From positions 1-64,000 of the forward strand of contig JARVGK010000005.1 of the NCBI GenBank assembly GCA_029762535.1: a DNA stretch of 64,000 nucleotides, read 5' to 3'. This stretch comes from Thermoplasmatota archaeon. GTDB taxonomy: Archaea; Thermoplasmatota; Penumbrarchaeia; Penumbrarchaeales; Penumbrarchaeaceae. The notes beneath the pieces were generated by a model, which did not search any database, was not told the origin of the DNA, and worked only from the letters and a program-made list of their open reading frames with translations. The position numbers and the translations under genes are program-made. Positions 1 to 64,000 of this stretch are shown here, one piece after another (position 1 is the first letter of the stretch; the number at the start of each line of letters is the position of its first letter).

Positions 1-2829
1 ATCCTTCTCCTCCAATGCATCTATGGATCCTGTCCCGGATATCGGTTTATACCCGTCTTTCATTATCTTCCAAGAGAACGGTCCATGAGGGATCTCCAAA
101 GAGAAAGAACCATCAGAACTAGATGTCGCAGAATATGTTCTCCCATCGGAAGCTATGACCTCGAAGGTTGCGCCCGGGACAGGTTTTCCATCCGCATCAA
201 GGACGATTCCATTCAATTTTCCGGTACCAACTACAGTGATCGTTACCTTGTCATCACCGTAGTTGTCCGCAAGATCGAACACGGAGAGTATTATTTGATA
301 CTCTCCGGCCTCATCGAACTTGAAACTGACCACTTCACCTTCAAGGGTCTTCTTCTCACCTTTGTAAGTGAAGGACCATTCATATCTTGATATTATTCCG
401 TTATCGGTAGATAACGAACCATTTAGAATAACGGTGGATCCCACCGCCACTTTCTGGTCCTGACCGGCATTCGCCTTGGGTGCGGTCTGGTCCGCGATCT
501 CAATCAGAACGCTGGTCGTTGCGGAGTTGTTCCATTCGTCATATACAGTTAAGAATACCTCGTGATCCGACATGACCTTGAACTGGTAGGACAGCGTTGG
601 CCCTTCGATCTCGACAGGCTCGTCGTCCACGAACGTCCATACATACCGAATGATCTTACCATTATCGGTTGAATCGTATCCGTTCAGTTCAAGCCTATCG
701 GTCTCCAGAAGTTTGGTCCTTCCGCTGATCTTAGGCACAGGTGGGATCGTGTCAATGACGGTCACTATCAGAGTGTCCTCGGCATGATTTCCGAACTCGT
801 CCTCAATCCTCAAGGTGATATCATAAAAGCCGGGGATCTCGAAGATGTGGCTTGTTGTGATCCCGGTTAGCGATATCTGTGTGTTATCGTATGAAAAGCT
901 CCAGTTGTAATACCGGAGGATCCCGTTGTCTGTACATAGGGATCCGTCAAATAATGCATCTTCTCCGTTCTCGATCTCTATGTCATCTCCAGCAATGGCA
1001 ACGGGTGCTGTCAGATCCCTTATTGTCACATTGAACAGGTCCTCTCCGACATGTCCGGCATTATCCGTCACTCTCAAAGTGACAGGGATCCTACCCGGTC
1101 TATCGAAGAAGAATGAGACGTAGACACCTTCGAGTACATGGGATGTGCCGTAATAATCGAACAACCACTCGTATTTGTCGATGCCACCGGTATCCCAGGA
1201 TCCGCCTCCATCAAAGATGAGGGTCGATCCCTCGTCAGAAAAGAGATCCCCTTGGGATAAAGCATTGGGAGGTAGTACATCAAGGACTGTTATATTTACA
1301 CGATCCGAATCGGAATTCCCGGCAAAATCAAATACCGTCATATTGACGGGGTAATATCCGGGTATTCTGAAAAGGAACTCGAAGCCCAAGGTTTCCTTTA
1401 ACACGGTCTCTTCGCCATAGGTGAATTTCCATATCGCTGTAATTATCAGATTATCATCTTTGCTTCTATTAGATGAGAACAGATGAAATGTCCCTTCATT
1501 TATTGTAGAATCCTCTCCTGCGTCGGCGAAGGGAGGAATAGTGTCGATAATTATTGGATATCTATCATTTAACGTCTCCGTTAAATGGTATGGTTCGTCT
1601 CCATATCCGTCTGATCCCCACTCGTCCTGATTCTCGCCGCTTTTCCGATCCACTCCTTGATAATCGCACCAGTAATTACCTCCACCCATTTGATAGATCC
1701 TATTGAATTGATTGTTGGATAATGAAACAGAACAATGTCGATTATTATTATTAAAATAATTCCGGTAGATACTGTTATATTCTCCTATTAACCAAAGGGC
1801 CAGATTATTGTTTGTGAAATGATTGTTCCTGATCGTTGTGTAATTGAACACGATGTTGGCATAATGATTGTTTACAAATGTATTATCTTCTATTTCTGTC
1901 CTATCACCCCATGGTGAGTTAATAACTCCATATTTATTATCAGAAAAGGTATTACCTTTGAATATATTGCGTTCCATTCTGGTTGTTATTGCTTTATTAT
2001 TATTTGAAAAATGGCAATTGATGACGTTCAAGTTACTACCATGTTGAGATGGATAACAACGGATGGCGGAATAGTTAATAGATGCACAGTTCGTTAAAGA
2101 AGATCTCTCAATGTTTACTGTAATTGCCCCTGCATCGATAGTTATAGCATAACTGCAATCGATCATCGTGATATTTTTAATATTTATCACATCAAAACAT
2201 GACTGGGTAACGGTCCTTACAGAGATTTTAGATCCAATAAATTGATTGTTCATAATGTTAAGATAACCTGCTTTGTCCATTTGTGAACCCATATCCAAGA
2301 TACCGTCGCGGACTTTTTCGAACAAACTGTTCTTTATTATGATATTGGATGATCTTTTCAACTCTATGGCGACTCTTGAATCCAAGAAAGAACAATTGTC
2401 AATGATAATATTATCCACATTGATCAACTGTATTAGAAAATGTCCGGTCATGATAATATTGGATAAAATTACATGATCCGATATTATCTCAAGGCTCTTA
2501 TCAGACCCCATATCGAGTGTAGGTTTATTCTCATCGTAACTGGTGAATATTATGGATCTATTGATCTTGATGAACTCCCTATATATTCCTGTTTTGATAA
2601 ATATCGTATCTCCATCTTTGGAATTATTGATCGCTTCCTGGATCGAGGTATAATCTCCGGTCCCGTTAATGTCAACCGTTATCGTATCTCCCCTTGTCCT
2701 CAACAAGGAGAATATCGGATTCTCCTCATATCGATCTTCAGAACCAACGGACCCATCTGAAGGATAAAGGTTGGTTGTCACGAATAGAACAAAGATCAGA
2801 CCTATCATAGCCCTCATGGCGATCCCCAT
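1..2829 (-). CDS. Secreted/surface protein: right-handed beta-helix (NosD-like) domain followed by several PKD domains; runs off the left edge
   Basis: Absent from the ORF track, presumably because no stop lies in the window. Hand translation (spot-checked, not every codon) gives MGIAMRAMIGLIFVLFV (signal-like), ITVDINGTGDYTSIQEAIN, Asn-rich beta-helix repeats, GNYWCDY..DGYGDEPY, then PKD-type repeats. Confidence 0.8.
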   Translation of the reverse strand, partial: MGIAMRAMIGLIFVLFVTTNLYPSDGSVGSEDRYEENPIFSLLRTRGDTITVDINGTGDYTSIQEAINNSKDGDTIFIKTGIYREFIKINRSIIFTSYDENKPTLDMGSDKSLEIISDHVILSNIIMTGHFLIQLINVDNIIIDNCSFLDSRVAIELKRSSNIIIKNSLFEKVRDGILDMGSQMDKAGYLNIMNNQFIGSKISVRTVTQSCFDVINIKNITMIDCSYAITIDAGAITVNIERSSLTNCASINYSAIRCYPSQHGSNLNVINCHFSNNNKAITTRMERNIFKGNTFSDNKYGVINSPWGDRTEIEDNTFVNNHYANIVFNYTTIRNNHFTNNNLALWLIGEYNSIYRNYFNNNNRHCSVSLSNNQFNRIYQMGGGNYWCDYQGVDRKSGENQDEWGSDGYGDEPYHLTETLNDRYPIIIDTIPPFADAGEDSTINEGTFHLFSSNRSKDDNLIITAIWKFTYGEETVLKETLGFEFLFRIPGYYPVNMTVFDFAGNSDSDRVNITVLDVLPPNALSQGDLFSDEGSTLIFDGGGSWDTGGIDKYEWLFDYYGTSHVLEGVYVSFFFDRPGRIPVTLRVTDNAGHVGEDLFNVTIRDLTAPVAIAGDDIEIENGEDALFDGSLCTDNGILRYYNWSFSYDNTQISLTGITTSHIFEIPGFYDITLRIEDEFGNHAEDTLIVTVIDTIPPVPKISGRTKLLETDRLELNGYDSTDNGKIIRYVWTFVDDEPVEIEGPTLSYQFKVMSDHEVFLTVYDEWNNSATTSVLIEIADQTAPKANAGQDQKVAVGSTVILNGSLSTDNGIISRYEWSFTYKGEKKTLEGEVVSFKFDEAGEYQIILSVFDLADNYGDDKVTITVVGTGKLNGIVLDADGKPVPGATFEVIASDGRTYSATSSSDGSFSLEIPHGPFSWKIMKDGYKPISGTGSIDALEEKD

Positions 2830-3030
2830 AACGCTAATCACATTTTTCGGATATAATATTATTTCTTTCTCATGTGCCTTCTCTCACGTGCGCCATCGAC
2901 ATGGTCCGCCAGGTTATACTTGATCATGGTCCGAAAGGGATCCTCATTTCGTTCTCAGAGTGAACCGCACGTATATAATACATGGAAGGACGATACATCA
3001 AGGGTCCAAAGGTATCATCATGGTGTGATA

Positions 3031-5514
3031 ATGACGACGAGGTTATATTCCGGTGCGATCACAGCATTGATATCATTATCCTTCCTCACATTTCCATCGA
3101 TCCTCAACAGGGGATCCGAAGCGCTGGAAGTGGAGATCGATCTCTTTTCCGGATACCACAACGATACCGTATTGATCGGTTCGGGGATCCCACGCGTTGA
3201 GCTGAGGACCGTAAAAAGCGCTCAATGGAACAGCATATGGGGGCCAGAATCACCTCCGTTCGATCAGCGATGCGACATGAAGAGGATAGACGGGACCGAC
3301 TGTCATCTCTATTATGTCAGCTATTACTATCCGCCCAACAGGATATACCGATATTATCTGTACAACGAGACGTCGAATTACTGGAGCGTTCTCGAAGATG
3401 GGATCCTCAACGATACCTTCCTCGATCTTAGCATGGCCCCGATAATGGGGACGAAAAGAATGCTTATCGCCGTTACTTTGGCACAGGGACGGGGGATGGT
3501 CTTTCGGATATACGATCACAACAGCCGATCGATAACCGATGAGGAGATACATGCCCCATGGACGTTGAGGAACAGGACTGACGCCGTGATATCCTCCGTC
3601 GGATCCGACGGGCACGTCCTCCTCTGGGGGGGCAGGTCTGGTCTTTATCCCAATGTCACTTACCTTAACGACACATATCTGTTCGATCCCGCGAACAACT
3701 CCTGGAGCGAGATCCCCGCGACCGGCTCCCCCTCTCCCAGATACTATCAGGCCGTATCGAGCATCATGAACACGGACAAGGTGCTGATGTTCGGAGGCCT
3801 CAACGGCACGATGTTCCATGAAACCCATCTGTTCGATCTGTCCGATATGGGATGGGAGAACATCTCTGTGGGAGTCCATCCCGCGGCATGTACGCATGCG
3901 GGGATGGCCCCGCTGACGGGAACGGACAGGGTCCTCCTCTACGGAGGCTACGATGGCAGGGAGGACATATCCCAATCCTTCGAGTTCCGCGCAATAACGG
4001 GAAAATGGTCCGAAGTGCAAGCAGAATATCCTCCCGGTGCCGTCTCGAGGCATTTCCTGAGCCCATCCATCAGGCCCGGGTCCCTCATACTTTTCTCAAA
4101 ACGGTTGGATAATTTCGACCTCAGAAGATATATCACGCACACTTATGTCAGCGAAGGGGTTTACACCACCGAGCCGATGTTCATAGATGCGGACCGCTTG
4201 AACCACATAGAATGGAGCTGCGACCTCCCCGAGGGGACGATCATCGATCTTAGCACGAGGTCATCAGGATATGTAGAGGATCTCGGCATGAAGAATTTCA
4301 GCTCACCCGTATCCTGCCTTGGAAACGATACGATAGGGATCGATAGAAGGATCGAGAACGGTTCCATCATTCAGCTGAGGTTCCACCTGAGAACTTATGT
4401 CGATGTCATATCGCCGTATATATCGTCCATAACGGTAGTGACGAATCATGCCCCTCATGTGATCATCTCATCCCCTGAAAACGGATCCGCCTTGAACTCA
4501 TCCGAGGTGAGGTTCGAGTGGACGTATTCTGATCGGGACGACGATCCTCAACAGAGGGTCGAGATCGAGCTATCAAGGTCATCCCACCCGTTCGTCCCTC
4601 ATATCCATCTGGATCGGACCATGACGGGAACATCGCTAGTTCACTCGTTCTCAGATCCCGAAAACGACAGGGGAGGGTGGTTCTTCAGGATGAGGGCATT
4701 CGATAGCAGGGGAGAGCAAGGCCCTTTCACAGGGGCCCACTATTTTTTCCTGGACTGGGATCCACCATCGGTCGAGATAACGCATCCCGAGGACGCTTCG
4801 TACCATATAGATATCAAGAGGATCGCCGGAAGGGCAACGGATCCGGATCCCGAATCGGGGTTGGACTCGGTATGGGTGTCCTTGAAGAATGAGGACGGTT
4901 CCTTCTTCGACGGATCATCATGGATAAAGGACAGGTTCTGGATCGAAGCCGATGGAAGGCATCGATGGGAGATCACGATCGATACCACTTTGGAAGACGG
5001 GTCATATTCCATAGAGTGCTTCTGCGAGGATGTTGCGGGTAATACTGGAAAGATAGAGACCTCATGGTTCATAATCGACAGGACCCCTCCAAAGGCCCTT
5101 TCGATCGAGTTGTTCAAAGAAACGCAAAAGGACAACGCCACGATACTGAGGTTGGAATTGTCATGCGTGGACGAGCTCTCGGGGATCGATTCGATGAGCT
5201 TCAGCCTGGACGGGTTAGGATGGGATCCCTGGATCCCTTATACGAATGTATATTTCCTCGAGATCGAAGGGAACGTCACTGTTTTCTTCAGGGCCCGGGA
5301 CAGGGCCATGAACGTGGCGGATGCGGTCAACGCCTCTTACAATCAGGAGAGAGCAGCTCTCAGCGATCCGGATCCGCCGGAAATGGATCCTCCACCTCAG
5401 CAGTGGATGTTATATTTGGGAGTGGCTTTGTTTGCAGCGATCATCGTTATTGCTCTCATTCCGTTCTATATGAGAAGAGGAGAGGTAAAAGATCATAAAA
5501 AGGGCGAGGAATGA
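3031..5514 (+). CDS. Membrane-anchored surface protein with Kelch repeats and Ig-like domains
   Basis: Signal-like N-terminus, Kelch motifs (LLWGG..DTYLFD...W, LMFGG, LLYGG), beta-sandwich segments, C-terminal TM helix and basic tail. ORF is open from 2872; likely start ATG 3031. Confidence 0.75.
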   Translation: MTTRLYSGAITALISLSFLTFPSILNRGSEALEVEIDLFSGYHNDTVLIGSGIPRVELRTVKSAQWNSIWGPESPPFDQRCDMKRIDGTDCHLYYVSYYYPPNRIYRYYLYNETSNYWSVLEDGILNDTFLDLSMAPIMGTKRMLIAVTLAQGRGMVFRIYDHNSRSITDEEIHAPWTLRNRTDAVISSVGSDGHVLLWGGRSGLYPNVTYLNDTYLFDPANNSWSEIPATGSPSPRYYQAVSSIMNTDKVLMFGGLNGTMFHETHLFDLSDMGWENISVGVHPAACTHAGMAPLTGTDRVLLYGGYDGREDISQSFEFRAITGKWSEVQAEYPPGAVSRHFLSPSIRPGSLILFSKRLDNFDLRRYITHTYVSEGVYTTEPMFIDADRLNHIEWSCDLPEGTIIDLSTRSSGYVEDLGMKNFSSPVSCLGNDTIGIDRRIENGSIIQLRFHLRTYVDVISPYISSITVVTNHAPHVIISSPENGSALNSSEVRFEWTYSDRDDDPQQRVEIELSRSSHPFVPHIHLDRTMTGTSLVHSFSDPENDRGGWFFRMRAFDSRGEQGPFTGAHYFFLDWDPPSVEITHPEDASYHIDIKRIAGRATDPDPESGLDSVWVSLKNEDGSFFDGSSWIKDRFWIEADGRHRWEITIDTTLEDGSYSIECFCEDVAGNTGKIETSWFIIDRTPPKALSIELFKETQKDNATILRLELSCVDELSGIDSMSFSLDGLGWDPWIPYTNVYFLEIEGNVTVFFRARDRAMNVADAVNASYNQERAALSDPDPPEMDPPPQQWMLYLGVALFAAIIVIALIPFYMRRGEVKDHKKGEE

Positions 5515-5554
5515 AGGTATCCCCGACCTGAAATGGCCACATACGGTATAGCTC

Positions 5555-8500
5555 TCAAGAGACCATGCGGATGGTGGATCCCTCGCGGGAGGGGATCACC
5601 TCTATACGGTTCGGGATCTGCCTCTTCATCTCCGGGACGTGGGAGATCACCCCGACCATACGATCGTTCCTCAGCTCCGAGAGCACCTTCAGGGCGAGCT
5701 GCAGCGTTTCCTCGTCGAGGGATCCGAAGCCCTCGTCGATGAAGAGGGCGTCCATCCTGATCCCGCCCGAACGGGCCTGGACCACGTCGGCCAACCCCAG
5801 GGCCAGGGCGAGGCTCGAGAGGAACATCTGTCCGCCCGAGAGGGTGTTCGCCGGGCGGTCAGTGCCCGTGTAGCTGTCGTTGACGATTATCTCGAGCCCG
5901 GTGCGGACGTTCCTGTCGGATGCGCTCTCATCGCCCCGTCTGAGGTGGAACCTCCCCTCGGACAGTTTGCTCAGACGCGTGTTGGCGGCTATGAGCACCT
6001 CCTCGAACCTCTGGGCCAAAAAGAAGCGCTCGAGGCTGATCTTGGGAGGGACGTTCCCCTTCACCTGTTCGGATAGGTCCTGCAGTATGCGAAGGTTCGG
6101 TTCCATCTCCCTCATCTCGGAGGATACCTTCTCTATCCTGAGTAGGCTGCCGTCGATCTCCTTTATATCCCTCTTCTTTCCGGAGAGCGACTCCTTCAGG
6201 TCCTCGCAGAGCCGGGCCTTCTTAAGCTCTATCCCTGATTCAATGGCGAGGTCCTCCTTTGAGGGGAGGTCCTCCCCCGAAAGCAATGTGGAAAGGTCCG
6301 ACCGTTTCTGCTCGAGCCTGCCCCTGGTCATTGCGATCCCCCTGTCGTGGTTGGCGACCTCACTTCTCATACCCTTGATGACATCCGGGGCGAATATGCC
6401 AGATCGGACATCCCCTCCGCATCCGAACGAAGAGTACCTCTCCTCCTTGAGATGCGAGGAGAGTCCTTCCTCAAGGGATGACAGTTCCTCCCCGGATCGG
6501 GATAGGTTATCCCTCTCAGCGAGGATCGCGGAGCGGATCGAGGAATCCTCCTCCTCCGCCCGCTTGAGCGCAATTTCGATCGCTTCGATGGTGGAGGGTA
6601 TGGACGTCCTCTCGGACCTGATCTCCTCCAATCGCGAGGTGAGGGATGCGTGATCTTCGACTTCAACGAGCTCCCTGACCTCTTCCCTGGCGCGGGCTAT
6701 CCTCTGCTTCAGACCCATGATAAGGGATCCCAGCTGCGCGGCCCTCTCCTCCATGGCCTTCGTCCCTGCTGTTTTGTCGCCCTGTTCCTTGAGCTGGGTA
6801 TGCATCTCGAGGTTTACCCTGTTCGCCTCGTCCTGAAGTGCGAGAAGGTCCTTTGCACGCTTCATTTCACTTTTCATATCCGTCGATAGTCTCAGGTCGA
6901 TCTCCTTCAGAGAGGATATGTCCATGCCTTCGAATTCAGGATATTCTCCCACCATCTGCGCTATCCTCTCGGACAGCCCCTCGACATTAGTAAGGATGTT
7001 CGATCCCTTGAGCTTTAGATCCTCCAGCTCCCTTCTTGCCGTCTCGACCCTCTTCCAAGCATCTTCGAGCGCTTCCTTTGACACGTGGTCGGATCCTGGC
7101 CTTGCCGGATCGGGATGTTCCCTGCTGCCGCATACGGGGCAGGGTCCGCCATGAACGAGGCGGGAGGAAAGCTCGGAGGCCAGGGATCCCTCTCTGGAAG
7201 CTTCAAGAGCGTTGAAAGCCTCGTTTAGGACCTTCACCTTTTTTGAGAGATCATCAACTGCGCATCTTATCCTTTCCGACTCTGGCGCGAGGCTGTCCCT
7301 CTTTGTAAGAACCTCGATGATATCGCGGCATATCCTTCTGCGCTCGGAGGCTGTCGATATGTCAGCGATGGGCTCTCTTATCCCCTCCATCCTGGATTTT
7401 ATATCTTCAATCATTTTCTCGGTCCCTTCTATACGCGAACCGATGCCTTTGAGTTCTTCCCTGCTCCGGACCAGGCCCCTATCCAGATCGATCATGTCCT
7501 TTTCATGACCGGCAAGCTCGCGGAGGTGATCGAGCAGGTCCTCTATCCGCCCCTCCTTGGAGATGATGAGGCTGAGCCTGGATCGGAGATCGGGGATGCT
7601 TCTGGCTCGATCCCTGGCGAGATCGAGCATGACCTGGCCTTTCACAAGAGCCCCCTCATGTTCGGAGATCCTCTTTCGCGCTCTGGCTATCCCGGTGCCC
7701 AAGGCATCGATCCTATCAATGAGGGGTTTGAGCTCCATCGCGAGATCGTGCCTGGCGATACTTTTCTGGATAGGATCTATCCGTTGCCTGCTATCGAGTT
7801 CGAGCCTCTCGAGTTCGGCCTCGGATAGGCGCAGGCCTTCATCCAGTTCGATGGCGTTCCTCATCCAGGTTGCCCTCAGCCTGTGATGTTCGTGCTCGGC
7901 GGACGCTTCGAGGACGGATCGTTCGAGATCTGGAATTTCCCCTTCAAGGATCCTTCGGTAGGAATGGACCATCTCCATATCGGATAGATCGGGGAGCAGA
8001 TGATCGGGCGGAATCCTCGAGAGAAGCTGGTCCGCAACGATCCCCGTCTCCTTCTTCAGGTCCTGATACCTTCCGTATGCCTCCTTGTAGGACCTCTCGA
8101 TCTCGAAGGTGATGTGGGAATACATATCTGACCTGAACAGGGCCCGGAGCAGAGGTTCTCGAGCCTTGGTATCGGCCTTCAGGAGCTCGCGGAAATCACC
8201 CTGTGGGATCATCATGACCCTTGAGAACTGCTTCATATCAAGTCCGAGCAGCTCCTCGCATCCATCCTTGACCTCGATCTTCTTGACGGCAAGGACCTGC
8301 TGCTCCGGTGCCAACATCCGTAGGCAGGCCGTCTCCGCCTTCTGGGTCATCCCGGAACCCCTGACCTTCCTATCCAGGTAGGGGAGGGTCCTCTCGACCT
8401 CGTAAACGCGATCACCAAGTGAGAACCTGAAGAGTATCCTTGGACGATCCCCCTCCTTTCTGAAGTCGGATGCGAGGCAATCCTCCCTGCCGGAAGGAGT

Positions 8501-8665
8501 GCTCCCGAACAGGGCATAGCATATGGAGTCGAATATGAAGGATTTCCCGGATCCCGTCTTACCGCAGACGAGGAAGAGGGCGTTGTCCCCGAAGCGTTCA
8601 AGATCGATCGAGGAGGACCCGGAAAATGGGCCTATATGTTCGAGGGCGAGATACAGGGGCCTCAC
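5555..8665 (-). CDS. sbcC: SbcC/Rad50-family SMC-like ATPase (bacterial SbcC type)
   Basis: Walker A GKTGSGKS, Q-loop IPQGDF, long coiled coil, zinc hook CPVCG, signature LSGGQ, Walker B/D-loop FIDEGFGSLD, H-loop ISH. Confidence 0.93.
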   Translation of the reverse strand: MRPLYLALEHIGPFSGSSSIDLERFGDNALFLVCGKTGSGKSFIFDSICYALFGSTPSGREDCLASDFRKEGDRPRILFRFSLGDRVYEVERTLPYLDRKVRGSGMTQKAETACLRMLAPEQQVLAVKKIEVKDGCEELLGLDMKQFSRVMMIPQGDFRELLKADTKAREPLLRALFRSDMYSHITFEIERSYKEAYGRYQDLKKETGIVADQLLSRIPPDHLLPDLSDMEMVHSYRRILEGEIPDLERSVLEASAEHEHHRLRATWMRNAIELDEGLRLSEAELERLELDSRQRIDPIQKSIARHDLAMELKPLIDRIDALGTGIARARKRISEHEGALVKGQVMLDLARDRARSIPDLRSRLSLIISKEGRIEDLLDHLRELAGHEKDMIDLDRGLVRSREELKGIGSRIEGTEKMIEDIKSRMEGIREPIADISTASERRRICRDIIEVLTKRDSLAPESERIRCAVDDLSKKVKVLNEAFNALEASREGSLASELSSRLVHGGPCPVCGSREHPDPARPGSDHVSKEALEDAWKRVETARRELEDLKLKGSNILTNVEGLSERIAQMVGEYPEFEGMDISSLKEIDLRLSTDMKSEMKRAKDLLALQDEANRVNLEMHTQLKEQGDKTAGTKAMEERAAQLGSLIMGLKQRIARAREEVRELVEVEDHASLTSRLEEIRSERTSIPSTIEAIEIALKRAEEEDSSIRSAILAERDNLSRSGEELSSLEEGLSSHLKEERYSSFGCGGDVRSGIFAPDVIKGMRSEVANHDRGIAMTRGRLEQKRSDLSTLLSGEDLPSKEDLAIESGIELKKARLCEDLKESLSGKKRDIKEIDGSLLRIEKVSSEMREMEPNLRILQDLSEQVKGNVPPKISLERFFLAQRFEEVLIAANTRLSKLSEGRFHLRRGDESASDRNVRTGLEIIVNDSYTGTDRPANTLSGGQMFLSSLALALGLADVVQARSGGIRMDALFIDEGFGSLDEETLQLALKVLSELRNDRMVGVISHVPEMKRQIPNRIEVIPSREGSTIRMVS

Positions 8666-9816
8666 TGAATATCCCCCCTTTGCCTTCTCTGTATGATCTT
8701 TCTGGCCGAGTCGAAGACCTCAAAGGCCATCTCCCTTTTCTCCCCCTCCCATCCGAACCTCTCAAGGAACAGCGAGAAGAGCTCCCTGGGGGAATCCAGG
8801 GCTCTTCTCATGATCTCGGGATCGATGGCTCCCTCACGGATCAGATTGGGCATCTGTATGTCCATCAGGTAGGGAAAGATCGCCCTGAGCCTGTTCTGTA
8901 TGTCGAAGGACAATCCAGTATCGGTCAGCCTTATGCTCAGATAATCATCGGCATATCTGCGGTATGTGGTATTCGACAGGATATTCTCGAACGAATCCTC
9001 TATGACGGACATCCTTCTCAGGGGTTCAATCACAACGCGGCCGAAGTTTATCACGCCGTTTTTGATATTCAACTCTATCATCGATTTTTCCTGTTCCGCC
9101 TCCGAGAATGAGTAAGGTAGGATCGATCCGCTGTATCGGGCATTCATCTCTCTTGAGGCGACCTGAGGGCCGTGCAAATGCCCCAGGGCGACATAGTCGA
9201 AACCGCCGAAGACCTCCGATGGAACCCTCCCCTGGTTCCCCAGAAGAAGCTCCCGCTCGGATTCGGATCTGATGACGTCGCCTCCGGTGTACTCGTGGGC
9301 CACCAGGACCGATGGGATCCCATCCACGATCCCGTCCCTCATCCTGTCGACGAGGAAGCCAACTGCCGAGGAGTGGTCATCAATCGCTTCATCGGGGAAG
9401 AATTCTCGAACGATCGCCTCCTCCACGAAAGGGAGGGTGAATATCTGGACCCTTTCATCCCCGTCCTCTATGAAGATCGGCGAGCCGCAATCATGGTATG
9501 ACGATCGGATGTGCACGCCCTTTCGGGAGAGAATGCCCGACGCGAAACCCAGCCTTTCCGGGGAATCATGGTTGCCAGGGATCATGACGATCTCCACCCC
9601 GGCATCCGAAACCCTCTCAAGGAATCCCGAGAGCATCTCTATGGCATAGGTCGGGGGGATCGCCCTGTCGAATACATCACCGGCAATGATAAGCGCTCCA
9701 CATCCTCTCTTTGCCTCCTTCTCTATCTGCGACAGGGCATGCCTCTGGTCGGCTTCGAGGTCCTGACCGTGTATGGATTTGCCCAGGTGCAGGTCGGATA
9801 CATGGAGCAGTCTCAT
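8662..9816 (-). CDS. sbcD: SbcD/Mre11-family metallophosphoesterase nuclease subunit
   Basis: SDLHLG, AGDVFD, GNHD, ALGHLH, YSGS..YSFSE motifs; overlaps the sbcC start; likely start ATG 9816. Confidence 0.93.
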   Translation of the reverse strand: MRLLHVSDLHLGKSIHGQDLEADQRHALSQIEKEAKRGCGALIIAGDVFDRAIPPTYAIEMLSGFLERVSDAGVEIVMIPGNHDSPERLGFASGILSRKGVHIRSSYHDCGSPIFIEDGDERVQIFTLPFVEEAIVREFFPDEAIDDHSSAVGFLVDRMRDGIVDGIPSVLVAHEYTGGDVIRSESERELLLGNQGRVPSEVFGGFDYVALGHLHGPQVASREMNARYSGSILPYSFSEAEQEKSMIELNIKNGVINFGRVVIEPLRRMSVIEDSFENILSNTTYRRYADDYLSIRLTDTGLSFDIQNRLRAIFPYLMDIQMPNLIREGAIDPEIMRRALDSPRELFSLFLERFGWEGEKREMAFEVFDSARKIIQRRQRGDIQ

Positions 9817-9887
9817 TCTCGATCCCCTATCCAATAAAGCAGGATAAATATTAAGAGCATGCGAGGAGATATGCGAAAGAAAACCAA

Positions 9888-10304
9888 ATGACAACGATGG
9901 ACTGGACCGGAGAGGAGCCGAGAGGTACAAGGGTGGTCATGACAGTGACCGATGGCTCCAAAGAAGGCGTCGGGGTTCTCTTTTACCGAAAGTGGAGCGA
10001 GGAGAAGGAGACGTTCCCCGAGGAGTTCATCGATTATCTCGCCCAGCTCAGCGATGACGGACATCTGGACTTCAACCGAATGTTCCGAAGTGACATCTCG
10101 GATATGGAGGAGGTCTGCAGGTTCAGGAAGGTCTCATCGTTCTCGCAGGCTCTCAACAACGCGCTCTTTGATATCGATGTCCTGCCGCCCTTCTATTACA
10201 TGGGCCTCCCGGTCCTATCCGGAGATTACGCACAGCAGATATGCGACATGATAGAGGAGACCTACGGGGTCAAAAGCCTCTTCTTCTCGTTCCCGCTGAT
10301 GTGA
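9888..10304 (+). CDS. Hypothetical protein
   Basis: 138-aa ORF filling the gap between sbcD and the next gene, preceded by an AT-rich TATA-like stretch; no motif recognised. Confidence 0.6.
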   Translation: MTTMDWTGEEPRGTRVVMTVTDGSKEGVGVLFYRKWSEEKETFPEEFIDYLAQLSDDGHLDFNRMFRSDISDMEEVCRFRKVSSFSQALNNALFDIDVLPPFYYMGLPVLSGDYAQQICDMIEETYGVKSLFFSFPLM

Positions 10305-11453
10305 TCAGTCGTGGAAGTGGTAGTCCTTCCCAATTCTCGAGACCCCGTACTTCTTCTCGATGACCTCGAAATCCTGCATCAACCTCTGATTGTCGGCCTG
10401 CGTGAGGTATTTTTTTGCCAGCGGGAAATACATTTTCTCTTCCCTTTCGAGGTGTTCGTTCAGTATGCTCAGGTATTTCTTCAGGGATCTCTTGAGCTTG
10501 ATGTTCTTCTGGGAAGCACCGATCGATTTGCCAATTATCGTCGTTACGCCAGAGCCGCACTCGGCGCAGCTGCCCTTGAACGCGTAGGAGCCGCTGTCCA
10601 TCCTGAACAGGGAGGGTTTTGCGATCTTCACCTTCTTGGCACACTTCAAGCAGTAGGCAGGATAGTCGTCCGTCTTTTCCATGATGTTGAACTCTTCGTT
10701 GCCGTTGCCCTTTTTGAGGGCTTCCTTGTAATCGGCGAAGTTCTTTCTGACCACCTCAACGACGATCTCGAGCTCCTTGTGTTCCTTCTCCACCCATTCT
10801 GCGGAGGATTCGGATATGGCCTTCGAGGCCTCCCCCTGGGCGCGGGTCAGCCTCTCCAGGAAAGCTATGGAGAAGGCGTCCTCCTTGTCTTGATGCAGCT
10901 CGGTTTCCATTACGAAAGAGCGCCCGCTGAGCCATTTGACGAGCTTCTCATCCGACTCCTCGTCTATGCTCTCAATTAGCTCATCTATCCTTTCACCCTG
11001 GAATCTAAGGATCTTGTGTTCTTCGAGGAGATGGGCGACTGGATCCCTCGAAAGCGTATCATCATCGCTTGGAACCCTCAGGAAATACATGACGGCCGTT
11101 TCCAATCTGTCGCGGACGACCTCCTCGGAATATGGTTTGGTGATTATGTCGTTCGCCCCGTTCTGCATGGCGTTCATGATGTCCCATTTCCCACCGCGAT
11201 CGGCGGTCAATATGACGTAGCTGTTCTTGTCCCTGACACGATCCATGTTCCTTATCTTGCTCGATAGTTCCAGTCCGTCAAGCTTAGGAAGGTCCCAGTC
11301 AGATATGATGACCTCGAAATCGTCGTTTTGCGCATAGGATCTCAATGCCTCTATGCCGTCCTTGCAAGTGATCACGTTGTGATCATCCTTCTCCAGTATC
11401 TGCTCCAGCATCATCCTGTAAGCGTCGTTGCTCTCTGCCACGAGTATCTTCAT
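10305..11453 (-). CDS. Response regulator receiver fused to an HHE hemerythrin-like domain with an inserted DUF5679-like zinc ribbon
   Basis: REC motifs SDWDLPKLDG, ILTA, ITKP; EEH...HQDKE...KEH...HLEREE..YFPLA; AYCLKC...KGSCAECG. Confidence 0.8.
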   Translation of the reverse strand: MKILVAESNDAYRMMLEQILEKDDHNVITCKDGIEALRSYAQNDDFEVIISDWDLPKLDGLELSSKIRNMDRVRDKNSYVILTADRGGKWDIMNAMQNGANDIITKPYSEEVVRDRLETAVMYFLRVPSDDDTLSRDPVAHLLEEHKILRFQGERIDELIESIDEESDEKLVKWLSGRSFVMETELHQDKEDAFSIAFLERLTRAQGEASKAISESSAEWVEKEHKELEIVVEVVRKNFADYKEALKKGNGNEEFNIMEKTDDYPAYCLKCAKKVKIAKPSLFRMDSGSYAFKGSCAECGSGVTTIIGKSIGASQKNIKLKRSLKKYLSILNEHLEREEKMYFPLAKKYLTQADNQRLMQDFEVIEKKYGVSRIGKDYHFHD

Positions 11454-11516
11454 GATATTCCCCCGAATAGTGTTAAGACCATTTGGGATTATTAATGTTA
11501 CGCCTTGTGGCGGACC

Positions 11517-13415
11517 TCATCCCACGAACTTGGCCCGCTTTGATATCATGAGGGGCATTCCGAGCTGGTCCCACGTCATTTCACCCTGTCTCGTCCTCAG
11601 CTCGGATATCAGATCGTCCATAGGCATCTCCACCTGTGGCTTGCCCGGCTCCCTCTTCCTGACCGTCAGTATGCCGCTCTTCGCCTCTTTCTCGCCGACG
11701 ACCACGATATAGGGGATCCATTCCTTCTCGGCGTCACGGATCTTCTTCCCCACGGTCCTGTCGGTGTCCTCGATATCGACCCGGACCCCGGGCAGCCTTG
11801 CGGCGATCTCGAGGCAGTGATGTATGTATTCTTCGGAAACGGGGACGAGCCTGACCTGCGTCGGGGAGAGCCAGTAGGGCAGAGATGAGGGGATCCCCTT
11901 GAGCGAGTCAAGGTATGCCTTCTCCAACAGCGCATACATTACCCTCTCGATCGCCCCTGAGGGCGACAGGTGAAGTATGTACGGATGTCTCTCCTTACCC
12001 TGTTCGTCGGTATATGTTATCCCGTATCTCTCCCCGTTCTCCACATCTATCTGATCGGTGGTCAGTGCCGACGCCTTGCCGTTGGCGTCGATGAAGTTGA
12101 ACTCGTACTTCATGAGGAAGTAGAAGAACCTCTCGCTCCACATCTCGATCACGACGGGGGACCCGAAGTCCTTGACCATCATCTTGACGAATTCTTCGTT
12201 CTCGTTGTAGAAGTCCCTGGTCATTCGAATGGCCATGTGAATGTCGGAAGAGGAGAAGCCTGTGTCCTTGAGGATCTCCCTTGCGAGCTCGAAGCGGACC
12301 ATCATCTCCTCCTTGGCCTGGTCCATGTCCGCGCATAGAGCGTGGCAGTCCGGCATCGTGAAGGCCCGAAGCCTTCTGAGGCCGGCCAGCTCACCCCTCT
12401 GCTCGACCCTGAAACTGTAACGGGTGAGCTCGTAGAGCCTGAGAGGCAGGTTGCGATATGATATGGTGGCGTCGTGGGCCATGAGGAACTGGCCGAAACA
12501 CGCCGCGAAGCGAAGGAAAACGCGTTTATCCGGAGTCTCAATAGCGTACTGTCTGGCCGGAAAGCGGTGCAGGTACGATTTCAGGGAAGGGTGATCGAAG
12601 TCATACATAATAGGGCTCTCTATCTCCATGCCCCCGTAATCCTTGACCCTGCTCGTTACGAATCTCTCCAGAAGGGATTTGATGAGCCGGCCTTTTGGAT
12701 AATACCTCATGTTGCCTGGATCGGACCCCGGCTCGTAGTCGGCTATTTCGAGAGCCCTCATCGACCTGACATGCGGCGGCTCCTCGGTGACGGCCCTCGA
12801 ATGATGGATCTCATGCAGTAGGAACCTCTTAAGATCATCATTTCCGGACAGGTCGTATCCCTTGATAGAGTCATCTTCGATCCGGACCTGATGCAGTGAA
12901 CCTTCGGGATCGAGTACGAACCATTCTGATCTGGCTTCCTTCTCGGACTGCAAAGCTTTGGATTCCTCCGCTTTCTTGGAGGCTCCCTCGAGCCAGGGGC
13001 GGATCTCCCTGGAGAGTTCGGAGAGGGCGTGCCCCTTGCAGTTGAGGTCGAACCCCTTGTACCATCCGAAGGGGGACCTTTTGACTTTGAGGCCCCTGTC
13101 CTTCAAGGCGCCTTCGAGGCCTTTCAGTATATTGACAGCATCCGTCCCTCTTCCGAGGTCGGAGGATAGATGTGCGTACGGGTAGAGCATAATGTTTTCC
13201 GTTCCGACCGATGCTGCCATCTCCGATATGACGTTGACGGCCTCGGCCATCACATTATCCTCATGCTCCGCATCTGGTCCTTCCACCGTCGTGAAGGCGA
13301 CCACGCACTCATCAAGAGAATCGGAACCCTCGCCTGAGATCTCCTCGGCGAGGTTCTTTATAGGTTTGGTCACGCTGTACCTCATCCTGTCCGAATGTAT
13401 TAGCAAGAGCTTCAT
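11517..13415 (-). CDS. thrS: Threonine--tRNA ligase, archaeal type
   Basis: MKLLLIHSD, YPYAHLSS and SPFGWYK editing domain; LRFAACFGQF, RAFTMPDCH, HLSPSGAIER; anticodon-binding domain. Confidence 0.97.
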   Translation of the reverse strand: MKLLLIHSDRMRYSVTKPIKNLAEEISGEGSDSLDECVVAFTTVEGPDAEHEDNVMAEAVNVISEMAASVGTENIMLYPYAHLSSDLGRGTDAVNILKGLEGALKDRGLKVKRSPFGWYKGFDLNCKGHALSELSREIRPWLEGASKKAEESKALQSEKEARSEWFVLDPEGSLHQVRIEDDSIKGYDLSGNDDLKRFLLHEIHHSRAVTEEPPHVRSMRALEIADYEPGSDPGNMRYYPKGRLIKSLLERFVTSRVKDYGGMEIESPIMYDFDHPSLKSYLHRFPARQYAIETPDKRVFLRFAACFGQFLMAHDATISYRNLPLRLYELTRYSFRVEQRGELAGLRRLRAFTMPDCHALCADMDQAKEEMMVRFELAREILKDTGFSSSDIHMAIRMTRDFYNENEEFVKMMVKDFGSPVVIEMWSERFFYFLMKYEFNFIDANGKASALTTDQIDVENGERYGITYTDEQGKERHPYILHLSPSGAIERVMYALLEKAYLDSLKGIPSSLPYWLSPTQVRLVPVSEEYIHHCLEIAARLPGVRVDIEDTDRTVGKKIRDAEKEWIPYIVVVGEKEAKSGILTVRKREPGKPQVEMPMDDLISELRTRQGEMTWDQLGMPLMISKRAKFVG

Positions 13416-13461
13416 GCTATCAGGCTTACCACAGATGCAGCCTTTACTTAATCGTATCCCT

Positions 13462-15852
13462 TCACTGACCCACCAATATGTCCTCGCAATAGCGCTTGCT
13501 CATCTCAAGGTAATACTCGGCGGGTAGTACCTTGCCCTCGTTCAATCGCTTCTGGGCCATGGAGAATAGGGATAGGGGCTCCGAGATATCATACCCCTCA
13601 TCCTTCCTTCGATACATCTCGAAGCGGCTCTTTGCGAGATCGGACTCTATCCTCTTCCTTATCTCATCACGGACCTTGACGGCATCGAGTGTCTCGACGA
13701 GTTTCTCATACATGTCGATAGCGTTCCTGAAATTGTTCATGCTGGCGGATTTCCGGATCAGAGGGAGTCTCCTTTTTTTGATGAGCACTACGGGCGGTTC
13801 CTCACGGTATCTGTCCAATATCGCGTCCATGGACGCCCCGTGTACTTCGGCGATCCTCTTCAGATGGGTGTTTCTGGTCCGGTACAGGTCGTTGAGCTCT
13901 TTGATGATCGAGTCCATCTGGGCCAGTCCATCGAGATAGTTATGGTCCTTTATATGGTTCTTGGCCTTGCGAAGTCTGCGCTCGTGATCGGATGTGTCCA
14001 TGTTGAGGTGTCGAAGCTTCATCAACATTATCTTCGAATCGATTATGGAGGCGCATATCCTCCTTGCCCTGGTTATGGCGATTATCTTTATGTTCCGTCT
14101 CATTCTCTCCAGGAAATCTTTGCCACTTTGCTTGAACGCACTGTGCTCTCCAGCAAGGTAGAGGTTGACGATCCCTTCATGCTCCTTCTTGATCGAAGCC
14201 GGGTCCTCCATTTCCTCGACGTGGGGCATGAGGGAATCTATCTCGTTGAGCATCTCCTTGCATTCCCTGTCGATCCCGGACTTCTCTATGGCATCGAGCT
14301 CTGACTGAATGTCATTGGCTATAACGAGGATATCATCGAAGCGCCTCTTGTCCATCAATTTGTCTAGATAGTCCATCTTCCCGAACGCATCGGAGACGTC
14401 ATGGGTCTTTTCAAGGCGCTTGAAGTGGTTGGTGAGCTTGATGTATATTTCGTTGGCCCGCGTTCTGAGCTCTTCAAGCTCCTTGAGGTCATCGAACCTT
14501 TTTCTTGCACTTTCCAGGACCCTTGAGGCGTCATCCAGTTCCCTTCTCTTCAGCAGACCTTCCACTCTCATCAGATGGTCATCTATCTCGGATAGCTCTT
14601 CCTCTATACCCTTGTTGCCGGCAAGGCCCCTCATCTCTTTCCTTATCTCGAGGATGGATCCCCTCATCGACATGGACTCGGGATGGGTGAAGTCCATTAT
14701 TCTTCTAATGATATCGAGTGATAGAAGATTGGCCCGGCTGTAATCATCGGTAAGGTAGCATTTTAGGGCAGTATCGAAGCGCTCCCTCATCGAAGACACG
14801 AATTCGGGTTCGGCATCTCTCTCTCCCTTTTCGAGGTCCTCGACCATATCGCGGGCCCTGTCCAGATTCTCCTGTATCTGATTGTCCATGCCCTCCTTGA
14901 TCAGCGATTGGAGCTCAGCCACATGGATGAGGGCTATCTCGTTGGCCTTGGAGAACATCTTTCTGTCGTATAGGGCCCTGCACTCGTTGAGATAATTGGA
15001 ATAGATCTCGAGCCTGCCTTTAGGAAGGGAAGGCTCCTTCATCAGTCTCTCGAATGTATCAAGGGACGATTTTGCCTTCGCCTCGAGCCTTCCGATCTCG
15101 GATTCCAATTCCGGGAGCAGGACCATGGTCTTTGCGCTCTCTTCTCTGGGGGGGATTTTCGCCCCGGGAACCCGATCGGTCCTCTGGGGTTCTAGCCCCT
15201 CCAGGAGCGAGATCTCCTTCTGAAGGTCCATGTTCTCCGGGGAGATCTCGAGGGCGACCGACACTATGTTCCAGGCCTCTTCCAGATTGCCCTTGGTCCT
15301 TTTGATCCCGATGAGCTTTATCAGGTTCTCCAGTATGTTCAGCATCCCGTCATCATAAGAGAATATGTTGATCTCTTCCTGGCCATCGGGGGGTCCATAG
15401 GGAGATATGTCGTTTACAGGGATGTGCCCTTTTTCGATGGTGAGGTCCTCGACCTGTGCATTCTCGGCGGGTTGGGTCGAGACGTCATCGTTCTTCCAGT
15501 CGGCGGTCTCGTAATCCTCAAGGCCAGAAGGCATACGTTCACTGGGGGCGTAGAGCAGGTCCTCCTCGGTTGGCTGGTCTATGCTCTCCAGCCTTTTTAC
15601 GGTTCGAACCACCCCGTCCACCCTGCGGTACATATCGTCGATGTCCGTGTCAACCTCGTTCTCTATCTCGTCCTCCAATCCCTTTATCCTAGCCCTGAGC
15701 TGATCGAGCAGTTCGAGGTCGTCCTGGTCCATATCAGGATATGCCCCTTCCATTTCCTCGAGCTGGGGGGGACCTTTACAATACGTACATATACCGTCCT
15801 CGGGAAGGTCCCTGCCGCATTTTTCGCATTTTTCTGTCAAACTTCTCACCAT
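13462..15852 (-). CDS. Hypothetical helical/coiled-coil protein with N-terminal zinc ribbon
   Basis: CEKC..CTYC at the N-terminus, acidic linker, long amphipathic helical repeats. Confidence 0.7.
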   Translation of the reverse strand: MVRSLTEKCEKCGRDLPEDGICTYCKGPPQLEEMEGAYPDMDQDDLELLDQLRARIKGLEDEIENEVDTDIDDMYRRVDGVVRTVKRLESIDQPTEEDLLYAPSERMPSGLEDYETADWKNDDVSTQPAENAQVEDLTIEKGHIPVNDISPYGPPDGQEEINIFSYDDGMLNILENLIKLIGIKRTKGNLEEAWNIVSVALEISPENMDLQKEISLLEGLEPQRTDRVPGAKIPPREESAKTMVLLPELESEIGRLEAKAKSSLDTFERLMKEPSLPKGRLEIYSNYLNECRALYDRKMFSKANEIALIHVAELQSLIKEGMDNQIQENLDRARDMVEDLEKGERDAEPEFVSSMRERFDTALKCYLTDDYSRANLLSLDIIRRIMDFTHPESMSMRGSILEIRKEMRGLAGNKGIEEELSEIDDHLMRVEGLLKRRELDDASRVLESARKRFDDLKELEELRTRANEIYIKLTNHFKRLEKTHDVSDAFGKMDYLDKLMDKRRFDDILVIANDIQSELDAIEKSGIDRECKEMLNEIDSLMPHVEEMEDPASIKKEHEGIVNLYLAGEHSAFKQSGKDFLERMRRNIKIIAITRARRICASIIDSKIMLMKLRHLNMDTSDHERRLRKAKNHIKDHNYLDGLAQMDSIIKELNDLYRTRNTHLKRIAEVHGASMDAILDRYREEPPVVLIKKRRLPLIRKSASMNNFRNAIDMYEKLVETLDAVKVRDEIRKRIESDLAKSRFEMYRRKDEGYDISEPLSLFSMAQKRLNEGKVLPAEYYLEMSKRYCEDILVGQ

Positions 15853-15932
15853 TCCCTCGATACCCGAACATGGTATGACTGTATGTTGATTATAGAGGAT
15901 TTAATAGTTTCTCTCCTTTTTTCGGTAATCGT

Positions 15933-16589
15933 TCAGCAGGACCTTCTAAAAAGCTCCCTTGCCCTCTCGGATGACAGTCTGAGGATCCTCCTCTGCATCC
16001 TTCCTATCTCCTTTCCCCGGTGGAAGAGGGAGATATCGCCGTGATGGCTTAGGATCAACGCTGTTGTGGATGTGACCGAGGTTATGTATTTAGCCGCCCG
16101 CCATCTGGTACCGCGCCCCTTTCCAGGGATCGGATCGTTGGTGTTCTCCATAGGGTCCGGACCCTTGCTGCCCTTGACGTGGATCATGAAGCCTGCCGAT
16201 CTGGCATGGCCCCTCGAGTCGATGAGTATGGCCCCGTCGAGCTGAGTGAACGCCTGGAAGGTAAGTTCCTGTTTAGGGTCCATAATGCTGACCCTGTCCC
16301 ATCCCTTGAACGGGTTTATTATCATTTGGGAGGTGTTCCTTCTCACCCCTTCCACATCACCGATGAGATACAAGGCGCCGGTAGGCCTCCCTTCGTATCC
16401 TTTGAGCGATAGGGCGATCAGTATATCGAGCGCCCTCTCGATGACCTTTACCGGGACGCCTCTGATGGACCGCAGATCATCCAGCATGCGGTCCACATCG
16501 CCTTCCATGACCACGACGAAAATGTCATTTTCGATATCCCGGAAGTTCTTTTCCCTCAAATGTATCACCGGACCGTTCATCAACGGCAT
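15933..16589 (-). CDS. Diadenylate cyclase (DAC/DisA_N) domain protein, DacZ-related
   Basis: EGRPTGALYLIGD, INPF, QLDGAILID (DGA motif), GTRWRAA (RHR motif variant). Confidence 0.85.
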   Translation of the reverse strand: MPLMNGPVIHLREKNFRDIENDIFVVVMEGDVDRMLDDLRSIRGVPVKVIERALDILIALSLKGYEGRPTGALYLIGDVEGVRRNTSQMIINPFKGWDRVSIMDPKQELTFQAFTQLDGAILIDSRGHARSAGFMIHVKGSKGPDPMENTNDPIPGKGRGTRWRAAKYITSVTSTTALILSHHGDISLFHRGKEIGRMQRRILRLSSERARELFRRSC

Positions 16590-16618
16590 TGGGTGAAGAT
16601 AGGATGGTCATCGGGCGA

Positions 16619-17047
16619 TCATTCATCGTCCGGACCTTCTTCTTCGCCCTTCGAAGCATTTTTCAACGCTTGATCCGAAAGGGAGGAAGGGCTTGAGGGA
16701 ACGCCGCCCTTGAAGGGCGCCATATCCCGGATCCTGGATGCCATCTCCATGGCCTTTCCCATGCCGTGATTCGCCATTTGATCGTGAAAAGCCTCATGGA
16801 ACACCTGTTCGGCGTTGTCCACGTAACCTATCTTGACCAGATCGTTCACCACCGACATCTCGAAACGGCTTAGGTTAAGCCTTATGGTCCCGGATCCGTA
16901 ACCTTCCCTGCGTTCTTTGACATAATTGTACACCGATTCCCTGACCAGTCTGCTTACAGTATGACCTTCGTACTCCGAGATCAACTGGAGCTCCTGAAGG
17001 AGCTCTGGTTCGAGTTTCACTGTTATCTTGGTGCTCAGTCTTGGCAT
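16619..17047 (-). CDS. Tandem ribbon-helix-helix (CopG/CdrS-like) transcription regulator
   Basis: KITVKLEPELLQEL..EGHTVSRLVRESV and a second unit TIRLNLSRFEMSVVNDLVKIG..NAEQVFHEAF; AGGTGGA upstream of ATG 17047. Confidence 0.7.
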   Translation of the reverse strand: MPRLSTKITVKLEPELLQELQLISEYEGHTVSRLVRESVYNYVKERREGYGSGTIRLNLSRFEMSVVNDLVKIGYVDNAEQVFHEAFHDQMANHGMGKAMEMASRIRDMAPFKGGVPSSPSSLSDQALKNASKGEEEGPDDE

Positions 17048-17130
17048 GGATCCACCTTGTTTGGTACCATCAGCGATGTTTGACAGCCCTTGCCTCCCGC
17101 AATGCATCCCATACTTTCCCACATGGGAGA

Positions 17131-17150
17131 GGTATGACCGAGGTCATACC
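17131..17150. promoter_or_regulatory. Perfect inverted repeat GGTATGACC-GA-GGTCATACC, candidate operator of the RHH gene
   Basis: 9-bp perfect arms located about 25 nt downstream of a minus-strand TATA-like TTATATAT (17174-17181). Confidence 0.55.
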
Positions 17151-17245
17151 AAAGGCGTATCTTTTTCTTAGAATATATAATTATCCGTAGCACAAGCTGG
17201 GGAAAAAAGTCTCATGAGGCCCATTCGAGATAATGAGGTCATATC

Positions 17246-17818
17246 TTATCTGACGAAGATACGATACTTTTCGGAGGGGTCCTCCATCTCCTGGATGATC
17301 CTCCGTACTATGATCTTTTCGGGTTGATGAAGGGTAGGGATCCTCTCAGAGAGGTCCGAGAAGGAGACAAAGGGACGCTTCTTCCTCTCCTCGAGAATAT
17401 GCCACATCGTCTTCTTCCCCAGTCCGGGCAGCAGTTCGAGCATGTGAAGCCTAGTTGTGACCGGCTGTGCCTCGTTGAATACCCTTATGAACTTCTCCTC
17501 GTTCTTGAGCACAATATCTTCGAGTATGAAAGGCAGCTCGGACTGGGCCGCGGCCGTGATGTCCTGGAACGACACCCGTTTCCTGACGGATAGTATCGCG
17601 TCCCTTTGGGCCATGTCCCTGCCGATATAGACCCTATCCCCTATGTTTATGGTCACATTGGGATGGGGAGATAGCTCAAGAAGCTTGAACTCGAGCTCTC
17701 CCAATCCGTATGCCAGCGGCTCCCTGCGGTATGATATCCGGTCAGGGTGACCCTGGGGCAGGTAGTCGAGTATGTAAACGTGGTCTTCCAAAGCGATCCC
17801 TCCCATGTCGGAGATCAT
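17246..17818 (-). CDS. DUF655 family putative nucleic-acid-binding protein
   Basis: YILDYLPQG, FKLLEL, RLHMLELLPGLGKK (HhH), EKYRIFV; conserved position after rpo4. Confidence 0.92.
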   Translation of the reverse strand: MISDMGGIALEDHVYILDYLPQGHPDRISYRREPLAYGLGELEFKLLELSPHPNVTINIGDRVYIGRDMAQRDAILSVRKRVSFQDITAAAQSELPFILEDIVLKNEEKFIRVFNEAQPVTTRLHMLELLPGLGKKTMWHILEERKKRPFVSFSDLSERIPTLHQPEKIIVRRIIQEMEDPSEKYRIFVR

Positions 17819-18237
17819 ATCCTGTGCTTGTCTATTATGGAGAGTAACTCTTTGAGCTCCTCCGGTTCGAGTGTGAAGCGCTCTTTGGCGAAGACCGGAC
17901 GGAGTTCGGCCTCGTCCCGGGGCATGAGCTCCGCGATCTTGTATGCGTGAGCATCGGTGATCCTCTCTAGTTTACATAGTTCTTCGATCATCGCAAGGGC
18001 CCTGTCCTTCTCTATCCTGCAGAAGGCGTTAACGACATCCATCGTGGCCCTCTTCTCGAAGCTCAGCTCCTCCGCCGGCTTCTCCACATCCGAAGCGCCT
18101 TCGAATTCATCGAACTCATCGGGACTGTCCTTCTCGGGACCGGAGTAGATCTCCGTTGGGAGGTCCTTGGTCAGCTCCATGAACTCCCTCACTTCTCCGA
18201 GGGTCAACAACTTTTCGGATTTCTCCTTATCTTCCAT
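17815..18237 (-). CDS. rpo4: DNA-directed RNA polymerase subunit Rpo4 (RpoF)
   Basis: LLTLGEV, ELSFEKR, AYKIAELMPRDEAELRPVFAKER; lies between eL21 and DUF655; GGAGG upstream of ATG 18237. Confidence 0.9.
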   Translation of the reverse strand: MEDKEKSEKLLTLGEVREFMELTKDLPTEIYSGPEKDSPDEFDEFEGASDVEKPAEELSFEKRATMDVVNAFCRIEKDRALAMIEELCKLERITDAHAYKIAELMPRDEAELRPVFAKERFTLEPEELKELLSIIDKHRI

Positions 18238-18343
18238 CCTTTTTCCTCCGATTCTGAACCTTTTATATGTCTCAGCCCAACTGCCGTTGTTACATGCACG
18301 TTGCATTATAAATAATTTTGAAGGGGCAGGGCCGAGTTATCTC

Positions 18344-18637
18344 TCACTTTATCGGCCTGAGATGCTCGGGCCTGATTATAAGGTCCTTGTTCAAGCGCTC
18401 TTCCTCCACGCGGACCACGTAGGCATTTCCCTGGCTTCTTATGATCGTGCCTACCCTACCATGGTACCTGTGATGGGGCTGCCCTTTCTGGCTGGATGAT
18501 TCGATGACGATGTTGGCCTTATCCCCCACCTCGAATGTCTGTAGGAAGCGCGTGACTGGGGGAGATCCCCTGTTCCTCGGCTTCTTCTTGAGTACCTGGC
18601 GGGTGTTTACCATCGTTCCCTTGGACCTTTTCACCAT
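18344..18637 (-). CDS. rpl21e: 50S ribosomal protein L21e
   Basis: MVKRSKG..TR..L, GQPHHRYHGRVG, IIRPEHL; 97 aa. Confidence 0.97.
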   Translation of the reverse strand: MVKRSKGTMVNTRQVLKKKPRNRGSPPVTRFLQTFEVGDKANIVIESSSQKGQPHHRYHGRVGTIIRSQGNAYVVRVEEERLNKDLIIRPEHLRPIK

Positions 18638-18663
18638 CGTGGATCCCTCTTTCATTTTTAGTT

Positions 18664-20064
18664 TTAATCCTCGATATCGAGGACATCCAGATATTCCACC
18701 GAGACCTCGCATCCGAGAGCCTCTGCGAGAGAGGGGGAGGTTCTGCCCCCGTCGCCGTGCATGAGCTCCTTGATGTAGAGACCCGCATCGCCTCTTATGT
18801 GGACGAACAGCCCCCCGCCAGGATCGGTCTCGTACCACGCTTCATGGACGAGCCGTTCCCGGGTGAGGTCAGCCCTGCGGTGGGATACCCTATCGGGCGT
18901 CCTCTGATTAATTGGACTTTGGCCGAGAAGCGAGATACCGTATTTAAGCATTTCCTCATCCCAGGGGCCATTGATACGGACCTTGGCCCTGTAATGCTTG
19001 ATGGCCCTTGATTCCTTGATCCGGCGGACCGTGTCCCTTGTAGTAATGGAAAGCTCTCGTATCAAGACCTTGCCATTGGCGTTCACCGCTTCCATCAAGG
19101 CATTGAGGTCAAGTGTTCTTTTCATAGGCTCGCTTATCTCCAGGACAAAAGGCCTTCCCCTGCCCAGGGTGATGACGTCGATATCCTCCCTACCCATGCC
19201 ATGCAGCTTGTAGTTCGTGCCCATGGCGGCTTTCAAGAAATGGACCCCGATAAGCTCCTCGACCGATGTCTGATACATCTTTCCCGTTTCAGAGCAGTGA
19301 GGGCATCCCTTGCCGCTGCATCTGTTGCATATCCATCTCGTCTGCGGGATCCCCCTCTCGAGCTTGTTGTATCTGCCAATAATGAAAAGAGGTTTGACCT
19401 GAAGCTCGACCGTCCTGAAGACCGGATCCGTAACAAATGAGATCTCGGGAGCGTTCTTGTCGTGCTCCCTATGGGGCCATAGCTCGAAGAGGGATTTTCC
19501 GAGCTCCCGGTTGTATTCCTCTTTTATGGGTTCTGCCCTGTCCGGTACGACCCTCTCCCAGAGCCGTTGCTCCCTGAAGGATATGCTCTGTTCGACCTTG
19601 GTGCCGACCTGAAAGGTATGGAACTCATAGAGCTCTGAGGCCTCGAGGATACGCCCCCTCATCTCGAGTATGGTGTCGAAGACGTCCTCGCACAGCCAGC
19701 AAGACCCTTTTGTCCGCTCATCGTCGGTCCAGGGAACGGGAAGTCTGGCGTCGGTGGCAATATTCCATTCCTCCTCCACCACGCCCGCATCGGGGTCTTC
19801 CGCTGTGGATCCACTATCGACGTTGTGGATCGGGATCCTGGATAGAAGGTCCCGGTCCAGATCTGATAGGGTATCGGATCCGTCAAGGACCATGCCCAGG
19901 AGAGTTCTGATCGAGGATCCCCTCTGCCCGTTTGTAAGGCCGAACCCCATCCTGGCGAAGAGCCTCCCTAGGCATCTGTCGCATATATCGAAATCCAGAG
20001 CGGCGAGGGCCTTGCCCAGGGTTCGGCTGGTTATATCAGGTTCGGGGAATATGACATCGGACAT
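18664..20064 (-). CDS. pus10: tRNA pseudouridine(54/55) synthase Pus10
   Basis: CDRCLGR, GRYNKLERGIPQTRW, HGMGREDIDV, QRTPDRVSHRRAD, GLYIKELMHGDGGRTSPS. Confidence 0.95.
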   Translation of the reverse strand: MSDVIFPEPDITSRTLGKALAALDFDICDRCLGRLFARMGFGLTNGQRGSSIRTLLGMVLDGSDTLSDLDRDLLSRIPIHNVDSGSTAEDPDAGVVEEEWNIATDARLPVPWTDDERTKGSCWLCEDVFDTILEMRGRILEASELYEFHTFQVGTKVEQSISFREQRLWERVVPDRAEPIKEEYNRELGKSLFELWPHREHDKNAPEISFVTDPVFRTVELQVKPLFIIGRYNKLERGIPQTRWICNRCSGKGCPHCSETGKMYQTSVEELIGVHFLKAAMGTNYKLHGMGREDIDVITLGRGRPFVLEISEPMKRTLDLNALMEAVNANGKVLIRELSITTRDTVRRIKESRAIKHYRAKVRINGPWDEEMLKYGISLLGQSPINQRTPDRVSHRRADLTRERLVHEAWYETDPGGGLFVHIRGDAGLYIKELMHGDGGRTSPSLAEALGCEVSVEYLDVLDIED

Positions 20065-20131
20065 ATGAGGACCTGACCCTGGGAGAGTTCATGTTTATTT
20101 GAACCTTTTGCATGTCGGGGATGCCTCTCAT

Positions 20132-23100
20132 TTACGGGCTGGGAAATGTCAGTTCGAAGCAGGCTCCTGAATTCTGATCCCCCTGTACCCTGTCGAGGAT
20201 GCGTATTCTGCCGTTGTAACGGGTCACCAGCTCTCGCACCAAGGACAAGCCTATGCCTGAATGCACCTTTTCACAAGGGGTGCGACTGCGGTAGAGCAGC
20301 TTCTCCTTCGACTCATCGGGTATGCCCGGACCCCAGTCAGAGATCCTTATCCTAACGCAGAAGTTGTCCGGATCAGGGATCACTTCGGCTTCCAATCGGG
20401 GGTCTCTTTCCTTTTGGACCTTGATGCCGTTGTGGAAGATGTTGAAGAAAACCTCCTCCAGGATCGGCTCGGCTTTGATCATTAGCGGAGATCGATCGCA
20501 GATCGTTCGGTAATGTATCGTTCTATCCGGGAACGCGGAGCGGCAGGAATCGAGGGCCCTCTCGATGGATCCGATCACGTCGATATCGTTCAGATTTTTG
20601 TCCATGGACTCGAGCCTCGTCAGGACCAGAACGTTCTTGACCAGATGGACCGACCTGTTGGCCAGGTTCTTGATGTTCAACAGGTTGCGCCTCCTGACCT
20701 CCTCCGGCAGTGATGCCGCGTCCAGAAGCTCGAGGGAGGAGAGAATGCCTTGATGTATATTGCCTATGTCGTGGCTTATGAGGTCCAAAAGGGTCTCAGA
20801 CTTCCTTTTCTCTCTCTCAAGGGCCTCGTTGGCCCGTTTGAGATCGGATATATCAGTGATCATAGCGAAGGTCCCCTTCGCTCGTCCAGTAAGATCGAAA
20901 ACTGTTGTGGCGTTAATTATCGTATCCTTGTTATCTCCCTTAGCGGTTTGTAGCTGAAGCCCGTAGGTCCTGTGATGCTGTTTGGTCTTTTTCGAGAACA
21001 TTGTATCGAAGATACTTCGGTTCGTTTCATCCATGAACTCGGTCGGCCTCTTACCCAATACCTGTTCCCTCTCGTATCCGATCATCTCCAACAAAGCATC
21101 GTTGACCTCTATTGTGATACCGTCGTTGTCCACGAGCCAGTATCCCTCTGACGTGGTCTCGATGAGAGTCCGGTATTTCCTCTCGCTCTCGATGAGCCTC
21201 TGTCGGGCCGTGTTCCTCTCCGTCACGTCCCATACGGTGGATATCATCAGGTTCTGCTCGGGGAGCGGTATGTTCCTGGCCTCGACTATTCGATTTTCCC
21301 CGCTTTTGGTCGTGATCCTAGCATTATCCCACCGCATACGATCGGGATACCCGCTCGCTATATCCTCCATGACCCTTCTTTTCAGATTCTCCCTGTATTC
21401 TGGGTCCGGATAGACGAGTTCGAAGAACCGATCGACGTCCTTTACGTCCTCCGGCGGCCACCCGTATATCCTGCTGAAGGATGGATTGGTATATTCGACA
21501 AGGCCCGAATCCATGGAATTCACGGCTACTCCCAGGTTGAGGTTCTCAAGTATGGTATTTATGAATTGGTTCCGGTCCCTGAGATCGAACTCGCTCTTTT
21601 TAAGCCTCCTGTCCGCCATTATCTTGTCATGGGCAAAGACCAGATCCCCGGCTACCTCCTCGAAGAGAGATATCTCCTCTTTGTGAAGTTCGCGGCCCGG
21701 ATCGAGACAGGCGTGTATGAACCCCCGGAGGTTTCCGTCCCTGTCAAGCATGGGAACGAGGATCAGCTGATGCTCCATGTCATGCGAGCAGTATTCGCAT
21801 TCAGCACAGCGTTCGTCGCAGGTCTCGATCGTGACCGGCTTTTTACTGCGAAGCGACTCCATCACGCATTCAGGTGCGCCGCTTTCGGTTACTGGATCGT
21901 ATGTCCATGGATCGTGCGCATGTTCGCCGTAATGCGCTTGAGGTCTTATACGACCATCCTTGTCCAAGTAGTATATCGAAACGTCTATGTATCCTCTTAT
22001 CTCGGTCAGGATGCGGCAGGATCCTTTGAGCAGTTCGTTGAAATCATCCTGTTTCACGGTTTCCTGGTTGAGGTTCCTGATCGAGAGCAGGAAGGAATTG
22101 AGGTCCCCGATCTCTCGCTCCCATGCCTTCCTTTCGGTGATGTCGCGGGTTGTTCCCTGGAGAGCTACCGGATGCCCCTCATCATCAAGTATCAGCCTGC
22201 CGTGGATCTCGCATTGGACCCTTATACCGTCCTTGTGCCGCAGAACAATTTCGAAGACAGCACTCTGTTTGTCCAATGGCTTCTCGAGGATCTTTTTTAT
22301 TATTTGCGACATCCTGGCAAATTCATTCGGATCGCAGTGGTCCGAGAGATTGGTTCCGATGAACTCCTCCGGCGAATGGCCCAGAAGGTATAACGAAGCA
22401 GGGTTCACGTAAGTGAAGGTCAGGTCGAGGTCCATCTTCCAGATGACGTCCAGGGTGTTATCAGCGAGAAGGCGGAACTTCTCCTCACTTCGCTTCAGGG
22501 CATCCTCAGCCCTCTTTCTGGAAGTGATATCCGTATGGGTGCCGATCATTCTGATCGGTTTACCATTGGCGTCCCTCTCCACAAAACTGCCCCTTCCGCG
22601 GATCCAGATCCAGTCTCCATCCTTGCATCTGAACCTGAATTCTATATCGTAATCGGAGGACCTTCCGCTCAGGTAATCGTCTATTGCTTCTAGGGCCGAG
22701 GGCAGATCTTCCGGATGCACCCGCTCGGACCATGCAAGGAAGTCCTGATCGAATTCGCCGGGTTCGTATCCCGCCATCGTGTAATACCTGTCGTCGAAGT
22801 AAGTCTCGTTGGTCACAAGGTTCCAGTCCCATATGCCCTCATGATTCAGAGCCATTGCAAGGTCCAATCTTTCTTCGCTAGTTCTAAGCGCCTTTTCAGT
22901 CTGCATACTTATTGATATATCCTGGATCCCGGCAACGGCACCTGAATATTCGCCATTCTTTCCGAGGATAGGGGTCGTTGCTATGAGCGCATGGAGACGG
23001 GATCCATCTTTCCTTCTGAAATCGAACTCGTGGCTCTCGGCGATACCTGACATGCATTTGCCCAAATACTCCCTGGCGAGGGGTGCCATCTCCTCGTCCA

Positions 23101-23359
23101 TGAAATCGAACAGATGCCTTCCCGCCATCTCCTCAACAGAGTAACCCAACATCCTGGCCATGGCGGGGTTCACGAACGTGGTCCTTCCCTCGGCATCGAT
23201 CGCCCAGATACCTTCGATAAGGGTTTCGACCAGTCGGCGGTAGTTTTGATCGTTCTCCGGATATAACCCCATTTTAACGGCAGGACCCGATCCAGTTCCC
23301 GTCTTGAGGTTATCGCCGCTAACGATCCGATCTTTGGTCATTCTGATCCAGCGCTCCAA
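20132..23359 (-). CDS. Cytoplasmic multi-PAS/GAF sensor histidine kinase
   Basis: Five PAS/PAC repeats, one GAF, H-box ISHDIGN, N-box NIFHNGIK, DWGPGI and GIGLSLV boxes; no TM helix evident. Confidence 0.92.
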   Translation of the reverse strand: MERWIRMTKDRIVSGDNLKTGTGSGPAVKMGLYPENDQNYRRLVETLIEGIWAIDAEGRTTFVNPAMARMLGYSVEEMAGRHLFDFMDEEMAPLAREYLGKCMSGIAESHEFDFRRKDGSRLHALIATTPILGKNGEYSGAVAGIQDISISMQTEKALRTSEERLDLAMALNHEGIWDWNLVTNETYFDDRYYTMAGYEPGEFDQDFLAWSERVHPEDLPSALEAIDDYLSGRSSDYDIEFRFRCKDGDWIWIRGRGSFVERDANGKPIRMIGTHTDITSRKRAEDALKRSEEKFRLLADNTLDVIWKMDLDLTFTYVNPASLYLLGHSPEEFIGTNLSDHCDPNEFARMSQIIKKILEKPLDKQSAVFEIVLRHKDGIRVQCEIHGRLILDDEGHPVALQGTTRDITERKAWEREIGDLNSFLLSIRNLNQETVKQDDFNELLKGSCRILTEIRGYIDVSIYYLDKDGRIRPQAHYGEHAHDPWTYDPVTESGAPECVMESLRSKKPVTIETCDERCAECEYCSHDMEHQLILVPMLDRDGNLRGFIHACLDPGRELHKEEISLFEEVAGDLVFAHDKIMADRRLKKSEFDLRDRNQFINTILENLNLGVAVNSMDSGLVEYTNPSFSRIYGWPPEDVKDVDRFFELVYPDPEYRENLKRRVMEDIASGYPDRMRWDNARITTKSGENRIVEARNIPLPEQNLMISTVWDVTERNTARQRLIESERKYRTLIETTSEGYWLVDNDGITIEVNDALLEMIGYEREQVLGKRPTEFMDETNRSIFDTMFSKKTKQHHRTYGLQLQTAKGDNKDTIINATTVFDLTGRAKGTFAMITDISDLKRANEALEREKRKSETLLDLISHDIGNIHQGILSSLELLDAASLPEEVRRRNLLNIKNLANRSVHLVKNVLVLTRLESMDKNLNDIDVIGSIERALDSCRSAFPDRTIHYRTICDRSPLMIKAEPILEEVFFNIFHNGIKVQKERDPRLEAEVIPDPDNFCVRIRISDWGPGIPDESKEKLLYRSRTPCEKVHSGIGLSLVRELVTRYNGRIRILDRVQGDQNSGACFELTFPSP

Positions 23360-23483
23360 TTAGAATTGTTTCGACGCGATTCAATTCGCTTGGGAGACAA
23401 TTCCCGGAAGGATATATAAAGGCGATGAGAACAATATTGATTTGTGTAATTAATTGATACCTGTATGAACTCAAATCCAGGGA

Positions 23484-24443
23484 TCAGATAAGATACATGA
23501 CCAGGAAGCATACCTGCATGCCCATGAGCATGAGGTACATCTGTTTCCATGCCGGTGAGTTCTCGAAATGACGATCCTCCCTGTCACCCTCACGGATGAG
23601 CATGACAATGAGGACGACGGACCAGAGTGCGAAAAGAAAAGATAGAGGAAGCGCCGCTGCCGGGAGCATGCCTATGTGCCAGTAGAATGCCATAAGGAAA
23701 AAGGGGGCGATCAAAAAGGGAGAGGAATAGATGATGGCCCTCTTCTTTCCGTATTGGACCGGAAGGGTCCTGATCCCGTACATCCGGTCGCCCTTGATGT
23801 CCGTTACGTCCTTGGTCGTGGTGGATCCTATGAGAAAGATGGCCATGATGGATCCGAGCACCCATGGAGTAGTATCGGAGATGTCCCCCATAATAGACCA
23901 GGCGGCAACGAACCCCAGCATACCGCGAGGGATGGCTATGGACACGTTCGATATCCAGAGCCTTTTCTTGAGCCTGACCGGTGGAACCGAATACAATATT
24001 GTAATGATAACGAGTATGGATACCATCAGCACGAACCATCTATTGACGAACGCCGCCCTCCACAGGGCGAACGCGTACATGATCACAGCGAACCATACCC
24101 CCTCCTTAGAGGTGATGACCTTCGAGGGTATCGGCCTGTACGATTTGTTGACGATGTCTATAGGCAGATCATACACCTGATTAAGAGCGTTCGATGCGGC
24201 GTTGAGCATCACCAGGGAAATGATCCCGGAGATCAATCTGTACATAGGAAGCGTCGGCCAATGCAGGAAGGGAAGGTCGGCATCGATGTAAGGAGGCTCC
24301 AAACTGCCGGTGGCCAGAAGAGCGATGAAGGCTCCTGACAGCCCTCCAACCGCAGGAGCGAGTAGGGTGAAGGGCCTGAGCAGATCTATAAGGCCTCTTA
24401 TCCTCATAGGAGCGTACCTGGTCCTGTCCCAGGGGTCCTTCAT
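23484..24443 (-). CDS. UbiA-family prenyltransferase (DGGGP-synthase-like)
   Basis: NQVYDLPIDIVNKSYRPIPS, KDVTDIKGD..GIRTLPV, multiple TM helices. Confidence 0.88.
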   Translation of the reverse strand: MKDPWDRTRYAPMRIRGLIDLLRPFTLLAPAVGGLSGAFIALLATGSLEPPYIDADLPFLHWPTLPMYRLISGIISLVMLNAASNALNQVYDLPIDIVNKSYRPIPSKVITSKEGVWFAVIMYAFALWRAAFVNRWFVLMVSILVIITILYSVPPVRLKKRLWISNVSIAIPRGMLGFVAAWSIMGDISDTTPWVLGSIMAIFLIGSTTTKDVTDIKGDRMYGIRTLPVQYGKKRAIIYSSPFLIAPFFLMAFYWHIGMLPAAALPLSFLFALWSVVLIVMLIREGDREDRHFENSPAWKQMYLMLMGMQVCFLVMYLI

Positions 24444-24535
24444 GAAGAACTTTGCGCACGTGGGGCATCACCCTTTCGGGTAGGTCAATGTCCCACTTGG
24501 TTAAATATTAAATCCAAGCCCGATATCGCTACACC

Positions 24536-25165
24536 ATGGACCCCTCCATAGGACCCATGCTCCAATTGGACTACCTCGATATACGTTTCGAGGAGATGCA
24601 GGGCGTGTATCCGGCCAGGGAGGATACTTTCTTCATGCTCAGTTCTCTCAAGGAAAAGCTTTGCGGTCCAGGCAAGTTCCTGGAGATGGGATGCGGTTCC
24701 GGGATATGCTCGATACTGGCCGGAAAGAGTGGATACGAGGTGTTCTGCGCTGACAGGAACCCTAGAGCATTATACCTCACAAGGAACAATCTCCATCTCA
24801 ACGGCCTTTCCGGAAGGATGCTGCTCTCGGATCTCTTCGGGGGCTTCCCGCTATCGCTGATCGGGTCCTTCGACATCATGGTGTTCAACCCGCCCTACTT
24901 AGAACCATCCGAAGAGGCGATCCCCCCGATGGAAAGGCTCGCCTTGGAGGAAAAAGCCCGGTTCCAGGTCTGCGCAGGATACATCAGAGAGGGAAAGCGC
25001 TTCCTGAAGGAAGGAGGACATATGTATCTCATCGCATCTCCTTTCAGCGAGACATCTATAAGGAACGCCGTTAAGGAGAGTTCGATGGATATCATCGACG
25101 AACAACTCGACCACAGCTCGGGTGAAGCGCTCTTATTGCTCCATATCATGAAACTGCGAGAATGA
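24536..25165 (+). CDS. HemK2/MTQ2-family protein methyltransferase
   Basis: VYPAREDT, LEMGCGSG, FNPPYL. Confidence 0.88.
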   Translation: MDPSIGPMLQLDYLDIRFEEMQGVYPAREDTFFMLSSLKEKLCGPGKFLEMGCGSGICSILAGKSGYEVFCADRNPRALYLTRNNLHLNGLSGRMLLSDLFGGFPLSLIGSFDIMVFNPPYLEPSEEAIPPMERLALEEKARFQVCAGYIREGKRFLKEGGHMYLIASPFSETSIRNAVKESSMDIIDEQLDHSSGEALLLLHIMKLRE

Positions 25166-25201
25166 TAATCTGTTAAATATCTGAAGGTAGATATTCGTCC
25201 T

Positions 25202-26086
25202 ATGCTGGTGTTGAAGCTCGGTGGGTCTTACATCACCTACAAGAGGATGGAGGCATCGGTCCCCCTGAAAGAGATCGAGATATCCAGGAGCTATCCTGTC
25301 AAGCATTCCTTGATACGAAGGATCGGGAGCATCTTGAAAGAAGGATGCCATGATGACCTGATCATCGTGCATGGCGGGGGTACCCACGGACACAGGACCG
25401 TCCGAAGATGGAAGGAGATGGCCCCGAAACTCGATGCTCGGATGATGGCCTGGGAGGTCCGCTACAGAATGGACCAGCTCACGGAACAGGTGATGCGGGC
25501 CCTAGGAGAGGCCGGTCTTCCGGTATATCCTGTGGACCCGCCGGATGTGATACTCGCAAAGGACGGCTGTATAGATTCCTTCGACGCCACGCCCCTGCTG
25601 CGCCTGCTCGAGCGGGGGATGGTCCCCGTCATGAGAGGGGACCTTGTTCCTGATGGGGACAAGGGATGGAGCGTGGTGTCCGGGGACGACATCATGGTGA
25701 GGCTCGCGGACCTCTCGATGACCGAGGTCCTGCCGGGGATCGATCGAGCGGTCATGTGCATGGAGGCGTCCGGTTTCTATCAGAGGACCGAGGGACCCGA
25801 GAGCCTCATGGAAAGCATAGACAGGGATATTTTCCACTCTTCCTATGCTGATTGGAAATCGCACAAGGTGTCTCTGGAAAAGGACGAGAGCGGCGGTATA
25901 TATGGAAAGATGATATGCGCCCATATGTTATCCGCAAGGGGCATACGGACCCATCTTATCGGGGACGACCCTTCAAGCCTCTTTACGGTTCTATCCGGCG
26001 GCAGGGCCGGAACGGAGTTCGTACCTTTCGAAGGGGATGAGATCTGCAGGATGGGGACCTGCGTCGGGGAGAAAGGAGGGGTATGA
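25202..26086 (+). CDS. ipk: Isopentenyl phosphate kinase
   Basis: LKLGGSYIT.K, VHGGGTHGH, GDLV, VSGD, D.SGG..GK; adjacent to fni. Confidence 0.88.
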   Translation: MLVLKLGGSYITYKRMEASVPLKEIEISRSYPVKHSLIRRIGSILKEGCHDDLIIVHGGGTHGHRTVRRWKEMAPKLDARMMAWEVRYRMDQLTEQVMRALGEAGLPVYPVDPPDVILAKDGCIDSFDATPLLRLLERGMVPVMRGDLVPDGDKGWSVVSGDDIMVRLADLSMTEVLPGIDRAVMCMEASGFYQRTEGPESLMESIDRDIFHSSYADWKSHKVSLEKDESGGIYGKMICAHMLSARGIRTHLIGDDPSSLFTVLSGGRAGTEFVPFEGDEICRMGTCVGEKGGV

Positions 26087-26087
26087 G

Positions 26088-27164
26088 CTGAGCATCGAGG
26101 GGAGAAAGGACGATCATATCGATATATGTCTGACCGAGAAGGTTTCAGCGGAGAGGAACTGGTGGGATGACGTCATGTTAACCCACGAGGCGATCCCCTC
26201 ATGCGATCTAGATGACGTTGACCTGAGAACGTCCTTTTTAGGCAGGAGTCTCGAAGCACCCATCATCATATCGGCAATGACCGGGGGGTCCAAAAGGGCT
26301 CTTGAATACAACAGGATGATGGCCAAAGCTGCACAGGAGTTCGGTCTGGGCATGGGGGTTGGATCCCAAAGGGCCGGTATCGAAAGGCCGCAGTACAGGG
26401 CCACTTACGAGGTAGTTAGGGATTATGATGTCCCGCTGCTCATGGGCAACATCGGCGCCCCTCAGATAGTTAGGGCGAAGGACATGGAGGATGCCGCCCT
26501 AATGATCTCATCATCGATCGATATGATAGGGGCTCATGCGGTATGCCTCCATCTGAACTATCTTCAAGAGGTTGTCCAGCAGGAAGGTGAAACACGGGCT
26601 GAGGACCTGATCGTGCGCGTTAAGGGATTATCCTCCCGTTTCCCGATCGTGGCGAAGGAGACAGGTGCTGGTTTATCACGTAGTTCGGCAGTCGCTCTCA
26701 GGGATGCAGGAATTGCCGCTCTGGACGTTGGCGGAATGTCGGGCACTAGCTTTTCCGCGGTGGAATCTTTCAGGTCTAAGCCGGGAAAGGAGCGCCCGAT
26801 GCGCCTGGGAAGGGCGTTCTGGAACTGGGGGATCCCCTCTCCGGCAAGCGTCATATTCTCGAAAGTGGGGATCCCTCTGATCGCGTCAGGGGGGATAAGG
26901 AACGGGCTGGACGCCGCAAGGGGGATCGCCCTTGGCGCGGACTGCTCGGGTATGGCAAGAAACCTGTTGATCGCCGCTTCCAAAGGCTACGAGGATCTGG
27001 CACAGGAGATCGGAATGGTCATCGACGAGCTGAAAGCCTCCATCTTCCTGTGCGGAAAGGACAGCGCTCGAGCGTTGAAAGGATCTTGTGCGATAGTTGT
27101 TGGGCCCACAAGGGAATACCTTGGATATGAAGGTCACATAGATTATCCAGGGACCGGAATTTGA
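26088..27164 (+). CDS. fni: Type 2 isopentenyl-diphosphate isomerase
   Basis: RKDDHI, SAMTGG, GVGSQR, HLNYLQE, KETGAG, GGTSF-like, ASGGIRNG. Start uncertain (CTG 26088 or ATG 26037). Confidence 0.95.
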   Translation: MSIEGRKDDHIDICLTEKVSAERNWWDDVMLTHEAIPSCDLDDVDLRTSFLGRSLEAPIIISAMTGGSKRALEYNRMMAKAAQEFGLGMGVGSQRAGIERPQYRATYEVVRDYDVPLLMGNIGAPQIVRAKDMEDAALMISSSIDMIGAHAVCLHLNYLQEVVQQEGETRAEDLIVRVKGLSSRFPIVAKETGAGLSRSSAVALRDAGIAALDVGGMSGTSFSAVESFRSKPGKERPMRLGRAFWNWGIPSPASVIFSKVGIPLIASGGIRNGLDAARGIALGADCSGMARNLLIAASKGYEDLAQEIGMVIDELKASIFLCGKDSARALKGSCAIVVGPTREYLGYEGHIDYPGTGI

Positions 27165-27230
27165 GCGAAATATATATAATCGTCCGTTAGTGATGATCGA
27201 TCGACATACAATTCACAAAGAGGATGGCAG

Positions 27231-28511
27231 ATGGGCATACTGGATTGGATCAAGGGCTCGAAAAGGGCAAAGGCAAAACGCCACGATACCGAGCCCAAAC
27301 AGGTCCTTGCATCTAAGATCGAGAGAAAACGCGCTGATGAGATAGAGCGTGTGCGAAAGGAGCTCGAGAGACAGAGAGAGGCGAACAGGCTTCAGGAGAG
27401 GAAACTGAAGGAAATGGAGGCCAGGTTCTCCGAGGCCCAGTCACGCTTCGTCGAGCTTATGGAAAAACAATCCAAGAGCATAGAGATGCTGCTCGAGGTT
27501 AGAACTGATGAACCAACGTCCGTTACCTTGGATCAGTTCGAAGAAGCAAAGATGCCCCCCCACAATGGAAATGTAGGACCAGAAGATGGTCCTTCCGAGG
27601 AGGATGTTGACAGAGGTGACATACTCAAAGATAAGACGTTCGATAATTTCGTTGTGGACGATTCCAATCGTTTTGCCTATCTTGCGGCGGAAGCCGCGGC
27701 CACAGGGATCGGACGAAAATACAATCCCCTTTTCGTTTACGGACCCCCGGGGGTTGGAAAGACCCATCTGCTCCACGCTCTCGCGAACAAGATGCTCGAG
27801 AACAAGCCCGATCTCAAAGTGATGTATTCCTCCACAGAGGTCTATACGGACGAGATAATAGCCGCCATAGAAAGGGACGATCTGAAGAGCTTCAGGAAAA
27901 GGTATCACGACCTGGACGTTCTCCTCATCGATGATGTACAGACCTTATCCGGAAAGGAGACGACACAGATGGAGTTCTTCCATCTGTTCAACCATCTGTA
28001 CAATGCCGGAAAGCAGATAGTTCTGTGTTCTGACAGGCCGCCGATGGACATCAAGGAGCTGGAGAGCAGGCTTAAATCCAGGTTCGAGGGCGGTCTTATC
28101 ATCGATATAAACATCCCCACATTCGAGGGCAGGAGGCAGATACTCTACAACCTCTCGATGCGTAACGGCCTATCTCTCTCGACCGAGGTCATGGATTACA
28201 TGGCCTACTATCTCGATTCGAACATAAGGGAACTGGAGGGTGGTTTCAACAGGGTCACCGCCTATGCCTCACTGATGAAGGAGCCGATCACCATCTCGCT
28301 CGTGCGGAAGGTTCTCGAAGGAGTGCTGTTGGGAAAGCCCGGGTCGATGACCGAAAAGAAGCACGTGATGGAGATCCCTTCATCGGAACTTGAGGATGTG
28401 CCGCCCGGGCTGATCGTAAAGAACAAGGTTCGTCCTGTCGATCATGAACTTGAAAAGGAGACGGACCTCCTCGAAAAGGAACTGCTCAAGGAGCTCAAAC
28501 TCTCCAAGTGA
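27231..28511 (+). CDS. DnaA/Hda-family AAA+ ATPase (DnaA domain III only) with N-terminal coiled coil; no domain IV
   Basis: TFDNFVV..SNRFA, YNPLFVYGPPGVGKTHLLHA, LLIDDVQ, EFFHLFN, SDRPP, RLKSRFEGGL, NIRELEG. Confidence 0.92.
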   Translation: MGILDWIKGSKRAKAKRHDTEPKQVLASKIERKRADEIERVRKELERQREANRLQERKLKEMEARFSEAQSRFVELMEKQSKSIEMLLEVRTDEPTSVTLDQFEEAKMPPHNGNVGPEDGPSEEDVDRGDILKDKTFDNFVVDDSNRFAYLAAEAAATGIGRKYNPLFVYGPPGVGKTHLLHALANKMLENKPDLKVMYSSTEVYTDEIIAAIERDDLKSFRKRYHDLDVLLIDDVQTLSGKETTQMEFFHLFNHLYNAGKQIVLCSDRPPMDIKELESRLKSRFEGGLIIDINIPTFEGRRQILYNLSMRNGLSLSTEVMDYMAYYLDSNIRELEGGFNRVTAYASLMKEPITISLVRKVLEGVLLGKPGSMTEKKHVMEIPSSELEDVPPGLIVKNKVRPVDHELEKETDLLEKELLKELKLSK

Positions 28512-28622
28512 AGGACGGTCCGATCTAGAATTCCATTATCTAAAGGTGGATAACGAGGGAATAGATTATATAATGCCCTGGGCAATATACCGGAATGGGA
28601 AACGCCCGGGGAAGGTGAAACG

Positions 28623-29288
28623 ATGAGGGAAAGGATGATGGCAAGGGAAGTGCACCCTTCCGATTTCGAGAGAACGGAGGCCTATTTTCTCAAGAGGTTC
28701 TTTGGATACGTCATAGACCTGGCGATAATGATGATAATTTCGATATTCGTATTCCTCATAGCCGGGTTCGACCTAAGCGCAGCGCTCACATGGATCATGG
28801 TGATCGCCCTCACCGGGATACTCCTTGTACTTTTCAAGACCGCCACTGAATGGATAAAGAAGGAGAGCCCGGGGAAGTTCCTCATTGGATTGAGGGTCGA
28901 GCCCCTGGAAGAGGACCTGACCTTGCCTGCGGCTTTCCTGAGGAACATCACGGGAGCGATCCCGCTGCTACTGCCCCTTATGGATATGGCCATAGGCTTC
29001 GCTGGTTCCGAGGATAACAGGCAGAAGATAACGGACAGCATATCGAAGACAATAGTGGTGGAGAACATCCCCATCGTGGCAAGGGAGCTCCCACACAGAC
29101 CTGTCCAGATGGAACCCAAAGAGAGACCTGAGCCCTTCAGGCTTGGATTCGATTCGGGATATGCGAAGGGCAACTGTCCCAGATGCGGCGCCCCTTACAG
29201 GGTGCTGCCGCCGGGAGATGAGAGGTTCAACGGACTGTGGAACCACCGCTGCACATGGTGCAACTACATGATCCAGGAAGGAGTTTGA
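28623..29288 (+). CDS. RDD-family membrane protein with C-terminal zinc ribbon
   Basis: KRFFGYVID, SPGKFLIGLRV, LRN, RQKITD..SKTIVV; CPRC..CTWC. Confidence 0.85.
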   Translation: MRERMMAREVHPSDFERTEAYFLKRFFGYVIDLAIMMIISIFVFLIAGFDLSAALTWIMVIALTGILLVLFKTATEWIKKESPGKFLIGLRVEPLEEDLTLPAAFLRNITGAIPLLLPLMDMAIGFAGSEDNRQKITDSISKTIVVENIPIVARELPHRPVQMEPKERPEPFRLGFDSGYAKGNCPRCGAPYRVLPPGDERFNGLWNHRCTWCNYMIQEGV

Positions 29289-29299
29289 GAACGCTGTTC

Positions 29300-30265
29300 A
29301 TGACGATCCCAACCGAGGCGCGCCCGATGAGATGCGACAGGTGCACGAGGCCTCCTGCAATATACCTACGTTACAGCGGGCAACATCTGTGCAAAGATCA
29401 TTATCTCGACCTGCTCAGAAGAAGGTTCAGGAAGGAGGTGAGGGCACAGGGTTTCAAGTCTCGTTCCGCCAGGGTGGGGATCGCACTATCTGGGGGAAAA
29501 GATAGTGTACTACTCGCCGAAATGGCCCATGAGCTCATATCTGTGATGAAGGGCGTTTCCATTATATCATTGACAGTGGACGAAGGTATCGCGGACTACA
29601 GACCATCCTCGATAGCCATAGCGAAGGATATCACCGAAAAGTTGAGCATGGAACATGATATCCTTTCGTTCACCGAGATCGTTGGAAAGGACCTTGACGA
29701 ACTTGTAGGCCTTTCGGAACTAGGACCTTGTACCATCTGCGGGATCCTGAGAAGGAAGGCGTTGAACCTCTTGGCCCGGAGGAACGGCTGCACCCATCTT
29801 ATGACCGGACACAACCTCGATGATTTCGCCCAGACAGTGCTCATGAACGTGCTCTCGGCTGACGTCGTCAGGCTGATCAGGCTTGGCCCTCACAGCGGAT
29901 CGGTCAAAGGATTCGTTCCCAGATTGATGCCTTTGAGGACAACACCCGAAACGGAGACCTACCTTGCGGCCCATCTTCTTTCCCTACCGATACATGATAG
30001 GGAATGTCCTTATGCACATACGGCAAGAAGGGGGCATATCAGAAAGCTGGTGATGCTGGCCGAGGACGAGAGGCCGGGGACGAGGCATTCCCTCCTAAGG
30101 TTTGCCGATGAAATGAAGTCGATGAGTAGCTTCGACGTCCCCGCAGTAGCATCGTGCATGGCCTGCGGGGAGGTCCTTGTCGAGCCAGAAGATAGAAAAA
30201 TGTGCCGATGTTGCAGGATGCTTACAGAGATGGGGGTCATGAACGATGCGGAAAAGGATGCTTGA
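29300..30265 (+). CDS. tRNA 2-thiolation protein, TtuA/Ncs6 (TIGR00269) family
   Basis: N-terminal CxxC..CxxH, PP-loop SGGKDS, CTICGILRR, GHNLDD, ECPY, C-terminal zinc finger; start approximate. Confidence 0.92.
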   Translation: MTIPTEARPMRCDRCTRPPAIYLRYSGQHLCKDHYLDLLRRRFRKEVRAQGFKSRSARVGIALSGGKDSVLLAEMAHELISVMKGVSIISLTVDEGIADYRPSSIAIAKDITEKLSMEHDILSFTEIVGKDLDELVGLSELGPCTICGILRRKALNLLARRNGCTHLMTGHNLDDFAQTVLMNVLSADVVRLIRLGPHSGSVKGFVPRLMPLRTTPETETYLAAHLLSLPIHDRECPYAHTARRGHIRKLVMLAEDERPGTRHSLLRFADEMKSMSSFDVPAVASCMACGEVLVEPEDRKMCRCCRMLTEMGVMNDAEKDA

Positions 30266-30887
30266 GATCATCTTATCGAAAATGAATGATGTTCCAGATC
30301 CGCGACCGGACCTCGAGCAATATCCCACCCCAGCAGGAATAGCGTCTGAGGTATTGTTTCTGGCAAATGCATCGGGTCTGATCGAGAAAAAAAAAGTTTT
30401 GGACCTGGGTTGCGGAACTGGCATTTTTATGATAGGAGCGGGATTATTAGGAGCTTCATCTATCACGGGCGTCGATGTGGACCCGAAGGCTGTCGAAGTT
30501 GCCAAGGAGAACGCGCGAATGGTTGATGCCGATCTCAACACGGACATCTCATCGATCTCTACCTTCATGACCTCCGATGTATCGGACCTCGAATGCCTCG
30601 AGGGCGAATACGATACGGTAGTGATGAACCCGCCGTTCGGAGCTCAGAAGAAGGGAGCAGACCGTCCGTTCCTGGACAGGGCGATGGGCTGCGCAGGTCA
30701 TATAGCATCCCTTCACAATCTCGCGGGATCGGATTTCGTTAGAAAGAGGATAGCTGATAATGGATGGAGGATCGAATTGGAGGAGAGATATCGATTCCCG
30801 ATCAGGCGCAGGTTCGAGTTCCACGACCGTCCGATAACCGATATCGAAGTCATTCTTCTGATATCGAGCTCCCCCGAACATCGATGA
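30246..30887 (+). CDS. METTL5-family rRNA N6-adenine methyltransferase
   Basis: LEQYPTP, LDLGCGTG, MNPPFG...GADRPFL, FEFH. Confidence 0.9.
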   Translation: MRKRMLEIILSKMNDVPDPRPDLEQYPTPAGIASEVLFLANASGLIEKKKVLDLGCGTGIFMIGAGLLGASSITGVDVDPKAVEVAKENARMVDADLNTDISSISTFMTSDVSDLECLEGEYDTVVMNPPFGAQKKGADRPFLDRAMGCAGHIASLHNLAGSDFVRKRIADNGWRIELEERYRFPIRRRFEFHDRPITDIEVILLISSSPEHR

Positions 30888-30961
30888 ACATTTTTTTTGG
30901 CCACAAAGGGTCAATGCACCTATGACAATGTTAAATAGCATCAATCCATATCCTGGGTCCG

Positions 30962-32242
30962 GTGATTTTCTTGGTGTCCGCGGAATTCGAAACCAGGATG
31001 ACGAGGGGCGCGATGGCCTATAACAATCAAGATTTCAACAAGGCCCTTGAGGAATACAACCAGGCGACCAAAGCCTTTGAGGATGAGCCCGACGGCTGGT
31101 TCAACAGGGCGATGACCCTTCAGAACCTTATGAGGAACGAAGAGGCAGTCGAATCCTATAAGAGGGCCATACGCCTTGATAAGAAGAACATTCAGTTTTG
31201 GAACAATCTTGGTGCGCTCCTAGCCAGGATGAACGAGCCGAAAGATGCCATGAAATGCCTTGACAAGGCGACGGAGCTCGATCCGAAATGCAAGGAGGCA
31301 TGGTTCAACAAGGGCGTTCTACTGGCCAAATATGGAAGGTTCCAGGATTCCCTTGTCTGCCTTGAAGCGACCAACAAACTCGATGAGACCGATACTGAGA
31401 TCAAGTACAATATCGGATCCGTACTGGAGAAGATGGGAAGGAAGAAGGAAGCGGAGGAATGGTTCGAAAAGGCCCTTGCGGAGAAGGTGAGCCTCACCGA
31501 TGACAGCTACAAGAGATACTCGGTGGACATGTTCTCCATGTACGACACCGATGAATCAGGTGAAATGGTCAATGACATCGAATGGCTCGACAGGGGATCC
31601 AAGTTCATGCTTGATAACGATGTGGACAGAGCCATCTACTGTTTCAACAAGGCCATAGAGATGAACCCAAAGAACCCGGACGCCTGGTTCGCTTATGGAA
31701 ACTCACTTCACCTCATGGGAAAGCACGAGGACGCCCTGGAGTGTTACAAGAGATCCCTCGAACTGCGTCCGAAGAAATCGGAGGTATGGTATAACATGGG
31801 CAACGTCTTCATGGACCTCAAACAGTTGCACAAGGCGATCTCCTGCTACGACAAGGCCCTTGCATTGAAATCCGACAAGATAGACGCTCTTGCCAACAAG
31901 GGTACGGCTTTGAAGAATCTAGGTAGAATCGAGGAATCCATCGCATGCTACGAGGAGGTCCTGAAGCGTACGGGGGGTAAGAACTCCCTTGCATGGTTCA
32001 ATCTGGCCAACGCATATGATACTCTCGGCGAGTTCAGAAAGGCCGTGAACGCCATGGACAAGGCACTGATAATAGAACCGAACAACGCGGAATACTGGTA
32101 CAATAAAGGTGTGATACTCTACGAGAGGAACAAGCTCATAAGGGCCAAAGAGGCCTTCGACAAGGCCCTTTCGATCAATCCGAGGTTCAGGGAGGCCGCC
32201 ATCGCAAGGGACGACATTCTCAAGGACCTCAGGGGCGGTTGA
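30962..32242 (+). CDS. Tetratricopeptide repeat protein
   Basis: About 11 TPR units (W.N.G..L......A...Y.KA..L.P) in two blocks. Confidence 0.92.
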   Translation: MIFLVSAEFETRMTRGAMAYNNQDFNKALEEYNQATKAFEDEPDGWFNRAMTLQNLMRNEEAVESYKRAIRLDKKNIQFWNNLGALLARMNEPKDAMKCLDKATELDPKCKEAWFNKGVLLAKYGRFQDSLVCLEATNKLDETDTEIKYNIGSVLEKMGRKKEAEEWFEKALAEKVSLTDDSYKRYSVDMFSMYDTDESGEMVNDIEWLDRGSKFMLDNDVDRAIYCFNKAIEMNPKNPDAWFAYGNSLHLMGKHEDALECYKRSLELRPKKSEVWYNMGNVFMDLKQLHKAISCYDKALALKSDKIDALANKGTALKNLGRIEESIACYEEVLKRTGGKNSLAWFNLANAYDTLGEFRKAVNAMDKALIIEPNNAEYWYNKGVILYERNKLIRAKEAFDKALSINPRFREAAIARDDILKDLRGG

Positions 32243-32339
32243 TAACCCACTGATGATCGAACCACCAAAGAGCGCTACTAAAGGATATCCATCCCATACG
32301 ATCACGAGATGGGGGCATCGGTGTTTATCACAAGGCCGT

Positions 32340-32375
32340 GATCCGGCCCCGAATCACCTTCTTCGGGGTCCGATC
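32340..32375. terminator. GC-rich hairpin between convergent genes, possible terminator
   Basis: CCCCGAA...TTCGGGG arms with flanking GATC pairing. Confidence 0.3.
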
Positions 32376-34023
32376 AAGGTTTGGAGTATTTCCCCTTCAT
32401 ACCGCAGTTCGGACATACGATAAGCGCCGGCCTTACCGGGGTATCTATCGTTATTGGGGTCTTACATTTCGGGCACTTCACCTTTTTAGGTTTGTAGGCG
32501 GTCTCCTCCTCGGGTGCGGGAGCCGGTTTCTTGACCATGAAATCGTCCACTATGTCATCGTCTTGAGCAGGTTCGGGCCTTCTCTTCTTCCTCTTTGGCC
32601 TGGCGTCCTCTTCCTCCTCATCGTCTTCGATTACCATGGCCTTCTTCTTTTTCTTCTTGATCCTGAGCGGCGTCTCCTCTTCATCGTCATCTAACAAAAC
32701 GGCCTTCTTCTTTGGTTTGACTTCCAGAGCGTCATCTTCCGAGGTCTCCTCCATCTTTCTGGATGGGGGCTTGTAACCTCTGGTCTGTTCCTCCAGTACC
32801 TCAATGGTTTCCTTGAGTCGGTGGACCTCGCGCTGGTGCTCATCGATGGAAATGTATTTTTCTCGATTGACCTCGAAGTCGCTCATCTCCTCTCTGAGGT
32901 TGGATTTCTCCTTGTTGATCATCGACAGTTCCTGATTGAGCTCTTCCTCCTTGTCCAGGATCCTTGCCTTATCCCTTTCGAAGAGCCTTTTCTCGGTCTC
33001 GAAATCCTTTTCCTGAGATTTAAGATCGTCCCTGAGCCTGTCCAGGTCCATCTTCTCTTTCCTGAGCTCTTCCTTCTCATCGTTGAGGGCCTCTTCGGCC
33101 TTCTCGAGCGTTTCCTCTTTCCTCTCTAGCTTCTCCTCCCAACTCTTGAGTCTGTCCTTCTCCCTGGAGTATTCCATGAATTCTACCCGGAACTTGTTGT
33201 TCCTCTCGAGGAACTCATCCATCTGGGTCTGGAGATCCTTTTCCTTTTGTTTGAACTCCTCAATATCCTTCTCGAAGAGGGACCTCTTCCTATCAACGGC
33301 ATCGGCCTCCCTCTGAAGCATGGCTTTTTCCTTCTCCATTTTCGCCAGACGATCGTTGAGGTCCCCCTCCATCTTCTTCACTCGGCTCTTGTCCTCGAAG
33401 AATTGGGCCTCCCTGCCCTCGAGAACTGAGCGGTCCTTTTCCACTTTGGCCCTCTCGCGCTCTATTTCCGCCTTCTGGGAATCGAAGGTGAGGAGTTGTG
33501 TCTCCATCTCTTTCTTGAGCTTCAGGAAATCGTCCCTCTCCTTCTCAAGACCCCTGATCTCGGAGAGGAGCTGTTCTCTCCTGTCCATGAGCTCTTTTCG
33601 GTCCGAGTTGAGTCTGCTCTCCTTGATCTCGAGGTCCGAGCGCTGTCTGACGATATCTTCGAGGCTCACTCTGACGAAACCCTCCATAAGGTCCAGGAGC
33701 TTTTTTTCCCCTTCGATAAGGTCCTTTCTGGTCGTCGTTAGCCTGTCGTATGTGGATTCGATATCCTCTTTTCGGGCTAGGACCTTGTTGACCTCCTCAT
33801 CAACCTTGTATTTCGCGAAGTCGGTCTCCTCCTCCTTCTTTTCGGCAGCCTTCTTATTGGGTTTTGCCTCGAATTCTTCTTCGAGATCCTCCTCAATGAC
33901 CACCTTTTTCTTGGGAGCGATCACGATATCCTCATCATCGTCCTCGAACAGTACTTTTGGCGCCTTTTTCCTGGTCACCTTTTCATCATCGGCCCATTTC
34001 ACATTGGCTTTCTTCGGCATCAT
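32374..34023 (-). CDS. Long coiled-coil protein with charged termini and C-terminal zinc ribbon
   Basis: About 350 aa of E/K/R heptads; CPKC..RP..IVCPNCG.KG at the C-terminus; GGGGTGAT upstream of ATG. Confidence 0.8.
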   Translation of the reverse strand: MMPKKANVKWADDEKVTRKKAPKVLFEDDDEDIVIAPKKKVVIEEDLEEEFEAKPNKKAAEKKEEETDFAKYKVDEEVNKVLARKEDIESTYDRLTTTRKDLIEGEKKLLDLMEGFVRVSLEDIVRQRSDLEIKESRLNSDRKELMDRREQLLSEIRGLEKERDDFLKLKKEMETQLLTFDSQKAEIERERAKVEKDRSVLEGREAQFFEDKSRVKKMEGDLNDRLAKMEKEKAMLQREADAVDRKRSLFEKDIEEFKQKEKDLQTQMDEFLERNNKFRVEFMEYSREKDRLKSWEEKLERKEETLEKAEEALNDEKEELRKEKMDLDRLRDDLKSQEKDFETEKRLFERDKARILDKEEELNQELSMINKEKSNLREEMSDFEVNREKYISIDEHQREVHRLKETIEVLEEQTRGYKPPSRKMEETSEDDALEVKPKKKAVLLDDDEEETPLRIKKKKKKAMVIEDDEEEEDARPKRKKRRPEPAQDDDIVDDFMVKKPAPAPEEETAYKPKKVKCPKCKTPITIDTPVRPALIVCPNCGMKGKYSKP

Positions 34024-34189
34024 ATCACCCCATAGAGCTTGATTCTTCTCATTTGCGACTTCATGATCCTGCAAGGGAACCTCATTACTTCATATATCTA
34101 ATTTTCCTGCATCGTTCCATCTATAGGTATATAGAAAAATGTTTTTCCTACGGCGCCATAACATGTCATGTATCGGGGTGTCGAAGGTA

Positions 34190-37100
34190 ATGGATCGGGT
34201 CGAGGATGGGAATAATTCATTCGTAGAAGAGGACCAATCTGAGGGAGCGGGCCATACTGACGCAGAGGATGATATTCGTGTCAGGACCCGGTTACGTCCA
34301 TTGATGGACGATAAGGACGGGACGGTTGTTCTCGGAAGGAGCGAATCCGCTCATAGAAGATGGAGAAGGAAGGCCACTCTGGATATTGGTAAGGTCGGAG
34401 AACATCAGGATGAGGGGGTGGACCTTTTCTCAAGGCGCGTCCTGATAGATGCTGCCTTCCCCCATATAATCTTTATATGTGGAAAGAGGGGAAGCGGAAA
34501 ATCATATACGCTCGGTCTTTTCGCCGAAGAACTCGCCCGCTCTTGTATAGGGGTTGGAGTTGTTCTCGTGGATCCGATCGGGATCTTCTGGTCATTGAAA
34601 AAGGAGAACGAAAATACAAGAGAGATCAAGAAACTGAAGGAATGGGGGCTATCCCCGCATTCTTTCCCCGAGGTCAGGGTATTGGTCCCGGGAAAGCCTG
34701 AATCCCTCGCCCTCGGTGCAGCCGACGGTCCTTTCACTATTGGCGTTGGGGAGATGACGGCGGAGGACTGGTGTCAGATCTTCGATATGGACCGGTTCAA
34801 GACCCAGGGTCTTCTCATCGGTGCTGCCATAGACATGGTGAGATCCGGTTACAAGGCGATCAGGGACGGTAGGATAGTGAGCATATCGGGAAAAGCGGAC
34901 AGGTATTCCCTTGGGGATCTTGTCAACTGTATCAGGTCATCCGTGACCCTGACGAGCAAGGAGGGCGGATTCACGCCGCAGACTAGGCGTTCGCTGATCG
35001 CGAGGTTCAATGCCGCCGGGAGTTGGGGAATATTCAGTATAGATGGAACGCCACTGAACGACGTCACCTCTCCGAACAGGGTCACGGTCGTTGATATCAG
35101 CGATCCGAACCTGGGCGATGACAAACGCAGCCTTATAACCGGGGTTATCGCCCGAAAGATCCTGTCGGCGAGGATATACAGCGCCAGACAGGAGGATCAT
35201 GAGGGTTACGACGAATCGGAACCCGATCATATACCAGTTACATGGTTGATGATAGATGAGGCTCATGTGATACTGCCCCACAACAGGCAGACACCCGCTA
35301 CAGAAGCTCTCGTGGAATACGCGAAACAGGGGAGAAGGCCGGGCTGCGCTCTCGTGCTGGCCACCCAGAGGCCGGCTTCAACAAGCGACGAGATCCTTTC
35401 GCAGGTGGACATTCTGATCGGGCATAATCTGGCTTTGGAAGATGATATGAGCGCCCTTAGAAGAAGGGTCCCCGCCAAACTGCCACCCGAATTCGCGAAC
35501 TCCGACTTCATAAGGGCCATTCCGGTAGGTACCGCCATAGTGGCTGATCAAAGGACCCAGCAAAGGGCCTTCCTAATGGGCTTGAGGCCCAGGATGTCGC
35601 ATCACGCGGGAAGCTCGGCGATGCCTTCCGCATTATCGGACAGATCACAAAAGAAGGTCTCGATGCCAATGAGCGCCACCCGTTCTAATTTCGAGGACCC
35701 TTCTGCCATAATGCGGCCTACCGACGGTTTCCTTATCGAGGATCCATCGGCGGAGGAGGGGGTCGATTTAGATCGTGTGTATGGTGACCCCAAACAACCC
35801 ATAAATGTCCAAGAAATGACGGAGGGGGTCTCAAAAACCAATCATTTACACGCTGTGCAGGATGGGAACACCATACTCATAATTACTGGAGATCCGGGGC
35901 AAATTGTGCTGATGTCGCGTGATAAATGGACAGAAAGAGGGTTCGTTCTTATATCGAGGATCCATCCGAGCAGATATCCCAACATCGATAGGGTCCGTCC
36001 CGAAAGGACATTCTGGCTATCCTCCACCCCGTCGGAGATTTCTTCGCCGCCAAATGATATCCAGGACCTCCTGATGGACCTTGGAAGGATACTCGAGACC
36101 AAAGAAAGGAGGATCCTCGTCTTCGACGGCCTCGAGACCCTGTTCGTGGAGAACGAGCACAGATCAGTGATCAGGTTCCTGCAGGCGCTCAGGGAAAAGG
36201 TCTTTCTTGGAGGTCATGTGATGCTGGTCAGGGCCGACAGCAGCCTTCCCTCACTGATAAGGGAAAACATATCCAGGGAGATGGACGCAGTAATTGAACT
36301 CTCTTCGAACGAAGAAGAACAAGAGGACACTAGCTCTTCGAAACAGGAAGACAAGGTGCCAATAACAGAGAAAGGATTGGAAGGGGGAACGATAATTGGC
36401 CATGGATCCCTGAGCGCGGAAGAGCTAAGGGAGATGTGCAGGATAATGGGTCTATCCGATAAAGGTGATGAGAAGGAGATGTTGGATAGGATCATCGACT
36501 CCGGAGAGAGGGAAGGTCTGATATCGGGTAAGGAGAAGTCAGCGGATATATCAAAAATGATATCGGACCTCTCTCGCATCAGCCGTGAGAACATAGAACT
36601 GCGTGAAAAGGTCTCCGTAATGGAGAGGAAGGTCAAGGGCGCTTCCACCAAAAAGAAGGTTTCACCTTCGAAGAACGGGTCGAAAAGGAAAAGGCTCCAG
36701 GTGGTCTGGGAGGACGATGACAAGACCTCATTGAACGATATGCGTTCGGCCATCAACTCGTTGTCAGACGAGTTATCCAAGCTGAAAATGGAGCTAAAGA
36801 AAAAGGAGGTAGAGGCGAGGTTATCGAAGGACACTGTGCAGGGAAAGGAGGAGGTCATTGAAGGATACATGAAGGCGCTTGAACAACAAAGGTCTCAAAG
36901 CATGGAAAGGATATCTGAGCTCGAAGACCTGCTTAAGCAGGCGATGACGCGGCTCGATACAGGGCCGGATAAGAAAGTCGCCCAATCTTTAGGATCCAAA
37001 CACCCTATCACGAAAACACAGGATAAAGTATCGATCACCAAGGCGTTGAACTCCACTTCGGACATCGCGGAAAAGAGTAGGAAGCTGAAAGTCGTGAAAC

Positions 37101-37858
37101 AGAAAGACCGTTGTGTGATCATCTCTGGAAGGGTGTCGCCGGAAAAGGCTGCCCTATCCGTAAAAAAGACGCTAAAAAGGACGCTACTCAGGGGGCCATT
37201 GGAACGAATCGTCGAAATTTGGCCTGCATATATTCCACTCTTCAGGTGCCTGGTGACATACAGGACCGGTTTCATGATGAAACTTCGAACGGGTGACGTT
37301 TTCATAGATCCCCTAACATCACAAGAGGTGAGATCCTCCTCTTCTGGGATGAGGAGGTCAAAGGGAACGACTCAATTGATGGCGTTGACCCCAATGGAAA
37401 GAAGGTGCTTCAATGCTTTCGGAAGGGCGCTCATCGACGAAACCAAGATAATGGGGAGGTCCGGCCTAAACAGGTCACAAGTGAAGAGGGCCCTGAATTC
37501 GATGGAGAAGAAAGGCGTCATCGAGAAGAGAACGCTCGAAGACAGCATTTCCTCATACCGTATATCTAAGGGTCTCAGTATTGATCCAGAACCGTGGAAG
37601 AGAAGTAGCGATTGGATAATGGAGACGACCGATTGCATAGGCGAAAAGGTCCTGAGTTCCGGAATGGATGAGAAGGCCGCGAGAGCTCTTTTTGGAATAA
37701 TATGGCCCGGTGCGAAAATAACTGAGGTCGATATCGTCCATTATCCCATTTACATCGCTAAGATCGAGGGAGAGGGCAGACTGAGATACTGCATCGTCGA
37801 TGCGGTATCCGGGACCGTGGACGAGGATCTGACAACCAGGTCGAGAAACATCATTTGA
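34190..37858 (+). CDS. HerA/FtsK-like (DUF87) ATPase fused to DUF835, SAP-like, coiled-coil and winged-helix regions
   Basis: GKRGSGKS, VDPIG, MIDEAH, KQGRRPG, LATQRP; ISRIHP..FWLS..LVFDGLETL..EN; LSAEELREMCRIMGLSDKGDEKEMLDRI; LNRSQVKRALNSMEKKGVI. Confidence 0.85.
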   Translation: MDRVEDGNNSFVEEDQSEGAGHTDAEDDIRVRTRLRPLMDDKDGTVVLGRSESAHRRWRRKATLDIGKVGEHQDEGVDLFSRRVLIDAAFPHIIFICGKRGSGKSYTLGLFAEELARSCIGVGVVLVDPIGIFWSLKKENENTREIKKLKEWGLSPHSFPEVRVLVPGKPESLALGAADGPFTIGVGEMTAEDWCQIFDMDRFKTQGLLIGAAIDMVRSGYKAIRDGRIVSISGKADRYSLGDLVNCIRSSVTLTSKEGGFTPQTRRSLIARFNAAGSWGIFSIDGTPLNDVTSPNRVTVVDISDPNLGDDKRSLITGVIARKILSARIYSARQEDHEGYDESEPDHIPVTWLMIDEAHVILPHNRQTPATEALVEYAKQGRRPGCALVLATQRPASTSDEILSQVDILIGHNLALEDDMSALRRRVPAKLPPEFANSDFIRAIPVGTAIVADQRTQQRAFLMGLRPRMSHHAGSSAMPSALSDRSQKKVSMPMSATRSNFEDPSAIMRPTDGFLIEDPSAEEGVDLDRVYGDPKQPINVQEMTEGVSKTNHLHAVQDGNTILIITGDPGQIVLMSRDKWTERGFVLISRIHPSRYPNIDRVRPERTFWLSSTPSEISSPPNDIQDLLMDLGRILETKERRILVFDGLETLFVENEHRSVIRFLQALREKVFLGGHVMLVRADSSLPSLIRENISREMDAVIELSSNEEEQEDTSSSKQEDKVPITEKGLEGGTIIGHGSLSAEELREMCRIMGLSDKGDEKEMLDRIIDSGEREGLISGKEKSADISKMISDLSRISRENIELREKVSVMERKVKGASTKKKVSPSKNGSKRKRLQVVWEDDDKTSLNDMRSAINSLSDELSKLKMELKKKEVEARLSKDTVQGKEEVIEGYMKALEQQRSQSMERISELEDLLKQAMTRLDTGPDKKVAQSLGSKHPITKTQDKVSITKALNSTSDIAEKSRKLKVVKQKDRCVIISGRVSPEKAALSVKKTLKRTLLRGPLERIVEIWPAYIPLFRCLVTYRTGFMMKLRTGDVFIDPLTSQEVRSSSSGMRRSKGTTQLMALTPMERRCFNAFGRALIDETKIMGRSGLNRSQVKRALNSMEKKGVIEKRTLEDSISSYRISKGLSIDPEPWKRSSDWIMETTDCIGEKVLSSGMDEKAARALFGIIWPGAKITEVDIVHYPIYIAKIEGEGRLRYCIVDAVSGTVDEDLTTRSRNII

Positions 37859-37935
37859 ACGTTAAGCGATATGGCATTTATGGAAAGTATATTATGCGTT
37901 CGCGCATTGCCTAAAAAATCATAGCGGGTGTAAGC

Positions 37936-38793
37936 TTGGCAAGAAGGAGAACGGTCAAGGACGAAGAAGGGCCAAAGGCTGAGGAGCCTCTTTTCAAGAT
38001 GCCCGAATTCGACGAGACCGAGTTCCTGCAGACGGAGAACAGGAACGCGAAGATGATATACATCACACTTGGTATGGCCCTTCTTGCGGGGATCATATCC
38101 TTTATCATAATGAGGATCGCCCATTATCTGAAGTTAGAATTATTCATGATCATCCCGATAGCGGCTCCGATATTACTTGCAGGTGGTGTGTTTTTCCTCT
38201 TCTTCAAGTTCGGAATAGATGTCTCTTCATTGGATTGGAAGAAATGGCTCGAGAACGGGGCAATGTACGTGATAACGTGGGGAGCGGTTTGGATACTGAG
38301 CATGAACCCTCCATTCAGCGATCTATCCGAACCGGTCATAAGCGATCCGGTGCTCTTCGTGGTGGACATCGATGGAGTGCCTGTGACCCATCTGAACCAA
38401 ACGCCATCCGTCGTTAGGGACGTGAAGGAGTTGAGCTACTTCTTCCTGATAACGGACAACTCCGGAAGTTACGATGCTAGGATAGAGGTCTATATTTTAG
38501 AAGGCGAACGTAGGAACAATATCGACGATACATCTGGTATAAAGGTTACGAAGATCGCTGTCGCCGATAATCGGACTTTCAATATAACGTCGAAGGATTC
38601 AGATATAATCGATATGAAGAACGGATGGTATGGTTCGGATTTCGAAAGATGGGAGGGCAACCTGCAAATGATTAGGATCTCGAACATCACCGCATCGACG
38701 GCCGATATTGATCTTTTGATAATCGTTACCGTTTCGGACCCATCCGGGAACGAGGCCAAAAGGGAATTCCGACTGGATCTGAAGAACAGATGA
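37936..38793 (+). CDS. Hypothetical membrane protein (3 TM helices plus C-terminal beta domain)
   Basis: FKMPEFDETEFL, three hydrophobic helices, NPPFSD, beta-rich C-terminus. Confidence 0.7.
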   Translation: MARRRTVKDEEGPKAEEPLFKMPEFDETEFLQTENRNAKMIYITLGMALLAGIISFIIMRIAHYLKLELFMIIPIAAPILLAGGVFFLFFKFGIDVSSLDWKKWLENGAMYVITWGAVWILSMNPPFSDLSEPVISDPVLFVVDIDGVPVTHLNQTPSVVRDVKELSYFFLITDNSGSYDARIEVYILEGERRNNIDDTSGIKVTKIAVADNRTFNITSKDSDIIDMKNGWYGSDFERWEGNLQMIRISNITASTADIDLLIIVTVSDPSGNEAKREFRLDLKNR

Positions 38794-38856
38794 TGCGAAT
38801 ATGCCCAAAAATTATAACTAAGGAACCGTACAATCGGAAGGTGGCCAGGATCCGGA

Positions 38857-40485
38857 GTGTTTCAAATGCCAAAGCTGATCGAGGACGATTTCTCCGTATG
38901 GGATGACGATGAAGAGATGGACGAGGATGAGTCCAAGGTCGAAAGTACTGATAGGGATGGTATTGAAAACAGCAAACGCTCGGAGAGGAATGGAAGAGGA
39001 AAGTCAGAGAAAGGTTTGAGAGAGGATCGAAAAAAGGAGGCGCGGAGCGATCGAGGACCCAAGTCGAGAACCGGGAAGAGTAAAGGGAAGGATCGGGAAG
39101 GGTCAGGATCGAGAGATGGGTCGAGGCCCCATTCACCACTTGGTAACAAAGGTAAGGCATCCAAGGGTTTTCTGAGAAGCAAACCCTTCATATGGACAAT
39201 GAGGGTGATAACGGTACTGATCGTATTGGCGATCCTCTTCCTCCCTTTCAAACCTCTGAGCGATGCTAGAGAGGATGTCGGCTTGAACAAGCTGAGGAAC
39301 CTCATGAGGCCGTTCAGGGACTTCCCAGAGATGGTCAACGTAACCTTCTCCGTCCGATATGATGTGAAGATAAGCAGCGGAACCGCAGATATGGTCCGTA
39401 TAAAGACATCGATACCCTTTGATATTTTGGACGGAAGGGACGATTTCAAGATACAGGACGTTACTGATGTTGTCCTCACGCCCTCTCCGACTTCTCCTCT
39501 CCCTGATTATAACGAACAAAAGAACAACATCAACATGTGGGAACTGAGGAACCAGCGAGGTGATTTCAGTTTCACAGCACAGTACTCCGCTTTGCTGTAT
39601 ACTTATCAATGGAACATAGATGATGAAGACAGCGGGACGATCGAGGACATCCCGCAAACATACAAGGACAATTACCTCGACGATGAATGGATCGTAAAGG
39701 ACAGCAACGGCGATATCATCGACAAGGACGGGGACGGCCGTCCGGACCTTTACAGGTACCATCCATCCCATCCAACGGTCAAGAACGCCGCTGTCCAGAT
39801 TACGAAGGACAAGAATACCGTTTACGGAAAAGTAAAGGCCATATACGACTGGATGCAGGAGCATTTCAACTATACGACCAACGAACAGAAACAGCGTGAC
39901 CTTCAGGTATACGGCTCCTACCCGAAATACCCGATTGGATGTATGAACGATTGGTACGGCGATTGCGACGACCAATCGCTTTTGATGGCCTCTCTCTGCC
40001 GCGCAGTGGGGATCCCGGCATGGTTGGAGATAGGTTATCTTTATGATCCCATGCAAGGCAGCTGGGGAGGTCATGGGTGGTTCAATGTGATAATCCCGTT
40101 GAAAGGTTCCGGTAGCGTCATTGCTCCGATAGATCCGGTCAACCATGAGTTCCTATTCAGGGACCCCTACCGACTAACCGATTGGATAGATACGGGGCGT
40201 GATATCATAGATGACGAGGGAGAGCTGATCTTCAACCTCGATTACTATTATAACTTCTTCAAGGTCAGGAAGAGCAGCTCCGTCGATGTGGATGTGAGGA
40301 TGACCACGAACTCTATCAACTACGAGAAACGCGGAAGCATACGGCAGTATGTCGATCAAAAGCTCGAGCCGGGAAATATTCCGGGAACGGAAGGAGGAAT
40401 GGGCTCCCTGCCCTTCCCATTGATCACTATAGCGATCCCCGCCTTGCTTCCTATTGTTCGCAAGAGAAAACGGCTTTCATACTAA
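38857..40485 (+). CDS. Membrane-anchored transglutaminase-like (Cys-His-Asp) protein
   Basis: KVKAIYDW, GDCDDQSLL..SLCRAVGIPA, GHGW, PIDP; TM helix after a charged N-terminus. Confidence 0.88.
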   Translation: MFQMPKLIEDDFSVWDDDEEMDEDESKVESTDRDGIENSKRSERNGRGKSEKGLREDRKKEARSDRGPKSRTGKSKGKDREGSGSRDGSRPHSPLGNKGKASKGFLRSKPFIWTMRVITVLIVLAILFLPFKPLSDAREDVGLNKLRNLMRPFRDFPEMVNVTFSVRYDVKISSGTADMVRIKTSIPFDILDGRDDFKIQDVTDVVLTPSPTSPLPDYNEQKNNINMWELRNQRGDFSFTAQYSALLYTYQWNIDDEDSGTIEDIPQTYKDNYLDDEWIVKDSNGDIIDKDGDGRPDLYRYHPSHPTVKNAAVQITKDKNTVYGKVKAIYDWMQEHFNYTTNEQKQRDLQVYGSYPKYPIGCMNDWYGDCDDQSLLMASLCRAVGIPAWLEIGYLYDPMQGSWGGHGWFNVIIPLKGSGSVIAPIDPVNHEFLFRDPYRLTDWIDTGRDIIDDEGELIFNLDYYYNFFKVRKSSSVDVDVRMTTNSINYEKRGSIRQYVDQKLEPGNIPGTEGGMGSLPFPLITIAIPALLPIVRKRKRLSY

Positions 40486-40517
40486 AGACTTAAATCGGAC
40501 CAAAATACTTCGCGGAC

Positions 40518-41003
40518 ATGGAAAGGTACATAGAGATCGATGGCTGGAAGAGCCAGGTCACATTCTCGGCCTGCCACATGCTACTTCGTCATGACAAATG
40601 TTCGCGGCTTCATGGACACACCTACGCCATACATTTGCGGATAAAAGGCCTTCCGGGGGAGGACATGCTCGTCCTGGACTTCCATTTGATAAAGAACGCT
40701 ATAAGGGGGATCGCAAAGGAATTAGACCATATGACTCTCGTTCCGGGAGACAACTTAAGCGTCACTATCGAAAGGGGACATGGACAGAACATATCTATCG
40801 ACATGCTGGGGAAGGTCTATTCCATTCCCTCGGATGACGTTCTGGTCCTGCCTGTAAAGGCTACAACGGTAGAGGAGCTTTCGAGATATATTCTGGAGCT
40901 TTTCCTCGAACGTATACCTCTGCCGGAGGTGATCCATGAGGTGTCATTGGGAGTTGATGAAGGACACGGGCAGGGGGCTTGGGCGTCAATAAGATTAAGG
41001 TGA
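40518..41003 (+). CDS. queD: 6-carboxy-5,6,7,8-tetrahydropterin synthase
   Basis: FSACH, CSRLHGHTY, LDF, LDH, TVEEL; next to queC and queE. Confidence 0.9.
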   Translation: MERYIEIDGWKSQVTFSACHMLLRHDKCSRLHGHTYAIHLRIKGLPGEDMLVLDFHLIKNAIRGIAKELDHMTLVPGDNLSVTIERGHGQNISIDMLGKVYSIPSDDVLVLPVKATTVEELSRYILELFLERIPLPEVIHEVSLGVDEGHGQGAWASIRLR

Positions 41004-41007
41004 TCCA

Positions 41008-41694
41008 TTGAGGGCCGTTGTTCTTTTGTCAGGTGGTATCGACTCTTCGACAACTCTCGCCGTTGCAAGGTATAGAGGTTACGATCCTTGTTGTCTTACG
41101 ATCCTGTACGGTCAGAAACATTCGAGGGAGATCGAGTCCGCAAAAAGCATTGCCCGACATCTTGGCGCATCCGATCATGTGATCATGGAGCTACCGGTGC
41201 AGTTGTTCTCCTGTTCATCACTGACCATGAAGGGGGATATACCACAGAGAATGGGTCCGGATGAGGTCCCGGGTGAAGGCGCCATACCGAACACCTATGT
41301 TCCCGGCCGGAACCTTGTATTCCTATCATTGGCCTGCTCTTGGGCCGAGAGCATCGGGGCAAAAGCCGTTTTCATAGGCGCCACTTCCGTGGACTATTCC
41401 GGATATCCTGATTGTAGAAGGGAATTCCTCGAGTCATTCGAGAGGACCGCCGCCCTGGCCACTCGTATTGGTACTGAGGGAGCACCTATACGTATCGAAG
41501 CCCCGCTCTTAGAGATGGATAAGGCCGCCATAATCAAGCTAGGGTACGAGCTCGGAGTGGACCTTTCGCTCACTTGGTCCTGCTACAGGGGCGGGAAAAA
41601 GGCATGTGGAAGATGTGACTCATGCATGTACAGGTTGAAGGGATTCAAGGAGGCGAGCCTTAACGACCCAATTCATTACGAGGAGATGATCTGA
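41008..41694 (+). CDS. queC: 7-cyano-7-deazaguanine synthase
   Basis: LSGGIDS, YGQKH..E, TYVPGRN, DYSGYPDCR, TWSCY...CGRCDSC. Confidence 0.96.
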   Translation: MRAVVLLSGGIDSSTTLAVARYRGYDPCCLTILYGQKHSREIESAKSIARHLGASDHVIMELPVQLFSCSSLTMKGDIPQRMGPDEVPGEGAIPNTYVPGRNLVFLSLACSWAESIGAKAVFIGATSVDYSGYPDCRREFLESFERTAALATRIGTEGAPIRIEAPLLEMDKAAIIKLGYELGVDLSLTWSCYRGGKKACGRCDSCMYRLKGFKEASLNDPIHYEEMI

Positions 41695-41695
41695 A

Positions 41696-42385
41696 TTGTC
41701 CTTCAATATATGTGAGATATTCCCCTCGATCCAGGGGGAAGGGGTCAATACGGGGCTGCCAACGGTATTCGTAAGATTCTTCGGATGCAATCTATCATGT
41801 TCATGGTGCGATACCGAGTACTCCAAAACGGGGTCTCAACAGTCCTCTATGGACCTGCGAGGATTGTTGGAGAAGGTATCCACCCACTATTTACCCAACG
41901 TGTGTCTCACAGGTGGTGAACCTCTTCTTCAGGAAGGGGTCATCGAACTCGTGGAGGAGCTTATCCTCGAAGGGTTCAATGTCGATATGGAGACCAACGG
42001 CAGCCTGCCCGTAATCGAACTGGTGAACAAATGCCCGGCAGTTAGAATATCAATGGATGTCAAGACGCCCTCATCCGGCATGAGCGATAGCTTTCTCGAT
42101 GAGAATCTGGACCATCTTAGGTTCGACGATACATTAAAGTTCATCATCGCTTCCGATGAGGACCTGTCATTCGCACTGGAGTTTGTACAGAAACACGATC
42201 CTGGTTGCAACATTATTCTCACCCCATGTACCAACAAAGGAGGGGATGGCCTGGTAGAAGGACTTCTAAAGGCGATACGGTCATGTGAAGGGAAAGATGA
42301 AAACCGTCATGGCTCCCCATTCTCGCGCGCACGGGTGATGGTCCAAACGCACAGAGTGATATGGGGGGATAGAAAGGGTGTATGA
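41696..42385 (+). CDS. queE: 7-carboxy-7-deazaguanine synthase (radical SAM)
   Basis: EIFPSIQGEG, FVRFFGCNLSCSWCDT, TGGEPLLQ, ETNG, QTH. Confidence 0.95.
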   Translation: MSFNICEIFPSIQGEGVNTGLPTVFVRFFGCNLSCSWCDTEYSKTGSQQSSMDLRGLLEKVSTHYLPNVCLTGGEPLLQEGVIELVEELILEGFNVDMETNGSLPVIELVNKCPAVRISMDVKTPSSGMSDSFLDENLDHLRFDDTLKFIIASDEDLSFALEFVQKHDPGCNIILTPCTNKGGDGLVEGLLKAIRSCEGKDENRHGSPFSRARVMVQTHRVIWGDRKGV

Positions 42386-42427
42386 TCATTTTCTCTCGCA
42401 TCTTCGAACGTCATTGGGGGTGGCATC

Positions 42428-42988
42428 CTATAAGGGTATCGCCTCTATATCGAGCCCGTCCCCTATTATGGCCGAGTTGCCTTCTGGGTCGGATATGGTC
42501 AGAGTCAAAGATGTCCTTCCCGCCTTGCATGCCTCTATTTTGTCCAATAGCTCAAGTGCCCTTGAGATCCGATCCCCGTCATCCTCCAAAGTAGAGTTGT
42601 AAAAGTCCTTGATCATGATCTTAAGGATGCCTTTGACCCTCTCAAGAATGCCCTCCGCATTCGTGATGTATCCCTCAGAGGCGATGCCGGGGTCTATTCT
42701 CACACCCAATTCAGGTATGGTGACTGTAGATGAAGATGACCTGACCACTCTAGCCCAAAGCGCCTCGGGCCGGTCTATGACCACTTTGTGACACGCGGGA
42801 GGGCCTGCTTTCGCTGGAATGACATCAGTGCTTCTGTAACCACATTTCGGACATGAGATGGCTATCAGATCCACCTCCCCGAAATGGGGTATATCAATAA
42901 CTGTGGAAGTGATCGATAACCTTCCTTCACCACATGAGAAACATGTGGGTGACCCCTCGTCCATCCTTAAACATCCGACCCGGATCAC
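42428..42988 (-). CDS. ZPR1 zinc finger domain protein
   Basis: CFSC, IPHFGEV, CPKCGYR, VVRS, IPELG, EGYITNAEG.L.R, DPEGNS. Confidence 0.92.
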   Translation of the reverse strand: MIRVGCLRMDEGSPTCFSCGEGRLSITSTVIDIPHFGEVDLIAISCPKCGYRSTDVIPAKAGPPACHKVVIDRPEALWARVVRSSSSTVTIPELGVRIDPGIASEGYITNAEGILERVKGILKIMIKDFYNSTLEDDGDRISRALELLDKIEACKAGRTSLTLTISDPEGNSAIIGDGLDIEAIPL

Positions 42989-43374
42989 TTTTTCATCCTG
43001 CGGATCTTCTTCTTGTCTATGTTCATTCCCTTTGGCGTGACGATGAGCAGATTTTGACCGATCCCGGCAATGTCCCCGTTGATATCCTCGACCACGCGCT
43101 TAAGCTCGGTGATCGTCCTCTTCAACTCGAGATCGTCGTTCGCAATTGGTGTGAAGTCAAGGACGAGGATGTTTCCTTCGTATATCAGGTTCGAGAGGTC
43201 CGGTATCTGCCGGTAACCGTCGATATCCGCGAATTTCACACCTGGTCCGCCGGCCTTCTGCGCCCCGGGCTCACGACCCTTCATGACCCCCAGGTCGATG
43301 TACGTCCTTCCAACCTCGAACTGGTTCGAGCGATAATCATCATTCTTCTCCGCGCTTTTCCGAAATAGTGGCAT
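42985..43374 (-). CDS. sepF: Cell division protein SepF
   Basis: YIDLG, YEGNILVLD, GDIAGIG..LLIVTP.G..ID; usual sepF-ZPR1 pairing. Confidence 0.9.
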   Translation of the reverse strand: MPLFRKSAEKNDDYRSNQFEVGRTYIDLGVMKGREPGAQKAGGPGVKFADIDGYRQIPDLSNLIYEGNILVLDFTPIANDDLELKRTITELKRVVEDINGDIAGIGQNLLIVTPKGMNIDKKKIRRMKK

Positions 43375-43484
43375 TAAACACCCTCCATGAGGGGCGTTCC
43401 CCTGTTTGGACCTGCAAGGGAATTCTATATGTCGATTATATACTTTATCATGCCAGAGAGGGCATTTGAGACGATGAGGGGTGT

Positions 43485-46400
43485 TTATTCTGAAATATCA
43501 TCATCTGCGGTCTCAGGTGCGCCGTCCTCATTATGCGGAGAGATCTCCTCTGATAGCTCGAAAACACCTTTGCTTATGCTCATCGTGGATATCCCGTCAT
43601 CATCCTTTATCACCGAGTCGGTCTTCCTTACGAGATCGTCCAGGTCCATGGCTTCCACCTCACCCGGTTTGATGGGAACGTCATCGAGCGAGGGCGAGGA
43701 GATGTTTTGAACGAGGAACTCGTCCATATCCTGCTTGCTCTTCTGGATCTCGGCGAGCTTTTCGCGCTTTATCCTCTTCTCTTCCTTCCTCTTGTAGAAG
43801 CCGTAACCGAGGTATCCTGCATATCCAAGGCCGGCAAGAACGAGAATGACAAATATGACCACAAGTAAATAGGCCCATATCGGCCATTCGCCCTCGTGAT
43901 TGGCTATCACGACCGATGCGGTGAACTCGTGATACTCGTAGCCGTCGAACGCTCTCATTTCGAACACCCTTTCTCCGTCTTTGTACCTGTTGGTGTCCAC
44001 ATCGAAGCTGAAGGTGTTCTCCAGAAGGGTGGTGTTGATCCAAGAGCCGTCCCTGGCCTTAAGCTGTACCAGTCTCGCATATCCGGGTTCGACAAGGACG
44101 ACCCCAGTTATCTTCAGCGTTCCAACGACCTTCTCCCCGTTATCCGGTGAGGATAGCATTACGTTCCACGATCTAATGGACCTTGAGACGGATAGGGTGA
44201 AGTTGTAGAGGAGCGAGTAACCCGAGGAGTTAACCTGTATCGAGACGTTGTGGTCCCCGATCTGGTCAACGTCGGGAGTCCATGCAAGCAGGTTCCTGAA
44301 CGGGTCGAACTCCATTCCATTCGGCCCAAATAGAAGGGTTATCGCGGGGATGTCACCTTGGGGATCGGTGACTATGATCTCGTAGCTCCATGGCATCATG
44401 TCGAAGAGCTCGGTCCGCGGAGTCGTATGAACCTCCGGTGGAAGGAATCTTTGGATCACCCTTATTCTGAATGTGTACAAGATCTCCTCTTCATCCCTGT
44501 CAGTAACACTTATCTTGAACAATATGGGTTCGGGATAGAATCTGGATGCTGTGAATGTGAATTCCCCGCTAAGTGGGTCCAAAACTGCGCTCTCACCCTC
44601 GACAAGCAGATATTCAAGACGGTCATCAGGGTCGATATCCTCGGCGGTTATGTTGAATTCGTAGATGTCACCGACATGGACCTCAATATATTCCGGGGGT
44701 AATGATATGAAGTAAGGCGGGTCGTTCTTGTTTATCACGTTGAGGACGAACCTGTACGTTCTTGAGTCCATGCCATCCGTGACTTTTATGATGAGGGGGT
44801 GCAACCCGACATGGGAATTGTTCACATCCCATACCAGGGTCCGGTTGTTCTGGAGGAACATGCCGGGAAGCTCGTTGTAGGTGAAAGTGGCGTTGTCACC
44901 CTCTGCATCATAGAAGGTCGGTGAGAATATCCAGCGGGTGTCCTGGAGTATGTCGGTCTGAGGTAGTGTTTTCAAGGCCGGTGCATCGTTGACAGGAGTT
45001 ACCTCGACGACGATGTCGGTGATCATTATTTGTAGGCCACTGCTGTCCGTTATTCTTATTAGAGGGTAAACAAGACCTGTCCAGTTGTCGTTCGATTCGG
45101 TCGAGGATGTATCGTTGAACGCGTCGGCCTTCAGGTACCTACCCCCAACTAAGGAAAAGTTCACGAATGAAGTGTTGATAAGTCCGGGAAACACTTCTAT
45201 TGTCAGATCTTCGATGGGGGTAAGGTCATCGCTGAGATATGCATATAGGTCCAGAAGCTTTGGATCACAGGTATCCTCCTCAAGTGATAGCGCCTTGGGG
45301 TATCCTGAGAATACAGGTGGGAGATCGAGATCGATATCAAACTCGTTTATTACGATCCCTCCGGGAGCCTTGGAAAAGAATCGGAAAGGAACATGATGGT
45401 TGCCATCGAGCTGAACTTCGAGCGACCTCAGTTCCGAATTGATCTTCTCCGATACATCATCAACTGCCACCTGATGGTCGTACCTGATATCCAAAGAACT
45501 GAGGTTGAATATGGTGGACCTCTCTATTGGATCGCTCGTCGAGCAGCTGAAGCGCAGAGGAAGCCTGATATAGTTGTGGTACGAGGTGCTTAGTTCCGGG
45601 TCGGGTTCAATGTTTTTTATATAATCGGAGACGACATCCGATATATCTCCGGAATTTACCTTATCATTGAGCCGGTCGCCGTTGTAACTCCATATGAGGT
45701 TGGAACCGATCCAGATCGATGGGGTATTAAAGGGAAGGGTGTCGATATCAAATCGATCGTTGATCACGATATTGCCTATTCCCTTTGATGTGATGCCGTC
45801 CTTGAATACAGCACCGGAGCAGATATCCTTGTATCCATCGCCCCTTAGGTCTGCGTCGATTACGATGGATGAGCCGAACATGGCCCCATTCCTGCTGTCA
45901 TACAGTATGTCCTTCTGACCTTGGGACCTCGAATATAGGACGATCTGGCTGCCGGTGCCGGGATCCGGCGCTCCTATGGCGAACTCCAAATCGCCATCAT
46001 CGTCGATATCATATGAGGATGATACATACGATCCGAATCCATTTATCAGCGGTGCTGAGATCATTTGATCGAGAACGGCATCCGGAGGATCGGATGCATC
46101 GTAGATGAGAACCTTGCGGTCCGAGTTCGCGGAGGCCCCTATCGCAAGCGTATCCGAGCCAGAGCCAAGGGTGTCCTTTATAAACCCCATGAACGAGAAG
46201 CCGGACAGGGAGCCATCGCTCACCGGGTCGATCTCGAGGTCCTGAATGGTGTTGAAGGAGGAGGATCCAAAATAGATATGAACCGCATCTTCGGATGCTA
46301 TCGCTATATCGTCAATACCATCATCGTTCATGTCCCCGCTGGAGACGAACCTGCCAAATTCGGAGGTCGAATCCGGTTCGATAACGTTGATCAATCTGGT

Positions 46401-47453
46401 CTTGTCCGAGAAATCAGGGTTTGTGGCATCGTACTTGAGTATGTAGACCTTGCCGGACCCGGAGTTGGCATCAGGAGCGCCGACTATGATCTCTTTCCAT
46501 CCATCGTCGTCTATGTCCCCTACCGCCACCGAGGCGCCGAATGATTCAAGGGTCGTGTTGCCCAATAAAGTATCTTCGGTATTCGTGCCGTAGCTGTTCC
46601 TTACATTGTAGAGGTGGACGGCCCCTTCCTGGTCCTTCCCTCCGCCCGGAGCGCCTACAACGATATAATCTATGGAAGAGGTGACCTTGAAGGTATCGGA
46701 TATGGATGTGGAATAATACGCGAACTCTTCTGGGCCGTTGGCCATGACCTCCTTTATGAATGAACCGGAGGAGTAATGGACCCTGTAAAGCACTCCGTAG
46801 TTGAGATCCCCATCCGGGGCTCCGGTAATTAGGGTGTCAGCGGTCGTTGACTTGATCTTGCCGGCATTTATGAGGACAGCTCCCATTCGATCTCCGTCAG
46901 TGTCTCCTTCAACGTTATAGGTGATATATTCATCAGACCTTTGGTATCCTATAAGGTCCAATGACATGTGTTCCATCTCTGCTCCCACGGGAAGTATTGT
47001 CTCGAAAATGAAAGGGGAAGCGGTTCCTGCATCGAAAATTGCGAAGTTCTGTCCCAGGGAACCGCGGGTCTGGCGTCCCCACGCTCCAAGATGATAGGTC
47101 ATGTCGCTTTCTAAGATCGATGGGAAGTCCATGTCGTTGTTCTTCGTGCCTATTCTTATCCAGGGGTCGATCGGATAAGAGGCGGGCTCGCTCGGATGAT
47201 GGACCGGGCTCAGGGAGAGCTTTGTGGATAGGACCTTTGCGCCTCTGGGGATAGGTATGTGATAACTGTCGTTGAGAGTCTTCATTTCATTGTGCACGTA
47301 CAATCGCGATCCCTGTTCCAGAGGGATCGTGTCTGTGTTCCTGGAAGGGTCCGATATTCTTGACGGTCCGCTTTCATATCCGGTGGCCTGCAGGAACACA
47401 ACGGATGTGGCCAGCATCATGCATACGATCATAAGGATGTAAGTGGCTTTCAA
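43485..47453 (-). CDS. Large surface protein: FG-GAP repeats, cadherin/Ig-like domains, C-terminal TM
   Basis: Signal peptide; GDIDDDG..EIIVGAP and GDMNDDGIDD repeats; VNDAP/NDPP cadherin-like linkers; TM helix and acidic tail. Confidence 0.85.
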   Translation of the reverse strand: MKATYILMIVCMMLATSVVFLQATGYESGPSRISDPSRNTDTIPLEQGSRLYVHNEMKTLNDSYHIPIPRGAKVLSTKLSLSPVHHPSEPASYPIDPWIRIGTKNNDMDFPSILESDMTYHLGAWGRQTRGSLGQNFAIFDAGTASPFIFETILPVGAEMEHMSLDLIGYQRSDEYITYNVEGDTDGDRMGAVLINAGKIKSTTADTLITGAPDGDLNYGVLYRVHYSSGSFIKEVMANGPEEFAYYSTSISDTFKVTSSIDYIVVGAPGGGKDQEGAVHLYNVRNSYGTNTEDTLLGNTTLESFGASVAVGDIDDDGWKEIIVGAPDANSGSGKVYILKYDATNPDFSDKTRLINVIEPDSTSEFGRFVSSGDMNDDGIDDIAIASEDAVHIYFGSSSFNTIQDLEIDPVSDGSLSGFSFMGFIKDTLGSGSDTLAIGASANSDRKVLIYDASDPPDAVLDQMISAPLINGFGSYVSSSYDIDDDGDLEFAIGAPDPGTGSQIVLYSRSQGQKDILYDSRNGAMFGSSIVIDADLRGDGYKDICSGAVFKDGITSKGIGNIVINDRFDIDTLPFNTPSIWIGSNLIWSYNGDRLNDKVNSGDISDVVSDYIKNIEPDPELSTSYHNYIRLPLRFSCSTSDPIERSTIFNLSSLDIRYDHQVAVDDVSEKINSELRSLEVQLDGNHHVPFRFFSKAPGGIVINEFDIDLDLPPVFSGYPKALSLEEDTCDPKLLDLYAYLSDDLTPIEDLTIEVFPGLINTSFVNFSLVGGRYLKADAFNDTSSTESNDNWTGLVYPLIRITDSSGLQIMITDIVVEVTPVNDAPALKTLPQTDILQDTRWIFSPTFYDAEGDNATFTYNELPGMFLQNNRTLVWDVNNSHVGLHPLIIKVTDGMDSRTYRFVLNVINKNDPPYFISLPPEYIEVHVGDIYEFNITAEDIDPDDRLEYLLVEGESAVLDPLSGEFTFTASRFYPEPILFKISVTDRDEEEILYTFRIRVIQRFLPPEVHTTPRTELFDMMPWSYEIIVTDPQGDIPAITLLFGPNGMEFDPFRNLLAWTPDVDQIGDHNVSIQVNSSGYSLLYNFTLSVSRSIRSWNVMLSSPDNGEKVVGTLKITGVVLVEPGYARLVQLKARDGSWINTTLLENTFSFDVDTNRYKDGERVFEMRAFDGYEYHEFTASVVIANHEGEWPIWAYLLVVIFVILVLAGLGYAGYLGYGFYKRKEEKRIKREKLAEIQKSKQDMDEFLVQNISSPSLDDVPIKPGEVEAMDLDDLVRKTDSVIKDDDGISTMSISKGVFELSEEISPHNEDGAPETADDDISE

Positions 47454-47555
47454 GGGCTACACCGAAGATGTATAGGTAATGGTCCGATTAAAAGTTTATC
47501 TAATGGAATATCTTTCTTCCACAGGCCAGTGACCCTATCTTAAAAAAAAATCAAT

Positions 47556-47642
47556 GCAGGGGTAGCCAAGCTCGGTCAACGGCACCGGACTTAAGATCCG
47601 GTCCTCAGCGGTTCGAGGGTTCGAATCCCTTCCCCTGCACCA
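47556..47642 (+). tRNA. tRNA-Leu(TAA), CCA encoded, no intron
   Basis: Acceptor GCAGGGG/CCCCTGC, anticodon arm CCGGA-CTTAAGA-TCCGG, long variable arm, T-loop GGTTCGAATCC, ACCA end. Confidence 0.96.
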
Positions 47643-48012
47643 TATCTAATTTGTTGTAGCTCTAGCGACGCACGGGATTCGAACCCCACTCGACCATAAT
47701 TAAACATCCCGGGGTTCATGGATGATGCGCTAGTGGATTTGACGATATGCTTCATCCATGACGTGGAAAATCTCCGATTTTCCGCAGTCGAATCCCTTCC
47801 CCTGCACTCTTTTCTTTACGTCATATTATGATCGATACAGAAAAGAGTGCGTCATAACAATTAGATACGAAAAATGCCCGATGGGCATTTTCCTGGACCT
47901 TTGGACTTGGTATATCGTCAAATTATGGACAGTCCAAAGGTCCCTTCCCCTGCACCATATCTAATTTGTTGTAACTCTAGCGAAGCACGGGATCCGAACC
48001 CCACTCGACCAT
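47626..48012 (+). repeat. Direct repeats of the tRNA-Leu 3' end and flank
   Basis: 47626-47697 and 47941-48012 match at 69 of 72 nt; 47788-47807 is identical to tRNA 47621-47640. Confidence 0.9.
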
Positions 48013-48050
48013 CAAGGAATATCCCGATGTTCATTAATGATCAGAGATGA

Positions 48051-48782
48051 TCAATCATCGCTTCCATCATAGAAGACAACGCTTGCGGTGAGGGAATATT
48101 CATTGGAGTTATCGTTTATGGACATGAGGTTGAGGCCGAGCCTGGGTTCATAATCTCCAGCATCGACGAGTGTCACCTGGATCGAGAATGGCCCCACACC
48201 TTTGTAGTCGATCATGGTCGCATCGTCCAGATCTATCGAGATAGAGATCGTACCTGAGGACCCTATTGTGTTTTCCGAGGTCATGTCCGCCAAGGTCTTG
48301 CCGGTGGGATCAAGGATCTTTGCGTTGAATGTATCTGGCTGGTTCTCATAGACCCTGATCCGCCTGATGTCAGGTTCATCCGTCCAGATCAAGGAAACAT
48401 CAACCTTTCGTATGACCTTTAGGTCGTTAGCGTCTATCGTCACATCATGAGAGCTTCTTTCGTTAAGCTCTCCTGAGGCGGATATGGTCTCCTTTCTCTC
48501 TAAATATCCTCTGATCTCCGGTATATCGCTTATGATCCCGTTATCTTCCGATTGATCGTAAACGATCTTGAGTATTTCATCCCGGCCAAGGACGTTCCCC
48601 TGTGAATTTGCTTCCCAGAGGAAAACAGCTAAAGTGAGGAAGAATATCAAAAATGCTCCCACAATGGTCGTTGCCCTTTTATGCCTCTCGAAAATGAACG
48701 TGTTCACATCGCTCAGCAGAGAGCCGATTCCCCTATTTTTTGAGGGTTCCTTCATGTCATCTCCAGAGCAGGTTAGGACCAA
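48051..48782 (-). CDS. Hypothetical membrane-anchored protein
   Basis: Single TM near the N-terminus, beta-rich domain (L.WTDEPD..ENQPDTF). Confidence 0.7.
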   Translation of the reverse strand: MVLTCSGDDMKEPSKNRGIGSLLSDVNTFIFERHKRATTIVGAFLIFFLTLAVFLWEANSQGNVLGRDEILKIVYDQSEDNGIISDIPEIRGYLERKETISASGELNERSSHDVTIDANDLKVIRKVDVSLIWTDEPDIRRIRVYENQPDTFNAKILDPTGKTLADMTSENTIGSSGTISISIDLDDATMIDYKGVGPFSIQVTLVDAGDYEPRLGLNLMSINDNSNEYSLTASVVFYDGSDD

Positions 48783-48834
48783 GTTGATATTAAATCCTTT
48801 TCACGTTGCGGCATAACCTCTGCAAAAGGATTAA

Positions 48835-49440
48835 ATGAATGAATGGATTTATGAACTATATCCATTGAAGGTGAAGTTAATGAATATGACGATACTGATA
48901 ATCATATTCGGCCTGCTTGTTTTTATCGCGTTGATCTTTCTGTTGATCTTCTTTTTAAAGCCGAAGAAACAGGCGGACGCGATCGAGATGAGAGGGCCAA
49001 GGCGGAGGATGGACACCCTCGAATACCAGGAGGAGCCGGACGAGGAACTTATGAGCAGGAAATTCCTATGTCCCAAGTGCAATTCCGAGGTTTATTACGA
49101 AGAGGATGAATGTCCCAGTTGCGGGAACGCCTTTGTAAAGGACGAATTCGAGTGCCCATCATGCTCTAAGATCGTCGATCCAAGAGAGAAGGAGTGTCCA
49201 TACTGCGGAGAGATCCTTCTCGATGAGCCGTATGTGTGCCCTAACTGCTCCAATCCAGTATCTCCTGACTCCACCAGATGCGATCGGTGCAACATAACCT
49301 ATTGGAGCCCGATCAAGCTCGACCAGCGCACACTGAAGAGCAGAAGGAGACCTGTCGAGCCAGAAGAGAAGACAGAGGAGCCTAAAGAGGAGCATCGCGA
49401 GGAGAGGCCATATCCCGGCCGAGCGCGTAGATACAGATGA
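48835..49440 (+). CDS. Membrane-anchored multi-zinc-ribbon (DZR-like) protein
   Basis: N-terminal TM; six CxxC motifs at about 14-aa period. Confidence 0.8.
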   Translation: MNEWIYELYPLKVKLMNMTILIIIFGLLVFIALIFLLIFFLKPKKQADAIEMRGPRRRMDTLEYQEEPDEELMSRKFLCPKCNSEVYYEEDECPSCGNAFVKDEFECPSCSKIVDPREKECPYCGEILLDEPYVCPNCSNPVSPDSTRCDRCNITYWSPIKLDQRTLKSRRRPVEPEEKTEEPKEEHREERPYPGRARRYR

Positions 49441-49459
49441 TATCCATTCATATCACATC

Positions 49460-50485
49460 TCAATGAACGTGAAGGTCGAGCGAGACCATATATGAGTCAG
49501 GGGAGTATTGATGAACTTCCCTAACCCCCTCCAAGGAATAGACCCTATCATTATTGATCATCGTATCATCGATCATCCTGAGGGTATCCTGGACTCCAGC
49601 GGTCTCTGATATAATATACAGATGTATCCTTCCGCGCTCGATACAATTGAGGGCTATCTCAAGGAAATCAAGGGAAGAGTGCGGCAGGTTCATGACCACT
49701 CTATCGAATGGTCCAAGTGTAGGTGCCACATCCCGTGAATCACCCAGATAGCATGAGACCCTATCCTCGAGAGAGTTCAGGGAAATATTCATTTCCATGT
49801 ATCGTATGCATTCAGGATTGAGGTCTATCCCTACGATCTCCCTGGCACGGCCGTGTCTTGCTATGGTAAGTGCGAAGGGCCCTACCCCGCAGAACATATC
49901 TAGGACTCGTTCATCCTGTGTGAGCGATGCGATCCTCTGCCTTTCGGTCGAGAGCCTCGGGGAGAAATACACCTTGGAGGGATCGAGCTTCAAGCGGATA
50001 TTGTTCTCGATATGAACGGTTTCGAGATCGGGCCCACCAAGAAGGACCTCCATGTCCCGCAGCCTGTATTCTCCAATCACTCCTCTGTCGAGGGCTACAT
50101 GTTTGATGTTCTTGTTGACCAGAGTTAGAGCCTGAGCGATGTCATCACCGTAATCAGCGAGACCATCCGGAAGTTTTAGTATGCAAACATCTCCTATGAT
50201 GTCGAAGGAGGATGGGAGGAGGTCCTTCAGTTCCCTCGGCACATCGACGACATCCTTGTAGGATCTAGGAGGCCTAAATTTTGTCCTACCTTCACGAACG
50301 GTTAGCTCCCCAAGATCCGCTACGCCCTGTTCGACTAATGATTTATCCTCCCAGATGAGAGGTAGAAGGACCTTCCTGCCCTCCTTTTCGATTAGTACAT
50401 CTGCGTTAATGTAACCCCTATCGTTCAGTATCCGCCTTGTACTCTCGGCGTCCCTATTCTTAACTGCAAGGTAGAGCATTCTCAT
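49460..50485 (-). CDS. trm5: Trm5/Met-10-family tRNA methyltransferase
   Basis: LPSSFDIIGD, VYFSPRLSTER.RI, LDMFCGVGPF, DLNP, VMNLP. Confidence 0.88.
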   Translation of the reverse strand: MRMLYLAVKNRDAESTRRILNDRGYINADVLIEKEGRKVLLPLIWEDKSLVEQGVADLGELTVREGRTKFRPPRSYKDVVDVPRELKDLLPSSFDIIGDVCILKLPDGLADYGDDIAQALTLVNKNIKHVALDRGVIGEYRLRDMEVLLGGPDLETVHIENNIRLKLDPSKVYFSPRLSTERQRIASLTQDERVLDMFCGVGPFALTIARHGRAREIVGIDLNPECIRYMEMNISLNSLEDRVSCYLGDSRDVAPTLGPFDRVVMNLPHSSLDFLEIALNCIERGRIHLYIISETAGVQDTLRMIDDTMINNDRVYSLEGVREVHQYSPDSYMVSLDLHVH

Positions 50486-50532
50486 TATATGGCATATTTT
50501 TCTATGAGTAGATAAAATCAACGGTCATATAA

Positions 50533-50805
50533 TTATGTTCGAATTCCTTGACTCTTTAACCTTCGGATGCCTTTCTCGGTGATCCTGAAGTAAGCTCCCT
50601 TTATTGATCCGCAGGTCCTTCCCGTGGAATGAGGACATGGGATGCAGGCGGTCCCGCACTCTGGGCCTATCCTTTCGATATAACCAAGGGATTCTAGATG
50701 TCTCATCATATGGGATATATGAGCGGCACCCAGTCCGCTCTCTTGAGCGATGGTCATCACATCCTTCCCGCCCATCATAAGATGGAGTAACTCGGTTAGG
50801 TTCAT
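50533..50805 (-). CDS. FeoC-like winged-helix protein
   Basis: wHTH followed by C...C..C.....C; directly after feoB. Confidence 0.75.
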   Translation of the reverse strand: MNLTELLHLMMGGKDVMTIAQESGLGAAHISHMMRHLESLGYIERIGPECGTACIPCPHSTGRTCGSIKGAYFRITEKGIRRLKSQGIRT

Positions 50806-50814
50806 TTTAACACC

Positions 50815-52947
50815 TCAAATCCATGGGACCGCGGACAGTGCGAGCTTGAAGAAAAGGGCCGCCATGTAGGCGAATCCCGTGTTGTATACGATCGAGAAAA
50901 GAGCCCACTTGTATGAACCGGTCTCTTTTCGGATGACCGCTATCGCCGGGATGCACGGTACGTAAAGCGTGAAGAACACCAAGAAAACGAAGGCCCCTGA
51001 CCGATCGAGTCCGGAATTGTTCTTGATACCGCTTTCAATATCTTCCTCACCCGCTCCGGTCAGAATTCCCATCGTTCCGAGAACTATCTCCTTTGCGACG
51101 ATGCCGAACATCAGGGAAACGACCAGCTTCCAGTTGAATCCAAGAGGGCTGAAAACGGGTTCTATCAGCTTTCCGATGTCGGAGGCGAAAGAGTTCTCCA
51201 GACGATCTTCCTCGCCATCATTGTCTTGGCCCCGTAGATAATGTATGGACCCGTCCTCGATTCCGAGGTAGGTCAATCCCCAAACGATGACCATCGCCAC
51301 GACTATGACCGTGGCCGCTTTGCGGATGAATAGATACATGTTCATGGACCCAGACCTGATGGCTTCCTTGATGCTGGGTAAGCTGTAAGGTGGTAGGTCC
51401 ATGATAAGGGGGGAGGGATCACCTCTCAGAATTACCTTCGTAATTAGCAATGAGGAGATGATCAGACCGATCACCCCTATTGAGTACATCGAAACAACGA
51501 TGATTCCGGCATAGAATCCGAAGAAGATCGATGAAAGGAGCATAAGGACAGGCAACCTTGCCGAGCAGGTTATGAAGGGGACGAGAATGATCGTCGCTAT
51601 CCTGTCTCTGAGATTGGGGATGGACCTGGAGGCCATGATCGCGGGTACGTTGCATCCGAAGCCCATTACGAGCGGTATGAAGCTCCTTCCCGGAAGCCCC
51701 AGCCTGGCCATGGTGCGGTCTATTACGTATACACCCCTTGCCATGTAACCAGAGTTCTCCAGAAGTGATATCATGAAGAACAGTATGAATATCATCGGAA
51801 AGAAGACCAAGACCGAACCCACACCCGGTATCAGGCCGTCCCTGAATATCGATACGTACCATGTGTCACCGAATGATGAGAGGGAATTGGAGAAAAGCTC
51901 GAACAATGACTCCACGATCTCGGATAGTGGGTTGCCGATGAGATATGTCAGGGTGAAAACAGAAAGGAGCATTCCGGCGAATATGGGTATTCCCAGCCAT
52001 TTACTGGTAAATGCACTTTCCATGGTCCTTACGATACCGCTCTCGCTTACCCTATCATGTCGCGGGACCATCTCGTCTATGAACTCGTATCTAGAATCGA
52101 TCAGGTCAAGGATGAATTCATCACCCCCATCCATAGATCCATCGAGATCAGACGGATCGATAGTATGTGTCTTTACCATTGACCTCAATTGAGCGTCCCC
52201 TTCGATCCACCTCAAGGCCAGGAACCTTTCGTTGAACCTGGAGAGGTACTTTTTGTCACATGACCAAGCGAAGCCTTCGATGATCCTGATGTATCTCTCG
52301 ATGTGGCGGGGATAGTCAATTATCAGTGGTCTTCTGGGGACAAGGTTCACATCTGAGGTTTGATGGAGATGCGGCCTCTCGACTTCGTCATCGGCGCTTT
52401 TGTGCATGAAACGGTCATGCATCATGGGATGCATGACGTCTGACCTGATGTGATGATGGGTCTCGTGCAGTAGGGAGTCTTTGAGATCGGTTATTCCGAT
52501 GTTCTTGGTGGAGACGGTTGGGACGATTGGACAGCCGAGTTTCGATGAGAGTTGTTGCAGATCGGCGTAGATGCCTCTATCCTTCATCATATCCGCTTTG
52601 TTGATCGCAAGAACGACCGGTATGTTGGATTCGAGGACCTGGACCGCCAGATACATGGAGGTCCTCAGGTTCGCCCCATCCAGAACCACAACGAGAAGAT
52701 CATAATCTCCTATGAGCAGATATCTGGGAACGATCTCCTCGTCCGAGGATCCCGGGTTCAAGCTGTACGTTCCTGGTAGATCGGTGACATGGAAGCGGCA
52801 TCCTTCATTGACGAAGCTACCTTCAAGAAGGTCGACTGTCACTCCTGACCAGTTACCGGTTCTCCCGAACCCTCCGGTGAGAGCGTTGAACAGGGTAGTC
52901 TTACCAGAGTTGGGGATCCCTGTCAGGGCCACCTTTATATCCTTCAT
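50815..52947 (-). CDS. feoB: Ferrous iron transporter B
   Basis: GIPNSGKT, GNWSGVTV, DLPGTYSL, NKAD, GFGCNVPA, CSARLP, LYVPC. Confidence 0.96.
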   Translation of the reverse strand: MKDIKVALTGIPNSGKTTLFNALTGGFGRTGNWSGVTVDLLEGSFVNEGCRFHVTDLPGTYSLNPGSSDEEIVPRYLLIGDYDLLVVVLDGANLRTSMYLAVQVLESNIPVVLAINKADMMKDRGIYADLQQLSSKLGCPIVPTVSTKNIGITDLKDSLLHETHHHIRSDVMHPMMHDRFMHKSADDEVERPHLHQTSDVNLVPRRPLIIDYPRHIERYIRIIEGFAWSCDKKYLSRFNERFLALRWIEGDAQLRSMVKTHTIDPSDLDGSMDGGDEFILDLIDSRYEFIDEMVPRHDRVSESGIVRTMESAFTSKWLGIPIFAGMLLSVFTLTYLIGNPLSEIVESLFELFSNSLSSFGDTWYVSIFRDGLIPGVGSVLVFFPMIFILFFMISLLENSGYMARGVYVIDRTMARLGLPGRSFIPLVMGFGCNVPAIMASRSIPNLRDRIATIILVPFITCSARLPVLMLLSSIFFGFYAGIIVVSMYSIGVIGLIISSLLITKVILRGDPSPLIMDLPPYSLPSIKEAIRSGSMNMYLFIRKAATVIVVAMVIVWGLTYLGIEDGSIHYLRGQDNDGEEDRLENSFASDIGKLIEPVFSPLGFNWKLVVSLMFGIVAKEIVLGTMGILTGAGEEDIESGIKNNSGLDRSGAFVFLVFFTLYVPCIPAIAVIRKETGSYKWALFSIVYNTGFAYMAALFFKLALSAVPWI

Positions 52948-52973
52948 CGCGGACCATAAGCAGGACCTAGAAT

Positions 52974-52991
52974 ATTTAGGTTATCCTAAAT
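52974..52991. promoter_or_regulatory. DtxR/MntR-family-like operator palindrome upstream of feoB
   Basis: ATTTAGG-TTAT-CCTAAAT, perfect 7-bp arms, 27 nt upstream of the feoB start. Confidence 0.7.
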
Positions 52992-53267
52992 TATGTTTTT
53001 ACATGGCTACATATCTCCCTTTGATAGCAACCAGATAATTCAACTGTAAGTGAAGTTGATCATAATGATCGATATTAACAAAAATATATAAATTTCAATA
53101 TATAAAGTAATATATTATGTAATTAGACAATATAACATATGTTTAAGGCAATATTTCTGATATTCGGTGTATTATAATAAATACAGTAAATTTCTAACTC
53201 TATACATGGAATTCATACAATAATGAAGTAGGTAATGTAGAGTTCTGGAAAGGATTAAAAACAAGCT

Positions 53268-55139
53268 GTGTTCTGGAGAGAAATGGGTGTTCAGACCATG
53301 AAGCCAGTCCTAAATCCGCTCAGGGCTCAGATAGAATCGAAAATGACAGAGGAATTGGGTTTTAATAATATCTTTGATATGTTCCTTCATTCCTCAAGAA
53401 AGAATCCAGAAAAGGTCCTGGCGATGCACAAGCTAGGAAAGGGGCATTGGGGCTCACTCACATATGATGAGGTAGAAAAGGGGTCCCTCGATTGCGCCGC
53501 CGCATTCCTGAAAAACGGAATAAAGAAGGGGGACAGGGTCGCTTTCATATGCAACAACCGATACGAATGGCTCATACTTGATCTCTCGCTTCACAGGATA
53601 GGTGCGGTTAACATATCGAACTACGTCACACCCGATCCGAAAAAACTGGTGGAGACGGAGGTCTGCTTCAACATAAACGATTCACAATGTCGAATGCTGT
53701 TCGTCGCGGAAAAATACCTGGAAAGGGTCATGGAGATATACGATCAGGGTAAGATGCCGACTATCGAGAAGGTCGTCGTATTGACCGATTCAGCGGATCG
53801 AAAGAAGATCGGTGAACTTGATACCTTCTCTGAATTCGTTAAGGTCGGGCAGGAATCCAGAAAAATGCTCGAGGATTATAAGGAGGTCGTGAACCTAAAT
53901 GATCTTGCCACGATCATATACACATCTGGTTCGACCGGGGTTCCAAAAGGAGTGATGCTTACCCATGGCAACCTCATATCAAATGCACAGAGCCTGACAA
54001 CATTCATCGATCTTAAAGAGACAGATGTGGAACTCAGCTTCTTGCCTCTTGGGCATGTTTTCGAGCGTATTATCAATTATATAATCCTGAGAATATCAGG
54101 CACCATAGGTTATGCTGAATCCATTGAGACCATAGCGGATGATGTACAGTTCGTCAAACCTACCGTTTTTCCCGCTGTACCTAGGGTCTTCGAGAAGTTC
54201 AAGGCAAAGGTAGAGGAAAATGCCAGGTCCAAAGGTGAGTTATCCTTCAAGATATACAAATGGTCAACGAAAGTAGGTAGGGATTATTCATTGGGAAAGA
54301 GGGGTTTTCCAATGAATATAAAATACATGATGGCCAAGAAAATCGTGTTCGACAAGGTTGTTGACAAGCTCGGGGGAAATGTTAGGTTCTTCGTTTCATC
54401 GTCCGCTCCTCTAAGCGAAGATACTGCTATGTTCTTCAAATCGATGAACCTGGAGATCCTGGAGGCTTATGGGATGACCGAGGCCGGTCCATTGATAAGC
54501 ATTAACAGGAACAACAGGGCGAGGATCGGTACCGTTGGAGAGGCCCCTCCCGAAATAGAGGTGAAGATCGCAAATGATGGGGAGATACTTGTCAGGGGGC
54601 CATCAATAATGAAAGGTTACTGGAACAGACCTGATGCTGATAAGGAGGCTTTTCTAAACGGATGGCTCGCTACTGGCGACATAGGAGTGATGTCAAAAGA
54701 TGGTTATCTTAAGATAACGGACCGTAAGAAGAATCTAATCAAGACATCAACTGGCAAATATGTACCCCCTGCTCCCATAGAGGACAAGCTGGTATCGAAC
54801 CAGTATGTCAGCCAGGCAATCGTTATAGGGGAAGCCAGACCTCACTGCTCGGCAATAATCGTCCCGGATTTCAAGCGTCTCGAGGATTATGCCCAGCATA
54901 ACCAACTGCATTACACATCGATTGACGATCTCATGAATAATCCATCGGTGAAGTCCTTTTACGAGGAGTTGATCAAGAACGAGACCAAGGACATGGCGGC
55001 CCATGAACAGCCAAAGAAGGTAATCCTCCATTCAAAGGAATGGACGTGGGAATCTGGAGAGCTCACGCCAACTCAGAAGGTCAAGAGGAGTGTGATCACT
55101 AAGATGTTCAAAGACGAGATCGACAGGATCTATTCGTAA
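53268..55139 (+). CDS. Long-chain fatty-acid--CoA ligase (AMP-binding)
   Basis: IIYTSGSTGVPKG, FLPLGHVFER, AYGMTE, TGDIG..ITDRKK, LTPTQKVKR; true start may be slightly downstream. Confidence 0.92.
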   Translation: MFWREMGVQTMKPVLNPLRAQIESKMTEELGFNNIFDMFLHSSRKNPEKVLAMHKLGKGHWGSLTYDEVEKGSLDCAAAFLKNGIKKGDRVAFICNNRYEWLILDLSLHRIGAVNISNYVTPDPKKLVETEVCFNINDSQCRMLFVAEKYLERVMEIYDQGKMPTIEKVVVLTDSADRKKIGELDTFSEFVKVGQESRKMLEDYKEVVNLNDLATIIYTSGSTGVPKGVMLTHGNLISNAQSLTTFIDLKETDVELSFLPLGHVFERIINYIILRISGTIGYAESIETIADDVQFVKPTVFPAVPRVFEKFKAKVEENARSKGELSFKIYKWSTKVGRDYSLGKRGFPMNIKYMMAKKIVFDKVVDKLGGNVRFFVSSSAPLSEDTAMFFKSMNLEILEAYGMTEAGPLISINRNNRARIGTVGEAPPEIEVKIANDGEILVRGPSIMKGYWNRPDADKEAFLNGWLATGDIGVMSKDGYLKITDRKKNLIKTSTGKYVPPAPIEDKLVSNQYVSQAIVIGEARPHCSAIIVPDFKRLEDYAQHNQLHYTSIDDLMNNPSVKSFYEELIKNETKDMAAHEQPKKVILHSKEWTWESGELTPTQKVKRSVITKMFKDEIDRIYS

Positions 55140-56026
55140 AGGTCCATAGCTGCTTCCATTATCCTTTGAGCGGAGGTAACCATATCACCCTCTTTAAGAA
55201 AAATATTGGTGAGACCAAGTCTGGATCTCCATTTCCTCTGTTTCCTTACCAGGTCCATATTGCTTCTTACGATAGCATCGAATAACTCATCATTTGATAC
55301 TACTTTATTCATATGGCCGATAATATGGTTCACACCTATCATCTCAAGACCGGGAAAGTCTCGTGTGTAGCCCGAGTCGATGATCGATCCGACCTCTGAT
55401 AGCCATCCCTTTTCGAGCATTGTCATCGTGCGTTCGCCTATCCTTGCCTTGAGCTCTCGGTCCGATCGGTCTATGAAGAACCCTTTCCAGTTCACTCCCA
55501 TGGTACTGATCCCCTTTATGGTATCTTGCAAAGGCCCCAAAGACGTGATGAGCGCCCTCGAGAGCCTTCTGAGATCATTAGGATGTGTCATGAAAGCCTT
55601 TGCAGGGTCCAATTCAAACAATAGATCGTGTGCATCATGAGGACCCAGATCCTTGATGATCTCCCTAATATCATTGGCAATACAAGGGTCGTGGGATGGA
55701 CCATTCAGTCCCTTTATCAGCCTCTCCATATAGAGCATGCTCCCCCCACAGGCGAGGGGAAGCTTTCCTCTTTCTCTTATCCTCATTGATGTGGGGATCG
55801 CCATATCAAGAAATGATCGAACGGTCATTCTTTCATTTAGACCGATAAGATCGATCATGTGATAAGGTGTATCTTTATCGATAGTGAACTTACCATTACC
55901 TATCCTAACGTCCTTGTAGAAACATCCGGTATCGACGGATATTATCTCATATGGAACCTTTCTGCAGATATGCTGTGCGATCTCTGTCTTTCCTGAACAG
56001 GTGGGTCCGGTTAAGATCAACATCAA
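55130..56026 (-). CDS. miaA: tRNA dimethylallyltransferase (MiaA/IPT)-like protein, diverged
   Basis: GPTCSGKT, EIISVD, YHMID, GGSMLY, HPNDLRRLSRAL, RI..R..ML..G..EV, RKQ..W. Confidence 0.8.
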   Translation of the reverse strand: MMLILTGPTCSGKTEIAQHICRKVPYEIISVDTGCFYKDVRIGNGKFTIDKDTPYHMIDLIGLNERMTVRSFLDMAIPTSMRIRERGKLPLACGGSMLYMERLIKGLNGPSHDPCIANDIREIIKDLGPHDAHDLLFELDPAKAFMTHPNDLRRLSRALITSLGPLQDTIKGISTMGVNWKGFFIDRSDRELKARIGERTMTMLEKGWLSEVGSIIDSGYTRDFPGLEMIGVNHIIGHMNKVVSNDELFDAIVRSNMDLVRKQRKWRSRLGLTNIFLKEGDMVTSAQRIMEAAMDLYE

Positions 56027-56115
56027 GACCGTTACCTGTGATCATTTAAGTAAAGTTTACCTATCTCTAAAGATCATATCACATCGATCAGGAAATATCC
56101 TCAAGGCGATCGTTA

Positions 56116-57573
56116 TCAGAAGCTTGGTCTGTAAATGACCTTGGGCTTGAGCCCTTTGAGCTCGGAGAGTAACCCTCCCTGAAGGGATGATAGGACATCG
56201 GTGTTGGGTATGTTGGACTCGATGACCGTTGTCCTGCCGTGCCTGCCAAAAGAGATTACCTTTGTTTGAATTATGCCAAGCCTGTCAAGTTCGTTCAGGA
56301 GGTTGACCACCTGTCTTCTACCCAATACAATCAAGTCAAGCTTCGAGGCGTAGTTGGAATAGGTTTCGACCACTTCTTTTGTGGTTGTCTTGATCCTTCC
56401 GAATATCTTCAGCTGGATGATCGAATACAGGACGATCTTGCTCTGGAGTGGTAATGATTTCACGACCTGTTGAACACGGTCGGTCTCTATCTTCTTCTGG
56501 GCCATTTTGACGTACAGGTCGGTGAGTTTGGGGGAGTGGTCCCTTTCGGCAAGCTCGGCCGAGACCCTGAGTAGGTCAAGAGCTTTTCTTGCATCACCAT
56601 TCTCCTGAGCAGCGATCCCAGCGCATAGCGATACCACATTGTCCTGGATCGAACCTTGGTAGAACGCTTCCTTCGCCCTGTGTTCGAGTATGTCCTTGAG
56701 CTGTAAAGCATTGTAGGGCTCGAAGATTATCTCTTCAGAACCCAAGGACGATCTAACTCTTGGTTCGAGATAATCCATTATCTTTAGGTTGTTTGAGATA
56801 CCGATTATCGCGACCCTTGTCCTTTGAAGGTCCTCGTTGATCCTGGTGAGTGTATATAATATGTCGTCTCCTACCTTCATGATGAGCCTATCTATCTCAT
56901 CAAGGATTATTATGACCAGTGATGAAGCCTCATCAAGCTTGGAGAGCATCCTTGAATGGACCTCGTCGATGGGGAGCCCGGACACAGGAAGTCTGTCCTC
57001 GTCCGAGAAAGGAAGAAGCCTGTTCGCCACCTGGGTCATGACCCGGTAGGCGGTGTCCATTTGCTGGCAGTTGATGTAAATGGACCTGATCTGCCTGTGC
57101 AGCTGTTGGGACATTTCGGGACCGAGCACATCATCATGATCGATTATGGAGAGTGCGGAATTGAGGCATCTGACCGATTCCGAATCTGACATCTCTTCCT
57201 GAATCTCCATGAAAGTCCTGAGATTTCTTTCCTTGATGAAGTTGGATTTTTCCTGGAGGGCCTTCATCAGGATCTTGGACACAACGGTCTTTCCGGTCCC
57301 GGTCATGCCGAATATAATGATGTTCGAGGGGGTATCGCCCCATAATGCAGGTATCAATATCCTTGCGATACTTCCGATCTCTCTCTCACGATGGGGGAGA
57401 GTATCAGGTATATAGGAATACCTGAGAACCTCGCGGTTCTTGAAGATCTTTCCCCCGAGATCGAGGATATCAAAGATATCAGTAGCTAACCCATTCAAAC
57501 TTTTCACCGTTCCCCAGCTTGATCGGATGATGCAGGACGGAGGTATATGCGGCCGGATATTCCGGAGCTTCAC
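56116..57573 (-). CDS. cdc6: Orc1/Cdc6 replication initiator
   Basis: IFKNREVL..YIP..LPHRE, GMTGTGKT, YINC, ILDEID, FEPYNA.QL..IL, GDARKALDLLR, C-terminal wHTH with GRHGRT; true start may be about 70 nt downstream. Confidence 0.95.
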   Translation of the reverse strand: MKLRNIRPHIPPSCIIRSSWGTVKSLNGLATDIFDILDLGGKIFKNREVLRYSYIPDTLPHREREIGSIARILIPALWGDTPSNIIIFGMTGTGKTVVSKILMKALQEKSNFIKERNLRTFMEIQEEMSDSESVRCLNSALSIIDHDDVLGPEMSQQLHRQIRSIYINCQQMDTAYRVMTQVANRLLPFSDEDRLPVSGLPIDEVHSRMLSKLDEASSLVIIILDEIDRLIMKVGDDILYTLTRINEDLQRTRVAIIGISNNLKIMDYLEPRVRSSLGSEEIIFEPYNALQLKDILEHRAKEAFYQGSIQDNVVSLCAGIAAQENGDARKALDLLRVSAELAERDHSPKLTDLYVKMAQKKIETDRVQQVVKSLPLQSKIVLYSIIQLKIFGRIKTTTKEVVETYSNYASKLDLIVLGRRQVVNLLNELDRLGIIQTKVISFGRHGRTTVIESNIPNTDVLSSLQGGLLSELKGLKPKVIYRPSF

Positions 57574-57575
57574 AA

Positions 57576-57592
57576 CCCCGTTCCACTGAAGA
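57576..57592 (-). promoter_or_regulatory. ORB-like element directly upstream of cdc6
   Basis: Minus strand reads TCTTCAGTGGAACGGGG, resembling TTCCAGTGGAAAC plus a G-string. Confidence 0.45.
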
Positions 57593-57934
57593 GAAGCTTA
57601 TTATTTAGCATTTTCCGGAGGCTTCTGGAGGGGTATAAATAGAGGTGTTTTTTTTTGGGTCGAGCAACTTTCGATCCTCCCTTACGATCATGTTCACAAG
57701 ACCGCCTATATGTATTTTCTATGCCTGGATACTTATAAGGATACTATATATGTTCCATATTGTTGGGGGACGTGGGGTGCAAAAAAATGTTTTTTACCCT
57801 TGAAAATCGTTATAGATACCGAACCGGTTGGGAAAAGCGGAGTTTAGAGCTAGAAAAGGGGGCCGATTCATGTGGACAAAATGATTATGGATGATGAGCA
57901 ACTACACCTCTACTTATAAAGAGATCCTCCAAAG

Positions 57935-58666
57935 GTGGAAACATTGGGAAAAGAGAAAAAGGCTCTACGGAAGATAATGAAGACATTATCTGGTTCGATC
58001 AAGAGGATTAGAGATCTGGAGCGAGATTTTCCAATAACTACCATAGCATGGATGGAGCTCAGGGGCGAGCTCGGATCCATAGACGAGAGCCTTAGATCGG
58101 ACCTGTTCTCCCTGGCCAAGAAAGCGAACGAATACCGAAAAAGATACTGGAAGGTGGAATATAGTATAAGACAGGATATCGTTCATTATATGAACAGGAT
58201 AGGATTCTCTCCTTCTTTCTCCCCTCAGATAGAGACCCTCGCAAATCATCTTCCCAGGTCTCTAATAATTCAAGACGGAAGAGTGTGGATCTTTTCATAT
58301 GATACTTATATCAAGGATATCGCCTCTGGAGTGGGAAGGGATTGGAAAGAGGCCCCTACTGGTTCAGATATCTTTCAACGCTTCGAAAAAAAATATCATA
58401 AGGATATCCAGAACCTTCGCCACCAAGCTGATGTATTGATCAGAGAGATCGATGCATTCCTGTCCTTGTTGGGAGAGTATTTGCGTTCGGGAAATGCGTG
58501 GAACGTTACAGAGTTGACCCCGAGCCAAAAACGGATATCGATCCGTTCGGAAGCACAATTAATATTAATCAAGCGCCCTTATCCACTGCCAAGGCCTCCC
58601 AAGAGGCCGAGAAAACGATTGTTCAGACGGATCAAAAGAAAAGAGATAGGGCCGGAGGATATCTGA
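57935..58666 (+). CDS. Hypothetical helical protein with basic C-terminus
   Basis: 243-aa ORF divergent from cdc6; TGATG overlap with the next gene. Confidence 0.65.
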   Translation: METLGKEKKALRKIMKTLSGSIKRIRDLERDFPITTIAWMELRGELGSIDESLRSDLFSLAKKANEYRKRYWKVEYSIRQDIVHYMNRIGFSPSFSPQIETLANHLPRSLIIQDGRVWIFSYDTYIKDIASGVGRDWKEAPTGSDIFQRFEKKYHKDIQNLRHQADVLIREIDAFLSLLGEYLRSGNAWNVTELTPSQKRISIRSEAQLILIKRPYPLPRPPKRPRKRLFRRIKRKEIGPEDI

Positions 58667-59193
58667 TGCGAATAGTATACAAAGACCCTATCTTCCTTCT
58701 TGCAGCGGTATTTATTCTCCTAACTTTATCCTTAACAGCGGTATCGATGACCAGTCAGAGAAGACAAGGTCAGATCGAGGTCAACGTGACTTACCCCAAA
58801 GGGATATCCTTGAACAACATTAAAGAGGGTAGGACCTTACATCTCGAATATATATCCGAATACGAGATAGGTGTGTACCTACTTGGACGTCAGGAGGCAG
58901 AGGACCTGCGCAGGCCATCGTTCTTTAAAGATATTGAGCTGCCTCCAAGCCTTCACAAGGGGAAAGAAGGTTCCATCTCTTTCAAGATAGATGGGGATGG
59001 CGATTACGAACTTATGTTCTATAACGACAGCTTCACTAAGAACGTTCTGGTCGAATACGAGCTCGATATGGGAATGCGTATAGAGGATGGATATTTCAAG
59101 ACATCATTGATCTCAACGGCTTTAATCACATTGGTTCTCGTGGGCATCGTTATGGTGAGATTTTTCAAGAAAAAAGCTCTATCTCGTTTATGA
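58666..59193 (+). CDS. Hypothetical membrane protein (TM, beta domain, TM)
   Basis: GGAGG upstream of ATG 58666; two hydrophobic helices. Confidence 0.7.
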   Translation: MRIVYKDPIFLLAAVFILLTLSLTAVSMTSQRRQGQIEVNVTYPKGISLNNIKEGRTLHLEYISEYEIGVYLLGRQEAEDLRRPSFFKDIELPPSLHKGKEGSISFKIDGDGDYELMFYNDSFTKNVLVEYELDMGMRIEDGYFKTSLISTALITLVLVGIVMVRFFKKKALSRL

Positions 59194-59272
59194 CCGATGA
59201 GATGGAGCGGTTTATCATTCGGGGGATTGTTATTTATACCGACATTATCTATCATCTAGTAAGATCGATCAG

Positions 59273-62200
59273 GTGATCGCCATGAAGCATCGTTTTGATA
59301 GAGAAAGGGCATATATTTTTGCTTTGATGTTCGTAGTATCCTCATCATTCATATTGATCGGGGATGATACAGTAATGGTAACGGGTGAATCGCTATCATT
59401 ATATGGGCATGTGAGAGCTGATAACAATGAGATTTGGGCACTTTCAGGTGATGAGAACATAGAGGCATCGGCCGGTTTGTCATTTATCGGAGAGAGCATG
59501 ACCGGACCAGGAGGAAGGCTCGGAAGTTATCTTTGGTCTGGAGATCTGAATGGTGATGGTTATGATGACATAGCAATGTCAGCCCCCCATCTTGAAGGAG
59601 CGCTTAGCGTTAGAGAAGGGGGATTGCTCTATATATTCTACGGATCGAAAGAGTTACAAAATGGAGTTGTGGATATAGAAACAGCCGTTCCGGATATCGT
59701 TATCAGAGGAGGGGCCGAGGATTCGAAGCTTTTGACATCGTTTGCCGTTGGAGACATCGACAACGACGGCAACTTCGATCTCGTTTTGGGTATACCTTCC
59801 CAGCCTTCATGCGGCAGACTTTACATTCTCTGGGGTGACGGCAATTGGAGCGGGGAGATCGATCTCTTCGATCCAGGCAAACTCAATCCCAACGGGGATC
59901 CTTATGGTTTCATTCGAGATGATGATCATTTGATACTGGCTGGTCACATCGCACCGGTCCCTTGGCCCGAATCGGATTATAAGATAGGCCAATCCGTTGT
60001 AGTTAGCGATCTTGACGGGGATTCGTACGATGATGTGGTCTTCAGCGCTCCGGGATGGAACAAGGTCAATATTATGTGGGGAGGGCCGAACAGATTTCAG
60101 CTTGGAGATGAGATGACCATAATTCAAGACGACCAGAACAGTGGCCTCTTCGGGCAGAGCGTGATCTCTCTCGATATGAATGGAAATCAAATGCCAGACC
60201 TGGCTATTAGCGGACCGCTGAGAAACCATCCGACAACACTATATCAGCAGACGGGCACTGTAATGGTGATTTTCGATGCGGGGGATCTCAGAGGAACTGT
60301 TAATATCAACGTCGAGGACACGGTAAGGCCGTTCATATATGGAAACGATCCAAATGATAATTTTGGCAGGGTGATACTGTCAAAGGACATCAACCATGAC
60401 GGGCGTGATGATCTTATAGTTGGCGCACCTTACAGTGATGGACCGGACGACACGAGGTACAACTCGGGCTCCATACACATATATTTTGGAGGACAGATAA
60501 ACCAATTTCCAGTGATTATGGATTCTGAAACCGGGGCAGACGTCATAATATACGGAGCAACGAAAGAAGGGCCTACATATCCAGGTGACAGATTGGGGAC
60601 AGTATTCGAATTGGGTGATATCAACTCCGACGGTGAACACGGTTTGATTATTGGATATCCAGACGTTTCGGTCCAGGATGCCGAGAAGGCCGGAATGGTG
60701 GCCTATTATACATATCAACAAGTGTTCTCATCCCCTCCTCGTTCGATAGATCTCAAGGATATTGATCCGACATTCAGGATATTCGGGATAGACATGCAGG
60801 ATAGGCTGGGATATTCCCTTTGCATCGCTGACATGGATGGGGACGGCGCTCATGAGTTGATCATAGGTTCTCCGGCCTCGGATGGTATTGAGAATACCAG
60901 GCCTTCCTGTGGTGAGGTCCATATTATTAGAGGGTCCAAAGTAGGAATCGACTCGCTGACATTATCCGGTATGGGGACACAGGACGGTTTTGTCCTGTGC
61001 GGTAAAGGCGATACGACGATAACCGTGGGATATTCCCATTCGGAAGATAACGACCTATTGTTATCCATGGATGTGGAATTGCAGGATCTTGGGATAAAAA
61101 TGACCATTCCTTTAGCTACTGGTGAATATCCAATAATTGATACACCCTATGAGATGATAAAACCCGTAAGCAAGGTGATCGTATCGAAAACGACCAATGG
61201 TGCACAGGCATCGGCGGTGATCGAATTCACATGGTCCTTTCCTTCTGGGGAATACGATGTGAAGATTATTGTATCCTCATCAAAATGGAATTATTCCAGA
61301 TTGTTTTCCAAAGCCATATTATCAGAGGATGTTCTAATATTTTTGGAGAACTATGAACTATTCAGGAACGGTCAAAGAACCGTACATGGTTCCGAATGGT
61401 TTGGACCGGATGATAGAATCGATATCAATGGACTATCGCTTTATTATGATACTGTACCTCCTATTGAGGTCATAGATGGTCCTTTCGAAATAAGCCTTTT
61501 GGTGAACGCAATATCGATCCATACTCAGGAATATGTACCCGACATGAGTTTGAATTTTACCATCACCGACGAAGATAGTATCATACTTACCGTAAAGGCC
61601 TCTCCTATCATCGGGATATTTCCCACAGGTATCCCATCGGAATTCATTCCTTTTATATCGGGGCAAATCGTGTTAGAGCTTCATATTGACCAAACCCCTC
61701 CCGATATCCCATCGAACCTAGTTCTCGATCCTGGAACTTTTGGACATGAGGATTACGGAACTGAAGGTGAATGGGAGATCAGATGGGATGATGGCAGGAC
61801 CAACGGAGGTGATGCAGGATCAGGAATATGGGCCTATGAGGTAGGTATCAAGGAGGAGGTAAAGATAGCCATGCATCCTGGAGGTCTGCTTGGGACATAC
61901 TACAACGACGATCGTTTCATCGAGGAAGGCCTATCAATCGTGGATGAACAGATCGACTTCAACTGGGGCAATTACCCGCCTAAACCCGAGATCATTCCAT
62001 TGGGTTTCTCTATAAGATGGCATGGGTGGTTAATGCCGGACCAGAATATCAAGACGAGGTTCACGATATGGGGAAAAGGTGGGAACTCCCTTCTGATCTT
62101 TGACGATCAGAGGCTGTTGGAATGGAACGATGTCGAGTTCAGAAGGAGTTCAGGCTACGTGGACCTAGTCGGCGGAGAGATCTATTATATCGAACTGTAC

Positions 62201-63610
62201 TTTCGACAGAAAGGGGATCTTGAAAACTCTCTTTTTCTAAGATGGGACGACGAGAGCGGTAATTCCGTTGAGATATCATCGAGTTCCATGTATTATCCAT
62301 CAAACACTTCATCAATAGATATCGAGTCCTCCATATCGGAGATCTTCAACGTTTCCGTCAAGGCGATAGATTGGGTAGGTTCGATCTCTGGCCCGGCCTT
62401 TTCTCAAGGGATCATTGATCTCGATCAACCAGTTATCGATCTTACAAGATATTCAAGTTGGTACAACTCATCAAGGGTCGAAGTACATTTTGCGCTATTC
62501 GACCCTACGATTATGGGAATGGAGGGTTCAGGAATAGATGGGGATAGCATATCATACAGATTGATGCACGAAACAGAAACGGAATATTCCCCCCCTTACA
62601 AAGAAGAGATATGGTTGAAATATGGGGATTCTCTTTCCTTTGTCGATGTGATGATGAGGCTTGAGTTGGATGGAACGTGGAAGGGATCTTTACAGATATT
62701 CGCATCGGACAGGGTAGGGAATACCGTACAATCATCCTCACTCAGCTTAGGTGTTGACATGATCGCTCCTCAGTTCGACATGGTCCAACCTTCCACCTTC
62801 ATAATCCACAATACAGCTGACCTATCTTTTGCTCTCAGGGTCGAGGATATTCAAGGTTCCGGTGTCAATGGGGAGACAATTGCATACCGAACGAGGATGA
62901 ACGACACCGACTGGTCAGGTTGGATGGATATTGGCCGTGAAACAGCATCAGAGCAGTTGATGATCGAATTCACTCACAAGTTATCAGAAGGTACGAATTT
63001 CATACAGTTCATGGCCGAGGATATTGTAGGCAATATGGGAATATCACGAGAATATGAGCTTAGGGTCAAGGTGCCGACAGTGAACAATCCTCCCACCCCC
63101 CTGATATCAAGCCCGATCAACGGAACAAGCTATTCTGAGGGGCATCCAGTAATACTGGATGCATCTGGTTCCACTGATGATGGTATCGGTTTATTTCCTG
63201 AATTGAGGTTCACATGGTCCTCGAACAGGACTGGATTATTAGGTACCGGTAAGGTGATCTCCATTAACATCCTTACAACAGGCTGGCACAGGATCACGCT
63301 TTTCGTCGATGATGGTTCTCCAGGGAATAACGTATCTGACCATGTTGATATATACATAAGGAGGGCTGTGAACCCCAACGGTACGGTCAACCCAGAACCA
63401 AATGCGACGGATGAGGCATATCGAACTATACTTGTGATATCAGCTTTGGCAGTTGTGATCATCGTCATTATCGTATTCATAATCCTATTCGTAAAGAGAT
63501 ATGGTAATGAGAGGGGTGCCGAGATTAGAATAGATTATAAAGAAGAAACAGATGACGATATCGATTACATGATAAAGAGCAGATATGATGAATTCGATTC
63601 AGAAGAGTGA
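59273..63610 (+). CDS. Large surface protein: FG-GAP propeller, PA14, Ig-like and PKD domains, C-terminal TM
   Basis: About seven GD.NGDG.DD...AP repeats; GLLGTYYN..IDFNWG..FSIRWHG (PA14); LDASGSTDD..FTWSS (PKD); TM helix and acidic tail. Confidence 0.88.
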   Translation: MIAMKHRFDRERAYIFALMFVVSSSFILIGDDTVMVTGESLSLYGHVRADNNEIWALSGDENIEASAGLSFIGESMTGPGGRLGSYLWSGDLNGDGYDDIAMSAPHLEGALSVREGGLLYIFYGSKELQNGVVDIETAVPDIVIRGGAEDSKLLTSFAVGDIDNDGNFDLVLGIPSQPSCGRLYILWGDGNWSGEIDLFDPGKLNPNGDPYGFIRDDDHLILAGHIAPVPWPESDYKIGQSVVVSDLDGDSYDDVVFSAPGWNKVNIMWGGPNRFQLGDEMTIIQDDQNSGLFGQSVISLDMNGNQMPDLAISGPLRNHPTTLYQQTGTVMVIFDAGDLRGTVNINVEDTVRPFIYGNDPNDNFGRVILSKDINHDGRDDLIVGAPYSDGPDDTRYNSGSIHIYFGGQINQFPVIMDSETGADVIIYGATKEGPTYPGDRLGTVFELGDINSDGEHGLIIGYPDVSVQDAEKAGMVAYYTYQQVFSSPPRSIDLKDIDPTFRIFGIDMQDRLGYSLCIADMDGDGAHELIIGSPASDGIENTRPSCGEVHIIRGSKVGIDSLTLSGMGTQDGFVLCGKGDTTITVGYSHSEDNDLLLSMDVELQDLGIKMTIPLATGEYPIIDTPYEMIKPVSKVIVSKTTNGAQASAVIEFTWSFPSGEYDVKIIVSSSKWNYSRLFSKAILSEDVLIFLENYELFRNGQRTVHGSEWFGPDDRIDINGLSLYYDTVPPIEVIDGPFEISLLVNAISIHTQEYVPDMSLNFTITDEDSIILTVKASPIIGIFPTGIPSEFIPFISGQIVLELHIDQTPPDIPSNLVLDPGTFGHEDYGTEGEWEIRWDDGRTNGGDAGSGIWAYEVGIKEEVKIAMHPGGLLGTYYNDDRFIEEGLSIVDEQIDFNWGNYPPKPEIIPLGFSIRWHGWLMPDQNIKTRFTIWGKGGNSLLIFDDQRLLEWNDVEFRRSSGYVDLVGGEIYYIELYFRQKGDLENSLFLRWDDESGNSVEISSSSMYYPSNTSSIDIESSISEIFNVSVKAIDWVGSISGPAFSQGIIDLDQPVIDLTRYSSWYNSSRVEVHFALFDPTIMGMEGSGIDGDSISYRLMHETETEYSPPYKEEIWLKYGDSLSFVDVMMRLELDGTWKGSLQIFASDRVGNTVQSSSLSLGVDMIAPQFDMVQPSTFIIHNTADLSFALRVEDIQGSGVNGETIAYRTRMNDTDWSGWMDIGRETASEQLMIEFTHKLSEGTNFIQFMAEDIVGNMGISREYELRVKVPTVNNPPTPLISSPINGTSYSEGHPVILDASGSTDDGIGLFPELRFTWSSNRTGLLGTGKVISINILTTGWHRITLFVDDGSPGNNVSDHVDIYIRRAVNPNGTVNPEPNATDEAYRTILVISALAVVIIVIIVFIILFVKRYGNERGAEIRIDYKEETDDDIDYMIKSRYDEFDSEE

Positions 63611-63624
63611 ATAATCATCAACAC

Positions 63625-64000
63625 TTACCAATCAAGCCATCTGCATGTCCGATCTATCCCTTCCTCGAAAGAGAAGAGGGGGCTATATCCGAGTTTGTCG
63701 CATATCCTGGAATGATCCATATGCCAGATATCAGAGGTCAACGCCCGATATTTGTTCATTGATAGAGGAGGTGGTCCATTTATAAGAGTTCCGAAGATCT
63801 CAGAGGTTCTGCAAAGAAGGTAGAAAGCAGATTTTGGGATACTTACATATCCCTTTTTCACTCCTATCCTTCTTGATATCGAATCAACAGCAAATCTCAG
63901 GGTATAAGGTCCTTCGTTGACATGGAATATGTTGGATATTTCGTTTTTCTCCAAGGCCAGGATAAGAGCGTGGGACAAATTGCCTACATAAAGCATGTTG
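63625..64000 (-). CDS. NAD-dependent epimerase/dehydratase family, C-terminal part only
   Basis: YVGNL..AL..AL, D.SRI...LGYSP..SFEEGI.RT..W; truncated by the window edge. Confidence 0.75.
   Translation of the reverse strand, partial: NMLYVGNLSHALILALEKNEISNIFHVNEGPYTLRFAVDSISRRIGVKKGYVSIPKSAFYLLCRTSEIFGTLINGPPPLSMNKYRALTSDIWHMDHSRICDKLGYSPLFSFEEGIDRTCRWLDW

Follow-up and report, generated by a model that had tools for sequence, protein, structure and literature searches.

Does a family of archaea carry a genuine MiaA-type tRNA prenyltransferase, and if so, which RNA would the enzyme modify? In the literature, i6A is described as absent from archaea and IPPT genes as missing there; archaea are said to handle the weak first pair of UNN codons by G37 derivatives or by an unmodified A37 (PMC7668247). 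A MiaA-like ORF was found in a Thermoplasmatota archaeon (GCA_029762535.1, contig JARVGK010000005.1), in a window of 64,000 nt, which is the whole stretch of DNA analysed here. The features of the window that bear on the question are as follows.

55130..56026, minus strand: MiaA-like tRNA A37 dimethylallyltransferase ORF, 297-298 aa, with a P-loop core and an insertion domain (about residues 107-175)
56116..57573, minus strand: cdc6/orc1, upstream of the MiaA-like gene and on the same strand, a fixed neighbour across the family
53268..55139, plus strand: long-chain acyl-CoA synthetase-like gene (AMP-binding), convergent, with a 10-bp overlap with the 3′ end of the MiaA-like gene
49460..50521, minus strand: Trm5-family m1G37 methyltransferase gene, part of the local backbone
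47556..47642, plus strand: tRNA-Leu(UAA) with G37, not a substrate
25202-26086, plus strand: ipk (NF040647, 110 bits; cut-off 120)
26037-27164, plus strand: fni/IDI-2 (TIGR02151, 348 bits; cut-off 281)

The MiaA-like protein and its motifs

The ORF is intact, with no internal stop codon, and comprises 298 codons from a TTG or 297 from an ATG at 56023, the latter being the form on record. The protein scores 149.9 bits on TIGR00174, a narrow pass of the cut-off of 148.65, and nine of the 11 family copies pass the same cut-off (excluding the G113 contig described below). It scores 141.4 bits on PF01715 (IPPT; cut-off 23.6), while PF01745 (IPT) gives 19.8 bits, which is under its cut-off. One clade member already carries the automatic NCBI name tRNA dimethylallyltransferase. 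The best solved relatives by sequence are the E. coli MiaA-tRNA complexes (E 2e-29, 106 bits); the match to yeast Mod5 (3EPH) is weaker (E 9e-15, 58 bits), and the hop adenylate IPT matches with an E value of 5e-5. An AlphaFold model (pLDDT 89, pTM 0.81) has the two-domain layout, with the insertion-domain helices 114-163 modelled at pLDDT 83-92. Its TM-scores are 0.78 to E. coli MiaA (the tRNA complexes being best), 0.74 to Mod5, 0.61 to plant AIPT, and 0.54 to Tzs. The protein ends 32 residues past W266, and no C-terminal Cys/His finger was found.

A preliminary description of this DNA had proposed a full-length MiaA layout that retains the P-loop, Asp, and Arg, and the alignment bears this out: T9, D32, and R199 correspond to the catalytic T19, D42, and R217 of E. 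coli MiaA and, together with the P-loop residues K13 and T14, are kept in 27-28 of the 28 clade members. The same description had stressed altered motifs. All of the motifs that it quoted are present, namely GPTCSGKT (7-14), DTGCFY...IGNGKF (32-47), GGSMLY (94-99), IGV (230-232), and RKQRKW (261-266), but the degree of alteration was overstated. Using residue roles taken from PMC8234997 and PMC2836551, I compared the 11 residues of E. coli MiaA that are important by mutagenesis and structure (D42; T19, Y47; K23, T24, H67, R217; K56, R167, R170, K280; PMC8234997). Nine are identical here (T19, K23, T24, D42, Y47, K56, R167, R170, and R217), K280R is conservative, and H67Y is changed. The reference consensus had also been too strict. 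E. coli MiaA itself has DSALIY (no Q) and GGTMLY, and two of the supposed alterations are E. coli-like, while H67Y was absent from the list. The tRNA-binding residues K56, R167, R170, K280, Q282, and W285 of E. coli correspond to K46, R154, R157, R261, Q263, and W266, and none of the 28 clade members deviates at T19, K23, D42, R170, R217, Q282, or W285. The markers that separate tRNA-IPTs from adenylate-IPTs (PMC2836551) are mostly of the tRNA type: the insertion domain is present, position 285 is Trp (W266) rather than Lys/Asp, and the residue after the catalytic Asp is Ser/Thr (T33) rather than Lys/Arg.

The clade departs as a whole from bacterial MiaA at several positions that are well conserved in bacteria: H67Y (27/28), A55G (27/28), T284K/R (26/28), P57, R276 (a hydrophobic residue in the clade), and R281. 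L110H is found in 17 and an acidic residue at position 247 in 15 of the 28. The DMAPP-binding H67 is Tyr in the source-genome copy as well, and since 17 of 237 bacterial homologues also have Tyr there, the change is probably tolerated. Among the same 237 sequences, T108S occurs in 20, A55G in 29, and K280R in 54. T54N and Y251V are mostly limited to the subclade of the source genome, whose copy also has R130A and E173I, both unique within the clade, and keeps 36 of 49 bacterial-conserved columns (bacterial median 46); judged by these columns, it is among the more worn copies. Because the residue of hop IPT that matches T54 contacts adenine through its backbone (PMC2836551), the T-to-N change need not break adenine binding or change the acceptor. 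With R276 and R281 lost and K/R gained at 283-284, the surface that binds RNA could have been re-tuned. At the prenyl-pocket positions mapped from PMC2836551, the protein is near-canonical (I230, N256, and L259 versus V249, T275, and L278 in E. coli), which lends no support to the earlier suggestion of a longer prenyl donor.

Distribution and inheritance in the family

Twenty-eight distinct clade members were recovered by a profile search, which covered 1.8 billion representatives, together with a word search. The source genome belongs to the Thermoplasmatota family EX4484-6 (Ca. Penumbrarchaeia), whose members are uncultured archaea of sediments; of 23 further family genomes, 10 have an orthologue. 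No orthologue was found in 377 genomes of the phylum outside this family, where the one match lies on a contig of genome G113 (L013, C35). This match was rejected as an archaeal member; the contig has 72% GC and bacterial-type neighbours, its protein falls outside the clade, and it is probably a misbinned bacterial contig. On this contig of a Thermoplasmatota bin, miaA adjoins a gene for a GT4 glycosyltransferase (BshA-like).

Within the family, the MiaA-like gene always lies downstream of cdc6 and convergent with the acyl-CoA synthetase gene, and this synteny is shared by 11 genomes and four unbinned contigs. Since eight of the 13 gene-negative family genomes also have no orthologous cdc6 in the assembly, their absence is uninformative, and the informative tally is 11 of the 15 genomes in which the locus is assembled. 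In four genomes the absence is clean: cdc6 abuts the synthetase gene, about 35-45 bp away, with nothing left of the MiaA-like gene. One of them, ex4484_6, branches within a group of relatives that carry the gene (bootstrap 90), and thus has lost it. The remaining three make up a genus in a weakly basal position, which may have split off before the gene was gained.

The orthologues form one clade with a support of 100/99 and a long stem branch (0.5-0.63), defined as one side of that branch against 43 bacterial-type sequences in a tree with no outgroup root and with no supported bacterial sister group. For 10 genomes, the tree of the MiaA-like protein has a topology identical to that of the cdc6 tree and is 4.7 times as long. 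Family members are about 41% identical in this protein versus 73-78% for its neighbours. The dN/dS ratio is 0.17-0.23 versus 0.04-0.06 for the neighbours in three pairs of genus g6, the only usable ones, as dS is saturated for most pairs, including every pair with the source genome. GC and GC3 track the host. The mean patristic depth of the clade is 3.7, compared with 4.0 for the bacterial sample. The source genome is also distant in cdc6 (65-70% identity), which accounts for part of the divergence of its copy. As regards the pseudogenisation that the preliminary description had envisaged, the 11 genome copies contain no stops or frameshifts and dN/dS is about 0.2. These results indicate that the gene is old, vertically inherited, and under real but loose constraint, and that it is fast-evolving and dispensable. 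A wide distribution had been expected to make the gene less novel; it is indeed widespread, in one family, and this distribution is what marks it as a genuine gene of archaea passed on by inheritance. That it is confined to one family speaks for transfer and, together with the similarity ranking, suggests a bacterial origin.

The preliminary description had also pointed to the local tRNA-Leu(UAA) with G37, to trm5, and to ipk-fni. The first two were confirmed, with the Trm5-family gene 4.6 kb from the MiaA-like gene. However, trm5 also stands beside the locus in a genome that has no MiaA-like gene, and because G37 and trm5 are both found in gene-less relatives, this context is uninformative. 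The ipk and fni genes are real but lie about 28 kb away, and they are a general DMAPP supply unlinked to the MiaA-like gene. A functional tie of the gene to trm5, tRNA-Leu, or ipk-fni was rejected. A sigma-70 promoter scan gave chance-level results, the method being unsuited to archaea.

Other features of the region were observed in passing. In two relatives (L217:4277-4924 and L220:4263-4904), cdc6 and the MiaA-like gene are separated by a DUF8183/HTH_78 gene on the opposite strand. In the window, feoB (50815-52947, minus strand) and a small downstream ORF for a Cys-rich winged-helix-like protein (50533-50805, minus strand), FeoC-like by appearance, sit between trm5 and the acyl-CoA synthetase gene, and some relatives do not have the pair at this place. 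The window also encodes two large secreted surface proteins with FG-GAP repeats and C-terminal membrane anchors, at 43485-47453 (minus strand, 1322 aa) and 59273-63610 (plus strand, 1445 aa), the latter being a conserved neighbour upstream of cdc6. Directly after ipk-fni lies a homologue of the bacterial-type DnaA ATPase (27231-28511, plus strand; TIGR00362, 315 bits, cut-off 344; PF00308, 204 bits), with no match to the DNA-binding domain IV. Such a homologue, unexpected in archaea with cdc6, is present in 16 of 16 family genomes, in 2 of 2 sister-family genomes, and in several further families of Thermoplasmatota; open frames of 800-1500 aa often contain it as a domain, too.

Candidate tRNA substrates and partner enzymes

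A36-A37-A38 is needed but not sufficient for modification by MiaA (PMC5699536). A list of such tRNAs, as the preliminary description had proposed, comprises only three in the source genome: tRNA-Ser(UGA), tRNA-Ser(CGA), and, after removal of a 21-nt intron, tRNA-Ser(GGA). The tRNAs for Phe, Tyr, Trp, Cys, Leu(UAA), and Leu(CAA) have G37. UCN codons make up about 6% of the codons in long open frames. In E. coli, MiaA has nine or ten substrate tRNAs, including Ser(UGA) and Ser(CGA), and Ser(GGA) is not in the list, while i6A37 in the human cytosol is found only on Ser(UCN) and Sec tRNAs (PMC5699536).

Co-evolution of position 37 with the MiaA-like gene was looked for by pattern searches, which miss intron-bearing tRNAs, and none was seen: G37 in Phe and Leu(UAA) and A37 in Ser are found in genomes with and without the gene alike, and the serine tRNA loop is the same in gene-less relatives and in most of the Thermoplasmatota listed. 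Thus, the substrate was already there, and the tRNAs are no independent sign of activity.

Some further tRNA genes were noted. tRNA-Ser(CGA) has G37 in the sister family (G024:C76:9687-9728) and in families f7, f13, and f30, and A37 throughout EX4484-6; position 37 of this tRNA thus switches within the phylum. The tRNA-Trp gene (G000 C53:7507-7705) has a 125-nt intron with C/D-box-like motifs; guide introns with such motifs are known for archaeal pre-tRNA-Trp. There are three different tRNA-Cys(GCA) genes (C58:78659-78732, C82:383-454, and C100:366-437), all with G37, two of them on sub-kilobase contigs.

As for partner enzymes, neither MiaB nor a LOG-family gene was found in the 93% complete genome. 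The preliminary description had called for a check for miaB; the sole methylthiotransferase found is of the archaeal MtaB type (TIGR01578, 333 bits, cut-off 315; 186 bits on MiaB, cut-off 355), and thus plain i6A would be expected.

Proposed function and its alternatives

Taken together, the MiaA-like gene is probably the product of an old bacterial transfer and encodes an enzyme of ordinary MiaA chemistry that would make plain i6A37 on two or three serine tRNAs, the first in archaea. I infer its bacterial origin, activity, substrate, and expression. i6A on a few tRNAs had been one option of the preliminary description; the three A36-A37-A38 serine tRNAs and the kept catalytic and tRNA-binding residues make it the best supported. 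A bacterial miaA probably entered an early member of family EX4484-6, landing between cdc6 and the acyl-CoA synthetase gene, and its descent has been vertical from then on. An A36-A37-A38 tRNA would have its anticodon stem-loop gripped between the core and the insertion domain (K46, R154, R157, R261, and W266), with A37 flipped into the channel of the enzyme. D32 would deprotonate N6, which would attack DMAPP held by the P-loop (T9, K13, and T14) and R199 to form i6A37. The predicted products are i6A37 on Ser(UGA), Ser(CGA), and, after splicing, Ser(GGA). As no MiaB was found, i6A37 would not be methylthiolated further, which resembles the situation in the human cytosol, and it may improve the A36-U pair on UCN codons. 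So small a benefit would fit the fast evolution of the gene and the clean loss seen at least once.

The proposed enzyme resembles bacterial MiaA (2ZM5/3FOZ) in its two domains, its length of about 300 aa, T19/D42/R217, the P-loop, and K56/R167/R170/Q282/W285. It differs in its archaeal host, in an identity of 27-34%, and in its patchy distribution and fast evolution. Its clade has H67Y, GTG[KR]x in place of GTAKP, and [RK][KS]Qx[KR]W in place of KRQxTW; no MiaB was found, the locus is not mutL-miaA-hfq, and the predicted substrates are only tRNA-Ser, in contrast to the nine or ten tRNAs of E. coli MiaA (PMC5699536). Mod5/Tit1/TRIT1 (3EPH) share the same chemistry, and plain i6A37 on Ser(UCN) would parallel the human cytosol, but the archaeal protein has no C-terminal zinc finger and is about 110 aa shorter.

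Could the specificity have shifted after the transfer? An active RNA prenyltransferase might use another adenosine or RNA, relaxed loop rules, or another donor (GPP or HMBPP-like), and the changes H67Y, A55G, L110H, and T284K/R might then yield an undescribed nucleoside such as N6-geranyladenosine. The changes fixed near the acceptor and donor sites, including the acidic residue at 247 and the hydrophobic residue at R276, and the long stem branch are consistent with this. However, all of the catalytic and most of the tRNA-binding residues are kept, the prenyl pocket is near-canonical, canonical substrate tRNAs are available, and G37 would be a poor acceptor owing to a clash of O6 with the catalytic Asp and to its poor nucleophilicity (PMC2836551). 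Such a shift is unlikely.

Alternatively, the protein might be an enzyme of low or declining activity, or might bind tRNA with hardly any turnover, persisting under relaxed selection while it is being lost. The rate (4.7-fold faster than cdc6), a dN/dS four to five times that of the neighbours, the loss in ex4484_6, and T54N, Y251V, R130A, and E173I in the source copy all point this way. On the other hand, the uninterrupted frames, a dN/dS far under 1, and catalytic residues that do not vary in a clade whose depth almost equals that of the bacterial sample argue against decay, and the distance of the source genome explains part of the divergence. I consider this quite unlikely.

That the enzyme is an adenylate isopentenyltransferase like Tzs or the plant IPTs, releasing isopentenyl-AMP/ADP/ATP as a small molecule, is very unlikely. 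Adenylate IPTs (Tzs, 2ZE5; hop AIPT, 3A8T) share the core fold and the catalytic Thr/Asp/Arg, E228 stands at the place of Asp171 of Tzs (D/E in 15/28), and the neighbour is an AMP-forming ligase gene. However, this ligase gene persists where the MiaA-like gene is absent. Adenylate IPTs have no insertion domain and their A36-stacking Trp is replaced, whereas the archaeal protein keeps both, including the HPN..R..R motif (R167/R170) and the invariant W285. The profile scores (IPT versus IPPT), the fold ranking (MiaA > Mod5 > plant AIPT > Tzs), and the lack of a LOG-family hit in the genome searched likewise disfavour the free-adenylate option of the preliminary description.

Binning contamination or a recent non-functional transfer, as might be suspected from the singleton nature of earlier sporadic archaeal IPPT matches (PMC7049300) and from the G113 contig, is refuted by the shared synteny, the cdc6-congruent tree, the 100/99 clade, and a 115-kb contig with archaeal cdc6, trm5, ipk, and fni. 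Those earlier matches, in SMTZ-80 and MSBL1 SCGC-AAA382N08, are two single cases of putative function (PMC7049300) that share an IPPT domain in an archaeal assembly; in contrast, the present one is a syntenic, vertically inherited, family-level clade, a distinction drawn here by description only.

No paper describing this clade was found in a literature search, nor was miaA found to be mentioned in the Penumbrarchaeia paper. The clade is thus a new member of an established enzyme family, in a domain of life where it was not expected. It is the first lineage-level case that I could find, and its chemistry is probably ordinary. If plain i6A37 is indeed made, a whole archaeal family in which purifying selection maintains an intact MiaA would be the first genuine departure from the archaeal UNN rule. 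Close relatives with the same tRNAs and without the gene would offer a natural test of the worth of i6A37 on the archaeal ribosome. In a protein enrichment, as much as 90% of the archaeal 16S reads came from this class (PMC12220078), and since the genome from this published enrichment (L143 = G008) carries the MiaA-like gene, the gene is directly testable.
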